From: Oscillospiraceae bacterium
GTDB taxonomy: Bacteria; Bacillota; Clostridia; Oscillospirales; JAKOTC01
DNA length: 63,823 nucleotides
Reading direction: 5' to 3'
Assembly (NCBI GenBank): GCA_035353335.1
Contig: DAOPZJ010000005.1
Span: 8,530-72,352, forward strand
In this document: piece after piece, positions 1 through 63,823 of the stretch
How the letters are laid out: every line of letters starts with the position of its first letter
Numbering within the stretch: position 1 is the stretch's first letter
The notes under the pieces: generated by a model
The model's database searches: none
What the model saw: the letters and a program-made list of their open reading frames with translations, nothing else
What the model was told of the DNA's origin: nothing
Position numbers and translations under genes: made by a program

Positions 1-100
1 CCACGGCCTGCGTGTCCGCCGCCTTCGGACGGTCAAATCCTGTTGGTTTTCCGAATTTCTGTTTTTATTTCCACTTTTAGATATAATCATCGAAAAAAGT

Positions 101-107
101 TTCGACA
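101..107 (-). promoter_or_regulatory. Spo0A-box-like heptamer (TGTCGAA on the minus strand)
   Basis: TTCGACA at 101-107 is the reverse complement of the 0A-box consensus TGNCGAA and lies about 190 bp upstream of spo0A. Confidence 0.35.
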
Positions 108-175
108 AATTTTGACGGCGCTCGCAAAGATGCGCCGTTTCTGTTTACATAATCGGTGGGGTTGTCCCTTTTTTG

Positions 176-192
176 TGTCGAAATGTGTCGAA
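176..192 (+). promoter_or_regulatory. Two direct Spo0A boxes (TGTCGAA at 176-182 and 186-192)
   Basis: The sequence gTGTCGAAatgTGTCGAAc holds two perfect TGNCGAA heptamers spaced 10 bp (one helical turn) apart, about 110 bp upstream of the spo0A start. Confidence 0.5.
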
Positions 193-250
193 CCGTGTTG
201 CCATGTTTATCCAAAAAGTTTGACAAAAAGAGTTGTAATATTCGGGTAAA

Positions 251-259
251 TGTTATAAT
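251..259 (+). promoter_or_regulatory. Extended -10 element (TGtTATAAT) for spo0A
   Basis: TGTTATAAT lies 40 nt upstream of the ATG. No well-spaced -35 element was seen. Confidence 0.35.
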
Positions 260-298
260 CTTTAGAAAATCTTATGAATCGAAAGGAGAGGCCCATTC

Positions 299-1111
299 AT
301 GAAGCAACGGATACTGATCACACAGGACAACACCCAAACCGCCTCGGAACTAGCGAATTCTTTGACAAGGGCGGGAATTGAGGTATCTGCCGTTCCCCGG
401 AACGGCAAGGTCATTTTGGAGATGCTCAGAGCTTCGACAAAATTCGACGCTGCGCTGATTGATTTCAATCTGGCCGGCATCGACGCCATCGGCGTCATCA
501 ACGAGGCAAGGACCATCAGCCCCGGCACCAAAATCATGGTTATGACGGCTTTTTTAACCGGGGAACTGGAGCGCCAGGTCTTTGCTGCCGGCGGACAGTA
601 TCTGCTGCTCAAACCGTTCGACCCGCAGGTCGCGGTGGACCGTCTGATGAGTTTGACGGGCCTTTCAAATTATGAGAAGAGTTTTCACGAGATGTCCGAC
701 AGCGAACTGGTGGTGATGGTGACCGAGATCATCCATCAGGTGGGCGTGCCGGCGCACATCAAAGGTTATCAGTATCTGCGCGATTCGATCGTCATGTGCA
801 TCAACGACGGCGATTACATAAACGCCGTCACCAAGATGCTCTATCCGGATGTGGCAAAAAAGCACGGCACCACCGCGTCGCGTGTCGAGCGGGCCATCCG
901 GCACGCCACCGAAGTCGCCTGGGACCGCGGAGACATCGACGTGCTGAATACGCTTTTCGGCTACACCATCCACACCGGAAGAGGAAAGCCGACGAATTCC
1001 GAATTTATCGCCATGATCGCGGACAAGCTGAAGCTGCGCATCGACAGCGAAAAACAACGGCGGTATTCCTCCGTCCGTACCCCCGATAAAAACGAACTGC
1101 TGAAAATTTAA
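299..1111 (+). CDS. spo0A: Sporulation master regulator Spo0A (receiver domain plus Spo0A C-terminal DNA-binding domain)
   Basis: The N-terminal CheY-like receiver has the phospho-acceptor context ALIDFNL plus MVMTAF and LLLKPF. The C-terminus carries the diagnostic Spo0A motifs [19 protein letters not shown] and [31 protein letters not shown] sits 9 nt upstream. Confidence 0.95.
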
Positions 1112-1138
1112 AAAGGAGAACGACAATGTCAAATGAAA

Positions 1139-1190
1139 ACCGCATCCTGTTTTGCCGGAAAATCCGACAGCGGGACGCGGTTTTTATTTT
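1139..1190 (+). terminator. Rho-independent terminator after spo0A
   Basis: ACCGCATCCTG pairs with CGGGACGCGGT (one mismatch) and is followed by TTTTTATTTT. Confidence 0.5.
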
Positions 1191-1215
1191 GCCTAAATCC
1201 TGAAACGAAGAACCG

Positions 1216-2409
1216 TTATTTTTCGATGTAATCGTTCGGAGCGCTGAAGCAGGCCGCTTTGTTCCAGGAATGAGTGGCCGCGATGCGCAGGTCGCTGATC
1301 AAAAAGTAGTCATAATTCAGCGTTCCGTCGATCATATCGGCGCGGTCGTCCGCGGTGACGTCGAGATGATACCAGACCCCGTCCAGCTTGACGAGGTTCC
1401 AGACCCGCCGCTTCCCGGCGGCGGTTCCCGCGACGGCGCGGGCCTCGATGCCTGCGATGCCGGCGATCAGCCGGAAAGCGTCGGCGTATCCGTCGCTGAC
1501 GGAGATATCGCCGACCAGAACGCCGTAGGCGACGGTCTCGGAATAGGCCGCTTCACCGCCCGAGGTATCCAGGTTTCCGTTTTTCACGATATAGTCGTGG
1601 ATGATTTTTGTTTTTTGATAGTCGGTCTGCTCCCCGGAGAGATTTGCGTCGGCAAACTTTTTCGCGGCGTTCAAAGCCTGCGTCTGAAGCGGGCTGAGCT
1701 CCGAAAGACCGCCCGACGAGAGCGCTTTGAGACAGACGGAGGAAAAGTTCGGGGTCAGCTGAAAGGTGACCGGGTAGACCTCGGACATCGACTCGTCTCC
1801 GACAAACAGGATTTTATCTTTCAAATCGGCCGTAAAAAGTCCGTATGAGGGATCGACCGAGAGGCGGTTCAGCAGAGCCGGGTCATAGATATAGGTGTTA
1901 AAAACGCTGTCCTGCGACATCAGAGCGACTTTTAACACCGAGTCCAGTTTTTCGGCGCTGTCGCAGACGGTGACGCATTCGATCTGGCAGCTCTCGGTCA
2001 GGCCTCCGAGCAAAGTCGACGCGGTGACGACGGCGGAACCGGCGCCTTCGAACCGGACCGTGCCTTCGCTGACCGACGCGACCGCGTTATCCGTACTGCT
2101 CCAGACCAATTGTTTTCCGAGGGCATCCGCGGGATAGACGACCGACCCGATGAAGCAGTTCTGTCCGACGGTCAGGTAAATCTTCTGCGCATCGAGTTTG
2201 AGCTGCCCGGGAAGCACCGCTCCCGGCTCCGATGCGGACGACTGTCCGGAGACGACGGAAAAATCGGGGTCGGAAACCGACGCGGAACTGCCCGAAACCT
2301 CAACGGAAGTCACGGAAATCACGGACGAACCGCCGCAGCCCGATAAGAGCAGGACAGCCGCCAAACCGAGAGGAACCAATTTGTTCAACCGCAAATCCGT
2401 CACCTTCAT
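1216..2409 (-). CDS. Lipoprotein with a Big_2-like domain and a C-terminal transglutaminase-like fold (catalytic residues substituted)
   Basis: The start was chosen at MKVTDLRLNKLVPLGLAAVLLLSGC (lipobox LSGC). The C-terminus has the transglutaminase-core spacing SDGYADAF..GIEARAV.G...RVWNLV..DGVWYHLDVT. Confidence 0.7.
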   Translation of the reverse strand: MKVTDLRLNKLVPLGLAAVLLLSGCGGSSVISVTSVEVSGSSASVSDPDFSVVSGQSSASEPGAVLPGQLKLDAQKIYLTVGQNCFIGSVVYPADALGKQLVWSSTDNAVASVSEGTVRFEGAGSAVVTASTLLGGLTESCQIECVTVCDSAEKLDSVLKVALMSQDSVFNTYIYDPALLNRLSVDPSYGLFTADLKDKILFVGDESMSEVYPVTFQLTPNFSSVCLKALSSGGLSELSPLQTQALNAAKKFADANLSGEQTDYQKTKIIHDYIVKNGNLDTSGGEAAYSETVAYGVLVGDISVSDGYADAFRLIAGIAGIEARAVAGTAAGKRRVWNLVKLDGVWYHLDVTADDRADMIDGTLNYDYFLISDLRIAATHSWNKAACFSAPNDYIEK

Positions 2410-2707
2410 CCGAGTGTGCTGCGAAATATAAACGCGAAAGACAAAATAGTCAAATGCCGAATCATCCGTATCATACCATAAACCCGGCCGAATTGTCAAA
2501 TTGTCCGGCACAGGGTTTCTCTCAATCGCCGCACGGCAGGCAGCCGGCGCCGCCCGGAGCCGCGGCGGCGCTCGTTTCAGCCGAAATACAAAAGAAATGT
2601 GAGGATAGAATGATGAATCAGGTCATGGTGTTTTCGCAAAAGTCACAAAAATATTCATCTCCGATTATCACATTTGTACGAATCAACAAAAATCGCCGTT
2701 TTTCTCG

Positions 2708-2736
2708 TTGACAAAGCGCAGAGCGTGTGATATCAT
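2708..2736 (+). promoter_or_regulatory. Sigma-A-type promoter of the LacI-family regulator and galactan locus
   Basis: TTGACA (2708-2713), a 17-nt spacer, then TATCAT (2731-2736). Confidence 0.5.
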
Positions 2737-2751
2737 GAAGGCAAGATTTAG

Positions 2752-2763
2752 GCAAACGGTTGC
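2752..2763. promoter_or_regulatory. Candidate LacI-family operator half-palindrome GCAAACGGTTGC
   Basis: An imperfect CG-centred palindrome resembling the TGCAAACGTTTGCA-type operators of LacI/GalR regulators. It lies just downstream of the -10 element. Confidence 0.3.
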
Positions 2764-2791
2764 GCGTCACAGATAAGGCGGTGCAGGGCAT

Positions 2792-3826
2792 ATGTTGAAA
2801 AAAGAAAATAAACCGGACAAAAAAAGTGCGATGTCACTTGCGGATATCTCTCACGAATTAAAACTGGCAAAATCGACGATTTCACGGATCATTGCCGGAA
2901 AAGGGAACTTCAGCGAAGAGACCAAAGTCAGGGTGCTCGATTACATCGAACACAACGATTACCATCCCAACGCGATTGCCCAGCGCCTCGCCACAAGCAG
3001 AACCGGAAATATCGGCGTGGTGATGCCGGCGGACGCGTTTTTGAGCGTCAACACCTTTTTTCAGGTGTGTCTGATGGGAATCTGTCACGAAGCCGTGGAA
3101 CATAATTACGACGTCGTCGTGACGTCCGCGACCGAAAAGGATTGTTCCTATCTCCGGCGGCTGATCGGGAGGCGGTCGGTGGACGGCGTCATTCTCATGA
3201 GATCCCTCATGCAGGATCTGTGCATCGGTTATCTGAGCGGGGAGAGCGTACCGTTCGTTGTGATCGGCTCCGCGCCGGATTCCGAACTCATGCAGGTCGA
3301 CATCGAACACGCGAAGGCCTGCGGCGAACTGACGGAGACTCTGCTGAAAACGGCCGAAAAGCCGGTCGGGCTGATTCTCGGGAGCACCCATTACATCGTC
3401 AATCTCAACCGCCGGAAGGGATTTGAAGAGGCTGAGATCAAAGCAGGCGCCGATCTGACCGGAAAAGTGATTTCGGATGTGTTTACCAAGGAAAACATCG
3501 ACGCCGCCGTCGACCGGTTTATCTCACAGGGCGCCGGCACCATCATATGCGGAGACGACCAGATTTGCCTCACGGCGTTGGAAAGATTAAAATCGCTCAA
3601 AATTTCAATCGGAAAAGACATCCGGCTGGCGTCTTTTTACGACAATCCCGCTTTGAAAGACCGGGCCGTCACCGCGATCGAGGCGGACGACATGGCGCTC
3701 GGGGCGATGGCAGTCACAAAACTGGTCGGAAAACTCGACCGGAAGCGGTTGTCCGAACTCATTCCCGGATACCGTATCCATTACAGGGCATCGACCGGCA
3801 ATGAGGAATCACGTTTGCCGGAATGA
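2792..3826 (+). CDS. LacI/GalR-family transcriptional regulator
   Basis: The N-terminal HTH reads MSLADISHELKLAKSTISRIIAGKG..VLDYIEHNDYHPNAIAQRL, followed by a periplasmic-binding-protein-like sugar-binding core. Confidence 0.9.
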   Translation: MLKKENKPDKKSAMSLADISHELKLAKSTISRIIAGKGNFSEETKVRVLDYIEHNDYHPNAIAQRLATSRTGNIGVVMPADAFLSVNTFFQVCLMGICHEAVEHNYDVVVTSATEKDCSYLRRLIGRRSVDGVILMRSLMQDLCIGYLSGESVPFVVIGSAPDSELMQVDIEHAKACGELTETLLKTAEKPVGLILGSTHYIVNLNRRKGFEEAEIKAGADLTGKVISDVFTKENIDAAVDRFISQGAGTIICGDDQICLTALERLKSLKISIGKDIRLASFYDNPALKDRAVTAIEADDMALGAMAVTKLVGKLDRKRLSELIPGYRIHYRASTGNEESRLPE

Positions 3827-3839
3827 AAGGATGGTTGCA

Positions 3840-5801
3840 ATGGGGAAAGCGAAAAAGAGCATCCGCGGCGTTTTTATGCCGATTGCCCTTTGTCTGTTTT
3901 TGTCATTCGGCTGCGCCTATAATCCCCTGCCCAAAGCGGCGCAATACGGCGGCGCGGCTCCGGAGAGTACGTTGTTTGTGAAGAAGATCGGGAATTTGCC
4001 GGACAATTTTATGATGGGCGCGGACGTCTCCACCGTCCTCTCGCTCGAGAAAAGCGGCGTGAAATTTTATGATTTCGACGGCAAGGAGCAGGACCTCTTC
4101 CTGACGCTTGCGCAAAACGGGATCAATTATATCCGCGTTCGGGTCTGGAACGATCCGTTCGACAAAAACGGCAACGGGTACGGCGGCGGCAACTGCGATA
4201 TCGAAAACGCGGTCTCTGTCGGAAAACGGGCGACGGCTGCGGGCCTGAAGCTTTTGGTGGACTTCCACTATTCCGACTTCTGGGCCGATCCGGCCAAACA
4301 ACAGGCCCCGAAGGTCTGGGCCGGCATGGACGTCGGGCAAAAAAGCGCCGCGCTCTATGATTATACGCTTTCCTGTCTGACAAAGCTGAAAAAGGCCGGC
4401 GTCGACGTCGGAATGGTGCAGCTCGGCAACGAGACGACTTCCGGGCTTGCCGGGGAGACCGCCTGGAAAAACATCTGCGCGCTGATGGCGGCGGGCGCCA
4501 AAGCATGCCGGGAAGTCAACCGGGACGCGCTGATCGCGGTGCATTTCGCCAATCCCGAAAAGGCCGCGAATTATGAGAAATTCGCCCGGAATCTCGATAA
4601 ATATCAAGTGGATTACGACGTCTTCGCCTCGAGTTATTATCCCTACTGGCACGGCACGCTCGAAAACCTCACGGCGATTTTGAAAAAGATCTCCGACACC
4701 TACGGCAAAAAGGTGATGGTCGCCGAGATGTCCTATGCCTATACGCTTTCGGACGGCGATTTTCACGCAAACGTCATCGGCGGGGAGAAAAACTACGATA
4801 AAAATTATCCGCTGACGGTGCAGGGTCAGGCGACCGCGGTCGCCGAGACCATTCGGGCGGTGGCCGACGTCGGGGAAGCGGGTATCGGATTCTTTTACTG
4901 GGAGCCGGCGTGGATCGGCGTCGGCGGGAAAAACTTTGAAGAAAACAGCGTTTTATGGGAAAAATACGGCAGCGGCTGGGCTTCCTCGTATTCGGCGGAA
5001 TATGATCCGGGCGACGCGGGTATTTATTACGGGGGCTCCGCCTGGGACAATCAGGCGATGTTCGACGGAACCGGCCATCCCCTGGAGTCGCTGAAAGTTT
5101 TCAAATACGTCTATACCGGCACGGAGTGTGAGACCGCCGTCGACGCGGTCGAAGACGTCGAACTGTCCGTGCGGCTGAAAGAGGAGATCAAACTGCCCGA
5201 AACCGTGACCGCGGTCATGAACGACGGGACCGCGCAGACGGTTCCGGTCGTCTGGGAACCGGCCGACCTTGCCGCGATGTCCAACGGAGCGGTCGCAAAG
5301 TATGTGATCAAAGGTACAGCGGGCGGAAAACAGGCAGTCTGTTATCTTTCGATGGCCGAACGCAATTACATCGAGAATTACAGCTTCGAAAACGAAGACG
5401 TCTCGATGTGGAAAGCCGTCAATCTCTCGGATATCGATGAGCTCTTTGTGCTCGACAAATCCACCGACGCGCTGACCGGAAACAGGTCTTTCCATTTCTG
5501 GAGCGAGGGCGAAGTGGAGTTCACGCTCGAGCAGACGGTGAAAAACTTAAAACCCGGAGCTTATAACTTTACCCTTTCGATTCAGGGCGGCGACGCCGAA
5601 ACGCAGAATATCTACATTTACACCGTTGTCAACGGGGTGAAAAAGACCGCGCCCGCCGAGATCAGCTCGTGGCGGGTCTGGGCAAATCCGAAAATCAAAA
5701 ACGTCCCGGTAAACGGTGAGATCACGGTGGGGATCTATGTCAAATGCAGCGCCGGAGCGTGGGGCACGATCGACGACGTGCTGCTCAACCCGGCCGAATA
5801 A
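3840..5801 (+). CDS. ganB: Arabinogalactan endo-beta-1,4-galactanase (GH53) with a Big_4-like domain and a C-terminal carbohydrate-binding-like domain; lipoprotein or secreted
   Basis: GH53 signatures are present: GADVSTVLSLEKSGVKFYD, INYIRVRVWNDP, VDFHYSDFWADPAKQ, VQLGNET and MVAEMSY. Big_4-like VTAVMNDGTAQTVPVVWEP follows. The signal peptide ends LSFGC. The start was chosen at the ATG 8 nt after AAAGGA. Confidence 0.9.
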   Translation: MGKAKKSIRGVFMPIALCLFLSFGCAYNPLPKAAQYGGAAPESTLFVKKIGNLPDNFMMGADVSTVLSLEKSGVKFYDFDGKEQDLFLTLAQNGINYIRVRVWNDPFDKNGNGYGGGNCDIENAVSVGKRATAAGLKLLVDFHYSDFWADPAKQQAPKVWAGMDVGQKSAALYDYTLSCLTKLKKAGVDVGMVQLGNETTSGLAGETAWKNICALMAAGAKACREVNRDALIAVHFANPEKAANYEKFARNLDKYQVDYDVFASSYYPYWHGTLENLTAILKKISDTYGKKVMVAEMSYAYTLSDGDFHANVIGGEKNYDKNYPLTVQGQATAVAETIRAVADVGEAGIGFFYWEPAWIGVGGKNFEENSVLWEKYGSGWASSYSAEYDPGDAGIYYGGSAWDNQAMFDGTGHPLESLKVFKYVYTGTECETAVDAVEDVELSVRLKEEIKLPETVTAVMNDGTAQTVPVVWEPADLAAMSNGAVAKYVIKGTAGGKQAVCYLSMAERNYIENYSFENEDVSMWKAVNLSDIDELFVLDKSTDALTGNRSFHFWSEGEVEFTLEQTVKNLKPGAYNFTLSIQGGDAETQNIYIYTVVNGVKKTAPAEISSWRVWANPKIKNVPVNGEITVGIYVKCSAGAWGTIDDVLLNPAE

Positions 5802-5858
5802 CTTTGAATGTATCTTACGCGAGTAAGTTACAGATAAATTGATAGGAGGAATACAAAA

Positions 5859-7106
5859 ATGAGAAAACTTGCGGTAGTACTGCTGGCGCTTGCCATGGTG
5901 CTCTCCTGCGGAGTTCTGTCGGCGTGCAACAAGACGCCGGCGCAGAAGGAAGACATCCTCGTATGGGCTGCCGATGAAGTGGTCGCTTTCACACAGACGA
6001 AATGCGACGAATTCCTGGCGGCAAATCCCGATCTCGCCAAGAAGTTCACCATCACGGTCTCCGCAATGAGCGAAGGTGAAGCGGCGACACAAATGATCAC
6101 CGACGTTGAAGCCGGCGCTGATGTTTTTGCCTTCGCGCAGGATCAGCTCGGCCGTCTGGTACAGGCCGGCGCGCTCAGCGAACTCGGCGGCACTTTCCTG
6201 ACGGACGCAAAGGCCAACAATGACGCCGGTTCGGTCGCGGCCGCGACGATGGGCGACAAGATGTATGCCTATCCGCTGACCAGCGACAACGGCTATTTCC
6301 TGTTCTATGACAAGAGTGTCGTCACAGACCCCTCCACACTGGACGGAATTCTCACCCAGTGCGAAACAGCCGGAAAGAAATTCTACATGGAAAACCAGAG
6401 CGGCTGGTATCTGGTCTCCTTCTTCTTCGGCGCGGGCTGCCACTACACCACGACTGCCGATAACCAGGGCAATATCGTGGCCGTCGACTGTGACTTCAAC
6501 TCCGCCGGCGGACTCGGCGCTTTCAAAGCGCTGATCGCGATGGCGCAGAGCAAAGGCTTCCAGCGCAGCGACAAATTCTCGGATCAGTTCAACCCCGACG
6601 GCGGTCAGGCCGGCGCCGCGATCTCCGGAACCTGGGATGCCGCGACCATCAAGGGCTTCCTTGGCGACAAATACGGCGTAGCCAAACTGCCGACGATGAC
6701 CGTCAACGGACAGCAGGTCCAAATGGGCGCATGGGGCGGCTTTAAACTGATGGGCGTCAACCCGACCCAGAGCGAAGAAGCGCTCACGGCGTCCCACAAA
6801 CTGGCCGCGTATCTGACCGGCGGCGACGTCCAGCTGGCGCGTTACGGCGTAAAGGGCTGGGGCCCGTCCAACAAGACCGCGCAGCAGGATCCGACGGTCC
6901 AGGCCGACCAGGCGCTTGCCGCGCTTCAGGCACAGCTGGCCTATTCACCCGCTCAGCCGCAGTGCAGCGCGAAATACTGGGATAAGATGGCCGCGTTCGG
7001 CACCGAAGTCAACGCCGGAACCTACAAGGCCTCCACCGACGCGCAGCTGCAGACGGTTCTCGACGAACTCGTCGCCTATCTGAAAGCAGACGTCGTCACG
7101 CAGTAA
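5859..7106 (+). CDS. ABC transporter sugar (galacto-/malto-oligosaccharide type) substrate-binding lipoprotein
   Basis: The signal and lipobox are VLSCGVLSAC. The protein shows family-1 SBP (MalE/CycB-like) sequence character and sits in the galactanase locus. Confidence 0.85.
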   Translation: MRKLAVVLLALAMVLSCGVLSACNKTPAQKEDILVWAADEVVAFTQTKCDEFLAANPDLAKKFTITVSAMSEGEAATQMITDVEAGADVFAFAQDQLGRLVQAGALSELGGTFLTDAKANNDAGSVAAATMGDKMYAYPLTSDNGYFLFYDKSVVTDPSTLDGILTQCETAGKKFYMENQSGWYLVSFFFGAGCHYTTTADNQGNIVAVDCDFNSAGGLGAFKALIAMAQSKGFQRSDKFSDQFNPDGGQAGAAISGTWDAATIKGFLGDKYGVAKLPTMTVNGQQVQMGAWGGFKLMGVNPTQSEEALTASHKLAAYLTGGDVQLARYGVKGWGPSNKTAQQDPTVQADQALAALQAQLAYSPAQPQCSAKYWDKMAAFGTEVNAGTYKASTDAQLQTVLDELVAYLKADVVTQ

Positions 7107-7135
7107 TCTTTTCCATCCGAAATCAGCATAGTGTA

Positions 7136-7180
7136 AAAGAGGCGCCGCATAAATTGAATATCAATTTTTGCGGCGCCTTT
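7136..7180 (+). terminator. Intra-operon hairpin (partial terminator or attenuator) after the SBP gene
   Basis: GGCGCCGCA (7141-7149) pairs with TGCGGCGCC (7169-7177) and is followed by TTT. This is the usual device for over-expressing the SBP relative to the permeases. Confidence 0.5.
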
Positions 7181-7220
7181 GCCCCGCATAAAAAATGCGT
7201 TCAGGGGGTGTGTACATTAC

Positions 7221-8735
7221 ATGGTAGATCTGAATTATCTGAAAATGACGGGTTTTCAGAAGTTCCGGTATCGCCTCGGGAGGTTTTTTAAAAACCTGCC
7301 GAAGAATACCGGCGCGTTTTTAAAACGCATTCCGCACAAACTCGGCAGGGGCCTGCGAAAATTCGCGGGGATCTTCACCGAGGTGTTCGCGGTGTTCAAA
7401 AGAGGCGACTGGAAGACCAGAACCTCGTTTTTCGCGATGGGGTTCGGCCAGATCGCACGCGGCCAGATCCTGCGCGGAATTCTTTATCTGGCGTTTGAAT
7501 TGATTTTCATCGCCTATATGATCTTTTTCGGCTGGAAATATCTCGTCAAGCTCGGTTCTCTGGGGGATGTCGCCCTATCCTCGAAAGTGGACCCCGAGAC
7601 GGGCCTGACGTTTAATACCTATATCGACAACAGCATGCTGATTTTGCTCTACGGCCTGCTGACGGTGTTTTTCATCATCGCGTTCATCTATGTCTGGCGT
7701 CAGAACTGCATTCAGAACGGGGAGACGCAGAAATTGTCCGAACTCGGGTTTCGCCTGGACTCCGCGCGCGACGACATCCGCGCGATGGCCGACAAACAAT
7801 ACCACAAAACGCTGCTCGCGACGCCTCTGCTCGGCATCCTGATTTTCACGGTCATCCCGGTCGTGTTCATGGTTCTGGTGGCGTTCACAAACTACGACTC
7901 GATGCACCAGCCGCCGGCGAAACTGTTCGACTGGGTCGGCACGCAGAACTTCGCGACGATGTTCGGCGTCAACTCGGTCGCGACCGGCACAAAATTCGGC
8001 TTCACCTTCGGCTCGGTGCTGATCTGGACCCTGATCTGGGCGTTTTTCGCGACGTTTTCGAACTATTTTCTCGGCATGCTCGTCGCCCTGATGATCAATA
8101 AGAAGGGCATCAAAGGCAAACGCATATTCCGTACGATTCTTGTCATGACCATCGCGGTGCCGCAGTTTATTTCGCTGCTGCTGGTCTCCAAGATGTTTGC
8201 CGAGGACGGCATCGTCAACGGCCTGTTGCTCTCGTGGGGCGTGATCTCCGAAAAGATCTCATGGCTGACGACCGGCGGGCTTGCCCGCGTGATGGTGATT
8301 CTGATCAACATCTGGGTCGGCATCCCCTATCTGATGCTGATCGCGACCGGCATACTGATGAACATCCCCGAAGACCTGTATGAGTCGGCCAAGATCGACG
8401 GCGCGAGTCCTTTCAGGACTTATATGAAGATCACGCTGCCGTATATGCTGTTCGTGACGACGCCGTATCTCATCACTTCATTCATCGCCAACATCAACAA
8501 CTTCAACGTCATCTATCTGCTGACCGCGGGCGCGCCGTATACGCTGAATTACGAATCGCCCGCAGGGTATACCGATCTGCTGATCACATGGCTGTATAAG
8601 CTCACGATGACCCAGACCAGCAACTACAAAATGGCTTCGGTCATCGGCATCATGGTCTTCGTGGTCGTCGCCGTGTTTTCGCTGATCGTCTATAACCGGT
8701 CGCGGTCGGTCAAAGACGAGGAGGACTTCCAATGA
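7221..8735 (+). CDS. ABC sugar transporter permease (MalF/GanP-like)
   Basis: A multi-TM protein with the EAA-loop region SAKIDGASPFRTYMKITLP. The start was set at MVDLNY after AGGGGG. An earlier in-frame start at 7179 overlaps the hairpin. Confidence 0.85.
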   Translation: MVDLNYLKMTGFQKFRYRLGRFFKNLPKNTGAFLKRIPHKLGRGLRKFAGIFTEVFAVFKRGDWKTRTSFFAMGFGQIARGQILRGILYLAFELIFIAYMIFFGWKYLVKLGSLGDVALSSKVDPETGLTFNTYIDNSMLILLYGLLTVFFIIAFIYVWRQNCIQNGETQKLSELGFRLDSARDDIRAMADKQYHKTLLATPLLGILIFTVIPVVFMVLVAFTNYDSMHQPPAKLFDWVGTQNFATMFGVNSVATGTKFGFTFGSVLIWTLIWAFFATFSNYFLGMLVALMINKKGIKGKRIFRTILVMTIAVPQFISLLLVSKMFAEDGIVNGLLLSWGVISEKISWLTTGGLARVMVILINIWVGIPYLMLIATGILMNIPEDLYESAKIDGASPFRTYMKITLPYMLFVTTPYLITSFIANINNFNVIYLLTAGAPYTLNYESPAGYTDLLITWLYKLTMTQTSNYKMASVIGIMVFVVVAVFSLIVYNRSRSVKDEEDFQ

Positions 8736-9592
8736 GCAGGAATAATCGACTGCGCAGCAAAAAGCGCGCCGAGTCCGCGGCAAATACCTTTATCTACATT
8801 CTCCTGATCCTCATCAGCGCGATCTGGTTGATCCCGTTCATCTATCTGATCTTCCAGGCGTTTCGCGGCGAGTCGACGGGCATGGTCAACTATATTTTTC
8901 CGCGCCAGTGGTCGCTGAAAAATTTCGTCAGTTTATTCACCAAGACGGAGTTTCTGCAGTGGTTCGCCAACACGCTGATCATCGCGCTGGTCGTCTCGGT
9001 GTTTCAGACCATCATCGTGCTGATGGTCAGTTATACGCTGTCCCGGATGCGGTTTCGCGGAAGGCGGTTTTTGATGAATCTCATCCTGGTGCTCGGGATG
9101 TTTCCGGGCTTCATGTCGATGATCGCGGTCTATTTCGTGCTCAAGCTGATCGGGCTGACGCAGAACATCGTGGGGCTGATGCTCATTTATGTCGGAAGTT
9201 CCGGCATGGGCTATTACATCGCGAAGGGCTATTTTGACACCATCCCGCGCGCGCTCGACGAGGCCGCCCGCATCGACGGGGCAAACCGCCGGACGGTGTT
9301 TTATCAGATCATCCTGCCGATGGCGAAGCCGATCGTGATCTATACGACCCTGATGGCGTTCATGGCGCCCTGGGGCGATTACATGTTCGCCTCTCTGATC
9401 GCGTTCGGCAACACCAAGAGCTACAACGTCGCGGTGGGCCTGTATACCTTCCTCGACAAGGAGCATATCGTCAACTATTTCACGCGATTTTGCGCCGGAG
9501 GGGTCATCATCGCGATTCCGATCACCATCCTGTTCATGCTGCTGCAGAAATATTACGTGGCGGGCGTGACGGGCGGCGCGGTCAAGGGGTAA
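8732..9592 (+). CDS. ABC sugar transporter permease (MalG/GanQ-like)
   Basis: The EAA loop reads EAARIDGANRRTVFYQIILP. Six TM segments are predicted. There is a 4-nt overlap with the upstream permease gene. Confidence 0.9.
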   Translation: MSRNNRLRSKKRAESAANTFIYILLILISAIWLIPFIYLIFQAFRGESTGMVNYIFPRQWSLKNFVSLFTKTEFLQWFANTLIIALVVSVFQTIIVLMVSYTLSRMRFRGRRFLMNLILVLGMFPGFMSMIAVYFVLKLIGLTQNIVGLMLIYVGSSGMGYYIAKGYFDTIPRALDEAARIDGANRRTVFYQIILPMAKPIVIYTTLMAFMAPWGDYMFASLIAFGNTKSYNVAVGLYTFLDKEHIVNYFTRFCAGGVIIAIPITILFMLLQKYYVAGVTGGAVKG

Positions 9593-9660
9593 AATTCGTC
9601 GCCCGGATTGCCGCAGGGCAAAGCCCCTCGCAATGACGATTGAAAGGATGGACATAAATA

Positions 9661-11574
9661 ATGGCTAATCTGAGTTTGAAGCACGTCTACAAGGTCTACC
9701 CCAACGGCACCAAAGCCGTCAGCGATTTCACGATGGAGATCGGCGATAAAGAATTCATCGTCTTCGTCGGGCCCTCGGGCTGCGGAAAATCGACGACGCT
9801 GCGCATGATCGCCGGGCTGGAGGACATCACCGCGGGGGAGGTCAGCATCGGCGACCTCATCGTCAACGACGTCGAACCCAAAGACCGGGACATCGCGATG
9901 GTCTTCCAGAATTACGCGCTCTATCCGCATATGAGCGTCTATGAAAATATGGCGTTCGGGCTTAAACTTCGCAATCTGTCGAACGAGGAGATCCACAAGC
10001 GCGTGCTCGAGACCGCCGAGGTTTTGGGCATCACCGATTATCTCGACCGCAAGCCGCGCGCCATGTCGGGCGGCCAGCGCCAGCGCGTCGCGCTCGGGCG
10101 GGCCATCGTGCGCAACCCGAAGGTGTTTCTGCTCGACGAGCCGCTTTCCAACCTCGACGCCAAACTGCGCACCCAGATGCGCAGCGAGATCAGCAAACTG
10201 CATCAAAAACTCGGAACGACCTTTATCTACGTCACCCACGACCAGACCGAAGCCATGACACTGGGCACCCGCATCGTGGTCATGAAGGACGGCTATATCC
10301 AGCAGATCGACACGCCGAGAAACCTCTATAATTATCCCGACAACAAGTTCGTCGCGGGCTTCATCGGCACGCCGCAGATGAACTTTTACGACGCCGCGCT
10401 CAACCGCAGGGGCGATACGGTCGAGATCTGCTTTTTGAATACCGACGATAAACTCAAAGTGCCGTATGAAAACTTTTTGAAAGTCAAACCCGAATACTTA
10501 AGCGGCAAAAAGGAGATCATTCTCGGCATCCGTGCGGAAAAGGTCATCTGCGACCCCGATTACATCAAAAAGCACCCGGAGGCGGTCGTCAGCTGCACGG
10601 TCTCGCACACCGAGGAACTCGGCGACGAGACGCTTGTTTACGGCGACCTCGCCGGAAAAACCGACGTCGTCGCCGACACCAAGACGAGCGTCGTCTTCAA
10701 GGTGGATTCGGAGCGGGGTTCCGAAATCAACGCCGGAGACGTCGTCAAACTGGCGTTCGCGTTCCATTCGCTGCACTTCTTTGACAAGGAGACCGACAAG
10801 TCCGTCAGCCCGCGCGTCCCGGAGGTCAACGCCTTCGACGGCACCGTCGAAAACAACGTCCTCAAAATCAGCGGGCTGGAGTTCCGGCTGCCGAAAGCGC
10901 TTGAAACCGCCGACGGCGCCGTCTCGGCCGAGATACCGACCGAATCGTTCACGTTCACCGGAGATCAGAAAGCCGCCTGCATAGAGCGGGAAACCATTCT
11001 CGGAAATAATCTCTTGCACCTCGAAAGCGGCGGGCGCGTTTTCTTCGCGAAGACCGACAGCGACGTCAAACCCGGTGAATTGAAGATCGGACTCGATATG
11101 AAACGCATTTCGATTCTGAAAGACGGCAAAATCCTGCACAAGCCGCTCGAATTGAAAAACGTCCTCTACGGCTCCGTCAACCGGAAAGTGGTCAAAAAAA
11201 CGGTCGAAGAAAACGGAAAGACCCGGAAAAAGAAATCCGTCGAGTTCTCGCTTGCCGTCGCGAACGGGGAATATCAGGTCCCCGATGAGATGTTAAAACG
11301 CCTGGTCACGGGCGGCGGCATGGGCGTGTTCAAAAAGAAACTGCGCTTCGAGTTCTCGCCGTACGCGGTCAGGGCGGGGAAGGCCGAAGGCCCGATCACC
11401 GGCAGCGTCGAAAAGACGCTCGACTACGGCACCGAGCGGTTCGCAGTGGTCAAAGTCGGCGACGCTTCCGTCACCGCCAAAACCGACGCCGAACTTTCCG
11501 GCGACGTTCGTCTCGGCATCGATCTCAATTCGCTGGTCGTCATCGACGACAAGATCGACATGATCATCGCGTAA
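9661..11574 (+). CDS. MalK/MsmX-type sugar ABC ATPase with an unusually long C-terminal extension (637 aa)
   Basis: Walker [10 protein letters not shown], signature LSGGQRQRV, Walker [12 protein letters not shown] and H-loop VTHDQ are present. After the normal regulatory domain at about 370 aa, roughly 270 further residues follow, with two more OB/TOBE-like segments. Confidence 0.9.
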
Positions 11575-11637
11575 CCGGCATGAGGCGGCTTCGTACGCGT
11601 CATAAAATCTGCGAGCCATATGCACCATATCATATAT

Positions 11638-11674
11638 AAAACCCGTCACCCTGTTTTCATGGGTGACGGGTTTT
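11638..11674. terminator. Bidirectional terminator between convergent genes
   Basis: AAAACCCGTCACCC, a loop, then GGGTGACGGGTTTT. Confidence 0.7.
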
Positions 11675-11701
11675 AACTGTTATGTTGGGTTCTTTTTGAT
11701 T

Positions 11702-12661
11702 TCAATATGCCCCGTTCTTGATGCAGCAGTCAACGAAATAATCCGTGGTTTCGGGCGTGATATCCAGCGCCTGCATATCGGGATAGATCTCATACAGCAA
11801 ACCGCCGTTGAAACAGCCCAGCTTTTCTTTCAGCGCAAGGACTTCTTTTAATATTTTTTCTTTGTCACCGGTCGGAAGCGTGCGCTGCAAATCCGCGGTC
11901 GTGGAAAAGCAAATCCTCCCGCCCGCGTTCTTTGAAAGCCAGTCGACGTCGTACACCGTCGGCTGGTGCAGCTCGATGACGTCAATGCCGCATTCGATCA
12001 GATCGTTGATGATCGCGTTGTTCTTGCCGCAGGAATGCATATAAGTAACCAGCCCGTGGGCTTTGGCCGTTTGAAACATCTTTGCGTACCAGGGCTTAAA
12101 GACCTCGCGCCACACTTCCGGCGAGACCATCAGACGATCCTGCAGACCCCAGTCGTCGCCGCCCCAGACGGCGTCAACGCCGCATTCGGCGTATGCTTTG
12201 ATCATTTCGCACTGGAAATCCACGATCTTGTCGCCGAGAGACAGAATCGCCTCACGCTCGTTATAAAGATAGTCAAAAAGATTCTCCATGCCGACCAGAT
12301 AATGCATCCGCTCGAAAAAATAACTCGCCATTGCGCCGAAGACAAACAGATCCTGTTTCTTCAGCTCATCGACGCGCTCTTTGAGGCCTTCAAACCGCAA
12401 CTCAATCGCAAGCGGCGGGGCTTTAAAATCACGGATGGCCTGAAGGGACTTTAACGGGTGGTCCAGGACCTGCCCGATGGTCTTGTCGCCCTCAAGCTTG
12501 CTGAACCGATAAAGCCATTCGTTGGGCTCAACGGCTTTGTAATTGACGCACATGCAGTCGCCCATGCTCTTATACGGCTCGCCGCAGTACCCCGTGTTCA
12601 GCGGCACCCACTCGGGACCTTTGAATTGGATTGCCCGGTAGAAATTTTCCCGTCTCGTCAT
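11702..12661 (-). CDS. Uroporphyrinogen-decarboxylase (URO-D) family protein, MtaA/CmuA-like methyltransferase type
   Basis: The length and motifs are typical of the URO-D-fold family: GGDDWG, MHSCG (Zn-ligand-like H-x-C) and a TIM-barrel pattern. Confidence 0.6.
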   Translation of the reverse strand: MTRRENFYRAIQFKGPEWVPLNTGYCGEPYKSMGDCMCVNYKAVEPNEWLYRFSKLEGDKTIGQVLDHPLKSLQAIRDFKAPPLAIELRFEGLKERVDELKKQDLFVFGAMASYFFERMHYLVGMENLFDYLYNEREAILSLGDKIVDFQCEMIKAYAECGVDAVWGGDDWGLQDRLMVSPEVWREVFKPWYAKMFQTAKAHGLVTYMHSCGKNNAIINDLIECGIDVIELHQPTVYDVDWLSKNAGGRICFSTTADLQRTLPTGDKEKILKEVLALKEKLGCFNGGLLYEIYPDMQALDITPETTDYFVDCCIKNGAY

Positions 12662-12763
12662 CTTTTGTTTCCTCCCGGAAAATGATATGGATCATAAAAG
12701 GCAAATATGGAATACGTTCATTATACAAAAAATTTTTCCCGTTGTAAATCAGGATTTTATATT

Positions 12764-12787
12764 TAAAAAAAACGCCTTGCGGCGTTC
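12764..12787 (-). terminator. Terminator of the four-helix-bundle gene
   Basis: On the minus strand, AACGCC-GCAA-GGCGTT is followed by TTTTTTTT. Confidence 0.6.
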
Positions 12788-12897
12788 CGGTATTTTAGGG
12801 TATATCGATTGACTTCTGACATCCGGGCGCGACTCCGAGGCACACACCCAAACTCATGCCATATTGCCGTTTGTCTCTTCTCCCTGATATATATATA

Positions 12898-13272
12898 CTA
12901 TTCATTGTTATTCTCTTTTGCGGTATTGATGGAGGAGATGAGCATAACCCTGATAGTTGCACACGTTGAATCCAACTGTTTAAACTCCGGTTCATCGATA
13001 TACCCGGTTTTATGTAATAATTCGAGCCAGTATCCGGTCTCGTTTGCTTCTTTCAGTGCGATTTGCAATTTTGCGATAAAATCGGATTTGCTGTGAGCAT
13101 ACTGTGCTTCCCGGATATTCGCTCCGATTGATGTACCGATTCTGCCGAGTTGAGTTGAGATTATGGTTTCATGGTTTTCTTTCAACCGTTTGATCAGGTT
13201 GATGATGATAACGGCAAAAGATATCGATTGCTCGGAGAGCATATCATTACGCACATTCTCACTCCCTTCCAT
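12898..13272 (-). CDS. Four-helix-bundle protein (23S rRNA intervening-sequence protein / Avd-like, PF05635-type)
   Basis: The diagnostic central motif is GTSIGANIREAQYAHSKSDFIAKLQIALKEANETGYWLELL. The protein is 124 aa and the gene is markedly AT-rich relative to its neighbours. Confidence 0.85.
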   Translation of the reverse strand: MEGSENVRNDMLSEQSISFAVIIINLIKRLKENHETIISTQLGRIGTSIGANIREAQYAHSKSDFIAKLQIALKEANETGYWLELLHKTGYIDEPEFKQLDSTCATIRVMLISSINTAKENNNE

Positions 13273-13278
13273 GGCTAT

Positions 13279-13307
13279 ATTTTACAGCAGAGAAGGGGAT
13301 TCGTCAA
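13279..13307 (-). promoter_or_regulatory. Promoter of the four-helix-bundle gene; geometry predicts a leaderless mRNA
   Basis: On the minus strand: TTGACG (13307-13302), a 17-nt spacer, TAAAAT (13284-13279), then only 6 nt (ATAGCC) before the ATG. No SD is present. Confidence 0.5.
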
Positions 13308-13308
13308 G

Positions 13309-13496
13309 AATGAAGTGTCGGCTGCGGCCGACGTGAAGTATCTCGCTTGCGGCGAGAAATGAAGTGTTTCGCAAATTGCGATTTGCGAAACATGAAGCGA
13401 AGTGTTCCTGCTCTTATGTGTCCGCAGACACACTTCATTGCCGAAGGCAACTTCATGTCTGAAGGACTCTTCATGTTCCAACGGAACACTTCATTA
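13309..13496. repeat. Heptad/hairpin ladder: TGAAGTG-type heptads (4-5 direct, then 4 inverted) alternating with unique GC-rich mini-hairpins
   Basis: Forward heptads lie at 13311, 13334, 13360, 13393 and 13399. Reverse copies (CACTTCAT-type) lie at 13431, 13450, 13468 and 13487. Every interval holds a different short perfect hairpin. The outermost 9-mers (13309-13317 and 13487-13495) are exact reverse complements. Confidence 0.8.
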
Positions 13497-13523
13497 AAAA
13501 AACACGCTTTACGCGTGTTTTTT
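13495..13523. terminator. Bidirectional terminator hairpin
   Basis: AAAAAAACACGC-TTTAC-GCGTGTTTTTTT. Confidence 0.6.
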
Positions 13524-13697
13524 TGGAGGCACCACCGAGAGATCGACAAGTTCGATTCTCGTAGAGGTTAAAAAATCAAAAAACGCCCAATGGGCGTCTT
13601 TTGATTTTTTTGGAGGCACCACCGAGAGATCGACAAGTTCGATTCTCGTAGAGGTTAAAAAATCAAAAAACGCCCAATGGGCGTCTTTTGATTTTTT
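13524..13697 (-). repeat. Two tandem 87-bp modules, each a CCA-ended tRNA-Cys 3-prime-half mimic plus a 20-bp hairpin terminator
   Basis: The units at 13524-13610 and 13611-13697 look identical by eye. Each begins (plus strand) with TGGAGGCACCACCGAGA, identical to the last 17 nt of the adjacent tRNA-Cys including CCA. Each ends with AAAAAATCAAAAAACGCCCAATGGGCGTCTTTTGATTTTTT. Confidence 0.85.
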
Positions 13698-13772
13698 TGG
13701 AGGCACCACCGAGAATCGAACTCGGGAATAGAGGTTTTGCAGACCTCTGCCTTGCCGCTTGGCTATGGTGCC
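13698..13772 (-). tRNA. tRNA-Cys (GCA), CCA encoded
   Basis: The minus strand reads GGCACCATAGCCAAGCGGCAAGGCAGAGGTCTGCAAAACCTCTATTCCCGAGTTCGATTCTCGGTGGTGCCTCCA. It folds as a cloverleaf with anticodon loop CTGCAAA. Confidence 0.95.
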
Positions 13773-13816
13773 GGAGATGAATGCGAGGGTGTATTTGTCG
13801 ATACACCCTCGTTTTT

Positions 13817-13892
13817 TGGAGCGGATGACGAGGCTCGAACTCGCTACCTCAACCTTGGCAAGGTTGCGCTCTACCGGATGAGCTACATCCGC
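13817..13892 (-). tRNA. tRNA-Gly (GCC), CCA encoded
   Basis: GCGGATGTAGCTCATCCGGTAGAGCGCAACCTTGCCAAGGTTGAGGTAGCGAGTTCGAGCCTCGTCATCCGCTCCA, with anticodon loop TTGCCAA. Confidence 0.95.
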
Positions 13893-13982
13893 ACATTTGC
13901 GTCAGACGGAGACGCTTGGGGCAAATCTGCGCCGGCAGAAGAATTGCGGTGCAGGGAAGGTGTTGGGACAGCGCGGGGTAAG

Positions 13983-14058
13983 TGGTGCCTCCGGTCGGAA
14001 TTGAACCAACGACACGGGGATTTTCAGTCCCCTGCTCTACCAACTGAGCTACAGAGGC
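13983..14058 (-). tRNA. tRNA-Phe (GAA), CCA encoded
   Basis: GCCTCTGTAGCTCAGTTGGTAGAGCAGGGGACTGAAAATCCCCGTGTCGTTGGTTCAATTCCGACCGGAGGCACCA, with anticodon loop CTGAAAA. Confidence 0.95.
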
Positions 14059-14061
14059 AAG

Positions 14062-14138
14062 TGGCGACTCGGAAGGGGGTCGAACCCTCGACCTCTAGCG
14101 TGACAGGCTAGCGTTCTAACCAACTGAACTACCGAGCC
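14062..14138 (-). tRNA. tRNA-Asp (GTC), CCA encoded
   Basis: GGCTCGGTAGTTCAGTTGGTTAGAACGCTAGCCTGTCACGCTAGAGGTCGAGGGTTCGACCCCCTTCCGAGTCGCCA, with anticodon loop CTGTCAC. Confidence 0.95.
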
Positions 14139-14141
14139 ATT

Positions 14142-14217
14142 TGGTGGGAACAACAGGGCTCGAACCTGTGACCCCCTGCTTGTAAGGCAGATGCTCTCCC
14201 AGCTGAGCTATGCTCCC
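14142..14217 (-). tRNA. tRNA-Val (TAC), CCA encoded
   Basis: GGGAGCATAGCTCAGCTGGGAGAGCATCTGCCTTACAAGCAGGGGGTCACAGGTTCGAGCCCTGTTGTTCCCACCA, with anticodon loop CTTACAA. Confidence 0.95.
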
Positions 14218-14261
14218 CCACGCGTCCCGGAGAACCTCTCTGCCAGCCGGCGACGGATAAC

Positions 14262-14291
14262 ATAATAACACAATCCGTCTTGCCTTGTCAA
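14262..14291 (-). promoter_or_regulatory. Promoter of the tRNA operon
   Basis: On the minus strand, TTGACA (14291-14286), a 17-18-nt spacer, then TTATTAT, about 45 nt upstream of tRNA-Val. Confidence 0.55.
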
Positions 14292-14325
14292 TACCAAAAA
14301 CCAATTTTTTTGATTTTTTCCGGGT

Positions 14326-15993
14326 TTAAAATAATCCGCTGATGAGGCCGTTCCCATCGATGTCAATGGCGTTTGCCGCGGGCGTTTTGGGCAATCCCGG
14401 CATCGTCATGATATCGCCGGTGAGCGCGACGACAAAGCCCGCGCCGGCGCAGAGGCGAAGGTCGCGGACGGTCAGTTTGAAGTTTTTCGGCCTGCCGAGT
14501 TTCTTGGGGTCGTCGCTCAGAGAGTATTGGGTTTTGGCGACGCAGACGGGTGAGGCGCCGAAGCCGAGAGCACGGATTTCTTCGAGCCGCCTGAACGCCG
14601 AATCCTCGTAGGTCACTTCGTCCGCGCCGTAAATTTCCCGGGCAATGCGCCCGATCTTTTCGGTGACCGTCATCTCGTCGGCGCAGAGCGGTTTGAAGTC
14701 TCCGCCCCGATCGGCAGCCGCAGCAACCTTTTCGGCAAGCAGCGCAGCGCCTTTTCCGCCCTCGAAAAAACCGTCGCTGACCGCGCAGTCGGCTCCGTTT
14801 TGTTCCGCGATCCGGACAACGGCGGCGATCTCGGCAGGCGTGTCGGTCGGGAAGCGATTGACCGCGACCACGACCGGGAGGCCGTATTTTTTGAGATTCG
14901 CGATGTGTGCCGCAAGGTTTACGCCGCCTTGTTCCGTCGCTTCAACGTTTTCGATGCAGAGTTCGGCTTTGGCAATGCCCGCGTTATGCTTGAGCGCGCG
15001 CACCGTGGCGACCAGAACGGCCGCGGACGGCGTCAGACCGGCGGCGCGGCATTTGATGTCAAAGAATTTCTGAGCGCCCAGATCGGCTCCGAAGCCGGCC
15101 TCGGTGATGCAGTAGTCGGCCAGTTTGAGCCCGAGTTTGGTGGCGCGCGCCGAGTTGCAGCCGTGGGCGATGTTGGCGAACGGGCCGCCGTGCATCAGGC
15201 AGGGCGTGCCCTCGAGGGTCTGGACGAGATTCGGGTTGACCGCGTCTTTGAGCAGCGCGGCCATTGCGCCCTGCGCGTTCAGCTGGCGGCAGAACACGGC
15301 GTTTGAGTCGAGGTCGTAGCCGACCAAAATATCCCCGAGCCGTTTTTTGAGATCGTCGATATCGGCGCAGAGACAGAGCACCGCCATCACTTCGGAGGCG
15401 GCGGTGATGTTGAAGCCGTCGGAGCGCATAAAGCCGTTGGCTTTGCCGCCGATGCCGACGATGATCTCGCGCAGCGCGCGGTCGTTCATGTCCATGCAGC
15501 GGCGGAAGGAAATACGCCTTGAATCAAGCCGCAAAGCGTTCCCGTGGTTGATGTGGTTGTCGATCAGCGCGCACAGCAGGTTGTTCGCCGCCGTGACCGC
15601 GTGGATATCGCCTGTAAAATGGAGGTTGATGTCCTCCATCGGAATCACCTGTGAATACCCGCCGCCGGCGGCACCGCCCTTGATGCCGAATACCGGCCCG
15701 AGTGACGGTTCACGCAGCGCAATGACGGCGTTCTTTCCGATGTGTTTCATCGCCTGTCCAAGCGCGACGGTGGTCGTGGTCTTGCCCTCTCCCGCCGGCG
15801 TGGGGTTGATCGCGGTGACCAGAATCAATTTACCGTCGGGACGGTCCGCCGTTCGCGAAAAAGCCGATTGTGTGATTTTCGCTTTATAATTTCCGTAACA
15901 CTCAAGCTCATCGGAGAGGATACCGAGCTGCTCGGCGATTTTTGCAATCGGCAGCGGTTTGGCCGCCTGGGCGATTTCGATGTCGGAGAGCAT
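14326..15993 (-). CDS. fhs: Formate--tetrahydrofolate ligase
   Basis: Full-length FTHFS with N-terminal MLSDIEIAQAAKPLPI, the P-loop region PTPAGEGKTTTTVAL and GGAAGGGYSQV. Confidence 0.97.
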   Translation of the reverse strand: MLSDIEIAQAAKPLPIAKIAEQLGILSDELECYGNYKAKITQSAFSRTADRPDGKLILVTAINPTPAGEGKTTTTVALGQAMKHIGKNAVIALREPSLGPVFGIKGGAAGGGYSQVIPMEDINLHFTGDIHAVTAANNLLCALIDNHINHGNALRLDSRRISFRRCMDMNDRALREIIVGIGGKANGFMRSDGFNITAASEVMAVLCLCADIDDLKKRLGDILVGYDLDSNAVFCRQLNAQGAMAALLKDAVNPNLVQTLEGTPCLMHGGPFANIAHGCNSARATKLGLKLADYCITEAGFGADLGAQKFFDIKCRAAGLTPSAAVLVATVRALKHNAGIAKAELCIENVEATEQGGVNLAAHIANLKKYGLPVVVAVNRFPTDTPAEIAAVVRIAEQNGADCAVSDGFFEGGKGAALLAEKVAAAADRGGDFKPLCADEMTVTEKIGRIAREIYGADEVTYEDSAFRRLEEIRALGFGASPVCVAKTQYSLSDDPKKLGRPKNFKLTVRDLRLCAGAGFVVALTGDIMTMPGLPKTPAANAIDIDGNGLISGLF

Positions 15994-16002
15994 TTGTGTA
16001 CC

Positions 16003-17877
16003 TCAAATCTTCGTAAATTTGTAATCGACCGCGAAAGTGGTCTCAACCGCGCTGCGGCGGGCCATGATCCCGTAACGGAAGTGATTTCCGGTCTGGGCAT
16101 ATCCCCTGAACACATAAAACTTGGTGCCTTTTTCGCCTTTGAGCGTGATGTCGACCCGTTTGTCGGGCAGCCGATAGGCAAATTTGATATCGCCGTCGCT
16201 CTCATAACATTTGACTTCCTGAAGTGTATCATAGAGCTTCTCGGTGAACGGCGGCACTTCCTTGGCTTCAAAATCGAATTCCGGTTCGCCGATGCAGTGG
16301 AAGAGATAATCATAGGTATGCGTATTGCCGGTTTTGTCGGCGCAGGTGAAGCTGTCGTGCAGCGTATTGTTCTCGAGTTTTAAATCGCGGATATAATCGA
16401 CGCCCGGGAAAGCGTCTTCGCTGAGTGCTTTGATGCGCGCTTTTTCCTTGTCGTATTCGAGCAGTTTGCCTTTGCCCTTTTTCGGGATATTGACCATATC
16501 GGTCGCGACGGTGCAGTGGGAAAGCGTCCCCTGCTGCCAGTTAAACAGGAAGGAACCGTAGCCGTTGGTCGAGAGGTCATAGCTGACCGATTCGCCGAAC
16601 GCCGAGATCTCGATGTTCATGATGTCAAAATGCGAGTGCGAGGCGATGATCAGGCCGTATTTAAAGAAGACCTCCAGTTCCCGATCCCGCAGCATCGCGA
16701 AGTTCGTATCTTCCCAGAGCCGGGTCTCGGGTTTTTCGCGGGGGTATTTGTCGTAGTCCGCCGGGTCGATTCCGAATAAGAGCCGCGAAAGATCACCGCC
16801 GCGCGCCGGATTCGCGGCGCCGTTGTGGTCGAGCAGCGGGGAACGGTTGTCATACATCATCGTCGCGGCCCATTTGATCATCGGATGATTGAAACTGGCC
16901 GCTGCGGTGTCATACTGCCCGCCGAAGCAGGCCAGCGAGATGAACGGCCAGCCGTCGTTGGGGTTTGGGAGCATGCAGTTTGAAAAAGCCATCTGCGCGG
17001 GCATGACGTACATCTTTTCAATGATGCCGGCGAGCTTGTCGATGCAGTCGGCTTTGTAGCCCGACGCTTTTGCGAAATAGATCAGTTCGGTCATCGGGGC
17101 GATGCAGTAAAAATGATAATGCACCGAGCCTTCGTACCAGAAATAGTCCTTCGTAATGCCCAAAGCGACCTGGTTGATGAGTCCGAATTCGCTCTCAAAG
17201 GCGTATTCGATCAGATCGGGCTGCTTGTAAAAAATGCCGACGGCCGCGATGGCGCAGAGATCCCAGACGGGAATGTTGTTGATGTAATAACAAAACGGTT
17301 TGAGAAAACGCCCCTGCGGAATGAAGAATTTTTCGCCGAGTTCGGTCACAAAGCCCTCGTCGAGCGAATCTGAAAGAATCATCATCGCGGTCAGAAGGGA
17401 GATCACGTCGCCGTCGTCGGTGAGGTGCTGCCCCGAGATGCGCCCGAGATACATCGGATGCACGACCCAGACCCGCAATTTTTGATAATTCTCGAGATAA
17501 AAATTCAAAACGGTCCTGACGTATTCGAGATATTTGGAATCGCCGGTCAGTTTGTATAAAATCGCGGCCTTTTTGGCGTTCCCGTTGACGCTGTTGCGGT
17601 AAGTGCCGTTCCAGGCGTCGTTTGCGCGCCAGCCCATATTGATGTGCCCGCAGGCGGGGCAGGGCTGTCCCATCGGGACGTCCTTATCGAATTTCAAACC
17701 GGTTCCGCACTTTTCGCAGACGTAATTATGTCCCCAGCCGCAGCGGCGGTTTACGTCGTCGAAATAGGTCGCGATGAACGCGTCAACACCGGCCTTCATT
17801 TTATCATAGAGCTTTTCCGCCCAGTCGTATTGCTCAATTTTCAGTTTCAGCGCCGAGAAATCGTCGATGTATGCCAT
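16003..17877 (-). CDS. Heparinase II/III-like (alginate-lyase-fold) protein with an inserted Cys4 zinc-ribbon
   Basis: ASHSHFDIMNIEISAFGE resembles the Hepar_II_III H-x-H-x-D motif. The N-terminal alpha/alpha-toroid-like region contains CEKCG...CPACGH. The start was set at MAYIDDF after GGAGG. The gene ends 9 nt before fhs. Confidence 0.6.
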   Translation of the reverse strand: MAYIDDFSALKLKIEQYDWAEKLYDKMKAGVDAFIATYFDDVNRRCGWGHNYVCEKCGTGLKFDKDVPMGQPCPACGHINMGWRANDAWNGTYRNSVNGNAKKAAILYKLTGDSKYLEYVRTVLNFYLENYQKLRVWVVHPMYLGRISGQHLTDDGDVISLLTAMMILSDSLDEGFVTELGEKFFIPQGRFLKPFCYYINNIPVWDLCAIAAVGIFYKQPDLIEYAFESEFGLINQVALGITKDYFWYEGSVHYHFYCIAPMTELIYFAKASGYKADCIDKLAGIIEKMYVMPAQMAFSNCMLPNPNDGWPFISLACFGGQYDTAAASFNHPMIKWAATMMYDNRSPLLDHNGAANPARGGDLSRLLFGIDPADYDKYPREKPETRLWEDTNFAMLRDRELEVFFKYGLIIASHSHFDIMNIEISAFGESVSYDLSTNGYGSFLFNWQQGTLSHCTVATDMVNIPKKGKGKLLEYDKEKARIKALSEDAFPGVDYIRDLKLENNTLHDSFTCADKTGNTHTYDYLFHCIGEPEFDFEAKEVPPFTEKLYDTLQEVKCYESDGDIKFAYRLPDKRVDITLKGEKGTKFYVFRGYAQTGNHFRYGIMARRSAVETTFAVDYKFTKI

Positions 17878-18044
17878 GGTATCGCCTCCGATGGAAAAAA
17901 TCAGAATTGTGTTTATTTTATCATGATAAACCCCAAAAATCAACCGCAATTGACATAATAAAACGATTTCAAGCGTTTTCACTCACTTGAAATGGAGCAA
18001 ACGCGGCGCTATAATGAATTGTATCCTTTTTCAGGGAGACTGAC

Positions 18045-18920
18045 ATGAACGAATACAGAGCAAATCGGCCGCCGAAAGAACAAATGATGTCCAAAGTTCA
18101 GATCGTTTTGATCGTCATTTTCATGATGGTCCTGATGGTCTGCGGGGGCATTCTGTTTTTGGACTGGTACGACGGGTATAAAAGCGAGAAAGAAAAAGAA
18201 CAGCTTGCCTCTCAGATGCAGAGCGCGGCCCAGCAGATCACCGCGCCGATGGGCGAAAATGATATTCTGCCGGCTTTTCGGTCATTTTATCAGAAAAACA
18301 AAGACACGGCCGGCTGGATCAAAATCGACGGGACGCCGATCGATTACGTCGTGGTGCAGACCGATAACAACGACGATTATCTGCGCTCCGCCTACGACGG
18401 CACTTATAACCGCAACGGCACGATTTTCCTCGATTATCAGAGCAAATTCAATCCGAAGGGCAAAAACATCGTCATCTACGGCCACAATATGAAGACACAG
18501 GCGATGTTTTCCACCCTCGGAAAATACGAGACGGTCAAATATTATCAGGAACACCCCGTCGTGGAGTTCAATACGCTCTACGAATATTCGAAATATAAAA
18601 TTTTCGCGGTGGTTTTGATGGATGCCTCGCCGGACGGCTCGGGTTCCGGCGACGAATTCCAGCTCTACTCTCAATTTTCAAGCGACGACAGTTTTATGAA
18701 ATATATCGACAAGGTTCGCGCCCACAGCCTGCTTGACATCGACGTCAGCGTGAAAAAGAGCGATAAGATCATCTCGCTTGTCACCTGCGCCTACGACATC
18801 GAGGACGGCAGATACGCCATCTTTGCCCGCGAGATCCGTAAAGACGAAAGCGCCGACGTCGACACCTCGACGGCTAAACTCAACGAAGACGTCATCATGC
18901 CGGGGAAATTCACAAACTGA
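18045..18920 (+). CDS. srtB: Class B sortase
   Basis: An N-terminal TM segment is followed by WIKIDGTPIDYVVVQTDNNDDYL, IVIYGHNM and the catalytic LVTCAY. Confidence 0.85.
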   Translation: MNEYRANRPPKEQMMSKVQIVLIVIFMMVLMVCGGILFLDWYDGYKSEKEKEQLASQMQSAAQQITAPMGENDILPAFRSFYQKNKDTAGWIKIDGTPIDYVVVQTDNNDDYLRSAYDGTYNRNGTIFLDYQSKFNPKGKNIVIYGHNMKTQAMFSTLGKYETVKYYQEHPVVEFNTLYEYSKYKIFAVVLMDASPDGSGSGDEFQLYSQFSSDDSFMKYIDKVRAHSLLDIDVSVKKSDKIISLVTCAYDIEDGRYAIFAREIRKDESADVDTSTAKLNEDVIMPGKFTN

Positions 18921-18952
18921 GAATGCGTCTGACAGGCATTGGAGCTGACATA

Positions 18953-19261
18953 ATGCGAACGAAAGAAGAATATTACGATCTGGTTCTTCAAAACCGCAAA
19001 TTGGCCGCCGATCCCAAGGTTACGAAATGCCCCTGCCCGAATTCGCTCTGCGAATGGCACGGGCGGTGCAGAGAATGCGTGGCGCTTCACCGTTACCATA
19101 ACGACCATGTGCCTTTTTGCCTTCAACCGATCATCCGGAACAAGATCAAAGAACTTGCCGCAACGGCTGAAATGGAGATTGTCCCGAAAGAAGCGACCCC
19201 GATTGAATACAGAGAATACGTAAAAGTTCGGGACGAAGCTGCAAAAGCGGAGGGAAAATGA
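18953..19261 (+). CDS. Small Cys/His-rich hypothetical protein (putative metal-binding)
   Basis: CPCPNSLCEWHGRCRECVALHRYHNDHVPFC. GGAG lies 9 nt upstream of the ATG. No family name is recognised with confidence. Confidence 0.55.
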   Translation: MRTKEEYYDLVLQNRKLAADPKVTKCPCPNSLCEWHGRCRECVALHRYHNDHVPFCLQPIIRNKIKELAATAEMEIVPKEATPIEYREYVKVRDEAAKAEGK

Positions 19262-19321
19262 CCGATTTAATTGCTCTGAGAAGATAAACCGTTCGGAAAA
19301 CTTTTCGAAGGGACTGTTTGA

Positions 19322-20185
19322 ATGAAGAAGGTTACCGCGTTATTGACCGTGTTAATTTTACTTTTTTCTGCCTGCTCAAACAGTGGTATATCAACTTCAT
19401 CAGAAAACCCATCGGAGGAACCCGTAGGTGTCATACATTTTGGACATTTTGACCTCTTATATAACGGGGGCTACTGGGATGGTTTTATAAATAACGTTAA
19501 CAAAGGAAAAACCGCAATTGTCGCAATGGAGTATATTTGTGATCCGGAAGACCCGAGAGATTATCAAGGCAGATATTTTACGGATCGAGGAAATGAGTAT
19601 CCTGAAAAATTTCATAAGACCATATTTTTTGACGGTGAAAAATATATCGTTGCAGGTATCGAAGAAGATTTTTATGTCTCAAGAAAATATGAATATATGC
19701 TACGCTTTGAGGGGGAGTCCCGCAGAAAAATCACCGGGTATTCCAGTTACATTTTTTATGTATTGCTAAATGACAACACTTTGACCTGGGACGAAATTTA
19801 TAACGCGGATGTTAAAAACCCGGTTGATTATTTTATCGCATATTCCGATATCAGATACGGTTCATTGAAAGTGTACGAGGAGGATGTTGGAACTTTCAGT
19901 TATCAAGGGGATGTTTTGAGACCAAGCGACGGTGGACTTGGAATCAGAACCGACGGATTTGATAATATCGAAATTTCACCGGTTGAAACAATAGAGGATG
20001 TAATAAAGCTGGCAAAAAAAGAAATTTCGTTTAATGATAGGGATTTTGATTCGATTAATTTGGCTTATGACGAAGAGACAGACATATATCGGGTTACTTT
20101 TTCAAAGGAAAGACGGTTAGGTGGTTGGATCTCGGTATATGTCAATAGACAAGGTCAGACGATTAGGATTGTCGGCGGAGAATGA
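19322..20185 (+). CDS. Hypothetical lipoprotein (AT-rich gene)
   Basis: The signal and lipobox are LILLFSAC. The composition is much more AT-rich than the flanking genes. Confidence 0.7.
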   Translation: MKKVTALLTVLILLFSACSNSGISTSSENPSEEPVGVIHFGHFDLLYNGGYWDGFINNVNKGKTAIVAMEYICDPEDPRDYQGRYFTDRGNEYPEKFHKTIFFDGEKYIVAGIEEDFYVSRKYEYMLRFEGESRRKITGYSSYIFYVLLNDNTLTWDEIYNADVKNPVDYFIAYSDIRYGSLKVYEEDVGTFSYQGDVLRPSDGGLGIRTDGFDNIEISPVETIEDVIKLAKKEISFNDRDFDSINLAYDEETDIYRVTFSKERRLGGWISVYVNRQGQTIRIVGGE

Positions 20186-20325
20186 AAAATTTCCTATAAT
20201 AAATGATAAAGGGTCCGGAGAAAACCTCCGAGCCCTTGAAATTTTGTTTTTTCAATAGGGGCGCGCATTGTCCCCGCCGAGCGGCTTACGCGCCCCGAGA
20301 TTTATCGGACGGCCGATGGCCGCCC

Positions 20326-21855
20326 CTACAATTTTGAAAGCCCCTCCGGCGTCAATTCATACACCGTGTCGCAGACCCCGGCGAGGTATTTGCGGTCATG
20401 GGTCACGCTGATGATTGTGCCGTCGTACTGCCGAAGCACCTGCCGGACGACCGGATTGGAGAGCGGGCTGAAGTTGCGGGTCGGCTCGTCGAGAATCAGC
20501 ACATTGCTGCCGTCAAGCGTCATTTTTAAAAATAACAATTTGGCCTTCTGACCGCCCGAGAGCTCTCCGATGGTGCCGAGCATCTCCTCGTGAGTGAACC
20601 GCATGCTGCCCATTTGGATACGGGCGCGGGTGATGTCCTCCTTTTTGCCGGACGGCGCGAGGAAATCGAGCGGGCACTGGGACAGGTCGAGCGAATCCTC
20701 GTAATCCTGCGGCATATAGGCGGCTTTGAGGTCTCTTCGCTGAAGCAGTTCCTCCGCAATCAACCGAAGCAGCGTGGTCTTGCCCGCGCCGTTGTCGCCG
20801 ACGATGCCGACATGCTCTCCGCCGTACACATTCAATTCGATATTTTTTGAAAGAACCCTTTCATCGATTTTGAGTTCCGGCAGCGCCATCCGCAAAATCT
20901 CTTTTTGACGGGGCAGGGCGGTGCGCTCCGCGAACTTCATCAAAATGGCCTCTTCGACGATCGGAATCTCCTCGAAGTCCTCTTTTTCCCGCTCAAACCG
21001 GCGCTCCAGCGACTTGACCGCTTTCATTTTCTTTTTTAAGAGGCGGGCGCCTCCGGGGTCCTGACGGGAAATGTTCTCCTGGTCGCGCTCCACCTTGTCG
21101 TGGATTTTCTTCCAGCGCTCCTGCTGGGCCGCGAAGTCCTCGCGCTGCTTGCGAGCTACTTGTTCCTGATGGGTCAGGCCGCGAATGCGCTCGTCGATAT
21201 ACCGCGCATACGGCATCCGCGCGATCGTATGGCGGGCGCTGCGCTTATGCAAAACCTGTTCAAGATGAATGATCACATTGGCGGTATGCTCGATCAGCGT
21301 CTCGTCGTGGGAGACAAACAGCACCGGAAGCCCGCAGCGGTTGATAAAGGTCTCAAGCCATTCAAGCGTCCTGATGTCGATGTCGTTGGTCGGCTCGTCG
21401 AGTAACAGCACATCCGGTTTTGAGGCCAATATCCGTGCCAATTGCAATTTGACTTTTTCGCCGCCCGAGAGCGTTCCCATCAACTGATCGGACTCGAACA
21501 TCGCCGGGTTCAACCCGAGTTGTTCGGCGATTTCGGCGCGTTCGTCGGGCAAAAGCATCTCAAACAAAAGCTCGGAAGCGACGTAATCTTTTACGCAGAG
21601 CCGTTTTTCGGCCTCGGAGAGCTCCTGCTTGAGATAGCCGTATTTCAAGCCGTCACGCAGGACTTTTCCGCTGTATTCCACGTAATGCTCAACCAAAGCC
21701 GGGTTGACGATCAGCTTTAACAGGGTGCTCTTTCCGTTGCCCTCTTCGCCGATGATGACGGCCTTGTCGCCCGGGTTGAGCGCAAAAGTGAAATTGATTA
21801 AGATTTTTTTATCGTTCTTGGAAAGCGATATCGTTAAATTCATGATTTGAAGCAT
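20326..21855 (-). CDS. ABC-F family ATPase (two NBDs, no TM domain), probably of the ARE/ribosome-protection subclass
   Basis: Two Walker A motifs (GEEGNGKST and GDNGAGKTT) and two signature motifs (LSGGEKVK and LSGGQKAK) flank a charged linker QEQVARKQREDFAAQQERWKK...KKKMKAVKSLERR. The start was set at MLQIMNL, 7 nt after GAGGAGG. Confidence 0.85.
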   Translation of the reverse strand: MLQIMNLTISLSKNDKKILINFTFALNPGDKAVIIGEEGNGKSTLLKLIVNPALVEHYVEYSGKVLRDGLKYGYLKQELSEAEKRLCVKDYVASELLFEMLLPDERAEIAEQLGLNPAMFESDQLMGTLSGGEKVKLQLARILASKPDVLLLDEPTNDIDIRTLEWLETFINRCGLPVLFVSHDETLIEHTANVIIHLEQVLHKRSARHTIARMPYARYIDERIRGLTHQEQVARKQREDFAAQQERWKKIHDKVERDQENISRQDPGGARLLKKKMKAVKSLERRFEREKEDFEEIPIVEEAILMKFAERTALPRQKEILRMALPELKIDERVLSKNIELNVYGGEHVGIVGDNGAGKTTLLRLIAEELLQRRDLKAAYMPQDYEDSLDLSQCPLDFLAPSGKKEDITRARIQMGSMRFTHEEMLGTIGELSGGQKAKLLFLKMTLDGSNVLILDEPTRNFSPLSNPVVRQVLRQYDGTIISVTHDRKYLAGVCDTVYELTPEGLSKL

Positions 21856-21861
21856 ATTCAT

Positions 21862-22070
21862 TCCTCCTCAGCGCTGTCGGAAAAGAACTTGAAATAAAAT
21901 TCCAAGCAAACAAAAAGACCGTCTTTTCCGACAGCATAACAAAACAACCTCGAATTCGATCGGAATTCGGTCAAGTCCTGTGATGTGTCGTTAAAGCGGT
22001 CAGTTGTACATCTTTTCACTCCTTCAAGGAAAACTGTGCCAAGTGTAGCACGGAAAGCGGTTTTTGTCAA
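21862..22070 (-). promoter_or_regulatory. ABC-F leader: promoter, 3-codon uORF and alternative hairpins (attenuator-like)
   Basis: On the minus strand: TTGACA (22070-22065), 17 nt, TACACT (22047-22042), then GAAGGAGTG SD and ATG-TAC-AAC-TGA. Next come the hairpin CGAATTCCGATCGAATTCG and a 14-bp inverted repeat GCTGTCGGAAAAGA / TCTTTTCCGACAGC (21935-21922 and 21886-21873). The repeat ends 5 nt before the main SD. Confidence 0.55.
22000..22011 (-). other. Candidate leader mini-ORF MYN-stop
   Basis: ATGTACAACTGA is preceded by GAAGGAGTG at a 5-nt spacing. Confidence 0.35.
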
Positions 22071-22113
22071 TGAAATATGTTGCATTGCGCCCGGAAATAT
22101 GGCATAATGGGGG

Positions 22114-22143
22114 TTGACAAGCGGTCTGAAACTGTGATACAAT
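22114..22143 (+). promoter_or_regulatory. Promoter of rpmG-secE-nusG
   Basis: TTGACA (22114-22119), an 18-nt spacer, then TACAAT (22138-22143). It is divergent from the ABC-F promoter. Confidence 0.55.
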
Positions 22144-22259
22144 AACAATCACCTCAGAGAGGGCTTATTTTTTGTCTGCACTTTTTTTAAGAGGACGGCA
22201 AAAAACCCTTGAGGGAGGCAAAACTAAGGCGGGAAGACCGCTGTAACGGAGGTGCCGTC

Positions 22260-22409
22260 ATGAGGGTCAAAATCACGCTCGCCTGCACCGAGTGCAAGCA
22301 GCGCAACTATGACACAATGAAGAACAAGAAAAACGATCCCGATCGGTTGGAGATGAACAAGTACTGCAGATTCTGCCGTAAACACACGCTCCACCGCGAG
22401 ACGAAGTAA
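22260..22409 (+). CDS. rpmG: 50S ribosomal protein L33
   Basis: [49 protein letters not shown], 49 aa. GGAGG lies upstream. Confidence 0.95.
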
Positions 22410-22424
22410 CGGGGGAGGAACAAA

Positions 22425-22643
22425 ATGGCTAACGATGCCGCTGCCCCGAAAAAGGGTTTTGCGAAGCTCGGACAATTCCTGAAGGAAGTCCGGCTTGAGA
22501 TGAAGAAGATCACCTGGCCGACGCATAAAGAATCGTTTAAGAAATTTATGCTGGTCATCGTCACCGTCGTCGTCTGCGCCGCAGTACTCTATGGATTCGA
22601 CCGCCTGCTGCTGTTGCTTGCGGGTGTGATCGCAGGAAGCTGA
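22425..22643 (+). CDS. secE: Preprotein translocase subunit SecE
   Basis: FLKEVRLEMKKITWPT followed by a single C-terminal TM segment, in the conserved position between rpmG and nusG. Confidence 0.9.
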   Translation: MANDAAAPKKGFAKLGQFLKEVRLEMKKITWPTHKESFKKFMLVIVTVVVCAAVLYGFDRLLLLLAGVIAGS

Positions 22644-22651
22644 GAGGAATT

Positions 22652-23170
22652 ATGCCGGAAGCCGCAAAATGGTATGTCGTGCACACCTATTCAGGGTATG
22701 AAAGCAAGGTCTGCACCAATCTTGAGAAAATGGTGGAAAACCGCCATATGCAGGATCTGATCCTCGAGACCAAGATTCCGCTCCAGACCGTGACCGAGAT
22801 CAAGGACAACAAGACCCGCGAGGTCGAACAGAAGTTGTTCCCCGGTTATGTGCTCGTTAAAATGGTGATGACCGATGAATCGTGGTATGTCGTCAGAAAC
22901 ACCAGAGGCGTGACCGGTTTTGTCGGCGCAGCTTCCAAACCCGAACCGCTTTCCGAAGCGGAGATCAACGCTCTCGGCGTTGAACAGCGCAGTGTCAAAG
23001 TCGACTACGAAGTCGGCGATTCCGTGGAAATCACAGGCGGTCCGTTCTCCGGCATGACCGGCGTCGTCGACATGATCGACACCGCCGAAGGCCGCGTGCG
23101 CGTAATCGTATTTGTGATGAACCGGGAGACCCCGGTCGATCTCGCGATGGATCAGATCGCACCGGTATAA
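22652..23170 (+). CDS. nusG: Transcription termination/antitermination factor NusG
   Basis: WYVVHTYSGYE, FPGYVLVKM and the KOW motif GDSVEITGGPFSGMTGVV. Confidence 0.97.
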   Translation: MPEAAKWYVVHTYSGYESKVCTNLEKMVENRHMQDLILETKIPLQTVTEIKDNKTREVEQKLFPGYVLVKMVMTDESWYVVRNTRGVTGFVGAASKPEPLSEAEINALGVEQRSVKVDYEVGDSVEITGGPFSGMTGVVDMIDTAEGRVRVIVFVMNRETPVDLAMDQIAPV

Positions 23171-23283
23171 AACACGGCGCATCAAAAAAATGAGACCCCG
23201 ACGCCGGTATCAGTTTACGGCGTCAAAGTGGGAGAGCGTTCAAAGAGCGCTCGCCAATAACCACAAAATTGGAGGAAAGAAAA

Positions 23284-23709
23284 ATGGCTCAAAAGGTCAT
23301 TGGCTATGTCAAGCTTCAGATTCCGGCCGGTAAAGCCACACCGGCACCGCCTGTCGGACCGGCGCTCGGTCAGGCCGGCGTCAACATCATGCAGTTCACC
23401 AAAGAGTTTAACGAGAGAACAAAGGCTGACATGGGACTCATCATCCCGGTCGTCATCACGGTCTATGCGGACCACTCTTTCTCGTTCATCACCAAAACGC
23501 CGCCCGCGGCAGTCCTGATCAAAAAGGCCTGCGGCATCGAGAGCGGTTCGGGTGTTCCCAACAAGACCAAGGTCGCCAAGATCACCTCTGCTCAGGTTCG
23601 CCAGATCGCGGAGTCCAAGATGGTCGACCTCAACGCCTCCTGTGTCGAGACCGCGATGAAAATGGTCGCCGGTACCGCGCGCAGCATGGGCGTCGAAGTG
23701 ATCGACTGA
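23284..23709 (+). CDS. rplK: 50S ribosomal protein L11
   Basis: [43 protein letters not shown]. Confidence 0.97.
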
Positions 23710-23725
23710 CGGGAGGAACAGAGAT

Positions 23726-24418
23726 ATGTTACACGGAAAGAGATATGACGACAGCGCAAAGCTGTACGATAAGACCAAGCAATACGAAGTCGACGAAGCG
23801 CTTGAACTCTGCACCAAAACCGCAAAAGCCAAGTTCGACGAGACCATCGAAGTCCACGTCCGTCTGGGCGTCGACTCCCGCCATGCCGACCAGCAGGTCC
23901 GCGGCGCGGTCGTTCTCCCGAACGGAACCGGCAAAACGGTCCGCGTTCTGGCCATCTGCAAAGGCGACGCGGTAAAAGCGGCCACGGCAGCCGGAGCGGA
24001 TTTTGTCGGCGCGGAAGAATACGTCGAAAAGATCCAGAAAGAAAACTGGATGGATTTCGACGTGCTGATCACAACCCCCGAAATGATGGGTCTGATCGGG
24101 CGTCTCGGTAAAGTGTTAGGCCCGCGCGGCCTGATGCCGAACCCGAAGGCAGGCACTGTCACCCCGGATATCGGCAGAGCCATCAACGAAGCCAAAGCCG
24201 GTAAGATCGAATACCGTCTCGACAAGACCAACATCATCCACTGCCCGATCGGCAAGGCGAGTTTCGGCAGAGAGAAATTGGCTGAGAACTTCAACACGCT
24301 GCTCGGCGCGATCATCAAGGCCAAACCGGCGGCGGCCAAGGGACAGTATATCCGTTCCTGCACCGTGGTCTCCACAATGGGTCCGGCGGTCAAGATCATG
24401 ACCAGCAAACTGGTATAA
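23726..24418 (+). CDS. rplA: 50S ribosomal protein L1
   Basis: [13 protein letters not shown]...[24 protein letters not shown]...[15 protein letters not shown]. Confidence 0.97.
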
Positions 24419-24450
24419 AACTAAAACAGATTTCGTTTGTTTCAGCAGAT

Positions 24451-24479
24451 AAAAAAGCGCCGGAAGCGGCGCTTTTTTT
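24451..24479 (+). terminator. Terminator after rplA
   Basis: AAAAAAGCGCCGGAAGCGGCGCTTTTTTT. Confidence 0.8.
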
Positions 24480-24498
24480 GATATTGATGAAAATCAAG

Positions 24499-24533
24499 CA
24501 ATCGGGGGAGGCGTTTGGCGCCTCCCCCGATTG
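24499..24533 (-). terminator. Terminator hairpin after htrA
   Basis: CAATCGGGGGAGGCG pairs with CGCCTCCCCCGATTG (15 bp), immediately downstream of the htrA stop. Confidence 0.7.
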
Positions 24534-24538
24534 TCGCT

Positions 24539-25705
24539 TTATTGTTTGTTCTCTCCGACAGTGACAGTTATTTTGAGATTCTCCCCGGTCCCCGAATAAT
24601 TGCCCTGGCGATAGATTTCAAAGACGACCTTGTCGCCGATTTTTTTACCCTGGATGATGCTCGTCACCTGACTTGCCTCGGTGATTTTTACTCCGTCGAT
24701 TTTCTGAATCAAATCGATCGCGCGCAGTCCGGCGCTTTCCGCGGGGCTGCCCGAATCAACCGATTGGACATAGACGCCCATATACTCGACATTATTCATC
24801 CGGGCAGACAGATAGCTGTTGATGTCAACCGAAGTAAGGCCGATATAGGGTCTGCCCGTGACGTAGCCGTTTTCTTTGAGTTCTTTGATGACCGGAGCGA
24901 CCGCGTTGATGGGAAGCACAAAGCCGAGGCCCTCCACGCCGGTTTCGGAGGTTTTGGCGATGACTATGCCGATCAGCTCCCCGTTGGAGTCAAACATGCC
25001 GCCGCCGGAGTTTCCCGGATTGACCGCCGCGTCGGTCTGGAGAACCGTGAAAGTGGTTCCGTCAAGGTCGATTTCGCGCTCGAGCGCGCTGATGATCCCG
25101 GTGGTGACGGTGCCTTGCAGTTCGCCCAGCGGGTTGCCGATGACGATCGTATAATCACCGACGCGCAGAGTTGAGGAATCGCCGATTCTGGCAGCGGTGA
25201 GGCCGGTGGCGTCGATTTTCAGCAGTGCGACGTCGTCGCTTGTGCTCTTACCGACCAAAGATGCTGTGAAGGAGCGCCCGTCTTTCAAAAAGACGGTGAT
25301 CTTATTGCCGCCGCTGACGACATGGTTATTGGTCACGATGTAGCCGTCGGATGTGAGGATGACGCCGGAGCCGCTGCCTTCGGTGGGGTAGGAGCGGTTA
25401 AAATAGTCGTAGGCGACGCCGGTGACGTTGATGGCGACGACGCTGCCGGCGATTTTATCGACGGTATCAGCGATTCCGGCACGGCTTGCGGTATTGGTGA
25501 CGGCCGCCGCGGAGGCCTTGACCGGGGTGTCGGTCGATTCCTCGCTGACCGCAGACGGTAATGAAAAAATGTCTGAGGAAATCACGGAACTTGTCTGCGA
25601 CGAAATGGGCAGCAGCCGCCCCGAGAGCGAACAACCGGTCACCGCAAACAGCAATGCGAGCAGCAGCGCTGCGGCCGAAACAACTTTCTTCAGGTTTTTT
25701 GACAT
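24539..25705 (-). CDS. htrA: HtrA/DegP-family serine protease with a PDZ domain (membrane-anchored or lipoprotein)
   Basis: The trypsin-like triad context is TNNHVV...DVALLKI...GNSGGGMFD, with a C-terminal PDZ. The start is at MSKNLKK after GAGAAGGAG, and the signal ends AVTGC. Confidence 0.92.
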   Translation of the reverse strand: MSKNLKKVVSAAALLLALLFAVTGCSLSGRLLPISSQTSSVISSDIFSLPSAVSEESTDTPVKASAAAVTNTASRAGIADTVDKIAGSVVAINVTGVAYDYFNRSYPTEGSGSGVILTSDGYIVTNNHVVSGGNKITVFLKDGRSFTASLVGKSTSDDVALLKIDATGLTAARIGDSSTLRVGDYTIVIGNPLGELQGTVTTGIISALEREIDLDGTTFTVLQTDAAVNPGNSGGGMFDSNGELIGIVIAKTSETGVEGLGFVLPINAVAPVIKELKENGYVTGRPYIGLTSVDINSYLSARMNNVEYMGVYVQSVDSGSPAESAGLRAIDLIQKIDGVKITEASQVTSIIQGKKIGDKVVFEIYRQGNYSGTGENLKITVTVGENKQ

Positions 25706-25896
25706 AACGATCTCCTTCTCATAATGAAACGGGCAAAGAATCGATTCGGAACAAAACGATCGGGCCGTGTTAATGAAATGAAACAAATTTTGCGGATGCT
25801 GTATCTGTCTCGATCCTGCGTTCTTATTTTAAAAAAGCATTGTGATTGTATGATGATGAAATATTTAGAAATTCGCTAAGTGTTTAAACCTTATCT

Positions 25897-27159
25897 TTAA
25901 TGGCTGCCGGCCTTTTTCAGAAAGTCAGGGAGCCGCTCAAATTCGAGTTTTATGACCGGAACCGTGTCATAGAGCCTTTCGACGGGAATATTTAAAATTC
26001 GGGTATTCTCCAAGTCGCGGTAATAGGGGAGCGCACCTAAACTTCGGACAGCGCCGAGCGTCTCGCCGGTATTTAACAGCGTGACTTTTTTCGGAACCGT
26101 CTCGAAGGGCTCCGCAATGACGGATTCGGCGCAAATGTCGTTTAAGAAGCAGAGATAAACGTTGTTATTCTTGGTTGTCATCATCACCGACGGCATTTTT
26201 AAAATACCGTTTGCGGGGGTTATGCCGTAAAATGCTTCTTTTACTTTGGAAAACCATGCGCCGATGCGGTTGAGAATCGCCGTATCTTTTTCACACAGCG
26301 TCCCGTCGGGCATCGGACCGACATTCAAAAGATAGTTTCCGCCCATGCATAGATGTTTGGTAATGCTCTGCATCAGATATTTCGTGCTGTAGCGTTTCTC
26401 TTCAATCCGATAACCCCAGCTCTCGGTGCCGACCGCCTGGCAGGCCTCGGTAGGGGTTTGAAACTCGGTAAGCGCATTTATTTTATCGAGCGACCAGTCG
26501 CGTTCGGGGGTGCTGTAGTCGCCTTTTGAAAATCCGCGGTCGTTGATGACAGCGCCGGGCTGCAGGCGGCGGATGATGTCATGGACCGATTCATCGATAA
26601 TTTCATGCATGTTGGCGTCCCAGAAAAAGCAGCAGAGGTCGCCGTAGTTGGTGCAGAGCTCCGTGATTTGGTTTTTGACGTATTGTATGTATTCGGGCAT
26701 GTCGGGCTCGTCGCCGGGCTGGGGAGCGGGGTATTCATAGGCCTTTCCGCTGTTGGGGTAATTTTTATGATTCATATCGGAGACCGAATAGTAAATCCCG
26801 AATAAAACGCCGCGCTTTCGGCAGGCGTCGGAGAGCATTTTGACGATGTCTTTTTGATACGGCGTGTTCCGGATGCAGAAGTCGGTATATTTCGAATCCC
26901 ACATACAGAAACCGTCGATATGCTTGGACGTCAGTACGATATATTCGATGCCGGCGTTGACGGCGAAATCCACCCAGGCGTCGGGGTCGAATTTCACGGG
27001 ATTGAACTCATCTTTGACTTTGGCATAGACGTCCCGCGGGATGTTTCTTCGAAAAACTTCCTGTTCCTGATAGCCGTGCACCGAATAGATGCCCCAGTGT
27101 AAAAACATCCCGTAGTGTTTTTCGAAAAACCAATCGCGCCGATCGCCGAATTTTTGCAT
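25897..27159 (-). CDS. Alpha-L-fucosidase (GH29), cytoplasmic
   Basis: WFFEKHYGMFLHWGIYSV, YIVLTSKHIDGFCMWDS and YYS..D match the GH29 core. Confidence 0.9.
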   Translation of the reverse strand: MQKFGDRRDWFFEKHYGMFLHWGIYSVHGYQEQEVFRRNIPRDVYAKVKDEFNPVKFDPDAWVDFAVNAGIEYIVLTSKHIDGFCMWDSKYTDFCIRNTPYQKDIVKMLSDACRKRGVLFGIYYSVSDMNHKNYPNSGKAYEYPAPQPGDEPDMPEYIQYVKNQITELCTNYGDLCCFFWDANMHEIIDESVHDIIRRLQPGAVINDRGFSKGDYSTPERDWSLDKINALTEFQTPTEACQAVGTESWGYRIEEKRYSTKYLMQSITKHLCMGGNYLLNVGPMPDGTLCEKDTAILNRIGAWFSKVKEAFYGITPANGILKMPSVMMTTKNNNVYLCFLNDICAESVIAEPFETVPKKVTLLNTGETLGAVRSLGALPYYRDLENTRILNIPVERLYDTVPVIKLEFERLPDFLKKAGSH

Positions 27160-27218
27160 ATATGTAACCTCCGAACGGTTATTACCGTCATCATAGCACG
27201 CTTTTTTAAAATTTGCAA

Positions 27219-27244
27219 TAAAAAACGGACGAATACTCGTCCGT
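27219..27244 (-). terminator. Terminator closing the low-GC ABC operon
   Basis: On the minus strand, ACGGACGA-GTAT-TCGTCCGT is followed by TTTTTT. Confidence 0.7.
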
Positions 27245-27369
27245 GATCTTTGAAAGCAATGACTAATTTTGATACCCTAATTTGTGCACAATAATCCCCT
27301 ATCTTTCGTTAAAAGGTATGGGGAATAAATAAGTAATACACACGGTCCGATCCTTTGACATCGATCTCC

Positions 27370-28047
27370 TCAAGCGTTCACAACCCGCCCGTCTGAAAGG
27401 CGGATGACACGGTCGCAGAGATTGCCGACTTTTTCATCGTGGGTCACGATCACGATGGTCTTGCCGAGTTCGGTGTTGATCTTGCGAAATAACGCCATGA
27501 TGTTGTCCTCGGTGGCCTCGTCGACCGATCCGGTCGGTTCATCGGCGAGCAGCACTTCCGCTTTTTTAACCAGTGCCCGCGCGATCGACACTCGCTGCTG
27601 CTGACCGCCCGAGAGCTGTCCGGGATAATTCCTGGCTTTGTCGGAGATCTCGAGCATTTCAAGTACCTTCATGACCCGCTTTTGGATTTTCTTGCGGCTT
27701 AACCCTTTGTACTTTAACGGCAGCGCGACATTGTAAAACACCGTCTGATCCTCGATCAGCGCAAAGTTTTGCACGATCAACCCGATGTTATCCTTGCGAA
27801 ACCGTGAAAGGGCATTGGGGTTTTTGAGATTGACCGGCTTATCCTGAAACCGGTAATCGCCCTTGTCAACCTTGTTCAGCCCCGCCATGACATAGAGCAG
27901 CGTCGATTTACCCGAACCGGACTTGCCCATCACGGCGCACATCTCGCCCTCTTTGATATCGAGCGTCGCGCCGTTCAGGGCCCTGACGAGCCCATCGCCT
28001 TTTCCGTAATACTTGTGGACGTCTTTTAATTCAATGATGTTTTCCAT
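27370..28047 (-). CDS. ABC transporter ATP-binding protein (MacB/LolD/bacteriocin-exporter type)
   Basis: Walker A GKSGSGKST, Q-loop region QNFALIEDQTV, signature LSGGQQQRV and Walker B LLADEPTGSVD are present. Confidence 0.9.
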   Translation of the reverse strand: MENIIELKDVHKYYGKGDGLVRALNGATLDIKEGEMCAVMGKSGSGKSTLLYVMAGLNKVDKGDYRFQDKPVNLKNPNALSRFRKDNIGLIVQNFALIEDQTVFYNVALPLKYKGLSRKKIQKRVMKVLEMLEISDKARNYPGQLSGGQQQRVSIARALVKKAEVLLADEPTGSVDEATEDNIMALFRKINTELGKTIVIVTHDEKVGNLCDRVIRLSDGRVVNA

Positions 28048-28065
28048 GTATTCTCCTCCTGAAAA

Positions 28066-29235
28066 CTATTCTCTTCTCAGCGCGTCGCCCGGTTCGACCC
28101 GCATGGTCTGCACGAACGGCACGATTGCAATCAAAATGTTGAAGACCAGCGCACCCAAATACGCCACCAGCATCTCCGGCGAAAAGAACGATTTCAAATT
28201 CAGATATCCGACCTTTGCGATGATAAAATATACTCCGTAACTGATTAAAAACCCCAAGTGGAATAAAATCATCAGTCGTCCGAACATCCGCCACAGCGTA
28301 AACGAGGTCGAAAACCCGAGCATTCGCTGAACGGCAACCCGCTTTCTGCGCCGTTCGGCCCAAAACATCGTCAGCGGCACTGTCGACAATACTACGCAGA
28401 AGCAGGCGAAGATCAGCATGATCAAATTTAACAGTTCCATGTTGAAAAAGCCCGACACCGTGAACACCGAATCAGGTACTTCCAGCTCGACGACACTCAC
28501 GCCTTGCGCTGTCAGAATCGCGCTGAACTTTTCTTTGAGTTCTTCTTTGCGGCTTTGGTCATTTTTCCCGTCCCCGACAAAATCGATGATAAACGGCTCC
28601 GACTGGCTGATATAGGCCCCGTAACCGTCCATATTGTAAAGTACCGTTTTATTGATATCGCTCACCACCGGATAGCCCACCGCCCCGACGACTTCCCACT
28701 TCCGGTCGGTGCCCAAACTGAAATAATCCACACCGTCTTGGCGGGTGATATTTAAAAGTAGGCTTTTTCCCACCACGCATTTGTAATATCCCTTTCCAAA
28801 ATCCGACTCCTCAAAATACCGCCCGTAAGTCACCCGCAGCGACGTCGGCAGCTGTCCGCCGAAAGCGACAGAATACCAGGGGATTGAACCGCTTATCAAC
28901 CGTTGATAAACCACCACATCCCCCTCGGTTCGGATAAAGTCCATCACCTGTTTTGTAATATCGACTTTCTGTGTGAAATTCAGATTTTCATCAACTCCCC
29001 GCATGGCAAGCACAAAAACGTTGGGGCTGAACAGTCCCTTCTCCGCCTTGTTCATCTCGTATTTCTCAACCGCGTAACTGCCGAAAAAGATGGTGCCTAC
29101 GCCGATCGCCGCGAAGATGACCACCAGTGCGAACTCCTCGATTTTTATCCGCAGCTTCGCGTGCTTTTTACGGGGCTTCTTACTTGCTTTCTCTTTTTCC
29201 CGTAAAGGGTGTTTCCATGCTGTGTTTTCAACCAT
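28066..29235 (-). CDS. FtsX-like ABC permease (one N-terminal TM, large extracytoplasmic domain, three C-terminal TMs)
   Basis: The topology and the C-terminal 3-TM bundle ending RVEPGDALRRE fit the family. The start is at MVENTAW after GGAAGGA. Confidence 0.75.
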   Translation of the reverse strand: MVENTAWKHPLREKEKASKKPRKKHAKLRIKIEEFALVVIFAAIGVGTIFFGSYAVEKYEMNKAEKGLFSPNVFVLAMRGVDENLNFTQKVDITKQVMDFIRTEGDVVVYQRLISGSIPWYSVAFGGQLPTSLRVTYGRYFEESDFGKGYYKCVVGKSLLLNITRQDGVDYFSLGTDRKWEVVGAVGYPVVSDINKTVLYNMDGYGAYISQSEPFIIDFVGDGKNDQSRKEELKEKFSAILTAQGVSVVELEVPDSVFTVSGFFNMELLNLIMLIFACFCVVLSTVPLTMFWAERRRKRVAVQRMLGFSTSFTLWRMFGRLMILFHLGFLISYGVYFIIAKVGYLNLKSFFSPEMLVAYLGALVFNILIAIVPFVQTMRVEPGDALRRE

Positions 29236-29239
29236 AATC

Positions 29240-30640
29240 CTATTCCTTCCCGCGCAGCAGCGTATCATATTCCACGACTGAAATCTTGATCAGCGGGAAA
29301 GCAAGCGCAATCAGTGAGACAACCAAGCTCACCCCGATGGCGCATGCGGCGGCAAACAGGCTGATTTTCGAGACCTGAACCCCGAAAATGCCCATCTCGT
29401 TATAGGTAAACACCCCGCCGCCGAAAAACAACGCGCATAAAAACGCCCCGACATTCGAAATGAACATGATGACCAGCACTTCAAAAATCATAAACCACTT
29501 GATGTGTGCCACCGTCCCGCCCGAGATCAAATGAATGGCATAGGTCTTGAAGGAGGCCATCAGCTTGTTTGCCAAGTTCAGCGATAAGCACAGTGTCGAA
29601 CTGGCAAGTATTAATATTGAAGCCAACAGCAATAAATCGAAATAATCGTCGGCGCTCTGTTTAAAGCTGTCGCTGATCATCATCACACGGCGTTTGGATG
29701 AAGATAACATCGAAAACCCATTTTGTTTGATATACTGATCAATCGGATAAGATACATCCTTTGTGAAAATAACTCCCTCGCACATATGTTCCAATTGCAT
29801 AATATACGTTGTCTTTCCGTATTTTTCATAATATGATAAATTCGAATAAGCCGGATTGTTTTTGTCCGCGCCGGGCGGTGTCGCCATTTTTATATAGTCA
29901 AGATAGGGAATCAACACATAGGTATCCAGCGATACAATAGTGTCCAAATCGGTTGCGCCGGGCGGCAGAATTGAAATGCCGGGTTCCAAGAAGCCAACAA
30001 TCTCATAGTCCTGTGAAAATCCATTGTAAAGGTGCGACGCGCCATTCAGAATATCGCCGACCTTGTAATACTCATGCCATGCCCAGCCGCAGACAATCGG
30101 AATCACCTTCGCGTTATAATCGGTGTGGTCAAAATCGGAAAAATCTGTCCCAACCGCAATCTTGAGGTTGAACCGACCGAAAACCCGCTCATCAATTGAA
30201 TATGCCAACACATTCGATAAATATTTTCCGGTGCTTTCGACATACATATATTCACGCGCGGCATTAAATTCCTGATAGCCGGCGAGACAATTGTCTCCGA
30301 CTTTCAGGTCGTATAATTGCAGCACACTATCCGTAAAATGCAAAAATTTAAATTCGGGCGCCGCGTTGATTTGCCGAAAATAATTCCGTAATCCCTCAAC
30401 CTGTTCTTCTGTATATGCTTTATCCCCGCTTAAGCTATTGATCGGCGCGGTGACGAAAAATCGGTATTCATCCTCGGGATATGCCGAATAAAAATCGTCC
30501 ACGCGTTCCTCGTTGTGCTCGGCATATCCCATCGCGCCGATAATCAAAAACAGACCGACCACCATCATGATGATAATCAGCGCGGAGAGGAGCTTTCGGC
30601 GCGTCAAGCTGTGAAACGCCTGCTCCAGAATAATTTTCAT
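29240..30640 (-). CDS. FtsX-like / DUF1430-like ABC permease
   Basis: The architecture matches the previous gene: TM1 is LLSALIIIMMVVGLFLIIGAM, followed by a large extracytoplasmic domain and three C-terminal TMs. The start is at MKIILEQ, 9 nt after AAGAAGGTG. Confidence 0.75.
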   Translation of the reverse strand: MKIILEQAFHSLTRRKLLSALIIIMMVVGLFLIIGAMGYAEHNEERVDDFYSAYPEDEYRFFVTAPINSLSGDKAYTEEQVEGLRNYFRQINAAPEFKFLHFTDSVLQLYDLKVGDNCLAGYQEFNAAREYMYVESTGKYLSNVLAYSIDERVFGRFNLKIAVGTDFSDFDHTDYNAKVIPIVCGWAWHEYYKVGDILNGASHLYNGFSQDYEIVGFLEPGISILPPGATDLDTIVSLDTYVLIPYLDYIKMATPPGADKNNPAYSNLSYYEKYGKTTYIMQLEHMCEGVIFTKDVSYPIDQYIKQNGFSMLSSSKRRVMMISDSFKQSADDYFDLLLLASILILASSTLCLSLNLANKLMASFKTYAIHLISGGTVAHIKWFMIFEVLVIMFISNVGAFLCALFFGGGVFTYNEMGIFGVQVSKISLFAAACAIGVSLVVSLIALAFPLIKISVVEYDTLLRGKE

Positions 30641-30657
30641 TTTAAAATGCACCTTCT

Positions 30658-31032
30658 TTATTCGACTTTCGTCAATACAATATCCTCGCCGTCCCTTGTC
30701 AGCGTCAGCGTTTTTCCGTCCTCGCTGAGTGCATAGGTAAATTCCTTGCTCTCCACGTCGAGATAAAGACCGCTCATGATGAGCTTATCCTTCTTCACCT
30801 CGTATTTACCTTCGTTCTTCTTATCACTGATTATTCCGCCCATTGCAGTCATAGATGCTGTGTTTTCCATTGTGCCGCCTTTATTGAAGACATAAGTTAT
30901 TTTCGACAGCGGTTCTGAATAACTCCACTTTCCGACCAATACTTTTCGGGATGAACACGCAGCTGAAAAAATCGCCGTGACTGTGATTGTCAAAACGACA
31001 GCCATTAACGCTATAACTTTATGTGTTTTCAT
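30658..31032 (-). CDS. Small lipocalin-like lipoprotein
   Basis: The lipobox is FSAAC. The mature part begins VLVGKWSY and is consistent with a lipocalin-like beta-barrel. Confidence 0.65.
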   Translation of the reverse strand: MKTHKVIALMAVVLTITVTAIFSAACSSRKVLVGKWSYSEPLSKITYVFNKGGTMENTASMTAMGGIISDKKNEGKYEVKKDKLIMSGLYLDVESKEFTYALSEDGKTLTLTRDGEDIVLTKVE

Positions 31033-31099
31033 AACTATTTCCCCCTTCGACCTTACGCTTTTGACGAATGGTTATCCGCCAGTAAAACAATAAAACTGC

Positions 31100-32611
31100 T
31101 CATTTTTGGTCATTGATATATCGCGCTGCCTGATATTGTGAGATATCTTCGCCCGTCTGCGCCGCAATATAATTCAGCGCGGTCTGAAAGTATGTATCGA
31201 CTGAGAACTCAATCGGGGTCGGGATAATATAGTATTTTTGAAAATAATTATAATTATTTGTATCCCAGTTCTCATTTTTTTCAACAGCGATGCTGTCACG
31301 CCCCCAATACCAGATTCTGCCGTCTTGTTTTTCCGCAAAAACCGGTCCATATCCGCATTTGAATACCCGTTTAACGTTATCAAGGATTTTGGTAGGTTGA
31401 ACATAAGTCGCACCGATGTTAACAAGACGCGCGACTGAACTGTAGTCATCTTTATCATATGTTTGGAAATAATCGCCCACGCCCAGCATTCCGCCGTCTC
31501 GCGCGCCCCAGACCCATAACGTGTAGTCTTTTTTGATTGCGTAGGCCGTACTGTATGCCGGTGCAAATTCCCGTACATTTTCCATAATTTTAACCGGCAC
31601 CGTCCGATACGAGGTCTTCGCTCCGTTGGTTCTGGTTGAGACGGGTTCTCCGGTCAGCATGAGATCGTGATCGTTCAATCCCCATCCGTATAACACGCCA
31701 TCTTCGGTTACGGCATAAGCACTATAAAGATTTATCCACGCGTTTGATACATTTTCCAATACTTTATTTGGTTCGAAAAAATATGCATCCCCGTTTGTCT
31801 GCGTACTCATGTCGCCCGTTTTTTCGTTTCCGCAAGCGCCGAACTCGTTGTCTCCCGATATATATAAATCACCCATGCGGGTCAAAAATCCGACATTATA
31901 ATTGGTGCCGTTTTCGTCCTTGATTAATCGAACCACGTTTTTGAGGATCATTTTCGGTTTTTGCGAAACTTTCATTTCGGAATAATCAAATCCAAAAGAC
32001 CAAACGGTTCCGTCTTGTTTTAAAACGATCCATTCTTTATAGTTTTGGACGGTATCCGCTACCGTTTCCATAACCAACACGCTGTTTTCTTTCAAAGACA
32101 GATTGGGATTATAAAGTATTTTCTCGGGGATCGCATATAATCCGCCCATCCGGTCAATAAAAAACAAACTGTCATATACAACCCCGTCACCAACCTCATG
32201 CGGGGATAAAAAGGTCTCTCCGTTGCGAAGTCTTCCGTGTTCAAAAAGCTGTTGATCTTTCGTTACGATATATTTTCCGAATATTACCTCAGACACCGAT
32301 TTTAAAACCTTTTTCGGCTGATTGTTGATTATCACGTTTTCGCCCTGCCCGAGCGAGTATTTTGAAAGCGATGAGAGTGATTCATCGTTTTTTACGTTTT
32401 GGTTATTTATCTCTGCACTTCGACTGATGTTACATTGATCCGCGCCCCAGGTAAATAAATCCCCGTTTGCATTGATGAAAACATTAACCCCGCAATGGTA
32501 ATCATAATCGGGTAAAACAGATTCCGGAACGGTTGCTGCGGTTTTGTTTCCCGAACAACCGCATATCGACAATACAACCATAAATAAACACAATATTATA
32601 TTTTTTTTCAT
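31100..32611 (-). CDS. RCC1/BLIP-II-like beta-propeller repeat lipoprotein
   Basis: The lipobox is LSICGC. Recurrent blade motifs include LFTWGADQ, LYISGDNEFGACG, LYGWGLNDHDL, LWVWGARDGGMLGVG and IWYWGRDS. The gene is AT-rich. Confidence 0.7.
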   Translation of the reverse strand: MKKNIILCLFMVVLSICGCSGNKTAATVPESVLPDYDYHCGVNVFINANGDLFTWGADQCNISRSAEINNQNVKNDESLSSLSKYSLGQGENVIINNQPKKVLKSVSEVIFGKYIVTKDQQLFEHGRLRNGETFLSPHEVGDGVVYDSLFFIDRMGGLYAIPEKILYNPNLSLKENSVLVMETVADTVQNYKEWIVLKQDGTVWSFGFDYSEMKVSQKPKMILKNVVRLIKDENGTNYNVGFLTRMGDLYISGDNEFGACGNEKTGDMSTQTNGDAYFFEPNKVLENVSNAWINLYSAYAVTEDGVLYGWGLNDHDLMLTGEPVSTRTNGAKTSYRTVPVKIMENVREFAPAYSTAYAIKKDYTLWVWGARDGGMLGVGDYFQTYDKDDYSSVARLVNIGATYVQPTKILDNVKRVFKCGYGPVFAEKQDGRIWYWGRDSIAVEKNENWDTNNYNYFQKYYIIPTPIEFSVDTYFQTALNYIAAQTGEDISQYQAARYINDQK

Positions 32612-32636
32612 GACATCGCCTCCGTATCATTTTCTG

Positions 32637-33813
32637 CGTTCTGTAAAGTTAAATGAAAATTGAGGACATCAAAGCCTTTGTGGTACAATGTTTCTGCCAA
32701 AACCAAGTACCTCCCAAAGGAGAGATGTCCCCATGCAGAAAATTGTATCAATTATTTATCCGAAATGCAACAACCAAAAGTCGTTTTATCGTTATGGCAA
32801 AGATAGTGATGGTTATCAAAAATATCTTTGCCGGAATTGTTACCATCAGTTTTCTCCCGAACGCCTGAGGGCGGAGGGAGAAAAGCGGCGCTATCCGCCC
32901 TGTCCCGTCTGTGGTAAAACGAGCTTCCTGCACCATGATTATGAGCACTACAGCAACTATCGCTGCTGCGGCAAGCGATGTAATCACTCTTTCTTCGTGT
33001 GGAAGTCAATCGCCGTCTCTAATCCTTCTATGTCTTCTCTTTTTGGAAAACACAATTTCAAGCGTATGCGTTATCCTGTTCAAATCATTATCACATCACT
33101 TTCCCTGTTTTTCCTCGGGAAAAACTCTTTCCGAAACATTTCTTTGATCATGAAAACCGCTTTCAACATCAATGTCTCTCATATCACAATCGGTAATTGG
33201 TGTACGCGTATTGCTCCGCTTTTTGATGATATGCGCATTCAATTGATGCCGATGCTCGATCTCAACTCCGATGAGTGGCATGCCGACGAGACAGTGGTTA
33301 AAATCGCAGGAGTGAAGTATTATCTTTGGTTCGTCGTCGACAGCGAAACCAGATTCATCATCGCCTTCCACCTCTCTCCTCACAGGGATTCTCCGCAAGC
33401 CGTTTCTGTGCTTCATGAAGCACAGAAATACGGAACGCCGAACACCATTGTCTCTGATCGCTACAGTGCCTACAAAACCCCTGTCAAATCCCTGTTTGAC
33501 GATGTCAAGCATATCAGGGGCGAAAGTTTCAAGGATGACATCTCAAACAATCTCATCGAGTGCTTCAACAAGCAATTTAAGGCCTGGTACAAGACAAAAC
33601 AGGGGTTTTCTTCTTTTCATTCCGCCAATAATCTCATCTCCTTGTTCGTTTTCTTCTTCAATTTCATCCGCCCTCATTCCGCTTTGAACGGTTTGACTCC
33701 CGCTCAAGTCGCCGGTCTCAACCTTTCAAATATTCAAAAACGGAGGTTCTTGCTCGTCGCGTGAGCTTTTGTATCGTTAGGCACCCTATTCTTTCATCTT
33801 AACTTTACTGTGC
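32637..33813 (+). mobile_element. IS6-family insertion sequence with flanking direct repeat CATTTTCTG
   Basis: There is a single transposase ORF. The terminal inverted repeats share GTAAAGTTAA(A/G)ATGAAA (left 32643-32660, right complement 33791-33808). An identical 9-mer CATTTTCTG lies at 32628-32636 and 33814-33822. This fits the 8-bp duplication expected for IS6, leaving the exact end one base uncertain. Confidence 0.75.
32733..33764 (+). CDS. IS6-family DDE transposase with an N-terminal zinc-ribbon
   Basis: WHADETVVKIAGVKYYLWFVVD, TIVSDRYSAY and NNLIECFNKQFK give the D-D-E spacing and the DETxxKxxG..YLW.vvD signature of IS6/IS26-like enzymes. The N-terminus has CNNQ...CRNC and CPVCG...CCGKRC. 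Confidence 0.85.
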   Translation: MQKIVSIIYPKCNNQKSFYRYGKDSDGYQKYLCRNCYHQFSPERLRAEGEKRRYPPCPVCGKTSFLHHDYEHYSNYRCCGKRCNHSFFVWKSIAVSNPSMSSLFGKHNFKRMRYPVQIIITSLSLFFLGKNSFRNISLIMKTAFNINVSHITIGNWCTRIAPLFDDMRIQLMPMLDLNSDEWHADETVVKIAGVKYYLWFVVDSETRFIIAFHLSPHRDSPQAVSVLHEAQKYGTPNTIVSDRYSAYKTPVKSLFDDVKHIRGESFKDDISNNLIECFNKQFKAWYKTKQGFSSFHSANNLISLFVFFFNFIRPHSALNGLTPAQVAGLNLSNIQKRRFLLVA

Positions 33814-33866
33814 CATTTTCTGGGACGGGCGGATAAGGTTAAAACTTATCCGCCCACAGGTTCCGA

Positions 33867-34226
33867 TTAGCAGTGGCACCATGTGCCCCAATCGGTAACG
33901 TAATTATTTAAATAATCCTCTCCGACTGTTGGGGATTGACAGATCGATTGTACTGTTCCAACATGAGTATCAGATGAGTCGGATGAATAATCCCAAAAAT
34001 CATCTGGGCCAAACATACTGGACCAACACCCATATGGCGAAACATAACATTCAGCCCAGGATGTTACGATCTTGTAAGAGTTTGGTCCAGACCCGTAAGT
34101 GTTTGTTCCTCCTCCGCCGTTACAGGCAGAAGACATACTTGCACTTGTCGGAATGACAGCGAACGACGCAGCCATGAGAACCGCCATCAGGACGATCAGA
34201 TATTTGCGAATCTTTTTATACATCAT
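33867..34226 (-). CDS. Small secreted Cys-, Trp- and Tyr-rich protein (candidate bacteriocin or toxin-like product)
   Basis: AGGGGGT SD lies 7 nt upstream. The signal peptide is MMYKKIRKYLIVLMAVLMAASFAVIPTSA. The mature part of about 90 aa has 6 Cys and ends WGTWCHC. No family was recognised. Confidence 0.65.
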   Translation of the reverse strand: MMYKKIRKYLIVLMAVLMAASFAVIPTSASMSSACNGGGGTNTYGSGPNSYKIVTSWAECYVSPYGCWSSMFGPDDFWDYSSDSSDTHVGTVQSICQSPTVGEDYLNNYVTDWGTWCHC

Positions 34227-34370
34227 ATTTGTTACCCCCTGTAACATTCCTTATGTAATACTTTTTTGTATTACATGTTTTATACTTACAGGTGTGATTT
34301 TTCCCGGGACGCTGAATGACCCTGTCGCCAAAACGGATGATCTATATAGAACCACTCGCCGCGTCTCGGG

Positions 34371-34550
34371 TCAATGATTGTAAATCTGCACTTCCCGTAT
34401 GGGCATTGACGCCCGAAGCAGACGACAGAAAGAATGCCATTTGATTTTATCCGATAAATTACTGGACATATCGGCGGAATCGTTTTGGCCAAAACCGTTT
34501 CCAGCGAAAATCAAACATGCCGAAAAATGAACTTTTTTCCATGCTCCCAT
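34371..34550 (-). CDS. Candidate 59-aa small ORF with a strong SD
   Basis: AAAGGAGGTG lies 7 nt before the ATG. It translates to MGAWKKVHFSACLIFAGNGFGQNDSADMSSNLSDKIKWHSFCRLLRASMPIREVQIYNH. It falls below the ORF-track length cutoff, so I translated it by hand. Confidence 0.3.
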   Translation of the reverse strand: MGAWKKVHFSACLIFAGNGFGQNDSADMSSNLSDKIKWHSFCRLLRASMPIREVQIYNH

Positions 34551-34729
34551 CGTATTTCACCTCCTTTGTTTGATTCTATCCAAACGAATTCGTTGTATAG
34601 GTCTTATTTTTTTAATCGCACAATTGTACAATATATGTATTCATAATCTCGATTGTAACTTTTTCCCCGGCTATCTCCCCTTGCTTATACTTTTCTCTTC
34701 AGTTCATTCCCCAATATCTTTCTGCCAAT

Positions 34730-34758
34730 ATCTTACACGACATTCGCTAATTTGTCAA
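34730..34758 (-). promoter_or_regulatory. Candidate promoter for the small-ORF / Cys-rich-protein genes
   Basis: On the minus strand: TTGACA (34758-34753), a 17-nt spacer, then TAAGAT (34735-34730). Confidence 0.3.
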
Positions 34759-35200
34759 GTAGTATTTCTCATTGTTTTTTGACAAAATTCGACACAAAAT
34801 TATTCTCTCTTCAGCCCATCTCCGGGGCTAAACCCGCATTGGCTTGCAAAAATCCGGATGTTTTAAAAAGGAATAATTACGTACAATTTAGTCTGCCTAT
34901 TTTCTTCTTGTTTTTGACCTATTCTCTGTAGGCTATTTCTCTTTACCGCGATTCCCATAAATAATTAAAATGTGCACTTACCTACCTCAAGAATGCACAT
35001 AGCAGCGACTTTTCGTTAAAAGATTTGGTGCAAAAAACATAAATATGACCTCATTTTTGTAAATCAAGCGATAACAAGAGCCATAAATCTTTAAACAGTA
35101 TCGAAAAATCCTTTAGTAACGCCACTTTTCCATAAAATAAAAGAACACTCGCTTTGATACCATCGTATCAAAATAGGCGTTCTATTATGAAAACAACAAT

Positions 35201-35722
35201 TTACAGCAGAGAACTCAATTTCGTTTTCTCGACGGCTTTATACAACAACAGCCCGCCTCCGAAACAGGCGACTGCCTGACCCGCGGCAACCGTCAGCGCG
35301 TTGAACCCAAACAAAGGCCAGTCCAGGAATCCCTTCTCCGCAACCGTAAATTCGACGCCGAGAACAAGGGCGTTAAGGAGGACGGGGAAGACGAGCGAGA
35401 GCAGCGGCAGCCCTTTAAATCGGATTTTGCGTGTGTAATAGGTGCAGACGGCCGCGATGCCGGTTGCGAGGGAGCCGAACAGGATATCCCAAACGCCCGC
35501 GACGGTGTTTCCGGCGAAGATCGCGACGCCGTTGGAGATGGCGCAGCCGAGCGTCAGCCCCCAGACGGATGAGAAGGTGAAGACAGGCAGCACGGTCAGC
35601 GCCTCAGACAGGCGGCATTGTACCGGTCCGAAAGCGATCGGATAGAGGACCAGCGTGAGCACAGCATACGCGGCGGCGATGATGCCGCCCCGGGTGATGT
35701 GTTTGGTGCCTTTTTTCATCAT
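35201..35722 (-). CDS. queT: Queuosine-precursor transporter QueT
   Basis: ITRGGIIAAAYAVLTLVLYPIAFGPVQCRLSEALTVLP is typical of the QueT (ECF S-component-like) family. The start is at MMKKGTKH. Confidence 0.85.
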   Translation of the reverse strand: MMKKGTKHITRGGIIAAAYAVLTLVLYPIAFGPVQCRLSEALTVLPVFTFSSVWGLTLGCAISNGVAIFAGNTVAGVWDILFGSLATGIAAVCTYYTRKIRFKGLPLLSLVFPVLLNALVLGVEFTVAEKGFLDWPLFGFNALTVAAGQAVACFGGGLLLYKAVEKTKLSSLL

Positions 35723-35727
35723 AAATT

Positions 35728-35757
35728 CCATTCCTTTTTTGAGTTTGGAACAAACTC
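35728..35757 (-). promoter_or_regulatory. Candidate preQ1-I-like H-type pseudoknot that sequesters the SD
   Basis: The minus strand reads GAGTT-TGTTCCA-AACTC-AAAAAA-GGAA. A 5-bp P1 is followed by an A-rich tail, and the tail GGAA (part of the SD) is complementary to loop TTCC. It sits directly upstream of queT, a classical preQ1-regulated gene. Confidence 0.3.
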
Positions 35758-35814
35758 GCGGCGTGAAACGGGTTAGGCGCAAATGGGGTTGAAAGACTGT
35801 CTTTTCACCGAAAC

Positions 35815-35847
35815 GGCGGCGGTTGACTTCATTTGTCAACCGCCGCC
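35815..35847 (-). terminator. Terminator of the hydrogenase operon
   Basis: On the minus strand, GGCGGCGGTTGAC-AAATGAA-GTCAACCGCCGCC is followed by GTTT. Confidence 0.7.
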
Positions 35848-35859
35848 GGTATGTTTTAC

Positions 35860-37605
35860 TCAGAACTTTTTGCGGGCGACGTAGGAAGTGTGCAGCACTT
35901 CATGCGCTTTGTGGCTGCCGGGTTTGTCAAGGAACTCTTTGTAGAGCCGGATGATGTCCGGGTTCTGGTGGGAACGGCGAATGGTGTTGCGCTCGTCGTT
36001 TCTGTAAAGCGCCGAAGAACGCAGGCCGATCAGATCGGTCCAGCTGCGCACATCCGCGGATTGCTGCGGCTGACCGCCGCCGTTGATGCAGCCGCCCGGG
36101 CAGCACATGATTTCGATAAAGTGGATGTTCTCGCCGGCTTTGACACGTTCAAGCAGTTTGCGCGCGTTGCCGGTGCCGCTTGCGACGGCCACGTTGATGT
36201 CCATTCCGGCGACTTTGTAAGTGGCGGTCTTGATGCCGTCGGCGCCTCTGACTTCGTTAAAGACGACCATCTTGTCGTCTTCCTTGCCGGTCAGGGTGCT
36301 GACCGCGGTACGCAGAGCCGCTTCCATAACGCCGCCCGTCGCGCCGAAGATGACCGCCGCGCCGCTGGAAGAACCGAGCGGATGGTCAAAGTCGCTGTCG
36401 GGCAGGTTGACGAAATCGATGCCGGCCAATTTCACCATACGCGCATATTCGCGGGTGGTCAGTGCGATGTCGACGTCCGGGACGCCGGCGGCGTCCTGAT
36501 CGGGTCTGCCGACTTCGAACTTTTTGGCGGTGCAGGGCATAACCGAAACACAGACGATGTTCTTGGGGTCGATGTTGTTTTTTTGCGCAAAATAGGTTTT
36601 GACGATTGCGCCGAACATCTGCTGCGGAGATTTGCAGGTCGAGAGATTCGGGATCATCTCGGGATAATAATGTTCGCAGAACTTGATCCAGCCCGGCGAG
36701 CAGGAGGTGATCAGCGGGAGCGCGCCGCCGTTTTGAATGCGCTCGATCAGCTCATTCGCCTCTTCGACGATGGTCAGGTCGGCCGAGAAGTTGGTATCAA
36801 AGACCCGGTCAAATCCCAGACGGCGCATTGAAGTGGCCATCTTGCCGGTGACGTCGGTGCCGATCGGCATTCCGAAACACTCGCCGAGCGTGGCGCGGAT
36901 CGACGGGGCGGGGAAGACGACGACGAACTTATTCGGGTCACTCAGCGCCGCATTGACCTCGTCTGCCTGATCCTTTTCATAGATCGCGCCGGTCGGGCAG
37001 GAGACGATGCACTGTCCGCAGGAGACGCAGGCGACGTCGCCGAGCGGGCGGTCAAACGAGCAGCCCACATGGGTGTCGAAGCCGCGGTTGACAAGGCCGA
37101 TCACGCCGATTTCCTGAACCTTTTCGCAGGCGGAGATGCAGCGGCGGCACAGAATGCATTTGGAGTCGTCGCGGATCATGTGCACCGCGGAATTGTCATA
37201 AATCGTCTCATCGGGGACGGTGGAATATTTATCTTCGTCTACGCCGTAATCGTGGCACAGCGCCTGAAGCTCACAGCTGCCGCTGCGGATACAGGACAGA
37301 CATTTTTTATTATGGTTGGAAAGGATCAGTTCCAGCGTGGCTTTACGGGATTGGTGGAGTTTTTCGGTGTTGGTCTTGACCTCCATCCCCTCGGTGACGG
37401 GATGCATACAGGCGGCGACAAGGCCTCTCGCGCCGGACGCTTCCACCACGCAGATGCGGCAGGAGCCGACTTCGTTGACGCCTTTGAGATAGCAAAGGGT
37501 GGGGATTTTTACGCCGGCTGCATGGGCAGCTTCCAGAACGGTGGTACCGTCCGGGACGCTGACGCTGATGCCGTCGATTTTGACGTTGAGCATTTTGGGT
37601 TCCAT
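35860..37605 (-). CDS. hydA: [FeFe]-hydrogenase catalytic subunit HydA (2Fe-2S, His-ligated 4Fe-4S, two 4Fe-4S, and H-cluster domain)
   Basis: H-cluster motifs are ITSCSPGW (L1), VMPCTAKKFE (L2) and EIMCCPGGCINGGGQP (L3). The N-terminal ferredoxin-like domains are present. The start is at MEPKML after GGGGAGGAA. Confidence 0.93.
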   Translation of the reverse strand: MEPKMLNVKIDGISVSVPDGTTVLEAAHAAGVKIPTLCYLKGVNEVGSCRICVVEASGARGLVAACMHPVTEGMEVKTNTEKLHQSRKATLELILSNHNKKCLSCIRSGSCELQALCHDYGVDEDKYSTVPDETIYDNSAVHMIRDDSKCILCRRCISACEKVQEIGVIGLVNRGFDTHVGCSFDRPLGDVACVSCGQCIVSCPTGAIYEKDQADEVNAALSDPNKFVVVFPAPSIRATLGECFGMPIGTDVTGKMATSMRRLGFDRVFDTNFSADLTIVEEANELIERIQNGGALPLITSCSPGWIKFCEHYYPEMIPNLSTCKSPQQMFGAIVKTYFAQKNNIDPKNIVCVSVMPCTAKKFEVGRPDQDAAGVPDVDIALTTREYARMVKLAGIDFVNLPDSDFDHPLGSSSGAAVIFGATGGVMEAALRTAVSTLTGKEDDKMVVFNEVRGADGIKTATYKVAGMDINVAVASGTGNARKLLERVKAGENIHFIEIMCCPGGCINGGGQPQQSADVRSWTDLIGLRSSALYRNDERNTIRRSHQNPDIIRLYKEFLDKPGSHKAHEVLHTSYVARKKF

Positions 37606-37621
37606 ATCGTTATTCCTCCCC

Positions 37622-39406
37622 TTATTTCTTATCAATGGCGTAGAACTTGCAGTTGGACATGCAGAGTCCGCACTTGATGCACTTGTTCTGATCGATCACG
37701 TGTTTCTCTTTGACGGTGCCGGTGATGGCGTTCGTCGGGCAGTTGCGCGCGCAGAGCGTGCAGCCCTTGCACTTATCGTTGATGGTGTAGGTCGTGAGTG
37801 CTTTGCAGACGCCGGCCGGGCACTTCTTATCGACGACGTGGGCGACGTATTCGTCGCGGAAATATTTGAGTGTGGAGAGCACGGGGTTCGGCGCGGTCTG
37901 GCCCAGTGCGCAGAGGGAATTCTGCTGGATGTGGCGGCACAGGGCTTCCATCTTGTCGAGGTCTTCAAGAGTGCCTTTGCCGGAAGTGATTTTTTCAAGC
38001 ATCTGATACAGGCGCTTGGTGCCGATGCGGCAGGGCACGCACTTTCCACAGGACTCGTCGACCGTGAATTCGAGGAAGAACTTCGCGATGTCGACCATGC
38101 AGTTGTCTTCGTCCATGACGATCAGACCGCCGGAGCCCATCATAGAGCCGATGGCGACGAGGTTTTCATAGTCGATCGGGATGTCGAGGTGCGCGGCCGG
38201 AATGCAACCGCCGGAAGGACCGCCGGTCTGCGCCGCTTTGAACTTTTTGCCGTTCGGGCAACCGCCGCCGATGTCTTCGATGATCTCGCGCAAAGTCGTG
38301 CCCATCGGGACTTCGACAAGGCCGGTGTTGGTGATCTTGCCGCCGAGCGCGAAGACCTTGGTGCCCTTGGATTTTTCGGTGCCCATCGAGGCGAACCATT
38401 CCGCGCCTTTGATGATGATCTGAGGGACGTTGGCATAGGTCTCGACGTTATTGAGGATGGTGGGCTTTCCGAACAGGCCCTTGACCGCCGGGAACGGAGG
38501 ACGCGGACGCGGCTCGCCGCGGTTGCCCTCTACCGAGGTTAACAGCGCGGTCTCTTCGCCGCAGACAAACGCGCCGGCGCCGAGGCGGATGTCGAGGTCG
38601 AACGAGAAGTCGGTGCCCATGATATTATTACCGAGCAGGCCGTATTCACGCGCCTGTTTGATGGCGATTTCAAGACGATGGACGGCGATGGGGTACTCCG
38701 CACGGACATATATGTAACCGTGGGTGCCGCCGATAGCGTAAGCCGCGATGGTCATGGCTTCAAGAACCGCGTGCGGGTCGCCTTCGAGGACCGAACGGTC
38801 CATGAACGCGCCCGGGTCGCCTTCGTCGGCGTTGCAGCAGACATATTTGACGTCGCTGGCGTTTGCGGCGGCAAACTGCCATTTCCGTCCGGTCGGGAAG
38901 CCCGCGCCGCCTCTGCCGCGCAGACCCGAGTCGGAGATGACTTTGATGACGTCTTCGGGCTTCATCGAAGTCAGCACCTTTTCAAGCGCGAGGTAGCCGT
39001 CCATAGCGATGTATTCGTCGATGCTCTCGGGGTTGATGACGCCGCAGTTGCGCAGCGCGATGCGTTTTTGCTTTTTATAGAAAGGCGTGTCGGACAGCGA
39101 GAGCATCTTGTCCTTTTCAATTGCCTCGGAATAGATCAGGCGTTTGACGGGACGGCCTTTGAGCAGATGCTCCTGTACGATTTCCCTGACGTCGCTTTTC
39201 TTGACCTGGCTGTAGAAAGTGCCCTCGGGGTAGATGATCATGATCGGACCGAGCGAACAAAGACCGAAACAGCCGGTTTTGACGACTTTTACTTCTTCGG
39301 CAAGTCCGGCGGCGGCGATTTCTTTCTCCATCTCGGCCGCGATTTCATGAGAGCCGGAAGAAGAACAACCTGTGCCGGTGCAGCACAGAACCTGTGATCT
39401 TATCAT
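37622..39406 (-). CDS. hydB: NADH-binding flavoprotein subunit HydB (NuoF-like, with N-terminal 2Fe-2S and C-terminal 2x[4Fe-4S])
   Basis: GLRGRGGAGFPTGRKW (FMN/NADH site), ESCGKCVPCR, and C-terminal CKGCTLCARNCP and CIKCGLCMSNC. The start is at MIRSQVL, 7 nt after AAAGGAG. Confidence 0.93.
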   Translation of the reverse strand: MIRSQVLCCTGTGCSSSGSHEIAAEMEKEIAAAGLAEEVKVVKTGCFGLCSLGPIMIIYPEGTFYSQVKKSDVREIVQEHLLKGRPVKRLIYSEAIEKDKMLSLSDTPFYKKQKRIALRNCGVINPESIDEYIAMDGYLALEKVLTSMKPEDVIKVISDSGLRGRGGAGFPTGRKWQFAAANASDVKYVCCNADEGDPGAFMDRSVLEGDPHAVLEAMTIAAYAIGGTHGYIYVRAEYPIAVHRLEIAIKQAREYGLLGNNIMGTDFSFDLDIRLGAGAFVCGEETALLTSVEGNRGEPRPRPPFPAVKGLFGKPTILNNVETYANVPQIIIKGAEWFASMGTEKSKGTKVFALGGKITNTGLVEVPMGTTLREIIEDIGGGCPNGKKFKAAQTGGPSGGCIPAAHLDIPIDYENLVAIGSMMGSGGLIVMDEDNCMVDIAKFFLEFTVDESCGKCVPCRIGTKRLYQMLEKITSGKGTLEDLDKMEALCRHIQQNSLCALGQTAPNPVLSTLKYFRDEYVAHVVDKKCPAGVCKALTTYTINDKCKGCTLCARNCPTNAITGTVKEKHVIDQNKCIKCGLCMSNCKFYAIDKK

Positions 39407-39423
39407 GGCTTTTCTCCTTTCGC

Positions 39424-39795
39424 TCATTTCAGAGCGTCTTCGATCGTATATTCGACGACCGGACGATGATTGACGAGATGCTCCGTGACGACTCTGGCGA
39501 CCTTGTCCGCATCCATCTTCACATAGGTGACTTTTTCTTTATTGGGCTCATAGACCTCGACGATCGGCTCAAGGCGGCAGACGCCGATGCAGCCGGTTTG
39601 GGTCACGGAGATGTTCTTGAGACCGCGTTTGTTGATTTCGTCGATAAAAGCGGCGAGAACGGGTCTTGCCCCGGCTGCGATGCCGCAGGTTGCCATGCCG
39701 ACGACGACGCGGATATTGTCATCGCTCTCCTCGCGAAGTTCGATGGTTTTTCTGGTTTTTTCGCGGATTGCCGCAAGTTCAGCCAAAGTTTTCAT
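39424..39795 (-). CDS. Thioredoxin-like [2Fe-2S] ferredoxin (HndB-like small subunit)
   Basis: VVGMATCGIAAGA...TGCIGVCRLEP. The ATGA overlaps the upstream gene. Confidence 0.8.
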   Translation of the reverse strand: MKTLAELAAIREKTRKTIELREESDDNIRVVVGMATCGIAAGARPVLAAFIDEINKRGLKNISVTQTGCIGVCRLEPIVEVYEPNKEKVTYVKMDADKVARVVTEHLVNHRPVVEYTIEDALK

Positions 39796-40346
39796 ATCTG
39801 ATGACCTCCGTACAAATTTTGAAGCTGTTCGCTGATATATTGTGCGACCCATTCGGCGATTTCGGGTTCCCCAAAATCGACGTCGCCGATCTGCCGAATG
39901 ATCTCGCGGGAAGAAAAGGTGAAGCTGTTTTGATTGAAACGGTGCTCATAACTCCAGTCGATACCGGATCTTGAACCGAGCAGCGCGGTGACAGTGGAAG
40001 GCATATCGCCGAGCGGCATCCTGTCGATGTTGTCATAGATAAAATCCGCTGTTACCGTGGTTCCTGCTCCGGGTTCGGAGGTGATTTTGAAACTGCCGCC
40101 CGCCATCTCGGCCGCCTGTTTGAATAACGGGATTCCGAGGCCCACCTTTCGGGTGGTGCGGGTCGTGGTGAACGGGTCCGTGACACGGGCCAGAAACGCT
40201 TTTTCCATTCCCCGTCCGTTATCGGTGATCGATATGCGCAGCGTATTTTTAACGGGCTGCTCGTCGACAAGGATTTCAATCCGGGTCGCGCCGGCCGTGA
40301 CGGAATTCTGCGCGATATCGAGAATATGGAGCGAGAGTTCTTTCAT
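39792..40346 (-). CDS. Histidine-kinase-like ATPase (GHKL) domain protein embedded among the hydrogenase structural genes
   Basis: N-box LHILDIAQNS, G1 ITDNGRGM and G2 GLGIPLF..GG. No DHp or receiver domain is present. Confidence 0.8.
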   Translation of the reverse strand: MKELSLHILDIAQNSVTAGATRIEILVDEQPVKNTLRISITDNGRGMEKAFLARVTDPFTTTRTTRKVGLGIPLFKQAAEMAGGSFKITSEPGAGTTVTADFIYDNIDRMPLGDMPSTVTALLGSRSGIDWSYEHRFNQNSFTFSSREIIRQIGDVDFGEPEIAEWVAQYISEQLQNLYGGHQI

Positions 40347-40840
40347 TACCTGTATTTATTGAGAATGCCCTTGATGTCTTTCGGAACCAGCTTGCCGTAG
40401 ACCTCATTATTGATCATCATGACCGGTGCCAAACCGCAGGCGCCGAGGCAGCGGGTCGCCTCGAAGGAAAACTTCCCGTCGGCAGTTTCCTGGCCGCATT
40501 TGATGCCGAGTTCTTTTTCGATTTCTTCGATTACGAGTTTGCAGCCCTTGACGTAACAAGCGGTGCCGAGGCAGACTGAAATCTGGGTCTGCGCTCTCGG
40601 CGAGAGCAGAAATTGGGCATAAAATGTGGCGATTCCGTAGACCTCGGAAAGGGACGCGCCCATTCCCTCGGCAACGATCTCCTGAACTTCGATCGGGAGA
40701 TAACCGTAGATCTCCTGCGCCCGCTGGAGAACGGACATGGTACCCTCGCCGTGCGTTTTTGCCTCGGCGATGCCGTCACGCAGCCGCTTTTCCTGTTCGG
40801 CGGTGCCTTTGAACGGCAGCGTTGTGGGTGTCTTCCTCAT
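40346..40840 (-). CDS. hydC: NuoE-like [2Fe-2S] subunit HydC
   Basis: VCLGTACYVKG...RCLGACGLAPVMMIN. Confidence 0.92.
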   Translation of the reverse strand: MRKTPTTLPFKGTAEQEKRLRDGIAEAKTHGEGTMSVLQRAQEIYGYLPIEVQEIVAEGMGASLSEVYGIATFYAQFLLSPRAQTQISVCLGTACYVKGCKLVIEEIEKELGIKCGQETADGKFSFEATRCLGACGLAPVMMINNEVYGKLVPKDIKGILNKYR

Positions 40841-40935
40841 AACTAAGTTTGCCTCCTCGAATATTGAGAATTAAAATTTGCAATTTGCATATCGGATGCC
40901 GCGATGAGCGGCTTAACCGAGTCCATGTAACAGCG

Positions 40936-41661
40936 TTATATCCCGGTGGTGACCAACCGTTGAATCAACTGTTTTTTACTTGAAAAAACGGCATCGGTTG
41001 TGCCGTTTGCGGACCCGATATCCTCTAAGTAATGAGCATCGGAGTCCAACAAAACATTATAACGCATAAGTCGATTTTTTTCAAGGAATTCAGCTTTTTT
41101 TGGACTGAAAAGTTTTTTGGAGAGCTCAATGGTCTGAAAATCCATGTCCGGTGATAAAAAACCGAGGTTCGAAATGATCGAATTGCTTTCACGGTCGATA
41201 TGCGCCGGGATTGCCGCCCCGTTGTGTTTTCTGACGAGCGCCGGAACGCTGTCGATCGGAATGGAAGCGGCGGTGACAAGCAGCTTCGGTTCGAACCCGA
41301 TGAGTTCATCGTTTTCATCCCGCAATACCTGCCGCCCGTAGATATCGGGGCGGTTTTCGATGGGAGAACGCGCGGCCCTGACGATTTTTTCAAACGCGAG
41401 AGCGTCATTTAAATCGGCAAAAAGGCAGAGCACATGGATTTCTTCGGCGGTCTCCAGTTCCATACCCGGCAGGACCATCATATTCGGACAATTTTTTGCC
41501 GCGGCTTTGAGCACCGCTTCGCAGTTTCCGCAGGAGTTGTGGTCACACAGCGCGATCACATCCAAACCGCACAGCGCCGCCATGTTGACGATGTTGTTCG
41601 GGGTCATCTCCTCGTCGCCGCAGGGCGAGAGGCAGGAGTGGATGTGAAGATCGTAGTTCAT
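40936..41661 (-). CDS. PHP-domain (polymerase/histidinol-phosphatase-like) metal-dependent phosphoesterase
   Basis: MNYDLHIHSCLSPCGD...ALCDHNS...PAHIDR...DSDAH. Confidence 0.8.
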   Translation of the reverse strand: MNYDLHIHSCLSPCGDEEMTPNNIVNMAALCGLDVIALCDHNSCGNCEAVLKAAAKNCPNMMVLPGMELETAEEIHVLCLFADLNDALAFEKIVRAARSPIENRPDIYGRQVLRDENDELIGFEPKLLVTAASIPIDSVPALVRKHNGAAIPAHIDRESNSIISNLGFLSPDMDFQTIELSKKLFSPKKAEFLEKNRLMRYNVLLDSDAHYLEDIGSANGTTDAVFSSKKQLIQRLVTTGI

Positions 41662-41987
41662 TCTTTCAGCAGTTCATAGGTCGCGGCCGCCGTTTCATAG
41701 GCGGATCTGTCGGTTCTGAAAATCGGGAGCTCCAGCTTTTCCGCGCGTTCCGCGAGTTCCGGGTCGGGTTTGACGCCTTCGCATAATACCACACAGGCGA
41801 CTTCGGTCATCGAGGCGACTGCCGCGACGTTCACGTTGGACATGATGGTCAGCCAGACCTGGCCGGCGCTTGCCCGGCCCATGACCCAGCTGAGTAAATC
41901 GCCGATATAGCAGCCGGTGATCGCGCGGTCTTTGCCGGTGCTGACGGTCTCGAGGTTCAGCGTTTTGGCATAAGCGTCAGTCGTCAT
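41658..41987 (-). CDS. DRTGG-domain protein
   Basis: ITGCYIGDLLSWVMGRA..VWLTIMSNVNVAAVA..VACVVLCEG is typical of small DRTGG proteins. Confidence 0.7.
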   Translation of the reverse strand: MTTDAYAKTLNLETVSTGKDRAITGCYIGDLLSWVMGRASAGQVWLTIMSNVNVAAVASMTEVACVVLCEGVKPDPELAERAEKLELPIFRTDRSAYETAAATYELLKE

Positions 41988-43311
41988 CGCGGCTCAGCTC
42001 CTCATAGGATTTTTCGGTGTCATAATAGAGCGCAAGCTGTTCCGGCGTGAGGTTTTTGCGGATATGGCGCAGCTTTTCGCGCATCAGGTAGACGCACAGG
42101 CTCAGCGAGGACTTTCCGCGCACCACGTCTTCCGCCAGCGCCGCGCAGGTCGGCGCGCCGCAGGCTCCGCAGTCGAGTCCCGGAAGCAGCTCGGTCAGCC
42201 GTTCAATTTCGAGCATCATCTTCATGGCCTCGTCGAGGTTGTCGCTGAGTTTGACGCTCGGTTTCGCCTTGTGTTTTCCGGCGGCAGGTGAGAGTGGGGA
42301 AGGCAAGTCGCCGCTCTTGTTCTGAGAGACCGGCATATACCGCCGAAGGGACTTCAGCCGGGATTTGGCGATGAACGGATTCTCGACGGTCAGACAACCG
42401 CCCACGCAGCCCGAGGTGCAGGCGTTCAGCTCAATGAAATCGACGCCGGTGAGCTTGTCGTCCTCGATTTGTTCGAGTATCTTGATCGCGTTTTCAATGC
42501 CGTCCGCGGCGAGATATTTGTCGGTCAGAAGACCTCCGGCCTCACCGCCGCTGATAGCCCAGGAGACGCCCAGAATCCCGCTTTTTTGAAGCGGAGCCGG
42601 ATCTTGGATATGGTTCATCGCGCTGACGAGCCTGATATAGATCTCGCTCATCGAAAACGCGCCGTTGATGAGCTGCTCGTTGGTATTCGGATGTAAGATC
42701 GCCTCGGTTACTTTAGCCGGGCAGGGTGAGATGAAAAATACGCCGATCTCCTCCTGCGAAAGCCCCGTCTTCTCGGCGGCCTGTTTGCGCGCCATCATCG
42801 CGGCCAGTTCGACCGGTGCGATGAAAGGCAGGATATTATCGCATAAGTGGTGGAAACGGGTCTCGATCAATCGCACGATTGCCGGGCAGGCGCCGGAAAT
42901 GACCGGTTTTTTGATGTCCGGCTGCGCCATGTAAGTGCGGGTGAAATCGGAGATGATCTCGGCGGCGGCGCTGACTTCGAACACCGCGTCAAAGCCCATC
43001 GCGAGTAAACCGGACAATACGAAATCCACGTCTTCGAGGTGGTTGAACTGACAATAGAGCGAGGGCGGGGGCAGGGCGATTTTATATTTGTATTTGGAGT
43101 TTTTCAGTTCGGTGAGCGGCGTGCAGATAGCCTTTTTGGCGTGATTCGGGCAGACCCGGATACATTCGCCGCAGTCGATGCACAAATCCTCCAAAATTTT
43201 GGCCTTGCCGTCGCGGATGCGGATGGCCTGGGTCGGGCAGCGCTTGATGCAGGTGCTGCAGCCCTTGCATTTGTCTTTGTTTAATTGAACGGAATGAAAA
43301 ATTTCCGCCAT
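41977..43311 (-). CDS. [FeFe]-hydrogenase-like protein (2x[4Fe-4S] plus a variant H-cluster-like domain plus a C-terminal CX2CX4C Fe-S domain); putative sensory hydrogenase
   Basis: CKGCSTCIKRCP and CIDCGECIRVCP. The H-domain motif variants are VISGACPA (L1), FISPCPAKVTE (L2) and ELNACTSGCVGGC (L3). The C-terminus has LDCGACGAPTCAALA. Confidence 0.8.
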   Translation of the reverse strand: MAEIFHSVQLNKDKCKGCSTCIKRCPTQAIRIRDGKAKILEDLCIDCGECIRVCPNHAKKAICTPLTELKNSKYKYKIALPPPSLYCQFNHLEDVDFVLSGLLAMGFDAVFEVSAAAEIISDFTRTYMAQPDIKKPVISGACPAIVRLIETRFHHLCDNILPFIAPVELAAMMARKQAAEKTGLSQEEIGVFFISPCPAKVTEAILHPNTNEQLINGAFSMSEIYIRLVSAMNHIQDPAPLQKSGILGVSWAISGGEAGGLLTDKYLAADGIENAIKILEQIEDDKLTGVDFIELNACTSGCVGGCLTVENPFIAKSRLKSLRRYMPVSQNKSGDLPSPLSPAAGKHKAKPSVKLSDNLDEAMKMMLEIERLTELLPGLDCGACGAPTCAALAEDVVRGKSSLSLCVYLMREKLRHIRKNLTPEQLALYYDTEKSYEELSRDDD

Positions 43312-43331
43312 GCTGCCGCACCTTCTTTCCT

Positions 43332-43754
43332 TTAAAAATTCACGGTCATAATAACCTTGGTACCGACGCCGACTTGAGAGGTGATCTCAAAGGTGTCGGA
43401 GTATTTTTTCATATTGGGCAGTCCCATGCCCGCGCCGAAACCGAGGTTGCGCACCTCTTCGGGCGCGGTCGACCAGCCCTCCTGCATCGCAAGTCCGATG
43501 TCGGGGATACCCGGACCGTGGTCAACCAGTTTTATAGTGACAGAGTGTTCGCCGATTTCGACATCCGCAGCACCTCCGTCGGCGTGGATGACCATATTGA
43601 TTTCGCCCTCGTACATGGCGATTGAAACCCGCCGGACGGCATCCGGAGGAATCCCGATCTTTTTCAATATGCGCTTGGTATCGCTGGAAGCCGCGCCTGC
43701 CGTCGTAAAATCGGAGCCGTCGACGTCATAATGCAATTTGATGTTTTCCGCCAA
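43332..43754 (-). CDS. RsbW/SpoIIAB-like anti-sigma-type serine kinase (GHKL ATPase)
   Basis: VSIAMYEGEINMVIHA, VDHGPGIPD and GFGAGMGLPNMKKYSD. Confidence 0.8.
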   Translation of the reverse strand: MAENIKLHYDVDGSDFTTAGAASSDTKRILKKIGIPPDAVRRVSIAMYEGEINMVIHADGGAADVEIGEHSVTIKLVDHGPGIPDIGLAMQEGWSTAPEEVRNLGFGAGMGLPNMKKYSDTFEITSQVGVGTKVIMTVNF

Positions 43755-43783
43755 AGCTATGACCGCCCTTCTGGGGTGTGTCT

Positions 43784-44143
43784 TTATTTTTGGGAGCAGG
43801 GCTCGCCGCCGCGAAGGCCGTTCATGTACAAAATACCGCAGGCCTGATACATACGCTCTTTGGTTTTGAGAACAATGATGCCGGATTCGCGCGCCAGACC
43901 GAGCAGGTTCTCATCCGGCTGTTTTCCGCGCACAAAGACGATGCAGCGCATATCCATCATCTCGGCGGTGCGCACGACCTGGGGATTGACAAGACCGGTC
44001 AGCAGCACCGATTGTTCTTTGACAAAAGCAAGTACATCGCTCATCATATCCGCGCCGCAGGCGGAGTGGACCTCGCGGCCGAGGTCGCCGCAGTCGACAC
44101 AGATCTCACAGTTGAGCAATTTTACAATTTCTGAAACTTTCAT
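43784..44143 (-). CDS. DRTGG-domain protein (first gene of the hydrogenase operon)
   Basis: GADMMSDVLAFVKEQSVLLTGLVNPQVVRTAEMMDMRCIVFVRG. The start is at MKVSEIV. Confidence 0.7.
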   Translation of the reverse strand: MKVSEIVKLLNCEICVDCGDLGREVHSACGADMMSDVLAFVKEQSVLLTGLVNPQVVRTAEMMDMRCIVFVRGKQPDENLLGLARESGIIVLKTKERMYQACGILYMNGLRGGEPCSQK

Positions 44144-44201
44144 TGATAACCCTCCAAGCAGGCAAACGAGCGGATCAAAAAAATACCGGATCCACGTTCT
44201 C

Positions 44202-44230
44202 ATTATATCAGATTGTTTATAATAAGTCAA
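44202..44230 (-). promoter_or_regulatory. Strong sigma-A promoter of the 10-gene hydrogenase operon
   Basis: On the minus strand: TTGACT (44230-44225), a 17-nt spacer, then TATAAT (44207-44202). Confidence 0.6.
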
Positions 44231-44314
44231 ACAATATCGATATAAAAAGAATGAATAGAATGCTGGAAAACGAATGAATAATTATAAAATTCGAATGATA
44301 TATTATATAAATGT

Positions 44315-44343
44315 ATTGACAAGTGTTTAATAATGGTATATAA
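44315..44343 (+). promoter_or_regulatory. Promoter of the RHH-protein/clpB unit
   Basis: TTGACA (44315-44320), a 17-nt spacer, then TATAAT (44338-44343). Confidence 0.6.
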
Positions 44344-44379
44344 TTTATTCATACCTGAGATTTGGAGGTATAGAGTTCT

Positions 44380-45054
44380 ATGAAAAAGACCCTTTACAGT
44401 TTAATGCTCTCGGACGACGTCGTGCAGGAAGTCGATCTGATGGCGCACCGGACCGGAACCAATCGTTCCAATCTTGTCAATCAGATTTTGGCCGATTATT
44501 TTTCCGTAACCACTTCGGAGCGCCGGATCAGCGATATTTTCCGCGCGATTGAGCAGCTCATGACGCCGATGCCGGAGTTGGTGCCGTTTTTCGCGCCGAA
44601 CGCGCTCACAATGTCGCTGAAATCTTCTTTATCATATAAATACCGGCCGACCATCAAATACGAAGTCGCGATGTATCGTTCGGATGAGGACGCTTTGGGC
44701 GATCTCTCGGTGATTTTCCGGACCCAGTCCCCGGCGCTGATCGACGCGGTGACCGAATTCTTTCGGCTCTGGAAAACCATCGAAGATCAGAATCTGCCGG
44801 TTCCCGTGGACTGCGCGCTTTATGACGGGCGATTTGTCAGAGCGATCGGCGTGCCGGAGGGCAGGGATTGTCCCCGCCGCGCGGATTATCCCCGCCGCGC
44901 GGATTGTTCCTGCGACGACATCGCCGGAGCGCTCTCGGACTATATCAAGCTGCTGGACCGGCTCCTGAAGGGCTATCTCACCGGCTCACTGAATGAAGCG
45001 GATGTGGAACGGGAATACCGGGAAGACCTCGCCAAGAGAGAATTTATGATTTAA
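44380..45054 (+). CDS. Ribbon-helix-helix (CopG/Arc-like) N-terminal domain protein of unknown function
   Basis: LYSLMLSDDVVQEVDLMAHRTGTNRSNLVNQILADYF has the beta-alpha-alpha RHH pattern. The remaining roughly 170 aa are unrecognised. The gene ends 42 bp upstream of clpB. Confidence 0.65.
   Translation: MKKTLYSLMLSDDVVQEVDLMAHRTGTNRSNLVNQILADYFSVTTSERRISDIFRAIEQLMTPMPELVPFFAPNALTMSLKSSLSYKYRPTIKYEVAMYRSDEDALGDLSVIFRTQSPALIDAVTEFFRLWKTIEDQNLPVPVDCALYDGRFVRAIGVPEGRDCPRRADYPRRADCSCDDIAGALSDYIKLLDRLLKGYLTGSLNEADVEREYREDLAKREFMI
44866..44907 (+). repeat. In-frame 18-bp tandem duplication (2.3 copies) inside the RHH-protein gene
   Basis: GATTGTCCCCGCCGCGCG / GATTATCCCCGCCGCGCG / GATTGT encodes DCPRRA-DYPRRA-DC. 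Confidence 0.85.
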
Positions 45055-45096
45055 ACTAAAAAACAAAAGGATTCCTGAAAGCAGGGAGGCATCAAT

Positions 45097-47688
45097 ATGA
45101 ACACCAATCAATATACACAAAAGACCATTGAGACCATCAACGCGGCACAGGGCATGGCACAGGAAAACGGCAATCCGTACCTGATGCCCGAGCATCTGTT
45201 GTACGCTTTAGTCGATCAGGACGGCGGGCTGATTTCGTCGCTGTTTACAAAGATGGGCGTCGACTGCGACGCGCTTCTCGGCGAACTCGACACGATGATC
45301 GGCGCGCTGCCCAAGGTCTCGGGCGGCAGCGGGGAAGTGTACGCCTCCGCCGAAACCGGAAAAGTACTTCGGTTTGCCGAGAAGGTCGCCGAGAAGATGA
45401 ACGACGAATACGTCTCGGTCGAGCATCTGGCGCTCGGCCTTCTCTCCGAGGGCACACCGCAGATCAAAAAGCTGTTTTCGCAGCACAACGTCACAAAAGA
45501 GCGTTTCTCCGAAGAACTCTCGAAAGTCAAGACCGCGCCGGTGACCTCGGACAACCCCGAGAGCACTTATGAAGCGCTGAAAAAATACGGCATTGATCTG
45601 GTCGAACGGGCCAGAAAGCAGGAGCTCGATCCGGTCATCGGGCGTGACCCCGAGATCAGAAACGTCATCCGGATACTGTCGCGCAAGACCAAAAACAATC
45701 CGGTGCTCATCGGCGAACCGGGCGTCGGCAAGACCGCCATCGCCGAGGGGCTTGCGCAGCGCATCGTGCGCGGCGACGTCCCCGAGGGCCTTAAAGAAAA
45801 AACCATCTTTGCGCTCGATATGGGTGCTCTGATCGCGGGCGCGAAATACCGGGGTGAATTCGAAGAACGGCTCAAAGCGGTGCTGAACGAGGTCAAACAA
45901 GCCGAGGGCAGGATCATCATGTTCATCGACGAGCTGCATACCATCGTCGGTGCCGGGAAAACCGAGGGCAGCATGGATGCGGGCAACCTGCTCAAACCGA
46001 TGCTTGCGCGCGGAGAGCTGCACTGCATCGGTGCGACGACCCTCGACGAATACCGCAAATACATCGAAAAAGACGCGGCATTGGAGCGGCGTTTTCAGCC
46101 GGTCACGGTCGACGAGCCGACGGTTGAGGACACGGTCTCGATTCTGCGCGGCTTGAAAGAACGCTACGAAATCTACCACGGCGTCCGTATTCACGATAAC
46201 GCGCTGGTTGCAGCCGCAACCCTCTCACACCGCTATATCACCGACCGCTTTCTGCCCGATAAGGCCATCGACCTCGTCGACGAGGCCTGTGCTTTGATCC
46301 GTACCGAGATTGACTCAATGCCGTCCGAACTGGACGACCTGCGCCGCCGCATCATGCAGCTGGAGATTGAGGAGATGGCGCTGAAAAAGGAAGACGACCA
46401 ACTTTCGCGCGACCGGCTTTCCAAACTGACCGCCGAACTGGCCGAACAAAAAGACCAGTTTAATGCTATGAAAGCACGCTGGGAGTCCGAAAAGCACAGC
46501 GTCGATCGGGTCAAGGACATCAAAGTAAAGATCGAGCAAATGCACGGCGACATCGAGCAGGCGCAGGTCAATCTCGAATACGAAAAAGCCGCAAAGCTCA
46601 AATACTCCGATCTGCCCGCGCTCGAAAAACAGCTTGAACAAGCCGTTGCCGACAGCGAAAAGCGCTCCGGCGGCAATGAACTCGTGCACGATACCGTCAC
46701 CGAGGAGGAGATCGCCGGAATCGTCGCCAAGTGGACCGGAATTCCGGTCACAAGGCTCATGGAAGGCGAGCGCGAAAAGCTGCTGCACCTCGATGAGATC
46801 ATACACAAGCGTGTGATCGGACAGGACGAAGCCGTCAAACTCGTCACCGAGGCGATTCTGCGTTCGCGCGCGGGCATCGCCGACCCGAACCGCCCGATCG
46901 GCAGCTTTTTGTTTCTCGGGCCGACCGGCGTCGGCAAAACCGAACTCGCCAAATCGTTAGCCGAATGTCTGTTCGACGACGAACACAACCTCGTGCGCAT
47001 CGATATGACCGAATACATGGAAAAATTCTCAGTCTCGCGCCTCATCGGCGCGCCTCCCGGTTATGTCGGTTACGACGAAGGCGGACAGCTGACCGAAGCC
47101 GTGCGCCGCAAACCCTACAGCGTCATACTGTTTGACGAGGTCGAAAAGGCTCATCCCGATGTTTTCAACATCCTGCTGCAAATCCTCGACGACGGCAGAA
47201 TCACCGACAGCCAGGGCCGCACGGTCGATTTCAAGAACACCATCATCATCCTGACCTCGAATCTGGGCAGCCAGTATCTGCTCGAGGGCATCACGCCCGA
47301 AGGTGAGATCACCAAAGAGGCGCAGGCGGCAGTCATGAACGAGGTCAAAAACGCTTTCAGACCGGAATTTTTGAATCGTTTGGACGAGATCATCCTGTTC
47401 AAGCCGCTGACAAAAGCCAACCTGACCGGCATCATCGACATCCTGACCGAGGGCTTGAAAAAACGCCTTGCCGACAAGACGCTCGGACTCGAGATCACCG
47501 ACGCAGCCAAGAACCTGATCATCGACAAAGGTTTCGACCCTTACTACGGCGCAAGGCCGCTTAAACGGTATCTGCAGAGCGCAGCCGAGACGCTGATCGC
47601 AAAGGAGATCCTGCGCGGCGACATCTCCGCCGGCAGCACGCTTTTGCTCGGCGCAAAAGACGGCGAACTGGTCTGCGCAAAGAAATAA
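45097..47688 (+). CDS. clpB: AAA+ disaggregase ClpB
   Basis: 863 aa, with the Clp N-domain, two NBDs ([10 protein letters not shown] and [12 protein letters not shown]) and the long middle coiled-coil. Confidence 0.97.
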
Positions 47689-47694
47689 TGCAAT

Positions 47695-47734
47695 AAAACG
47701 AGTCCGCGGCTTTTACCCAGGACTCGTTTTATTT
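47695..47734 (+). terminator. clpB terminator
   Basis: AAAACGAGTCC, a loop, then GGACTCGTTTTATTT. Confidence 0.75.
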
Positions 47735-47827
47735 ACCGTTTCTTAAAATATTTTATTCCTATTATTGACAAAGCCGGGGTTTCCTATATATAATAATAGT
47801 TGAATAAAGCTGCGGAGGAGGATATTT

Positions 47828-48286
47828 ATGTACTGCCGAAAATGCGGAGTGGAAAACCAGGATCACGCAAAATTCTGCGCGGAATGCGGTGAGAGGCTGG
47901 ACGTCTCTCAATCGCAGAATCAGAATTCGAATACATACCAATCCCAACCCCGGTATCCCTATCCGCCCCAATCCCAATATCCGAATCCGCCTCAGTCTCA
48001 GCAGCAATACTATCCGCCGTACCAGCAGCCCTATTATCAGCAGGATATGTATGCGCAGCAGGCAGCCGCGAACAGCGCGGCTAACGCCTCACTCACATGC
48101 GGAATCATCGGCCTTATCATCGGAGGATGGATACTCGGAATTATCGCGATCTCACAGAGCAATAAGGCGAAAAATATGGGTTATGTCGGCGGCAAGGCTA
48201 CAGCCGGGCTGGTTCTCGGCATCATCGACATCATCGGCTCGGTGATTGTTTCCATTGCTTTGATGTCTCAAATGGCGAATTATTGA
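47828..48286 (+). CDS. Zinc-ribbon / PQ-rich / DUF4190-type membrane protein
   Basis: MYCRKCG...CAECG, then a Q/P/Y-rich linker, then two TM segments (GIIGLIIGGWILGIIAI). Confidence 0.75.
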   Translation: MYCRKCGVENQDHAKFCAECGERLDVSQSQNQNSNTYQSQPRYPYPPQSQYPNPPQSQQQYYPPYQQPYYQQDMYAQQAAANSAANASLTCGIIGLIIGGWILGIIAISQSNKAKNMGYVGGKATAGLVLGIIDIIGSVIVSIALMSQMANY

Positions 48287-48332
48287 TTTTTTGTCCATAG
48301 CCGAAAAATTCCAAAAACATCCGGTTTATCAA

Positions 48333-48367
48333 GACACCCGCGTATTCTCTGCGGGCGTCTTTTTTTA
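48333..48367 (+). terminator. Terminator
   Basis: GACACCCGC, a loop, then GCGGGCGTCTTTTTTT. Confidence 0.7.
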
Positions 48368-48492
48368 ATTATCGCGACGGAGAATCAATGATCTGCGGGC
48401 TTGCTTTTCTCGGGCGCTAAAGTTACATGCCCATAAATCTTTCTGTTAATCAGAAACGCCGCAACTGTTCACTTTTCATTGTAAACTGTTAA

Positions 48493-49140
48493 CTAAATTA
48501 AAATTTTTCTGAGCGTCTCCATGTTTTCGACAATATGCGCAGCACCGGCTTTTTCAAACTCTTCCCGGCTGCCGTAACCGTATAACACGCCGATGGAATC
48601 CATACCGACCGCTTTCGCGCCCAGGACGTCGTGTTCCCGGTCACCGACCATCACGCATTCAGCCAAGTTTACAGGGCCGATGCTGTCAAGCGCATATTCA
48701 ATGACCTCGCTTTTTACGGTTCTTGTCTCATCGAGGGTGGAACCGGCGACAAACGAAAAATATTCCGCAAGCCCGAAATGCTCTAAAATTTGTTTGGCGA
48801 AGACCTCGGGTTTCGAAGTCGCGATAACAAGCGTCTTTTCGGCGGCTTTCAATTCGGCTAAAAGCTTTTTTATGCCCGCGTAAGGCACATTTTCAAAAAT
48901 TCCTTTATCTTTGAAATATTCACGAAAACAGACAACCGCTTTTTCGGCTTGCTCTCGTGAAAACCCGTAGAATTTCATAAATGAATCGATCAGCGGCGGG
49001 CCGACAAACGGGTAGAGCTGTTTATTGTCCCCGACATGAATTCCGAACCGCTCCAATGCATATTTGACCGAGTTGGTGATACCCAGCCCCGGGTCGGTCA
49101 GCGTACCGTCGAGATCGAATAGTATTATTTTATAACTCAT
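48493..49140 (-). CDS. HAD-IA family hydrolase (phosphoglycolate-phosphatase-like)
   Basis: ILFDLDGTLTD, ATSK and VGDREHD. Confidence 0.85.
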   Translation of the reverse strand: MSYKIILFDLDGTLTDPGLGITNSVKYALERFGIHVGDNKQLYPFVGPPLIDSFMKFYGFSREQAEKAVVCFREYFKDKGIFENVPYAGIKKLLAELKAAEKTLVIATSKPEVFAKQILEHFGLAEYFSFVAGSTLDETRTVKSEVIEYALDSIGPVNLAECVMVGDREHDVLGAKAVGMDSIGVLYGYGSREEFEKAGAAHIVENMETLRKILI

Positions 49141-49684
49141 ATTCCGCGACCTCGCAGTTATTCAGCGTAAAACCATGCATTTCTTCATAAGAAAGCCCTT
49201 TGAGCTGTTTGTTTATCATCCGCGAGACAAATCCGTGGCATACCAACAGCACGGTTTTATCCGGAAACCGTGTTTTCAATTCTTCTAAACCCGAAATAAT
49301 CCCGGCTTCAAACTGGCGGATGGTCTCGCCTCCGGTCGGTGCATCGTCGAGTTGTCTGGTACACCATCTGTTGAAAAGTTCGGGGTATTGATTTTTCGCC
49401 TCTTCTTTTGTCAATCCCTCAAACACGCCCACACTCCGCTCTGCGAAAATTTTTATGATCACAAGCGGTGTTTCCGGGCAGCGATTTAAAATTGTCTCGG
49501 CAGTTTTGCGCGCACGGGCTAACGGGGAAGAGACGGTGACGTCGAATTTGATATCTGCGAGTTTTTGCGCAAGCGCTTCGGCTTGTTGAAGACCGTTTTG
49601 ATTCAGCGGAACGTCACTGCTTCCCGCATATTTTCCTTGAACGTTGTTATCGGTCTCTCCGTGCCGGGCAACATATAAGTGCAT
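49130..49684 (-). CDS. Histidine phosphatase family protein (PGAM/CobC-like)
   Basis: LYVARHGETDNN (RHG motif) and VCHGF. Confidence 0.85.
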   Translation of the reverse strand: MHLYVARHGETDNNVQGKYAGSSDVPLNQNGLQQAEALAQKLADIKFDVTVSSPLARARKTAETILNRCPETPLVIIKIFAERSVGVFEGLTKEEAKNQYPELFNRWCTRQLDDAPTGGETIRQFEAGIISGLEELKTRFPDKTVLLVCHGFVSRMINKQLKGLSYEEMHGFTLNNCEVAEYEL

Positions 49685-49778
49685 AAATAAGATAAATACC
49701 TTTCTCTTAGCGAAAAACGGTGACGGCAGGTTGTGTCGTCACCGCTTTTATGATTCATTTAATTCGGGTTAATTACAA

Positions 49779-50420
49779 TTACATTTTGCCTTCGCAGATT
49801 TTCAGAGCGACTTCCGCAGCGGAAGCGGCGTCCGGTGTGTAGTAATCGGCGCCGACCTGTTTGCAGAACGCGTCGGTGACAGGCGCTCCGCCGACCATGA
49901 TCTTGACCTTGTTGCGGATGCCTTCTTTTTCAGCCACTTTGACGACGTCGCCGATGGCACCCATTGTGGTGGTCAGCAGCGCGGAGCAGCAGATGATCTG
50001 GCAGTTCTGGGTCTTGGCGGCTTCGACAAAGGTCTCGGGAGCGACGTCGGTGCCGAGGTCGACGACTTCGATGCCCTGGCCTTCGATCATCATCTTGACG
50101 AGGTTCTTGCCGATGTCATGCAGGTCGCCCTTGACGGTGCCGATGCAGACTTTGCCTTTGGCCTGTACGCCCTCAGCCACCATCAGCGGCTTGAGCAGCG
50201 CGACGCCGGCGTTCATTGCACGGGCGGCGATCAGAACTTCGGGGACGTAGACTTCGTTGTTCTTGAATTTGGTGCCGATGATGGTCATACCGGCGAGCAG
50301 GCCTTTATCAAGAATTTGACCGGCCGGGATTTTCTGGTCGATGGCGCTTTGGACGAGGGCTTCGACGTCCTTCCGTTTACCCTTTTGAAGCATCTCGGAA
50401 ATTTCTTCGAAAATTGTCAT
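49779..50420 (-). CDS. Cobalamin-binding corrinoid protein (MtaC/MtbC-like)
   Basis: An N-terminal B12-binding_2 helical cap is followed by GTVKGDLHDIGKNLV (DxHxxG) and GGAP. Confidence 0.88.
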   Translation of the reverse strand: MTIFEEISEMLQKGKRKDVEALVQSAIDQKIPAGQILDKGLLAGMTIIGTKFKNNEVYVPEVLIAARAMNAGVALLKPLMVAEGVQAKGKVCIGTVKGDLHDIGKNLVKMMIEGQGIEVVDLGTDVAPETFVEAAKTQNCQIICCSALLTTTMGAIGDVVKVAEKEGIRNKVKIMVGGAPVTDAFCKQVGADYYTPDAASAAEVALKICEGKM

Positions 50421-50566
50421 TGCAATTCCTCCGTGCAAATTTGTCGTTTCTATTACCGCTTGGCGGTTGTTATCATTTTATCACAATGAAAAATGAAATT
50501 TTATAAAAATATTTCGATTTATATAAATATCATCCTGTATGGATACTATTGTGAATACCGAATCGA

Positions 50567-52204
50567 TTATTTTGTCGTCTGCTTTTCGACGAGCCGTCCG
50601 CCGCAGTATTTTTCGCGCAGTTTGGGCTTTTCGATTTTACCGGTCGGATTGCGCGGCACAACGTCGAAGATGAATTTTTTCGGTCGTTTATAACGCGGCA
50701 TCTCGGCGCAGAATTCCTCGAGCTCGGTTTCGGTGCAGGTCATGCCGGGCTTGACCTCGACAATGGCGGCAGCGATTTCACCCAGCCGGTCATCCGGAAG
50801 ACCGATAACAGCCACGTCTTTAAGCTTGTTATTTCGGCGCAAATAATCCTCGATTTGAACGGGGTAGAGGTTTTCTCCGCCTGTGATGATCACGTCTTTT
50901 TTACGGTCGACGAGGTAGATGAAGCCGTCCCCGTCGTATTTTGCCATATCGCCGGTCAGCAGCCAGCCGTCGCCTTTTAAAATCTCCTCGGTCGCCTTGG
51001 GGTTCTTATAATAACGCTTCATCACGCCGACGCCTTTGACTGCCAGTTCGCCGACTTTTTCGCTCTCTTTGATTTCCGTGCCCGTCTCGTCGACGATCTT
51101 GGTCTCCCACAGATATCCGGCTTTTCCGATTGCGCCGACTTTATGGATATTCTCGATACCCAAATGGACACAACCCGGTCCGAGAGATTCGGACAGCCCG
51201 TAATTGGTGTCGTAGTCGTGATGCGGGAAGACCTGCTTCCAGCGTTTGATCAGACTCGGCGGTACCGGCTGCGCGCCGACGTGCATCAGCCTCCACTGAG
51301 CGAGGTTGAAATTTTCAAGCTTGATATCGCCGCGTTCGATGCTGTCCAGGATATCCTGCACCCACGGCACCAGCAGCCAAACGATGGTCGCGTGCTCATC
51401 CGAAACCGCGCGCAAGACCCATTCCGGTTTGACGCCGCGCAGTAAAACGGCTCTCGAGCAAGCCAGCAAGCTGCCGAACCAGTGCATCTTCGCGCCGGTG
51501 TGGTAGAGCGGGGGAATGCAGAGAAACACATCTTCACGGCCTTGGCTGTGGTGGTTTTGCTCGGTCTGGCAAGAGGCCACAAGCCCCTTGTGCGTATGTA
51601 AAATCGCTTTCGGAAATCCGGTCGTTCCCGACGAGAAATAGATGGCGGCGTCGTCGTCTTCGGTCAGTTCGATCGCCGGCGCAACCGAGGAACAATAACC
51701 GGCGTATTCGTCGTAACTGTCGGCGAAACACGGCGTATCGGCACCGACATAGAACATGCGTTTGATGTCGGTCAGAGAATCGACGATCTGCTCGATCCTT
51801 CCGACGAATTCCGGCCCGAAAATCAAAGTCGTCGAGTCCGACAGATCAAGACAGTATTTGATCTCGTCCGCGGTGTAGCGGTAATTCATCGGCACCGCGA
51901 GCGCGCCCGTTTTGAGGATGCCGAAATAGATCGGCAGCCACTCGAGGCAGTTCATCAGCAAGACCGCGACTTTATCACCCTTTTTCACGCCTCTGCTCAG
52001 CAGAAGATTGGCAAACCGGTTGGCTTTGATGTCGAAATCGCGCCAGGTCATCTCGCGGCGGTATTTTCCGCCCGGCGCCGATTCGATCAGATTATATTCG
52101 CGCCAGGTCACATGCTCGGGGTGCAGGGCGGGGTTGATCTCGACCAGCGCCACCTCGGTCGGGTGCAAACGCGCGTTTCGCTCCAAAAAATCGGTGATAA
52201 TCAT
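50567..52204 (-). CDS. AMP-dependent synthetase/ligase (acyl- or aryl-CoA ligase family)
   Basis: AMP-binding motif YFSSGTTGFPKAIL, then YGLSE, LLTGDMAKYDGDGFIYLVDRKKDVIITGGENLYP and PRNPTGKIEK. Confidence 0.9.
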   Translation of the reverse strand: MIITDFLERNARLHPTEVALVEINPALHPEHVTWREYNLIESAPGGKYRREMTWRDFDIKANRFANLLLSRGVKKGDKVAVLLMNCLEWLPIYFGILKTGALAVPMNYRYTADEIKYCLDLSDSTTLIFGPEFVGRIEQIVDSLTDIKRMFYVGADTPCFADSYDEYAGYCSSVAPAIELTEDDDAAIYFSSGTTGFPKAILHTHKGLVASCQTEQNHHSQGREDVFLCIPPLYHTGAKMHWFGSLLACSRAVLLRGVKPEWVLRAVSDEHATIVWLLVPWVQDILDSIERGDIKLENFNLAQWRLMHVGAQPVPPSLIKRWKQVFPHHDYDTNYGLSESLGPGCVHLGIENIHKVGAIGKAGYLWETKIVDETGTEIKESEKVGELAVKGVGVMKRYYKNPKATEEILKGDGWLLTGDMAKYDGDGFIYLVDRKKDVIITGGENLYPVQIEDYLRRNNKLKDVAVIGLPDDRLGEIAAAIVEVKPGMTCTETELEEFCAEMPRYKRPKKFIFDVVPRNPTGKIEKPKLREKYCGGRLVEKQTTK

Positions 52205-52234
52205 GTCGTTTTACAGTCCTTTCAGAAAATAAAT

Positions 52235-52545
52235 AAAATAAAACGCCCCCGTTACGGGATGCATACTTGTCAGCATGCGCCGTAATAACGGAGGGCGATC
52301 AAATTCGCGGTACCACCTCGGTTTGCGTCCGGTTCGCGCCGGACGCCTCTGCGGGTACAAAACGACGATCTGTCATTTTATATCCTGCCGCTGTAACGGG
52401 CGGGCCCGTCGCCGCCTACTCGGAAGTCCTTTCGGGGCGCGGCTCTCGGGATGTATTCAAAAGGGCTCTCCCCGCGCCTCTCACCGACCGGCAGCTCTCT
52501 TTGGGGCAGCGTACTTTTTACTTCTTCCCGGTCATGGCCGGTGCA
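52235..52545 (-). promoter_or_regulatory. T-box riboswitch leader, apparent specifier UAC (Tyr)
   Basis: In order on the minus strand: a GA/K-turn-like base; AG bulge AAAGAGAG; specifier loop TTGAATACAT (UAC is the complement of 52453-52455); Stem II S-turn GAGTAGG; F-box CCGTTA; Stem III GCGTCCGG/CCGGACGC; and T-box AACCGAGGTGGTACCGCG (complement of 52306-52317). A terminator CGCCCTCCGTTA...TAACGGGGGCG plus TTTTATTTT competes with the antiterminator. Confidence 0.85.
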
Positions 52546-52548
52546 AAA

Positions 52549-52577
52549 ATTGTAGCATATTGTAAAACGGATGTCAA
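52549..52577 (-). promoter_or_regulatory. Promoter of the T-box leader
   Basis: On the minus strand: TTGACA (52577-52572), a 17-nt spacer, then TACAAT (52554-52549). Confidence 0.6.
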
Positions 52578-52747
52578 ATGATTTATAAAAGTACGTTATG
52601 ACTTTCATTTACTGAAGGCTTCCTGTTTTATATGCGCTTTCTTTTATATACGAGGAAAATACTCGGATTCCGTTAAATATTTATGTAAATCAGGAGAGAC
52701 GATTGTCAACTGGTTAGACAATTGGCGAACCATTTAATAAAATTACT

Positions 52748-52796
52748 AAAAAATCCGATCATTAAGAGTTTCGTCTTAATAGGATCGGGTTTTTTA
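52748..52796. terminator. Bidirectional terminator downstream of the PaaK-like gene
   Basis: AAAAAATCCGATCATTAAGAG, a loop, then GTCTTAATAGGATCGGGTTTTTT. Confidence 0.7.
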
Positions 52797-52831
52797 AGGT
52801 ATTTTCCTGATACCGAAAATAACAGTATGTA

Positions 52832-54142
52832 TTAGTTGTTAAACAAGTTTCTCCGGTCGATCACGCGCTTGGCTTTGCCCTCGCTTCTCGGAATCGATTT
52901 CGGGGCGACGAGCCGGACGTCGGCGTTGATGTTGAGAACCGACTGGATCTGGCTCTGCAGTTTGCGCTCAACGGCTTCGACCCGGTCAATCTTATCGGAG
53001 AACATCTCGGATGTCATTTCAACCTCGATCGAGAGTTCGTCGAGATTGCCCTTGCGGTCGACGTAGAGCATATAATGCGGCTCAACCTGACCCATCGAGA
53101 GTAAAACGCTCTCAACCTGAGACGGGAAGACGTTGACGCCGCGGATGATCAGCATGTCGTCACTTCTGCCGATGACCTTTTTCATCTTGGGAAGCGTTCT
53201 GCCGCATTCGCAGGTGCCGAAAGATAACGACGAGAGGTCGCGGGTGCGGTAGCGGATCATCGGAAGCGCTTCTTTGGTGATGCAGGTGAACACGATTTCA
53301 CCGGTCTGACCTTCGGGCAGCACTTCGCCGGTCTCGGGATTGATGATCTCGGGGTAAAAATGGTCGGCGTTGACGTGCAGGCCTTCGCCGTAGTTGCAGG
53401 ACATCGCGACGCCCGGTCCGATGACCTCAGAGAGGCCGTAGATGTCGTAGGCCTTGAGTCCGAGCCGCTGCTCGATCTCGTCTTTCATCAGTTCCGACCA
53501 CGGCTCCGCGCCGAAGACGCCGGCCTTGAGTTTAAGCGACGAAAGCGGGATATTGTTGTCGCGGATGTAGTCGGCCAAGAACAGCGAATAAGACGGCGTG
53601 CAGCATAAAATGGTCGAACCCAAATCCTGCATCAGCTGAATCTGACGCGCGGTGTTGCCGCCGGAAGTCGGGATGGTCAGCGCGCCCAGACGCTCGCTCC
53701 CGTAATGCAGGCCCAGGCCGCCCGTGAAAAGCCCGTAGCCGTAAGAGACCTGAATGATGTCGTGTTTCGAAGCGCCGGCCATGACCAGACAGCGCGCCAC
53801 GCAGTCGGCCCACATTTTGACGTCGTTTTTGGTGACGCCGACGATGATGGATTTTCCGGTCGTTCCGGACGAGGCATGGATGCGGACAATTTGATCGTTC
53901 GGGACGGCAAAGGTGCCAAAGGGATAATTGTCGCGCAGATCGGCCTTGGTCATGAACGGGAGCTTATGTAAGTCCTGCACCCCTTTGATATCGGAGGGTT
54001 TCAGGCCGCATTGATCCATTCTGTCGTGATAAAATCGTACATTATTATAGACCCGGTTCACCGTATTGCAGAGACGCTCATCCTGGAGCTTCTTCATCTC
54101 ATCTGCGGACATGCATTCGTGTTTCTGGTCAAAATAACGCAT
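52832..54142 (-). CDS. Phenylacetate--CoA ligase family protein (PaaK / F390-synthetase-like)
   Basis: LQDERLCNTVNRVYNNVRFYHDRM, LPFMTKADLRDNYPFG, HASSGTTGK and RSDDMLIIRGVNVFP. The start is at MRYFDQ after AAAGGTGG. Confidence 0.88.
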   Translation of the reverse strand: MRYFDQKHECMSADEMKKLQDERLCNTVNRVYNNVRFYHDRMDQCGLKPSDIKGVQDLHKLPFMTKADLRDNYPFGTFAVPNDQIVRIHASSGTTGKSIIVGVTKNDVKMWADCVARCLVMAGASKHDIIQVSYGYGLFTGGLGLHYGSERLGALTIPTSGGNTARQIQLMQDLGSTILCCTPSYSLFLADYIRDNNIPLSSLKLKAGVFGAEPWSELMKDEIEQRLGLKAYDIYGLSEVIGPGVAMSCNYGEGLHVNADHFYPEIINPETGEVLPEGQTGEIVFTCITKEALPMIRYRTRDLSSLSFGTCECGRTLPKMKKVIGRSDDMLIIRGVNVFPSQVESVLLSMGQVEPHYMLYVDRKGNLDELSIEVEMTSEMFSDKIDRVEAVERKLQSQIQSVLNINADVRLVAPKSIPRSEGKAKRVIDRRNLFNN

Positions 54143-54351
54143 TGAAAATACCACCTTTACTAAAGTATGTAAATTAATGCAGGAGAAAACCCAAAAAAGG
54201 AATGACGTTTTCCCACATTTTAATGGATTATATCACACTGTCCCGTGCTGCGCAAGCAATTTTACCCAAAATCGACAATTTATTCTGTAATTTTATGCAA
54301 TTAATACGAATTTTAATTCAAATCAGTCCAAGCAGTGTCTGATCGGTGCGG

Positions 54352-55041
54352 TTACTCCGTCTTACCCGAATAGGGGGCTCTTCTTCCGGGACAGTTGGGC
54401 ATCGGACAGAACTTGCAATTTTCGTAGTGCGATTCGAACGCATTCGATGCGCTTGAAAAATAAAAACCCGATACCGTTTTCGAGGGCAGCATCAGAAGCG
54501 AATCGGTCAGTACCACGCCGATGTCTTCGATGACGTTTCCGATCAGGTTAAATAACGGAATCTGCCCGGATAACGGCCAGTCCGCAAGCGATCCGGGACT
54601 CATATGCGAGAGGTCCTGCGCCGGAAAATAGGCCGATTTGACGGTTTTTTGCAAGTCCGCGTAACATTTGAACAGAACCAGCTTTTTCAGTTCGTCAGCC
54701 CAGAACTGTTCAAGCAGATCGGTAAATTGACGCGACCACTCTTCAATTTCGACGCCGCAAGTGGCCACATAAGGGACAATCCGATGTACCTTGTCAAGGT
54801 TTCTGCGCACCAGTTTGGAGTCAAACCGCTGTCCTCCGGCCACGACGAAACCGTCGCCCTTTTCTTCGATGGCGCTGATACAGTATATATATTTCGGACG
54901 CGCAATTCCGAGAGCCTGCGAGAGCAGTTCCGTCACGCGGATATAATCTTCGCCGCCGGGGTCGCGTTTCATATCGATCGCTTTGAGAAAATCCTCTTCG
55001 GTAACGTTGAATTTGATGTCATTGACAATGTGTTTTTCCAT
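54352..55041 (-). CDS. Methionine-synthase activation-domain-like protein (PF02965-like) with a C-terminal Cys cluster
   Basis: The size and overall pattern resemble stand-alone vitamin-B12-dependent methionine synthase activation-region proteins of Clostridia. It ends CKFCPMPNCPGR. The assignment is from memory only. Confidence 0.45.
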   Translation of the reverse strand: MEKHIVNDIKFNVTEEDFLKAIDMKRDPGGEDYIRVTELLSQALGIARPKYIYCISAIEEKGDGFVVAGGQRFDSKLVRRNLDKVHRIVPYVATCGVEIEEWSRQFTDLLEQFWADELKKLVLFKCYADLQKTVKSAYFPAQDLSHMSPGSLADWPLSGQIPLFNLIGNVIEDIGVVLTDSLLMLPSKTVSGFYFSSASNAFESHYENCKFCPMPNCPGRRAPYSGKTE

Positions 55042-55059
55042 AGCTGTACCTCTGAATGA

Positions 55060-56553
55060 TTATTCCAGATCGACAATGCCCGCCCTGCGGTTATAATAGA
55101 TGTGTTCGAGTTTTGAATCCGAATAGACAAAAATGCCGCCCTTTTGAACGGGGAAGATGCGCCTGCTGTCAAATATCAGCTGTTCTGCCGCTTTGGCGAA
55201 TTCCTGTTCGGAATAAGCCTGAATCGCATCCAACTGCGCGGTGACCGCCTCGTAAGCGCCGATCTGTGTGCAAAGGTCTTTATAAAACGCGACCGGTGTC
55301 GACTGTGTGTATTCGACCGGAATCAGCGCAGCGTCATAATCGCCGTTTTTCATCAGCGACCGGATTTTCGCACGGCTGTAATATTCCCGTGTGACAAATA
55401 CGCTGATGTTTTTTTGCCATAACTGCACCAGTTCATCCGACAGTGCGCGGGCCTCTTCCTCGTCCGGCACCAAAAGGGTGATCGTGGGCAGAGACGAGAG
55501 CTTGTAATTGGCAAGGAGGGTGCTTAAGAGCCCTTTCGCCGCCTCATTATCGGAGGCGCGTGCGGATTGAGGTTTCGAGAGGAAAAAACCGGAATATGCC
55601 GCAGGCATAAGATTGGTTATTTGATTCTGCTGCTGCAACTCGCCGAATCCCCCATATGCCAGCGCAAGGCGAAGAAGCTCATCGCGGCCTGCCGTATTTA
55701 CACCGACGCCGAAACTGATCGCCCAGGTCAGGTCATCGATGCGTTCCGTCTCAATACCGGAGCGGATGTCCAGTTCCCGATCGGAGATTGCCATCACGGT
55801 TTTTTTGGAATTGATGCGGGAAGCGAGTTCTTTTTCAGAGATATCGGAGCTTTTATAAAAGGTAACGGAACCGGGCAGCGTCTTTTCGGCATATTCGGCC
55901 TTTTTAAGGACGATCAGCGTATCGTTCCTGCTGTATACGGCGTAGGGACCGTTGAAAAGGGTTTTTGCTGCGGTCATGCCGTAAGAGCCGCCCGCGGCGG
56001 TAAAAAAAGCTTTGTTGCAGGGTGACAGCCAGGGTTCTGCAAAGGCATATAAAAACATCTCATCGGTATAATCCAGGCTGAAAATCAAAGTGCTTTTGTC
56101 GGGGCAGGATATTCCGGCGATCTTCGCCGCGGTCTTATTGTAAAATGCCCCGGCTCCCGTGATCGAAAACAGGACTTTTGCGTAGGAAGAGCCGGTTTCA
56201 GGTATGAGGATGCGCTCGATGGCATATTCGAAATCATAGGAGGTGACCTGAGAACCGTCCTGCCAAAACCGATCGGTGCGTAAAATAAAGGTCAGTTTTC
56301 TGCCGTCATCAGAGAAATAAAACTGCTCGGCGACGTCGGGACGGAGCATTCCGTCTTTTCCGTATTGAAGAAGACCCGAAAAGAGAAAACCGAATACAGA
56401 AGCGCCGGATTGCTGCGCCTCAAGCTGCGGATCGAGCGTATACGGAAACGCGTCCAATCCGATCGATATTTTATTTAAGGTACTTCCGCAGCCGGTCAAC
56501 GGCAGCATGCAGACGGCTATAATAACCGCCAAAAAGGATATAAGCTTTTTCAA
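55060..56553 (-). CDS. Family-5 (OppA/DppA-like) ABC substrate-binding lipoprotein, orphan
   Basis: The lipobox is LPLTGC and the length of about 500 aa and SBP_bac_5-like N-terminal region (YTLDPQ..) fit the family. There are no adjacent permease genes. Confidence 0.7.
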   Translation of the reverse strand: MKKLISFLAVIIAVCMLPLTGCGSTLNKISIGLDAFPYTLDPQLEAQQSGASVFGFLFSGLLQYGKDGMLRPDVAEQFYFSDDGRKLTFILRTDRFWQDGSQVTSYDFEYAIERILIPETGSSYAKVLFSITGAGAFYNKTAAKIAGISCPDKSTLIFSLDYTDEMFLYAFAEPWLSPCNKAFFTAAGGSYGMTAAKTLFNGPYAVYSRNDTLIVLKKAEYAEKTLPGSVTFYKSSDISEKELASRINSKKTVMAISDRELDIRSGIETERIDDLTWAISFGVGVNTAGRDELLRLALAYGGFGELQQQNQITNLMPAAYSGFFLSKPQSARASDNEAAKGLLSTLLANYKLSSLPTITLLVPDEEEARALSDELVQLWQKNISVFVTREYYSRAKIRSLMKNGDYDAALIPVEYTQSTPVAFYKDLCTQIGAYEAVTAQLDAIQAYSEQEFAKAAEQLIFDSRRIFPVQKGGIFVYSDSKLEHIYYNRRAGIVDLE

Positions 56554-56554
56554 T

Positions 56555-57625
56555 TCAGTTTAAATTTTCATACCGTATTTCAGTCAGACGGAGCCGCTGC
56601 AAACAGCCCTCGTCTTTCGCGCCGCCGCAGCAATAAGCCAAAAACATGCGGTCGGTTTCGGGATGGATCGCGCAGTAACAATAGCCCGCTTCGGGATCGT
56701 CCTCAATTAAAAACGTCTTTTCGATTTTTGTGATCTCCTGATTCACCAGCGCGCCGACCAGCGGGGTTCGTCCCCAGCCGGCTTTGGATAGGTTTCTGGT
56801 ATTATAGTTCGGAATGGGATTATAGACCGCGAACAGCCTCCCGTCCGGCAGCCGTTTCATCGAAAGCGGAGAAAGCGGGGCGGTGAATATTGAAGGTTTG
56901 GGGATACTCCAGGTTTCTCCCCCGTCAAAGGAGAGCATTTCATATTGCCTTCCCAGATCCGTCCGGATCCAGCAATAAAGCCGCTCGTCCGATAGTTCAA
57001 TGATACCCGGCTCCTGATAGCCGTTTTGATCGAACCTGCTTTCGGGGACACTCATACCGCCGAGATTGCTCCAGGTTTTGCCGCCGTCGTCGGAGCAGGT
57101 GAAGCGAACGGTTCCGCCGGGGTTGAAAACTCCCGCGGCCAAATCATTTTTATGCAGGGAACAGGGAACAATCAAACGTCCGCTTTTGAGCCGCACCACC
57201 CGGTCGTTGTTGGTGACGTTGTAGCCGGGTTCGGGGATACAGCACACCGGCTGATCCCATGTCTTTCCCTCATCATGACTGCGAAACAGATGCAGCCGGA
57301 TATCGGAAAGGCCTTCGCCGTTGTCCCGAACGATAAAGAATAGGCCGATATCGCCGTTGTCAAGGCGAAGAAGAGATACGCTCATCACGTTTTTGGTGCC
57401 GAGTGATTTCGCGGAGAACAAAATCTCCGGTTCGCTCCATACGGAACCTTTACACCGGATCGCCGCGATATCGCAGACCGCGAAATCGCCCCAGCTCTCG
57501 CCTTTGAAACGGCTGTATGCAAATAACAACTCCCCGTTTTTTAAGCGCAGAAAAGCACCCTCGCTGTTGCGGGGGTTTCCCGCTGCGGGCGCAAGTTCGT
57601 GAATGGGAGTTCCGATTCTCTTCAT
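56555..57625 (-). CDS. BNR/sialidase-like beta-propeller protein (cytoplasmic)
   Basis: Asp-box repeats SHDEGKTW, SDDGGKTW and SFDGGETW are present, and there is no signal peptide. Confidence 0.75.
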   Translation of the reverse strand: MKRIGTPIHELAPAAGNPRNSEGAFLRLKNGELLFAYSRFKGESWGDFAVCDIAAIRCKGSVWSEPEILFSAKSLGTKNVMSVSLLRLDNGDIGLFFIVRDNGEGLSDIRLHLFRSHDEGKTWDQPVCCIPEPGYNVTNNDRVVRLKSGRLIVPCSLHKNDLAAGVFNPGGTVRFTCSDDGGKTWSNLGGMSVPESRFDQNGYQEPGIIELSDERLYCWIRTDLGRQYEMLSFDGGETWSIPKPSIFTAPLSPLSMKRLPDGRLFAVYNPIPNYNTRNLSKAGWGRTPLVGALVNQEITKIEKTFLIEDDPEAGYCYCAIHPETDRMFLAYCCGGAKDEGCLQRLRLTEIRYENLN

Positions 57626-57687
57626 TTAATACCTCTGACGGGATGCGGCGCGGGCGAGAGCCCGCGCCGCAATGATTCTGATCTGAA

Positions 57688-59472
57688 TTATTTGTACATC
57701 GGGCCGTAGTACCCGCAGGCGCGGTAATCGGCCGATTCAAGATCGTCGGTTCCGAATGCCGACCAGGCGTGCGGGCGGAAGACCCGCTCGTCCCCGACGT
57801 TGTGCAGGGCGACCGGAATGCGCAGCATCGAAGCCAGCGTGATCAGTTCCGCGCCGACATGTCCGTAGACGCTCGCGCCGTGGTTGGCGCCCCAGTTGGC
57901 CATGACGCTGTAGACGTCCTTGAACGCGCCTTTGCCGGTCAGTTTCGGCACAAACCAGGTGGTCGGCCAGGTCGGATCGGTGCGCTTGTCGAGTTTTTCG
58001 TGGATATCGTCGGGCAGGATGGCCGAATAGCCCTCGGCAATCTGAAGCACCGGGCCGATCCCGTCGATCATGTTTGCGCGGATCATGGTCAGCGGCATCT
58101 CGGCCTGAGTGCGGAAGTGCGACGAGAATCCGCCGCCGCGGAAATATTCATAGTTGGCTCTGCACCAGTCGGTTGCTTTCAAACAGGCGTCGATGTCCTT
58201 GTCGGTCATATCCCACCACGGCTTCATGCAGCCCTCGCCCTGATCGTTCTTCGCGCAGCCGGTGCCGTCGAGCGCGGTCGCGCCCGAGTTGATCAGATGG
58301 ATAAAGCCGTCCTTTGCGATGCCTTTGGGCGATTTTCCGGTTACGCGTTTGACCGCTTCCGGGCTCCAGTAGGTGCGCACGTCGGAGAAGAGCGGCGCGG
58401 TGTTTGTGACCAAATGTCCGAGCAGCATCGCAATGCCGTTCATGGTATCGTTTTCGGTCGCAAAAGTGACCGGCATGCGCGCGCCGTTCCAGTCAAAGGT
58501 GGAGTTCATGATCGCCTCGGTAAAATCGCCGTTCGGCAGCCAGTCGGTCCAGTTTCTTTGGCCCTGGAAGCCGCCCGCGATGGCGTTTTTGCCGAGCGCT
58601 TCCTCGTGCCAGCCCATCTTGCCGAGTTCGGGGTTGCCGAGCATCACATCGCGCACGATCAAGCTGAATTTGGTGATAAATTCCCAATCCTTGTCGGGTT
58701 CGACGACCTTGGATTTAGTGACGACTTCGGGCAGATTCTTGCCCGCGTTGCAATCAAAGCCCTCCGGGCAGTTCTTTTTAATCCACGCGTAAGCGCGGTC
58801 ATATTCCTTATGGTCGTAAATTTCGAGTTTCATCCGGCGCAGAACTTCGGTCAGATCACACCACTCCGCGCGGATGCCGAGATATCTCTGGAAAAAATTT
58901 GCGTCGCAGTAAGAACCCGCGATGCCCATTGAGACGCCGCCGAAATTGACGTATGATTTATTTTTCATCAAACCGACTGCGATTGCGCAGCGGGCAAATT
59001 TCAATATTTTTTCTGCGACGTCGGGCGTGATGCCGGAGTTTCCGGCGTCCTGAACGTCGCGGCCGTAAATCGAAAATGCGGGCAGACCCTTTTGCGCATG
59101 CGCCGCCATGACCGCAGCCAAATAGACCGCGCCGGGGCGTTCGGTGCCGTTAAAACCCCAAACCGCTTTCACGGTGGTCGGGTCCATATCCATGGTTTCG
59201 CTGCCGTAGCACCAACAGGGGGTCACGGATAAAGTGCCGCAGACGCGTTCGTTATAAAACTTTTCGGCGCATTTGGCGGCTTCTGCGCCGCCGCCGATCG
59301 TCGTGTCGGCAATGACGCACTGAACCGAGGTTCCGTCGGGATATCTGAGATTTTCCGAGATGAGTTTGGCCGCAGCCGAAGCCATCCCCATCGTCTGTTT
59401 TTCAAGCGATTCGCGCACGCCGCCCCAGCGGCCGTCGATGACGGGACGGATGCCGATTTTGGGATATACCAT
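57688..59472 (-). CDS. fucI: L-fucose isomerase
   Basis: 594 aa, starting [21 protein letters not shown], with full-length collinearity to FucI. Confidence 0.93.
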
Positions 59473-59874
59473 AAATTATTACCTCCTCATTGGTCTCTTT
59501 TGCCTATTTTAGTACAAAGCTATTCGGCTGTCAAGACACAAGGGCGGGACTTGAAACCGTGTTTTGAGCACGCGAACCGTGAACCGGAAGGAGCCAAAAC
59601 GAGCGAATTTGTGAATTTTGAGTGAAAAATTCATCCAAAAGCGTCGAAACGAGCTTGTGAAACAAGCATAATATACAAATAAATAACGTTGTATTTGTGA
59701 TATATGCGCATAAACTGTACAATTTATACAAACACGAAATGGCAAGTTTGGCATTTCTCAGAGGGCTCTGACTATTCATTTTTTCGCTTGATTGTGCTAA
59801 AATAAGGTTGCATCCAGCGCTACGGCATACGCTTCGGCGCAGCTCGGGCGTATGTTATTATAGGAGGAACTGAA

Positions 59875-60999
59875 ATGGCAACATTGTCACTGAAAAATGT
59901 CTGCAAAAAATATCCGAACAACGATAAGCTCGCTGTTACCGATTTTAATCTTGAAATTAGAGACAAAGAGTTCATCATTTTGGTCGGTCCGTCCGGCTGC
60001 GGAAAATCCACAACTCTGCGTATGGTGGCCGGTCTGGAGGAGATTTCGAGCGGCGAGTGCTACATCGACGACCGTCTTGTGAACAATGTCGCTCCGAAAG
60101 ACAGAGACATCGCAATGGTCTTCCAGGATTACGCGCTGTATCCCCATATGAGTGTCTATGAGAACATGGCATTCGGTCTTCGTTTGCACGGTATCCCAAA
60201 AAAGGACATCGAGCGCCGCGTCAAAGAGGCCGCTCGTATCCTCGATATCCAAAAATTCCTCGAACGCAAACCCGCGGCTCTGTCCGGCGGTCAGCGGCAG
60301 CGTGTCGCGCTCGGCCGCGCCATCGTCCGTGAGCCGAAAGTGTTCCTGCTCGACGAACCGCTGTCCAACCTCGACGCCAAACTCAGAAACCAGATGAGAA
60401 CCGAGATTTCCAAGCTGCACAACAAACTCGGCACGACCTTTATCTACGTCACCCATGACCAGGTCGAGGCCATGACCATGGCCGACCGTATCGTCGTCAT
60501 GAAAGACGGCTATATCCAGCAGGTCGCCGATCCCGATACGCTTTATAATCATCCGGGCAATCTTTTCGTCGCCAGCTTCATCGGCACCCCGATGATGAAC
60601 TTCCTCGAGGGCAGAGTCATCGATCTTGGCAGCTGTGTCGGATTTGAATACGGCGAGCAGAAAAAGTTCCTCTTCAAGCTCCCGCCGGAAAAATACAAAA
60701 AAGAGTTCTTCAGAAATTATTTCGGCAACACCATCATCATGGGTGTCCGCTCCGAAGATATGCACGACGAAGCCGATTACCTTGCTGAGCATCCGGATTC
60801 GATTTTCGAAGCCTTTGTCGAAGTCACCGAGCCGATGGGCTCCGAGACCTATCTGTATCTGTCCTGCGAAGGCCAGAGCATGACCGCGCGCGTCAAGCCG
60901 ACCACGACCACCAAAGACGGCTCCACCATCCGCATTGCGATCGACACCAATCGCGTCCACTGCTTCGACCGCGAAGACGAGCAGATCATCATCGACTAG
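59875..60999 (+). CDS. msmX: MsmX/MalK-type multitask sugar ABC ATPase (stand-alone)
   Basis: 374 aa with [18 protein letters not shown] and [11 protein letters not shown]. It is a close paralogue of the N-terminal 370 aa of the CDS at 9661-11574. Confidence 0.9.
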   Translation: MATLSLKNVCKKYPNNDKLAVTDFNLEIRDKEFIILVGPSGCGKSTTLRMVAGLEEISSGECYIDDRLVNNVAPKDRDIAMVFQDYALYPHMSVYENMAFGLRLHGIPKKDIERRVKEAARILDIQKFLERKPAALSGGQRQRVALGRAIVREPKVFLLDEPLSNLDAKLRNQMRTEISKLHNKLGTTFIYVTHDQVEAMTMADRIVVMKDGYIQQVADPDTLYNHPGNLFVASFIGTPMMNFLEGRVIDLGSCVGFEYGEQKKFLFKLPPEKYKKEFFRNYFGNTIIMGVRSEDMHDEADYLAEHPDSIFEAFVEVTEPMGSETYLYLSCEGQSMTARVKPTTTTKDGSTIRIAIDTNRVHCFDREDEQIIID

Positions 61000-61016
61000 T
61001 CGCCATTCAACATATA

Positions 61017-61054
61017 AAAACAAGAGCCGCGGGCAACCACGGCTCTTGTTTGTC
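61017..61054 (+). terminator. msmX terminator
   Basis: AACAAGAGCCG, a loop, then CGGCTCTTGTTTG. Confidence 0.7.
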
Positions 61055-61161
61055 ATTCTGAAGAGTGCACTATATGTCGAATCGAAGAATCCCGGCAAAG
61101 AAGGCATTTACATATTTGAACAAAAAAGAGATGCGGTATTCTTTGTCCGCAGCTCTGTGTT

Positions 61162-61851
61162 TTAATCACCTTTTTTCTTTTTTACCAAACACACAATCGA
61201 AACAACCAGCGGAATCAATACGGAGGCGGCTGTCAGGAGGATGATGCGCAAAACCATATCGTTGAAAAACTGCTCGGGGAACATATTGATCATGACGCTG
61301 GTGTAGGGATCGAGCATCCACAGGTCGTTATGGAAAAACAGCAGGTGAAAATTCACCCAGAGCGAATTGAAGTCGATCAAAGCCCAAATTCCCGCCGCAA
61401 TCAAAATCACAAAGAAAATCGCCGCGCCCTCGATATAGCGTCTTGCGAAGAAGCGAAGCCGGTTCTCGCGTACGATAAAAACCGCAGCCGCAAAGATCAG
61501 CGGACTGGCGACCAGACAGACGGTTTTATAAACGTTCCAGCCGCCGAACAGCGCCGCCACATCAACCATATGCGCCTTTTCGCGGTCGTTAAAGACCTCA
61601 CGTTGAACGCCGTCGATAGTTGCGTTTACAACCATATCGTCCCGGTTTCCTTTGATATAATCAATCAGGGTAACGGTAGATTTCATCAAATCATCGTGAG
61701 ACATTCCGAGGTCGGCAGCGGTGTTGAGCTCGGCGTATTCTTTGTTATAAAATCCGGTATTCAATCCGACGCCGCAGACAACCGTGTACATCGCGGCGAT
61801 AATCAGAAAGAAAAACGCAAGTGTGCAGAGAATCGAAATCGCTTTTTTCAT
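61162..61851 (-). CDS. TIGR01906-like integral membrane protein
   Basis: An N-terminal TM segment, then FYNKEYAELN..., then three C-terminal TM segments. The family call is from memory. Confidence 0.55.
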   Translation of the reverse strand: MKKAISILCTLAFFFLIIAAMYTVVCGVGLNTGFYNKEYAELNTAADLGMSHDDLMKSTVTLIDYIKGNRDDMVVNATIDGVQREVFNDREKAHMVDVAALFGGWNVYKTVCLVASPLIFAAAVFIVRENRLRFFARRYIEGAAIFFVILIAAGIWALIDFNSLWVNFHLLFFHNDLWMLDPYTSVMINMFPEQFFNDMVLRIILLTAASVLIPLVVSIVCLVKKKKGD

Positions 61852-61853
61852 AA

Positions 61854-62300
61854 TCACTGTTTCCCCGTAGAGCCGAAACCGCCTGCGCCGCGTTCGGAAT
61901 CGTCAAGTTCTTCAGCCTCGATAAAGACGGCGCGGTCGACCGGCATCAGCGCCATCTGGGCAAGACGCTCGCCCGGCATAACCGTGTATGGTGTATCGGA
62001 GAGATTGGAAAGTCCCACGCGGATTTCGCCCCGGTAGTCACTGTCAATCACACCGACGCTGTTGCTGAGCGTGACGCCGTGTTTGTTGCCGTGTCCGCTG
62101 CGCGCAAACACAAATAATCCGTAACCGCTTTCCGTGATCTGAGCGGAGATTCCGGTCGGGAACAAAAACCGTTTGCCCGGTTCGAGCACATAGGGCTCGG
62201 CGATATCGGCAAACAAATCCGCCGCACTCGAGCCGTCGGTGGCGTATACAGGCAGTTTCGCAGTTTGCGTGAGACGTCTTATTTTTACTTTGATTTGCAT
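61854..62300 (-). CDS. dut: dUTP diphosphatase
   Basis: LPVYATDGSSAADL, ARSGHGNKHG, GVIDSDYRGEI and ERGAGGFGSTG. Confidence 0.95.
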   Translation of the reverse strand: MQIKVKIRRLTQTAKLPVYATDGSSAADLFADIAEPYVLEPGKRFLFPTGISAQITESGYGLFVFARSGHGNKHGVTLSNSVGVIDSDYRGEIRVGLSNLSDTPYTVMPGERLAQMALMPVDRAVFIEAEELDDSERGAGGFGSTGKQ

Positions 62301-62372
62301 TTTATTCATTCCCTAAATATATCAATTCCCGCCGCGGCGGCACCGAACCTTTTAACTATTCACGATTACTTA

Positions 62373-62888
62373 TTACTTCATTGCAACAGTCGCTCCTACG
62401 ATTTGATAAAGATTATGGATTTCCATTTCTCGCTTTTCAGCCAACTCGACGGTGCTTGCGGTTCCCCCGGGCGTGCCGTCGAAGTAAGCGATCAAAAGAG
62501 AAGAATTGTCAATCATATAACGGTTGCGGGCATGCATGCATCCTCGCACATAATTCGGTGAAAGACAGGTCACAAGGTCGGCGCGTTCGATGATGTATCG
62601 ATAAGCGGCTTTGTCGGCTTCGCTCCAACGGTCGGCCTGACCGGCATGGGGCAGGGCGAGCTCTAAAAATACGTTCGGATATTCCCATTTTGCTTTGAGC
62701 ACAGCCCTTGCGCATATCAGGTCAAAGCCCCGGCTCATACCGCAGATAAAACGTTGATGGCCGCCGCGGATACAGACGGCCAATTCCCGGTTCAGCGCTT
62801 CGGCAATCAGAGGGAGTTTTTCCTTTTGAAGTTTGTCCGGGCGGTGGCCGGTGAAACAGGCGGTGACTGCTTTGTAATCGCCGGTCAT
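62373..62888 (-). CDS. DUF1273 / SLOG-family (YpsA-like) protein
   Basis: AVTACFTGHRPDKL...FICGMSRGFDL. The ATGA start overlaps the stop of the upstream gene. Confidence 0.75.
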   Translation of the reverse strand: MTGDYKAVTACFTGHRPDKLQKEKLPLIAEALNRELAVCIRGGHQRFICGMSRGFDLICARAVLKAKWEYPNVFLELALPHAGQADRWSEADKAAYRYIIERADLVTCLSPNYVRGCMHARNRYMIDNSSLLIAYFDGTPGGTASTVELAEKREMEIHNLYQIVGATVAMK

Positions 62889-63604
62889 TTGAGGTATTTT
62901 GAACAAAGTTCGAGGTCTTCCTCGGTGTTGATTCCGATGATCTGGACATCATCGCGGATGGTATGCGTTGTGACCGGAAACCCGCGTTTTTGCAAAATCG
63001 CCGGAACGTCGGTCAGGTAATATTCTTTTTGGGCGTTGTCGGAACGCAGTTCTCCGAGCGCTGAAAAAAGCTGTTTGGCGTCAAAGACATAAATGCTCGG
63101 GTTGAGTTCTTTAATCAATTTTTGTTCCGGTGTGCAATCCTTCTCCTCTGCCACACCCGCAAATTTTCCGTTTTCGTCGCGAACGATGCGCCCGTAAGGG
63201 AGCTTTTGTTCGCTAATCGCGGTCAAAATGACGCAGCCGCCGTTTTTCTTTTGCAGTGCGAACATATCAAGCAGGGTCTGCTGTTTGAACATCGGCATAT
63301 CACCGAGCATAATCAAAACCGGGCCGTCGTAACCTTCAAAAGACTTTTCGCATACCTTAACCGCATGTCCGGTTCCGAGCTGCTCCTCCTGGATGACAAA
63401 GTTATAACCGCTGAAGGCCTCAAGAACTTTTTCGCGTTTATAACCGATTACGACGGTGATATTCTTTTTATGGAGAAAGCCGAGAGATTTTAAAACATAA
63501 CTTAAGATCGGTTTTCCGCATAACGGCTTCATGGCTTTTGGAAAGTCGTCGCCTTCACGCAAAAGTCGGGTGCCCTTTCCGGCGGCGAGCACGATTGCTC
63601 TCAT
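62885..63604 (-). CDS. Sugar-phosphate nucleotidyltransferase (GlmU N-terminal-like)
   Basis: MRAIVLAAGKGTRL...FPKAMKPLCGKPIL...GTGHAV...LGDMP. Confidence 0.85.
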   Translation of the reverse strand: MRAIVLAAGKGTRLLREGDDFPKAMKPLCGKPILSYVLKSLGFLHKKNITVVIGYKREKVLEAFSGYNFVIQEEQLGTGHAVKVCEKSFEGYDGPVLIMLGDMPMFKQQTLLDMFALQKKNGGCVILTAISEQKLPYGRIVRDENGKFAGVAEEKDCTPEQKLIKELNPSIYVFDAKQLFSALGELRSDNAQKEYYLTDVPAILQKRGFPVTTHTIRDDVQIIGINTEEDLELCSKYLK

Positions 63605-63620
63605 GTCTTCGATCTCCTTT

Positions 63621-63823
63621 TACTTTGTGAATTGCGCATATTTTTCGAACCCGTACAGCGCGGAAACGTCGCTTTGCGGCGCGATCACAGCAATCACGAG
63701 TTCTTTATCAACCGGTAAAAGGGCTGCGGCCGCTGCCGCGGTATCGGCGGTCATTGCTGCGGCGGCGTTTTTGCGCGGTGATGCGGGGGCGTTCAACACC
63801 GCGACATAACCGGCAAGCCCGTT
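63621..63823 (-). CDS. 3-prime end of an unidentified CDS running off the window
   Basis: The open frame on the minus strand ends ...VIAVIAPQSDVSALYGFEKYAQFTK-stop (hand translation), and codon usage is consistent with the neighbouring genes. Confidence 0.3.

Follow-up and report, generated by a model that had tools for sequence, protein, structure and literature searches.

The ladder of short repeats and hairpins at positions 13309-13495 of the window (the whole 63,823-nucleotide stretch of Oscillospiraceae bacterium DNA that was analysed) is one copy of a widespread structured repeat family in gut and rumen Clostridia. The explanation that we favour, with a confidence slightly short of even, is that the ladder is a dispersed, terminator-attached and structure-constrained element of the REP/BIME kind, with IVP as the likely partner; no described family was found for it.

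The preliminary description, made from the letters alone, had reported direct and inverted heptads interleaved with mini-hairpins, and the sequence was found as described. Every interval between heptads is filled by a different self-complementary hairpin, and seven such private GC-rich hairpins were counted in the ladder. The opposed blocks also stood, whereas the count of four to five direct heptads followed by four inverted ones was amended to about five linkers of the ATGAAG type and five of the CTTCAT type. The gene-sense strand of the ladder is the minus strand, and the parts are given here in that reading; unless another basis is named, they were assigned from the sequence. The left block runs from linker 1 (AAUGAAGUG, 13487..13495, sequence and motif count) through hairpin A (GUUCC-GUU-GGAAC, 13475..13487, sequence and inverted-repeat search), linker 2 (AUGAAGA, 13468..13474), hairpin B (GUC-CUUCA-GAC, 13457..13467, sequence and same-species sister contigs), linker 3 (AUGAAGU, 13450..13456), hairpin C (UGCC-UUC-GGCA, 13439..13449) and linker 4 (AUGAAGUG, 13431..13438, motif count) to hairpin D (UGUGUC-UGCG-GACACA, 13417..13432). 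The centre (13398..13417, sequence and inverted-repeat search) comprises the fifth left linker, which is degenerate (AUAAGAG), a spacer and GGAACACUUCG. Five right linkers are read as well, the first of which is the 'centre' (CACUUCG); it is followed by right linker 1 (CUUCAUG, 13391..13397), hairpin E (10-bp stem, CGCA loop, 13367..13390, inverted-repeat search), right linker 2 (CACUUCAUU, 13358..13366, motif count), hairpin F (UCUCGC-CGCAA-GCGAGA, 13341..13357), right linker 3 (UACUUCACG, 13332..13340), hairpin G (UCGGC-CGCA-GCCGA, 13318..13331, sequence and terminator scan) and right linker 4 (CACUUCAUU, 13309..13317, motif count), the final unit of the ladder.

Hairpin B has only 3 bp in the window, and same-species sister contigs carry GUCCUUCGGGC (GUCC-UUC-GGGC) with four pairs. 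The motif ATGAAGTG and its complement occurred seven times in the window, compared to 1.47 expected, and four of the seven were inside 13310-13494. The spacing of the linkers is irregular (18-35 nt), and the 63.8-kb window contains one ladder. Both strands folded far better than shuffled sequences (z of -5.4 and -5.7). Complementarity is complete (100%) between the outer 10-mers (13309-13318 and 13486-13495), which bears out that of the outermost 9-mers (9/9) noted before; the nested pairing proposed for them is just one possible register, however, and the comparative data prefer a helix in which linker 1 and the 5' arm of hairpin A pair with the last segment of the centre (11 bp in the window). 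A cUUCGg tetraloop suggested for one minus-strand stem (UGCCUUCGGCA) had to be given up: the stem fits only with a UUC triloop on 4 bp, and the tetraloop register disrupts it.

On its sense 5' side the ladder follows a Val-Asp-Phe-Gly-Cys tRNA operon, of which the last gene, tRNA-Cys(GCA), is at 13698..13772 on the minus strand (ARAGORN; Rfam tRNA, 63.5 bits). The 3' end of tRNA-Cys sets the start of the downstream repeats. These are two tandem 87-nt units (13518..13691, minus strand, direct-repeat search), each composed of a bidirectional terminator, a scrambled tRNA-Cys 3' half with an inverted T arm, and a 17-nt tRNA-Cys 3' end; among same-species contigs the unit is present in one or two copies. 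This 17-nt end (TGGAGGCACCACCGAGA) occurs three times in the 63.8 kb, each time upstream of the ladder. A bidirectional intrinsic terminator (A7-ACACGC-loop-GCGTGT-T7, 13496..13524, minus strand, inverted-repeat and terminator scan) lies directly 5' of the ladder. The three terminators said to separate the ladder from the tRNA operon were all recovered, with hairpins at 13502-13516, 13583-13597 and 13670-13684. As to the ladder hairpins acting as intrinsic terminators, a clean T run was present only at the 13502-13516 hairpin, 5' of the ladder; scan matches on hairpins G and E had the tails ACTTCATTCT and CTTCATTTCT, with no T run. A distal att repeat (tRNA-Cys 3' end) for this module was absent across the 63.8 kb, and no integrase gene adjoins the ladder in the window.

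On the other side, the last heptad abuts a -35 box, as had been noted. The sigma-70-type promoter TTGACG-17-TAAAAT (13279..13307, minus strand, promoter/terminator scan) has its -35 box starting 2 nt past the last linker, and this adjacency recurs in IVP-linked relatives. The gene for a four-helix-bundle protein that follows (12898..13272, minus strand; Pfam, PDB match and homologue starts) scored 90.3 bits against PF05635 (cut-off 33.8, E 1.2e-25) and matched PDB 2RLD, which has five chains, with E 1.3e-29; its predicted product is assigned to the PF05635/TIGR02436 family (IVP, S23p, Avd-like). Translation probably starts at the GTG at 13254, which follows GGGAG; this agrees with the MRND... 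start of the homologues.

Ladders were found directly upstream of IVP in about 76 of 80 homologue loci (Oscillospiraceae, Acutalibacteraceae and other Clostridia MAGs). A scan for the ladder itself, independent of IVP, yielded 87 additional copies, and in total 136 distinct copies from many genera were obtained. In the ladder-ascertained set an IVP gene was located downstream in 12 of the 73 testable copies and was absent from 61 (84%); these 61 copies and the irregular spacing argue against a local operator for the adjacent gene, as initially considered. The decayed mobile element put forward with it does not agree with an architecture retained in more than 130 distinct copies. The refuting outcome named beforehand, a known REP/BIME-like repeat family scattered around the genome, was half borne out: copies of the ladder are spread across numerous loci and genomes and it behaves like REP/BIME, but the family is not one already known. 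A cmscan search of 12500-14500 against Rfam 15, on both strands and with a permissive cut-off (E ≤ 10), gave only five tRNAs above threshold; the best scores within the ladder were rsmX with 24.6 bits (gathering 56) and Gut-1 with 19.6 bits (gathering 50). Full-text literature searches gave no description of the ladder either, and the statement that no RNA family with this layout is known holds. In viral sequences a loose three-linker pattern gave only chance matches in coding DNA and a specific pattern one chance match in 2.9 M contigs; the ladder is therefore not a phage element.

The placement of the copies follows a strict pattern. The gap between terminator hairpin and linker 1 was 2-3 nt in 68 of 128 ladders (the mode), and the 5' arm of the terminator hairpin began 0-1 nt past the tRNA end in 38 of 64. 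The preceding tRNAs have more than 17 anticodons, and tmRNA was encountered once. In 61 ladders a tRNA 3' end faced the ATGAAG side, and no ladder had the opposite arrangement; likewise, a terminator-like palindrome was found just left of the ladder in 71 cases and just right in none. Ladders followed at least 50 of 108 terminal tRNAs, a lower bound because the strict generic detector under-calls ladders with adjacent linkers. Several ladders can share one contig, and plain terminators are present behind other tRNA genes of the same contigs. Synteny with the window's neighbours (FTHFS, URO-D) was limited in the relatives to FTHFS at one locus (L021), in a different order. Ladders also break assemblies, and most IVP homologues are on contigs of about 1 kb.

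Across the family the linkers are kept in sequence and the hairpins only in shape. A perfect hairpin of at least 5 bp was present in 51% of inter-linker segments versus 2.7% of shuffles, 437 of 591 segments were distinct in sequence, and 96.1% of the cells in the hairpin stems were paired. The compensatory changes that had been named as the mark of selection on structure were detected: 14 pairs showed double changes, compared to 7.4±1.3 in shuffles (0/500) and 2-5 in slid controls. In 27 type-B ladders the equivalent of the linker-1/centre helix, a pseudoknot relative to the putative rod, was 99.6% paired and showed one U-A/G-C swap. Left and right linkers switch together (ATGAAG/CTTCAT, GTGAAG/CTTCAC, GAAAT/ATTTC, TGATAT/ATATCA, ATGATG/CATCAT), and RNAalifold placed linker-linker helices between the hairpins. 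As these helices never vary within a subfamily, their register is less than proven; the minimum-free-energy folds of single loci were inconsistent because identical linkers permit many registers, and hairpin counts from such folds of half-ladders are unreliable. The ends of type A ladders form an inverted repeat (AATGAAG...CTTCATT), those of type B do not.

The stems are almost purely Watson-Crick (4 G.T and 7 A.C in 2,162 pairs), and these counts do not pick a strand because they lack asymmetry. The near-absence of G.T and the mirror-image loop sets of the two halves point to DNA; the strict polarity, the U.G pairs in the linker-1/centre helix and, at some loci, the ladder as sole 5' leader of IVP point to sense RNA. 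Of the structured-RNA option raised at the outset, the conserved single-strand fold with covarying hairpins was borne out, in what may be either RNA or single-stranded DNA.

This bears on a cis-acting structured RNA, which we consider a rather unlikely explanation. In that case tRNA read-through would fold into the rod, which as a fail-safe would stop, cleave (e.g. via RNase III or Y) or sequester it; the rod would shield the promoter or gene that follows against the very strong promoter of the tRNA genes, or be the 5' leader of IVP where IVP has no promoter of its own. Such a role fits the strict polarity relative to the upstream transcription unit, the position of the ladder 2-3 nt past the terminator, and the -35 box that adjoins the last linker in IVP-linked copies. 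At four loci (L016, L017, L020 and L027) the ladder leads directly into a ribosome-binding site, so a sense RNA must exist there. The wobbles in the linker-1/centre helix are legal on the sense strand only, and the same-species change from GUCCUUCAGAC to GUCCUUCGGGC adds U.G and C-G pairs on that strand. Little sense RNA is expected over the ladder, however, because it follows an efficient-looking terminator; G.U in the stems is no commoner than A.C, which is unusual for RNA, the mirror-image loop sets make the strands look alike, and structure alone does not explain the identity of all linkers within one ladder. That 23S IVS elements bearing IVP genes are RNase III substrates (PMC4990558) counts for the cis-acting RNA.

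The flanks of more than 200 ladder loci contributed 2,281 ORFs, which were clustered all against all. A single family, IVP, recurred (93 loci). Recombinases and transposases did not recur in these more than 200 flanks, and neither did Y1/HUH (RAYT), IntI or another integrase, or reverse transcriptase. Small variable cargo genes (GNAT, methyltransferase, kinase-like, deaminase, MazG) occur near ladders. IVP subfamily and linker flavour agreed in 97 of 99 cases (IVP1 with TGAAG in 82, IVP2 with GAAAT in 14 and a third type with TGATAT in 1; one exception is a truncated gene), a correlation that could stem from common descent of linked parts instead of recognition and for which the samples are not independent. 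Avd acts on structured RNA jointly with reverse transcriptase, and Avd systems rely on GC-rich hairpins with GNRA-type loops and structured RNA. IVP is a homologue of the DGR Avd (PMC10053308), and IVP proteins are described as homopentamers (Lin 2006, as cited in PMC4990558). Unlike the basic Avd, the IVP protein of the window is net acidic by our residue count.

In principle, the ladder could be a binding array for the IVP pentamer, with about five identical linkers per half, held between hairpin spacers, wrapped around the five-fold ring. The model is TRAP, which is wrapped by (G/U)AG repeats; the complementary half would compete, resulting in autoregulation or in packaging or protection of the ladder nucleic acid. 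We consider this decidedly unlikely. The acidic charge of IVP speaks against it, the flavour correlation may reflect linkage, and the ladder-ascertained copies that lack an adjacent IVP (84%) would be compatible only with action in trans, even if the roughly five plus five linkers in four subfamilies (judged by eye), the homopentameric state and Avd homology of IVP, the flavour concordance (97/99) and linkers conserved in sequence next to hairpins conserved in shape all argue for it.

Evidence for dispersal came from a 1,019-nt module (terminator, ladder, promoter, IVP2, MazG-like gene and tail) with sharp ends, which differs by 1 nt between the sites behind tRNA-Pro(CGG) and tRNA-Arg(ACG) and is a single clear pair. 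The module starts one base past CCA, because identity begins at the shared CCA, and identity runs to ...CTCTTTCGCA. Ladders 90-97% identical were found behind different tRNAs, or with and without IVP; their identity stops 2-7 nt ahead of the first linker or 6-37 nt past the last. Tandem copies are common and start inside the terminator, and two loci (L010 and L063) contain arrays of 'ladder-gene' units. Some duplicates have varying boundaries, and spread may therefore partly be slippage or unequal exchange and not transposition. Target-site duplications were not seen at the junctions compared. A conserved 3' tail (…CCGTTT…CTCTTTCGCA) closes some cassettes (L010, L030 and L330); it was rejected as a general cassette end, the pattern being found in few loci. 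Large serine recombinase genes abut some modules.

Since tRNA 3' ends are integration hot spots, slippage-prone palindromes or the relic ends of integrative elements (att debris) might pile up there as functionless by-products. We judge this very unlikely: more than 130 copies in many genera preserve the detailed architecture together with the compensatory changes, the window has no distal att copy and the polarity is strict, which together weigh against the partial tRNA 3' ends and tandem 87-nt units beside the ladder, the serine recombinase genes and the frequent tandem duplications that favour it. Most improbable is a double-stranded operator or iteron array, with a protein reading the heptads in duplex DNA and controlling the adjacent promoter: the motif does occur in direct and inverted orientation beside a promoter, and left and right motifs co-vary between flavours as expected for the site of one protein, but the spacing (18-35 nt) shows no helical phasing, the spacers are strongly selected as palindromes yet variable in sequence, which duplex binding does not need, and most copies have no conserved downstream promoter or gene. 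Stop or start codons in linkers, Rex/CRP half-sites, arm-type integrase sites, Tn7- or Mu-like multi-site ends and ssoA-like origins were dropped, because each leaves the obligatory variable hairpins unexplained or fails on the linker variants.

In the REP/BIME-like reading that we favour, the unit consists of a bidirectional intrinsic terminator and, 2-3 nt later, the ladder in fixed polarity; the latter amounts to about ten 'private GC-rich hairpin plus shared 6-9-nt linker' units in two opposed blocks around a short centre. The terminator side begins at the base following the tRNA CCA or following a tRNA remnant, and the far side ends some 6-13 nt past the last linker or leads into a promoter, IVP and a small variable cargo gene. 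In the single-stranded state, be it a tRNA-operon read-through transcript or unwound DNA, left linkers 2-5 would zip with right linkers 4-1 to give a rod of short helices whose junctions each bear one or two hairpins, and linker 1 plus the 5' arm of hairpin A would pair with the apical 'centre'. The selected feature may then be the folded array of identical short boxes. The agent that copies the unit between tRNA 3' ends would recognise this array, and the IVP pentamer probably would too, IVP being to the ladder what the RAYT gene is to REP sequences. With its own terminator each copy would do no harm behind a strongly transcribed tRNA gene, where it would act as a 'stop-spacer-(start)' boundary. 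Against the copying model is that a candidate copying enzyme was not found in the more than 200 flanks.

REP/BIME sequences and REPINs with RAYT genes (Enterobacteria, Pseudomonas) are, like the ladder, palindromic and made of hairpin units in opposed orientation, and they occur in many extragenic copies at the 3' ends of transcription units, as the ladder probably does too. REP-RAYT systems combine a small protein gene, bordered by repeats of its cognate type, with a majority of solo copies; we apply this logic to IVP and the ladder. In REPs, however, the hairpin sequence is conserved (a 20-40-nt imperfect palindrome), whereas the hairpins of the ladder all differ and only the 6-9-nt linkers are conserved. 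The ladder also lacks the GTAG-type 5' tetranucleotide and, in the flanks of more than 200 loci, a RAYT (IS200/IS605-like Y1) gene; it is strictly attached to a terminator and tRNA 3' ends, and its candidate partner is a pentameric four-helix-bundle protein for which no catalytic activity is known. Integron attC sites similarly have short conserved inverted heptamers that pair intrastrand as protein-binding boxes, the rest being merely structured, and like gene cassettes the ladders bound small variable genes and occur in 'ladder-gene' arrays. The boxes differ in sequence (R''/L''/L'/R', RYYYAAC/GTTRRRY, versus RTGA-type linkers such as ATGAAG, GAAAT, TGATAT and ATGATG) and in number (2+2 versus 5+5). 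Integrons have IntI nearby and use attI, whereas the ladders have no recurrent IntI or other recombinase in their flanks, use the tRNA 3' end and form cassettes with their own promoter and terminator.

The 23S rRNA IVSs have for a long time been suspected of being selfish or mobile in origin. Those with an S23p/IVP ORF (Leptospira, Coxiella, Xanthomonas) share with the ladder the protein family, the association with a stable-RNA operon and a large inverted-repeat structure, but they reside inside helix 25 or 45 and their inverted repeats surround the ORF and form a single long stem for RNase III. No part of the ladder encloses the ORF: the ladder follows a tRNA terminator, ends before the ORF begins, consists of many short helices and is mostly ORF-less. 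No rRNA was detected in 12500-14500 by the Rfam scan, so that the ladder of the window, which follows a tRNA operon, is not a 23S IVS. Tandem heptamers of variable copy number are present upstream of the ORF in the Coxiella IVS (PMC4990558). MITEs and composite repeats of Firmicutes and Neisseria (BOX, RUP, Correia/NEMIS, bcr1) are also 150-200 bp long, dispersed, sometimes tandem and strongly folded by prediction. MITEs have terminal inverted repeats, which in the ladders are confined to type A and missing from type B, and MITE copies are near-identical, whereas ladder copies diverge strongly between genomes yet retain the fold; the ladder, moreover, has no known cognate IS and a fixed orientation to the upstream gene. 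DGRs combine Avd, to which IVP is homologous (PMC10053308), with a GC-rich hairpin/cruciform by the target gene. Their reverse transcriptase, template repeat and variable repeat were not present near any ladder examined, and the ladder hairpins, unlike the DGR hairpin, stand in an array with repeated linkers. TRAP and CsrA/Rsm-type RNAs resemble the ladder in having a short identical motif about five times with variable spacers, and by analogy the candidate partner may also be a ring-shaped homo-oligomer; in the ladder, however, the spacers must be hairpins and a complementary second block is always present.

In its boldest form, which we hold tentatively and think somewhat improbable, the reading would be that ladder and IVP pentamer constitute an unrecognised REP-RAYT-like partnership: the roughly five boxes would be the ligand of a five-fold ring, and the whole a small mobile cassette system that settles exactly behind the tRNA CCA and, by extension, in the rRNA IVSs, with its own terminator and promoter and small cargo enzymes. 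IVP/S23p proteins have been known since 1993 and number in the thousands; they are found in rRNA intervening sequences, cas loci and, as Avd, in DGRs. To our knowledge, no function is known for them outside DGRs. One large IVP clade is now linked with a nucleic-acid structure that is precise, conserved and easy to synthesise, and a genomic rule applies in which the base past the tRNA CCA is followed by a terminator and then by a ladder. The ladder is unusual by itself, with its conserved short linkers, free hairpins, predicted stacks of three- and four-way junctions and loop-to-flank pseudoknot. If the partnership of ladder and IVP is true, it would provide the first function for the IVP/S23p family and define elements of a new class, directed at stable-RNA genes.

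The ladder in the window (13309-13495) consists of short shared linkers that alternate with private GC-rich hairpins (A to G), arranged in two opposed blocks around a centre. Its plus strand reads as given in the preliminary description, with small corrections only. Its two neighbours, the tRNA operon (14217-13698) on one side and the four-helix-bundle gene (13272-12898) on the other, both run on the minus strand, which was therefore taken as the sense strand. In sense order, a bidirectional terminator (13524-13496, minus strand) is followed directly by linker 1 (AAUGAAGUG), hairpins A to D with AUGAAG linkers between them, a degenerate fifth linker (AUAAGAG), the centre segment (GGAACACUUCG) and hairpins E to G, separated by CUUCAU-type linkers; a promoter (TTGACG-17-TAAAAT) begins 2 nt past the last linker. 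The motif ATGAAGTG occurs seven times in the window (1.47 expected), four of these inside the ladder, and either strand of the ladder folds with a z of about −5.5. Eight same-species contigs carry the same ladder, the differences being two substitutions in hairpin B (GUCCUUCAGAC to GUCCUUCGGGC). The adjacent 87-nt repeat varies in copy number among these contigs (one or two units each), and the window holds two perfect tandem units (13518-13691). Each unit comprises a bidirectional terminator, AACCUCUA, the tRNA-Cys T arm in inverted form and the last 17 nt of tRNA-Cys; three copies of this 17-nt end lie beside the ladder. Lying at the tRNA 3' end, the tandem units resemble debris from fold-back or template switching, or else att-like scars. 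The Val-Asp-Phe-Gly-Cys tRNA operon has a near-consensus extended −10 promoter (TTGACA-18-TGxTATTAT, 14262-14291), which explains why strong termination and a boundary further downstream might be important.

The gene adjoining the ladder encodes a PF05635 (23S rRNA IVS protein, S23p) four-helix bundle, here called IVP, the closest solved relative being PDB 2RLD (five chains). The annotated ATG of this ORF (13252-13272 region) has no ribosome-binding site. A GTG at 13254 lies 7 nt past GGGAG and coincides in the alignment with the point where the homologues begin (MRND…), from which the protein is probably 118 aa long, with an mRNA leader of about 18 nt. Scanning one genome per species gave 80 loci with IVP homologues at 63–79% identity, from Oscillospiraceae, Acutalibacteraceae, Ruminococcaceae and other Clostridia MAGs. 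The same layout (terminator, ladder, usually a promoter, then IVP) was found immediately 5' of the gene in about 76 of them. Linkers are AATGAAG/CTTCATT in type A ladders and GTGAAGT/ACTTCAC in type B ladders, and in the latter linker 1 is CTAAGTG and the centre has CACTTAA. A ladder-only pattern (ATGAAG…ATGAAG…CTTCGCTTCAT) recovers 27 type-A loci, had a single chance match among 2.9 M viral contigs, and yielded 120 loci in metagenomes, of which 87 were real ladders. Since an IVP gene lies 3' of the ladder in only 12 of the 73 ladder-ascertained copies with at least 300 nt downstream, the IVP-ascertained sample overstated the link: nearly every IVP of the window's clade has a ladder, but the majority of ladders stand alone. 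Even so, no gene family other than IVP is recurrent near ladders. The ladder family is absent from Rfam and from the viral collection, and no description of it was found in the searched literature. Protein searches returned thousands of homologues of two IVP subfamilies (IVP1 and IVP2) at 75–90% identity, mostly on contigs of about 1 kb; apparently, ladder/IVP modules break metagenome assemblies, as multi-copy repeats do.

A same-strand tRNA gene ends just 5' of the ladder in 64 of the 128 ladders with enough flank. The anticodons are of more than 17 kinds, and in one case (L034 2388-2943; L numbers label the relatives' loci) the ladder lies behind a tmRNA gene, which likewise ends in CCA. The hairpin between tRNA and ladder is of the bidirectional terminator type, with an A run before the stem and a T run after it. 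The 5' arm of this hairpin begins 0–1 nt past the tRNA end in 38/64, and its 3' end is 2–3 nt from linker 1 in 68/128. In some subfamilies the stem is extended, the last 6–10 nt of the tRNA pairing with bases just before linker 1 (L028, L029, L057, L069, L071 and L087). An apical motif (UUUGUCUACCAGACAAA) is common to the terminator hairpins of many loci with different tRNAs, and the terminator is therefore part of the ladder unit. The polarity of the ladder is absolute: 61 ladders have their ATGAAG side towards a tRNA 3' end and none has the opposite side so placed, and a terminator-like palindrome lies just left of the ladder in 71 and just right in none. Ladders away from a tRNA often retain a few residual bases of a tRNA 3' end, as the window does with its 17-nt tRNA-Cys end. 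Other tRNA genes of the same contigs have plain terminators, and occupancy by ladders is thus variable.

Perfect stems of at least 5 bp were present in 51% of the 591 inter-linker segments (437 distinct) and in 2.7% of shuffles. In an alignment of 14 type-B sequences, 96.1% of the cells were paired, and both sides of a pair had changed in 14 instances, compared with 7.4±1.3 in shuffles (0/500) and 2–5 in slid controls. The covariation in this alignment is confined to the hairpins, and the linker helices show no variation within any subfamily. For each of the two subfamilies given to RNAalifold, the predicted fold has linker-linker helices between the hairpins. Between flavours (classes of linker sequence), changes in the left linkers are always matched in the right linkers, so the two blocks either pair with each other or present one motif to be read in opposite orientations. 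The centre is always complementary to linker 1 together with the 5' arm of hairpin A. This 10-bp linker-1/centre helix is 99.6% paired over 27 type-B ladders, with a swap from U-A (14) to G-C (13); in type A it varies widely with pairing, as read by eye (GUGUUCC/GGAACAC, GCGCGC/GCGCGC and GUCGCCC/GGGCGAC).

The ladder may act as DNA, or both strands may matter: the stems of 136 distinct ladders contain 2,162 Watson-Crick pairs, with only 4 G.T and 7 A.C as transition mismatches, and the loop sets of the two halves are reverse complements (TTC, TGC, TTGC, TAC, CAAG and TGAC on the left; GAA, GCA, GTAA, GTA, CTTG and GTCA on the right). Given this correspondence, the ladder resembles a pair of arrays in opposite orientation, both built from the same unit, 'hairpin with GNA/GNRA loop + CTTCAT'. 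Among DNA mini-hairpins, the classic extra-stable ones are C-GNA-G triloops (GCGAAGC, for example). Alternatively, the ladder may act as sense RNA, with which its strict polarity, the U.G pairs within the linker-1/centre helix and the loci where it leads directly into the IVP ribosome-binding site are consistent, as is the same-species variant of hairpin B, whose sense strand has acquired U.G and C-G pairs.

The inferred fold is a rod. In the most economical model linkers 2–5 would pair with right linkers 4–1, giving a rod with three- and four-way junctions, and the centre would form its apical loop, pairing with linker 1 beside hairpin A or in its place. This putative register is supported by a rung-specific variant in one subfamily, where the tandem AUGAAAAAUGAAG on the left and the terminal CUUCAUUUUUCAU on the right are perfectly complementary. 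The preliminary description paired linker 1 with the last linker, which may hold for the window copy, where the two are 9/9 complementary.

A generic detector picked out ladders in the same contigs that share the layout but have other linkers (GAAAT/ATTTC, TGATAT/ATATCA, ATGATG/CATCAT and TATCAT/ATGATA), and a further flavour (GATGAAATC/GATTTCATC) was read in L336; all of these are recorded as containing RTGA. The linkers within one ladder are all identical, which argues for a sequence-specific reader or homogenisation, since pairing alone would allow rung-by-rung drift. IVP type was compared with flavour for every IVP gene whose upstream region could be read: IVP1 goes with TGAAG (82 cases), the second subfamily, IVP2 (115 aa), invariably with GAAAT (14 cases), and a third type with TGATAT (1 case), the exception being one truncated IVP1-like gene with GAAAT. 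Six further genes (five IVP1-type and the IVP2-type gene of L055) fell below the linker-count threshold. The match may be that expected of a cognate protein-site pair, and equally that of parts linked by common descent. IVP proteins are toroidal homopentamers according to Lin 2006, as cited in PMC4990558; the roughly 5+5 linkers in ladders parsed by eye match this number, which is suggestive only.

Arrays of the form 'ladder-gene(s)-ladder-gene(s)' lie behind one tRNA in L010 and L063. Ladders of mixed flavour (GAAAT, TGATAT, ATGATG, TATCAT and GATGAAATC) stand in series with intervening genes downstream of one tRNA (L010 1727-3600; L063 1995-5111; L029 181-913; L336 2248-2560), an arrangement resembling a cassette array. 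In L281 and L305 the complete TGAAG ladder has directly behind it a GAAAT-type one that is truncated and retains only the last left linker, the centre and the right half, which shows that ladders can be broken and juxtaposed. Where an ORF follows IVP, its ATG start codon overlaps the stop codon of IVP (…AAATGA…) in 22 of 36 loci. These overlaps, among L008-L087, suggest that IVP is translationally coupled to exchangeable cargo, which includes GNAT acetyltransferases, a SAM methyltransferase, P-loop kinase-like and cytidine-deaminase-like proteins, FMN reductase, DUF4279 and MazG. The window IVP has no such cargo, the next gene (URO-D family protein) being ~240 nt away.

Proteins identical to one IVP2 were found in several contexts. 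A 1,019-nt module (terminator, ladder, promoter, IVP2, overlapping MazG-like gene and conserved tail) differs by a single base between L330, behind tRNA-Pro(CGG), and L336, behind tRNA-Arg(ACG). Identity starts at the CCA ending both tRNAs, which puts the first base of the module itself directly behind that CCA, and stops at …CTCTTTCGCA; in L336 a second terminator-plus-ladder unit follows immediately. TGAAG ladders at 90–97% identity occur in different settings (different tRNAs, with and without IVP), their identity stopping on one side 2–7 nt short of linker 1, or else past the terminator, and on the other 6–37 nt past the last linker. No target duplication was seen at the copied ladder units compared, and no recombinase was recurrent near ladders at the loci examined. 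Tandem ladder duplicates are frequent (L017, L078, L081, L084, L283 and L306), and their variable borders point to slippage also being at work. Some IVP cassettes are closed by a conserved non-coding tail of ~50 nt (…UUACCUCG…CCGUUU…CUCUUUCGCA; L330 1845-2247; L010 3370-3500; L030 about 3880-3960); the next terminator-plus-ladder unit begins directly after its final CA, which resembles the tRNA CCA junction. In some contigs large serine recombinase genes and phage-type PD-(D/E)XK/DUF2800 genes adjoin the IVP2 module on either side (L329 1-1049; L341 55-942; downstream of the MazG-like gene in L349, L350, L355 and L358). Other mobile elements appear to integrate at the module edges (the tRNA CCA/terminator gap and the MazG 3' end), and the serine-recombinase elements there (L329, L349) would make the region a landing site for other mobile DNA as well.

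The closest analogues of the ladder are REP/BIME with RAYT in behaviour and the integron attC site in logic, but it lacks the defining features of both and is therefore classed as a new variant among extragenic palindromic repeats. Overall, the data firmly establish a family of conserved, polar, terminator-attached and structure-constrained elements, placed at tRNA 3' ends in Clostridia and partially linked to IVP. On the favoured reading, the ladder fold would be the recognition structure for copying and for IVP, and the built-in terminator would allow each copy to be tolerated as a boundary behind a tRNA gene. More tentatively, and with considerable doubt, ladder and IVP could constitute a mobile cassette system targeting stable-RNA genes.

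Follow-up and report, generated by a model that had tools for sequence, protein, structure and literature searches.

Why should a T-box riboswitch with an apparent tyrosine specifier stand in front of a gene for a CoA ligase? The question is raised by a stretch of 63,823 nucleotides from a metagenome contig (the window), in which a leader at 52235..52577 on the minus strand precedes a gene unlike the usual T-box targets: its product is a CoA ligase of the ANL family, and not an aminoacyl-tRNA synthetase, a classical biosynthetic protein or a transporter. The initial annotation had called the leader a complete T-box with a Tyr specifier, and had proposed that the ligase feeds an aryl-acid salvage route to tyrosine. 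We examined the leader, the ligase and the corresponding loci of related genomes.

An Rfam scan of the whole window gave a match to the T-box family RF00230 at 52544..52288 on the minus strand, whose 105.3 bits (E = 3.3e-22) exceed the gathering score of 93. The alignment spans model positions 1-219 of 219 and is thus not truncated, and the same scan found no second T-box in the 63.8 kb. The matched leader (52288..52544, minus strand, as are all leader features described here) comprises Stem I, Stem II, the IIA/B region with the F-box, Stem III and the antiterminator. In the covariance-model (CM) alignment, the GA/K-turn motif AUGA...GAGC is recognised, Stem I carries the specifier-loop S-turn AGUA / GAA, the AG bulge AGAGAG and the distal loop GGUGAGA, Stem II has its S-turn (GAA...AGUA), and the F-box (CCGUUA) and Stem III are present as well. 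The T-box sequence AACCGAGGUGGUACCGCG lies at 52306..52323 in this alignment, with its UGGU bulge at 52315..52312, and the CM structure line gives an antiterminator helix GAGG / bulge / GCGA-loop-UCGC / CCUC at 52291..52319. Just upstream of the start of the match is a sigma-70-type promoter, TTGACA-17 nt-TACAAT with a TG extension (52549..52577, 11 of 12 matches), which is the top promoter-like site within 50000..55000.

An intrinsic terminator was identified at 52226..52297 from its fold and from shuffled sequences. Its stem (52297..52244) encloses an inner hairpin and is directly followed by the U-tract UUUUAUUUUAUUUAUUUU. The fold energy is -36.5 kcal/mol (z = -3.06), only one in 200 dinucleotide shuffles folds equally well, and the inner part was separately flagged as terminator-like in a promoter/terminator scan. 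Because CGCCCUCC is both the 3' strand of the antiterminator and the 5' arm of the terminator, the two structures are mutually exclusive. The ATG of the ligase gene lies at 52204, about 22 nt past the U-tract, with GAAAGGA just before it. The leader therefore has what characterises RF00230, in its score above the gathering threshold, its Stem I features, and its UGGN bulge with the accompanying antiterminator and terminator. Judged by sequence and family knowledge, it is a complete transcriptional (attenuating) T-box. The initial annotation, which had located all of these elements on the minus strand together with a promoter and a competing terminator, is confirmed on this point.

The anatomy of the leader and the established mechanism of T-boxes together predict how it should respond to tRNA-Tyr. 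Transcription would start at the promoter (52577..52549) and enter a canonical class-I T-box leader, where uncharged tRNA-Tyr (anticodon GUA) would pair with a UAC specifier in Stem I. Pairing of its free A73-CCA end with the UGGU bulge would stabilise the antiterminator, and RNA polymerase would continue into the ligase gene. With charged tRNA-Tyr, the terminator at 52297..52226 would form and transcription would end. The UGGU bulge had itself been presented as a match to tRNA-Tyr, and it does fit the A73 end of that tRNA, but the tRNA-Phe gene of the window itself has A73 as well. The bulge therefore adds nothing to the Tyr call. No tRNA-Tyr gene was found within the window.

The regulated gene (50567..52204, minus strand) encodes a class-I adenylate-forming (ANL) acyl/aryl-CoA ligase of 545 amino acids, with matches to PF00501 (229.6 bits) and PF13193 (38.1 bits) that bear out its earlier identification as an AMP-dependent ligase. 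It has the AMP-binding N-domain and the small C-domain of the class, motifs A3, A5, A7 and A8 and the A10 lysine, and the ANL motifs SSGTTGFPKA, YGLSE, TGD, DRKKD..GGENL and PTGKIEK are all intact. The protein is not a PaaK, since it carries PF13193 and lacks PF14535. Its top NCBIfam model is PRK06187 (long-chain-fatty-acid-CoA ligase) at 392.4 bits, under the cut-off of 476; none of the NCBIfam matches listed reaches its cut-off and no equivalog was passed. By sequence, the nearest solved relatives are FadD13, which ranks first, FadD5, feruloyl-CoA synthetase and 4-coumarate-CoA ligase. An AlphaFold model of the ligase (pLDDT 73) retrieved only generic ANL enzymes from the PDB in a Foldseek search, namely FadD13, MatB and feruloyl-, 4-coumarate- and benzoate-CoA ligases, at 28% identity or less.

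By sequence and fold, the fatty-acyl, 4-coumarate, feruloyl, malonyl and benzoate ligases all lie at much the same distance from the ligase. It shares the fold and catalytic motifs of FadD13, 4-coumarate-CoA ligase and feruloyl-CoA synthetase at 22-28% identity only, and because identity is this low and no curated family cut-off is reached, a substrate is not transferable by homology. The family is very widespread. A protein search returned at least 8000 candidates, the best 120 of which are 74-91% identical to the ligase, and most of the matches listed are unnamed or are called 'acyl-CoA ligase' or 'long-chain acyl-CoA synthetase'.

Upstream of the leader, a PaaK-like gene (phenylacetate-CoA ligase type) occupies 52832..54154 on the minus strand. 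The protein contains PF14535 but scores 579.7 bits against TIGR02155, below the cut-off of 646.3, and we therefore call it PaaK-like only; it is 55% identical to the operon PaaK of one related locus (L060). After the gene, at 52748..52788 on the same strand, the sequence reads as a terminator-like hairpin, CCGATC...GATCGG, followed by ATTTTTT. With this hairpin and U-tract of its own, the PaaK-like gene forms a separate transcription unit. Thus, the PaaK-type gene reported upstream is present but lies outside T-box control. No iorA, iorB, ACT, SSF or thioesterase gene was found in the window, where tblastn returned the PaaK-like gene alone. Downstream of the ligase and on its strand follow genes for a corrinoid protein, a CobC-like phosphatase and a HAD hydrolase. 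No terminator is recognisable between the ligase and these genes, and the corrinoid gene has an extended -10-like element ahead of it; judging from this arrangement, T-box read-through into the three genes is possible. The gene order of the window recurs in three other assemblies, including the metagenome-assembled genome GCA_035403805.1. Elsewhere, the contig carries HydABC-type [FeFe]-hydrogenase genes, which fits a ferredoxin-based anaerobe.

For the comparative analysis, one genome per species was scanned, giving 80 orthologous loci (labelled L) with ligases 68-91% identical to that of the window. Their hosts are mostly uncultured Oscillospirales and other Clostridia; Kiritimatiellia, Lentisphaeria/Victivallales, Syntrophomonadaceae and a Smithella bin are also represented. 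A T-box lies directly before the ligase, or before a transporter-ligase pair (L044), in 27 of the 80 loci, and these loci are spread over several subclades of the ligase tree. The Rfam gathering score is reached in 24 of the 27; L027 falls below it, and L001 and L074 were left out of that count. Two additional cases of a T-box before the ligase came from metagenomes (L127 and L167). In 11 loci that do have an operon, the Rfam scan found no family of any kind in the leader. The ligases nearest in sequence to that of the window (72-80% identical) are mostly solitary, have no T-box and stand among unrelated genes. The genes found beside solitary ligases encode a polysaccharide deacetylase, a hexapeptide acetyltransferase, a transglutaminase-like protein, a DUF1836 protein, an HTH regulator and a peptidase M19, and they offer no functional hint.

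Based on tblastn with reference proteins, the ligase adjoins at least one of a transporter, IorA, IorB, a PaaK-type ligase and an ACT-pair protein in half of the loci (40/80), and IorA follows it in 28/80. Both Ior subunits pass NCBIfam equivalogs, IorA at 699.9 against 650.9 (TIGR03336) and IorB at 267.5 against 230 (NF005325). The transporter is an SSF symporter or, in three loci, an MFS monocarboxylate-type carrier whose best model, a lactate/monocarboxylate carrier, stays below its cut-off. A small hotdog thioesterase, closest to PaaI and likewise below cut-off, is often found just upstream. In other phyla, the ligase has an AroK-AroB fusion as its neighbour in L073 and class I/II aminotransferases in L031 and L079. 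A PadR-type regulator adjoins the ligase in L045. IorAB is absent next to the ligase both in the window and in its closest relative, L001.

A second set, of 80 PaaK-centred metagenome loci, bears on the place of the ligase in the gene order. In eight operons of this set, a second PaaK paralog (47-50% identical) lies upstream of IorAB-PaaK-ACT, and an SSF gene comes first in six of the eight. The resulting layout, SSF-PaaK paralog-IorAB-PaaK-ACT, corresponds gene for gene to the SSF-ligase-IorAB-PaaK-ACT of L044 and L131. From gene order, the occurrence of the second PaaK paralog and of the ligase at the same place in the operon looks like non-orthologous displacement, with both proteins doing the same kind of job.

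The specifiers add a second line of evidence, read in the register that is justified below. Among 28 leaders before ligase orthologs, 25 carry a Tyr specifier (UAC) and three a Phe specifier (UUC). Many of the T-boxes are the only one of their operon and span it whole, PaaK included. In some clusters the T-boxes are separate, and there the ligase is behind a Tyr T-box; IorA is behind a Phe (UUC) T-box in L049 and L050, and PaaK-ACT has a Phe (UUC) T-box of its own in L067, L068 and L096. When specifiers are tabulated by the first gene that follows, the ligase has 25 Tyr and 3 Phe and PaaK or IorA 0 Tyr and 5 Phe (Fisher P = 2e-4, uncorrected for relatedness, the five PaaK or IorA cases representing about three lineages). 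The Tyr T-box of L049 and L050 extends its control to the ligase and the transporter only, and because IorAB is behind its own Phe T-box, tyrosine starvation alone would not induce IOR in these two loci.

Considering leader, ligase and relatives together, we think it probable, at roughly 0.6, that the Tyr T-box induces the aryl-acid-CoA ligase of a salvage route, with 4-hydroxyphenylacetate as the likeliest substrate. The ligase would convert 4-hydroxyphenylacetate to 4-hydroxyphenylacetyl-CoA, IorAB would carboxylate this thioester reductively, with ferredoxin, to 4-hydroxyphenylpyruvate, and transamination would yield tyrosine. The PaaK-type ligase would likewise serve a branch from phenylacetate to phenylalanine. 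What makes the ligase a good candidate for the 4-hydroxyphenylacetate step is its Tyr control in combination with the aromatic-acid operons of its relatives.

Such a route is already established. In Bacteroides, the AMP-forming ligase adjacent to IOR proved to be an arylacetate-CoA ligase, for which a part in biosynthesis has been suggested (PMC13285125). That rumen anaerobes convert phenylacetate to phenylalanine is a classical observation (Allison 1965, cited in PMC7356843). PaaK-type ligases beside IOR in other organisms accept 4-hydroxyphenylacetate (PMC13285125), so a second ligase would not be strictly needed. The salvage model put forward in the initial annotation thus finds support in the Tyr and Phe T-boxes of the relatives and in their operons of transporter, IorAB, PaaK and ACT genes, but iorAB is found neither in the window nor beside the ligase of L001, and we infer the substrate from context. 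The comparative evidence makes what was a speculative model considerably stronger.

The alternative that survives best is that the ligase does serve aromatic supply, acting on another acid: phenylacetate or indoleacetate with broad specificity, 3-(4-hydroxyphenyl)propionate, 4-coumarate or 4-hydroxybenzoate. Three of the orthologous leaders have a Phe specifier, and many single T-boxes span an entire operon with its PaaK gene. The solved structures closest to the ligase, which include 4-coumarate-, feruloyl- and benzoate-CoA ligases, and the PadR-type regulator of L045 point the same way. Against this, the operon partner IOR uses arylacetyl-CoAs (family knowledge; PMC13285125), a Trp specifier was never seen in the 28 leaders before the ligase, and where the T-boxes are split, Tyr goes with the ligase and Phe with PaaK. 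We consider a different aromatic acid unlikely, while taking it seriously as the main competitor of 4-hydroxyphenylacetate.

The ligase could also be a fatty-acid or other non-aromatic acyl-CoA ligase, with a T-box and neighbours that are uninformative on its substrate. The names given to its relatives in databases suggest as much, as do its best NCBIfam model, PRK06187, and its best PDB match, FadD13, and many of the orthologs are solitary with unrelated neighbours. However, the PRK06187 score of 392 is lower than the 476 demanded by the model and no equivalog was passed, and the combination of Tyr and Phe T-boxes in several subclades with IorAB/PaaK/ACT synteny at 40 loci is hard to explain by a ligase of this type. 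A non-aromatic substrate is quite improbable for these reasons.

Another reading concerns the specifier itself. Shifted by one base (+1), the triplet would be ACA (Thr) in the window, ACN in relatives and UCC (Ser) in the Phe variants, and tRNA-Thr would be sensed. The CM places UAC (52453..52455, minus strand) in the specifier slot of the window, after the S-turn GAA and before an A and the helix UCCC, with a posterior probability near the triplet that is only moderate. Because of this moderate posterior, and because every UACN also contains an ACN (Thr), we tested the register independently. In the 28 leaders before ligase orthologs, the three triplet columns hold U in 28/28, A in 25 or U in 3, and C in 28/28, and the flanking columns vary. 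Exactly 1 nt past the triplet starts a 4-bp helix, and its pairing is kept in 31 of the 32 related leaders. It occurs in ten variants, among them GGGA/UCCC, GGAA/UUCC, GGGG/CCCC, GAAC/GUUC, GAAA/UUUC, GGAG/CUCC, GAAG/CUUC and AGAA/UUCU, and the loop-proximal pair also varies by compensatory change.

By the usual rule, the specifier takes up positions 2-4 of the loop, counted back from its 3' end (TBDB paper). With the covarying helix beginning one nucleotide after the triplet, this rule gives UAC or UUC as the register. The CM alignments of the other leaders concur, including those of the two 'GAAUUACC' cases, L051 and L066. The leader of L005 is ambiguous: it has one extra base, and for this reason the CM slot reads ACG there, in keeping with the +1 register. 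In the window, UAC is followed by A, and specifier triplets commonly end in C (TBDB paper). The operon content, moreover, is aromatic and unrelated to Thr or Ser. The +1 register was rejected, since helix covariation fixes the boundary 1 nt after UAC or UUC, and a leader that senses tRNA-Thr is very improbable. The Tyr specifier of the initial annotation stands, on the CM slot, the alignment of orthologous leaders and the covarying helix alike.

A catabolic ligase, which would turn arylacetyl-CoA into arylacetate with a gain of ATP in the fermentation of aromatic amino acids, would find a parallel in the oxidative aromatic amino acid fermentation of other anaerobes, where IOR also takes part (PMC13285125), but it is hardly credible, since induction by uncharged tRNA-Tyr would then break down an amino acid already in short supply, the reaction of AMP-forming ligases tends towards the thioester (PMC13285125), and no genes for a phosphotransacylase and kinase or for an ADP-forming ligase were noticed in the operons.

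Compared with known systems, the leader has the same architecture, predicted mechanism and UAC specifier as other RF00230 T-boxes, for example that of Bacillus subtilis tyrS. The ligases of the relatives sit in the same kind of cluster as the IorAB-PaaK(-ACT) arylacetate clusters of Bacteroides and methanogens, and the proposed direction, from arylacetate through arylpyruvate to the amino acid, is the one that has been suggested for both groups (PMC13285125). In contrast to those clusters, the present ligase belongs to the FadD/4CL-like class I and not to the PaaK type, and its gene, added at the head of the operon, is placed under tRNA-sensing control; the window differs further in having no IorAB nearby. 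Our literature search found no paper that links T-box riboswitches to ior operons or CoA ligases, and neither a genome-wide T-box survey nor the TBDB paper mentions CoA ligases; Vitreschak et al. 2008 or the tables of TBDB and RegPrecise may hold such cases. Thus, the switch is of a known kind and the class of the regulated gene appears to be undescribed.

The specifier of a T-box shows, reliably and independently, which amino acid a gene serves. Here, specifiers tie tyrosine, and sometimes phenylalanine, to a CoA ligase that is very widespread in gut and rumen anaerobes and yet unnamed. Together with the conserved synteny of IorAB, PaaK, ACT and transporter genes, T-box control provides regulatory evidence for the biosynthetic direction of IOR in these Clostridia. 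The ligase is a concrete candidate for the activation of 4-hydroxyphenylacetate in the aryl-acid route known from labelling work in the rumen, and the finding is relevant to how aromatic amino acids are cross-fed in the gut and how phenylacetate, 4-hydroxyphenylacetate and precursors of p-cresol are turned over.

A broader proposal can be made for the family as a whole, which we put forward tentatively and at somewhat less than even odds. The ligase belongs to a FadD/4CL-like family that is conserved at about 70% identity in Clostridia, Kiritimatiellia, Lentisphaeria and Syntrophomonadaceae, and this family may supply the ligase so far missing from the Tyr branch of ferredoxin-dependent aryl-acid assimilation, acting on 4-hydroxyphenylacetate. 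The pathway of gut and rumen Oscillospirales would then be split, with Tyr T-boxes governing the ligase and the transporter and Phe T-boxes governing PaaK and IorAB. If this is true, Oscillospirales of the gut and rumen would make tyrosine and phenylalanine on demand from aryl acids derived from fermentation.

Several gene clusters that encode the ligase also carry a second, internal T-box with a UUC (Phe) specifier, placed immediately 5' of iorA or of paaK-ACT. Among the related loci (L-numbers, each in its own coordinates), such a leader precedes iorA in L049 (9308-9544) and L050 (8365-8603), and paaK-ACT in L067 (7846-8098), L068 (motif near 4786) and L096 (121-373). The ligase in both L049 and L050 lies behind a separate Tyr T-box of its own, and in L049 the internal T-box also has a promoter-like TTGACT...TAAAGT in front of it. 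In L067, the one paaK-ACT locus of the three in which a T-box 5' of the ligase was looked for, none was found. L065 has a further T-box, with a Trp (UGG) specifier (2448-2687), 5' of genes for TrpRS and a TrpB-like PLP enzyme; the ligase operon with its Tyr T-box lies 3 kb farther downstream. This Trp leader is of the ordinary kind, and counting it brings the aromatic specifiers across these loci to three.

Two of the related T-boxes (L046, 5718-5946; L056, 5720-5950) have a UGGC rather than a UGGU bulge, which would pair with a G73 discriminator and not with A73. Their specifiers are UUC and UAC despite the change in the bulge. In the window itself, five tRNA genes lie clustered at 13698-14217 (minus strand) and are transcribed in the order Val-Asp-Phe-Gly-Cys; the tRNA-Phe has an A73 discriminator, and no tRNA-Tyr gene is present in the window. 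In the leader of L005 (5634-5908) one additional base separates UAC from the helix (GAAUACGA, then UCCG), so the covariance model sets ACG (Thr) in the specifier slot. Among the leaders compared, this is the only one in which the two rules for anchoring the specifier conflict.

The T-box leader coincides with ORFs of 76-104 aa, on either strand, in the output of ORF finders and public gene callers: at 52267-52581 (plus strand) in the window and at 9597-9827 in L161/L162. A Pfam match was sought for these ORFs and none was found; they are almost certainly artefacts of the structured RNA.

Downstream of the window ligase are genes for a corrinoid (B12-binding) protein, for which the closest models are MtgC/MtbC, a CobC-like histidine phosphatase and a HAD hydrolase (48493-50438, minus strand), and no terminator was found between the ligase and corrinoid genes. 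Upstream of the PaaK-like gene is a protein with a faint match to the methionine-synthase activation domain (54352-55041, minus strand). The gene order around the ligase is identical in four assemblies of the same species. Four loci that belong to different lineages (Clostridia, Kiritimatiellia) encode ClpB no more than about 5 kb away from the ligase, namely the window (45097-47688, plus strand), L009 (896-3616), L011 (933-3653) and the start of L065; this proximity may be coincidence.

Elsewhere in the window, HydA/HydB-type [FeFe]-hydrogenase genes (Fe_hyd_lg_C with a NuoF-like 51K subunit) and a second Fe-hydrogenase-like protein, located among DRTGG/HATPase genes, occupy 35860-39427 and 41977-43311 (minus strand). 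Together these resemble a bifurcating hydrogenase accompanied by a module for sensing or regulation. An IS240/IS66-like DDE transposase and fucose/sialic-type glycan genes are also present (32688-33764, plus strand; 25897-27159 and 56555-59472, minus strand). The latter encode an alpha-L-fucosidase and a BNR-repeat protein, as well as an L-fucose isomerase whose score is above the equivalog cut-off.

Beyond the Clostridia, a Victivallales bin has an AroK-AroB (shikimate kinase/dehydroquinate synthase) fusion next to its copy of the ligase (L073, 4275-5885). In two Syntrophomonadaceae bins the flanking gene is a class I/II aminotransferase (L031, 904-2175; L079, 7756-8955).

An alternative operon, with the order SSF, second PaaK paralog, IorA, IorB, PaaK and ACT, was found in the PaaK-centred metagenome loci L118, L120, L134, L138, L141, L143, L144 and L148, where its elements are located about 6-7.5 kb upstream of the PaaK matched by the search. 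A T-box scan of this operon in three of the loci (L118, L120 and L134) found none. The second PaaK paralog (47-50% identity) occupies the slot in the gene order that is held by the 545-aa ligase in the related loci L044 and L131.
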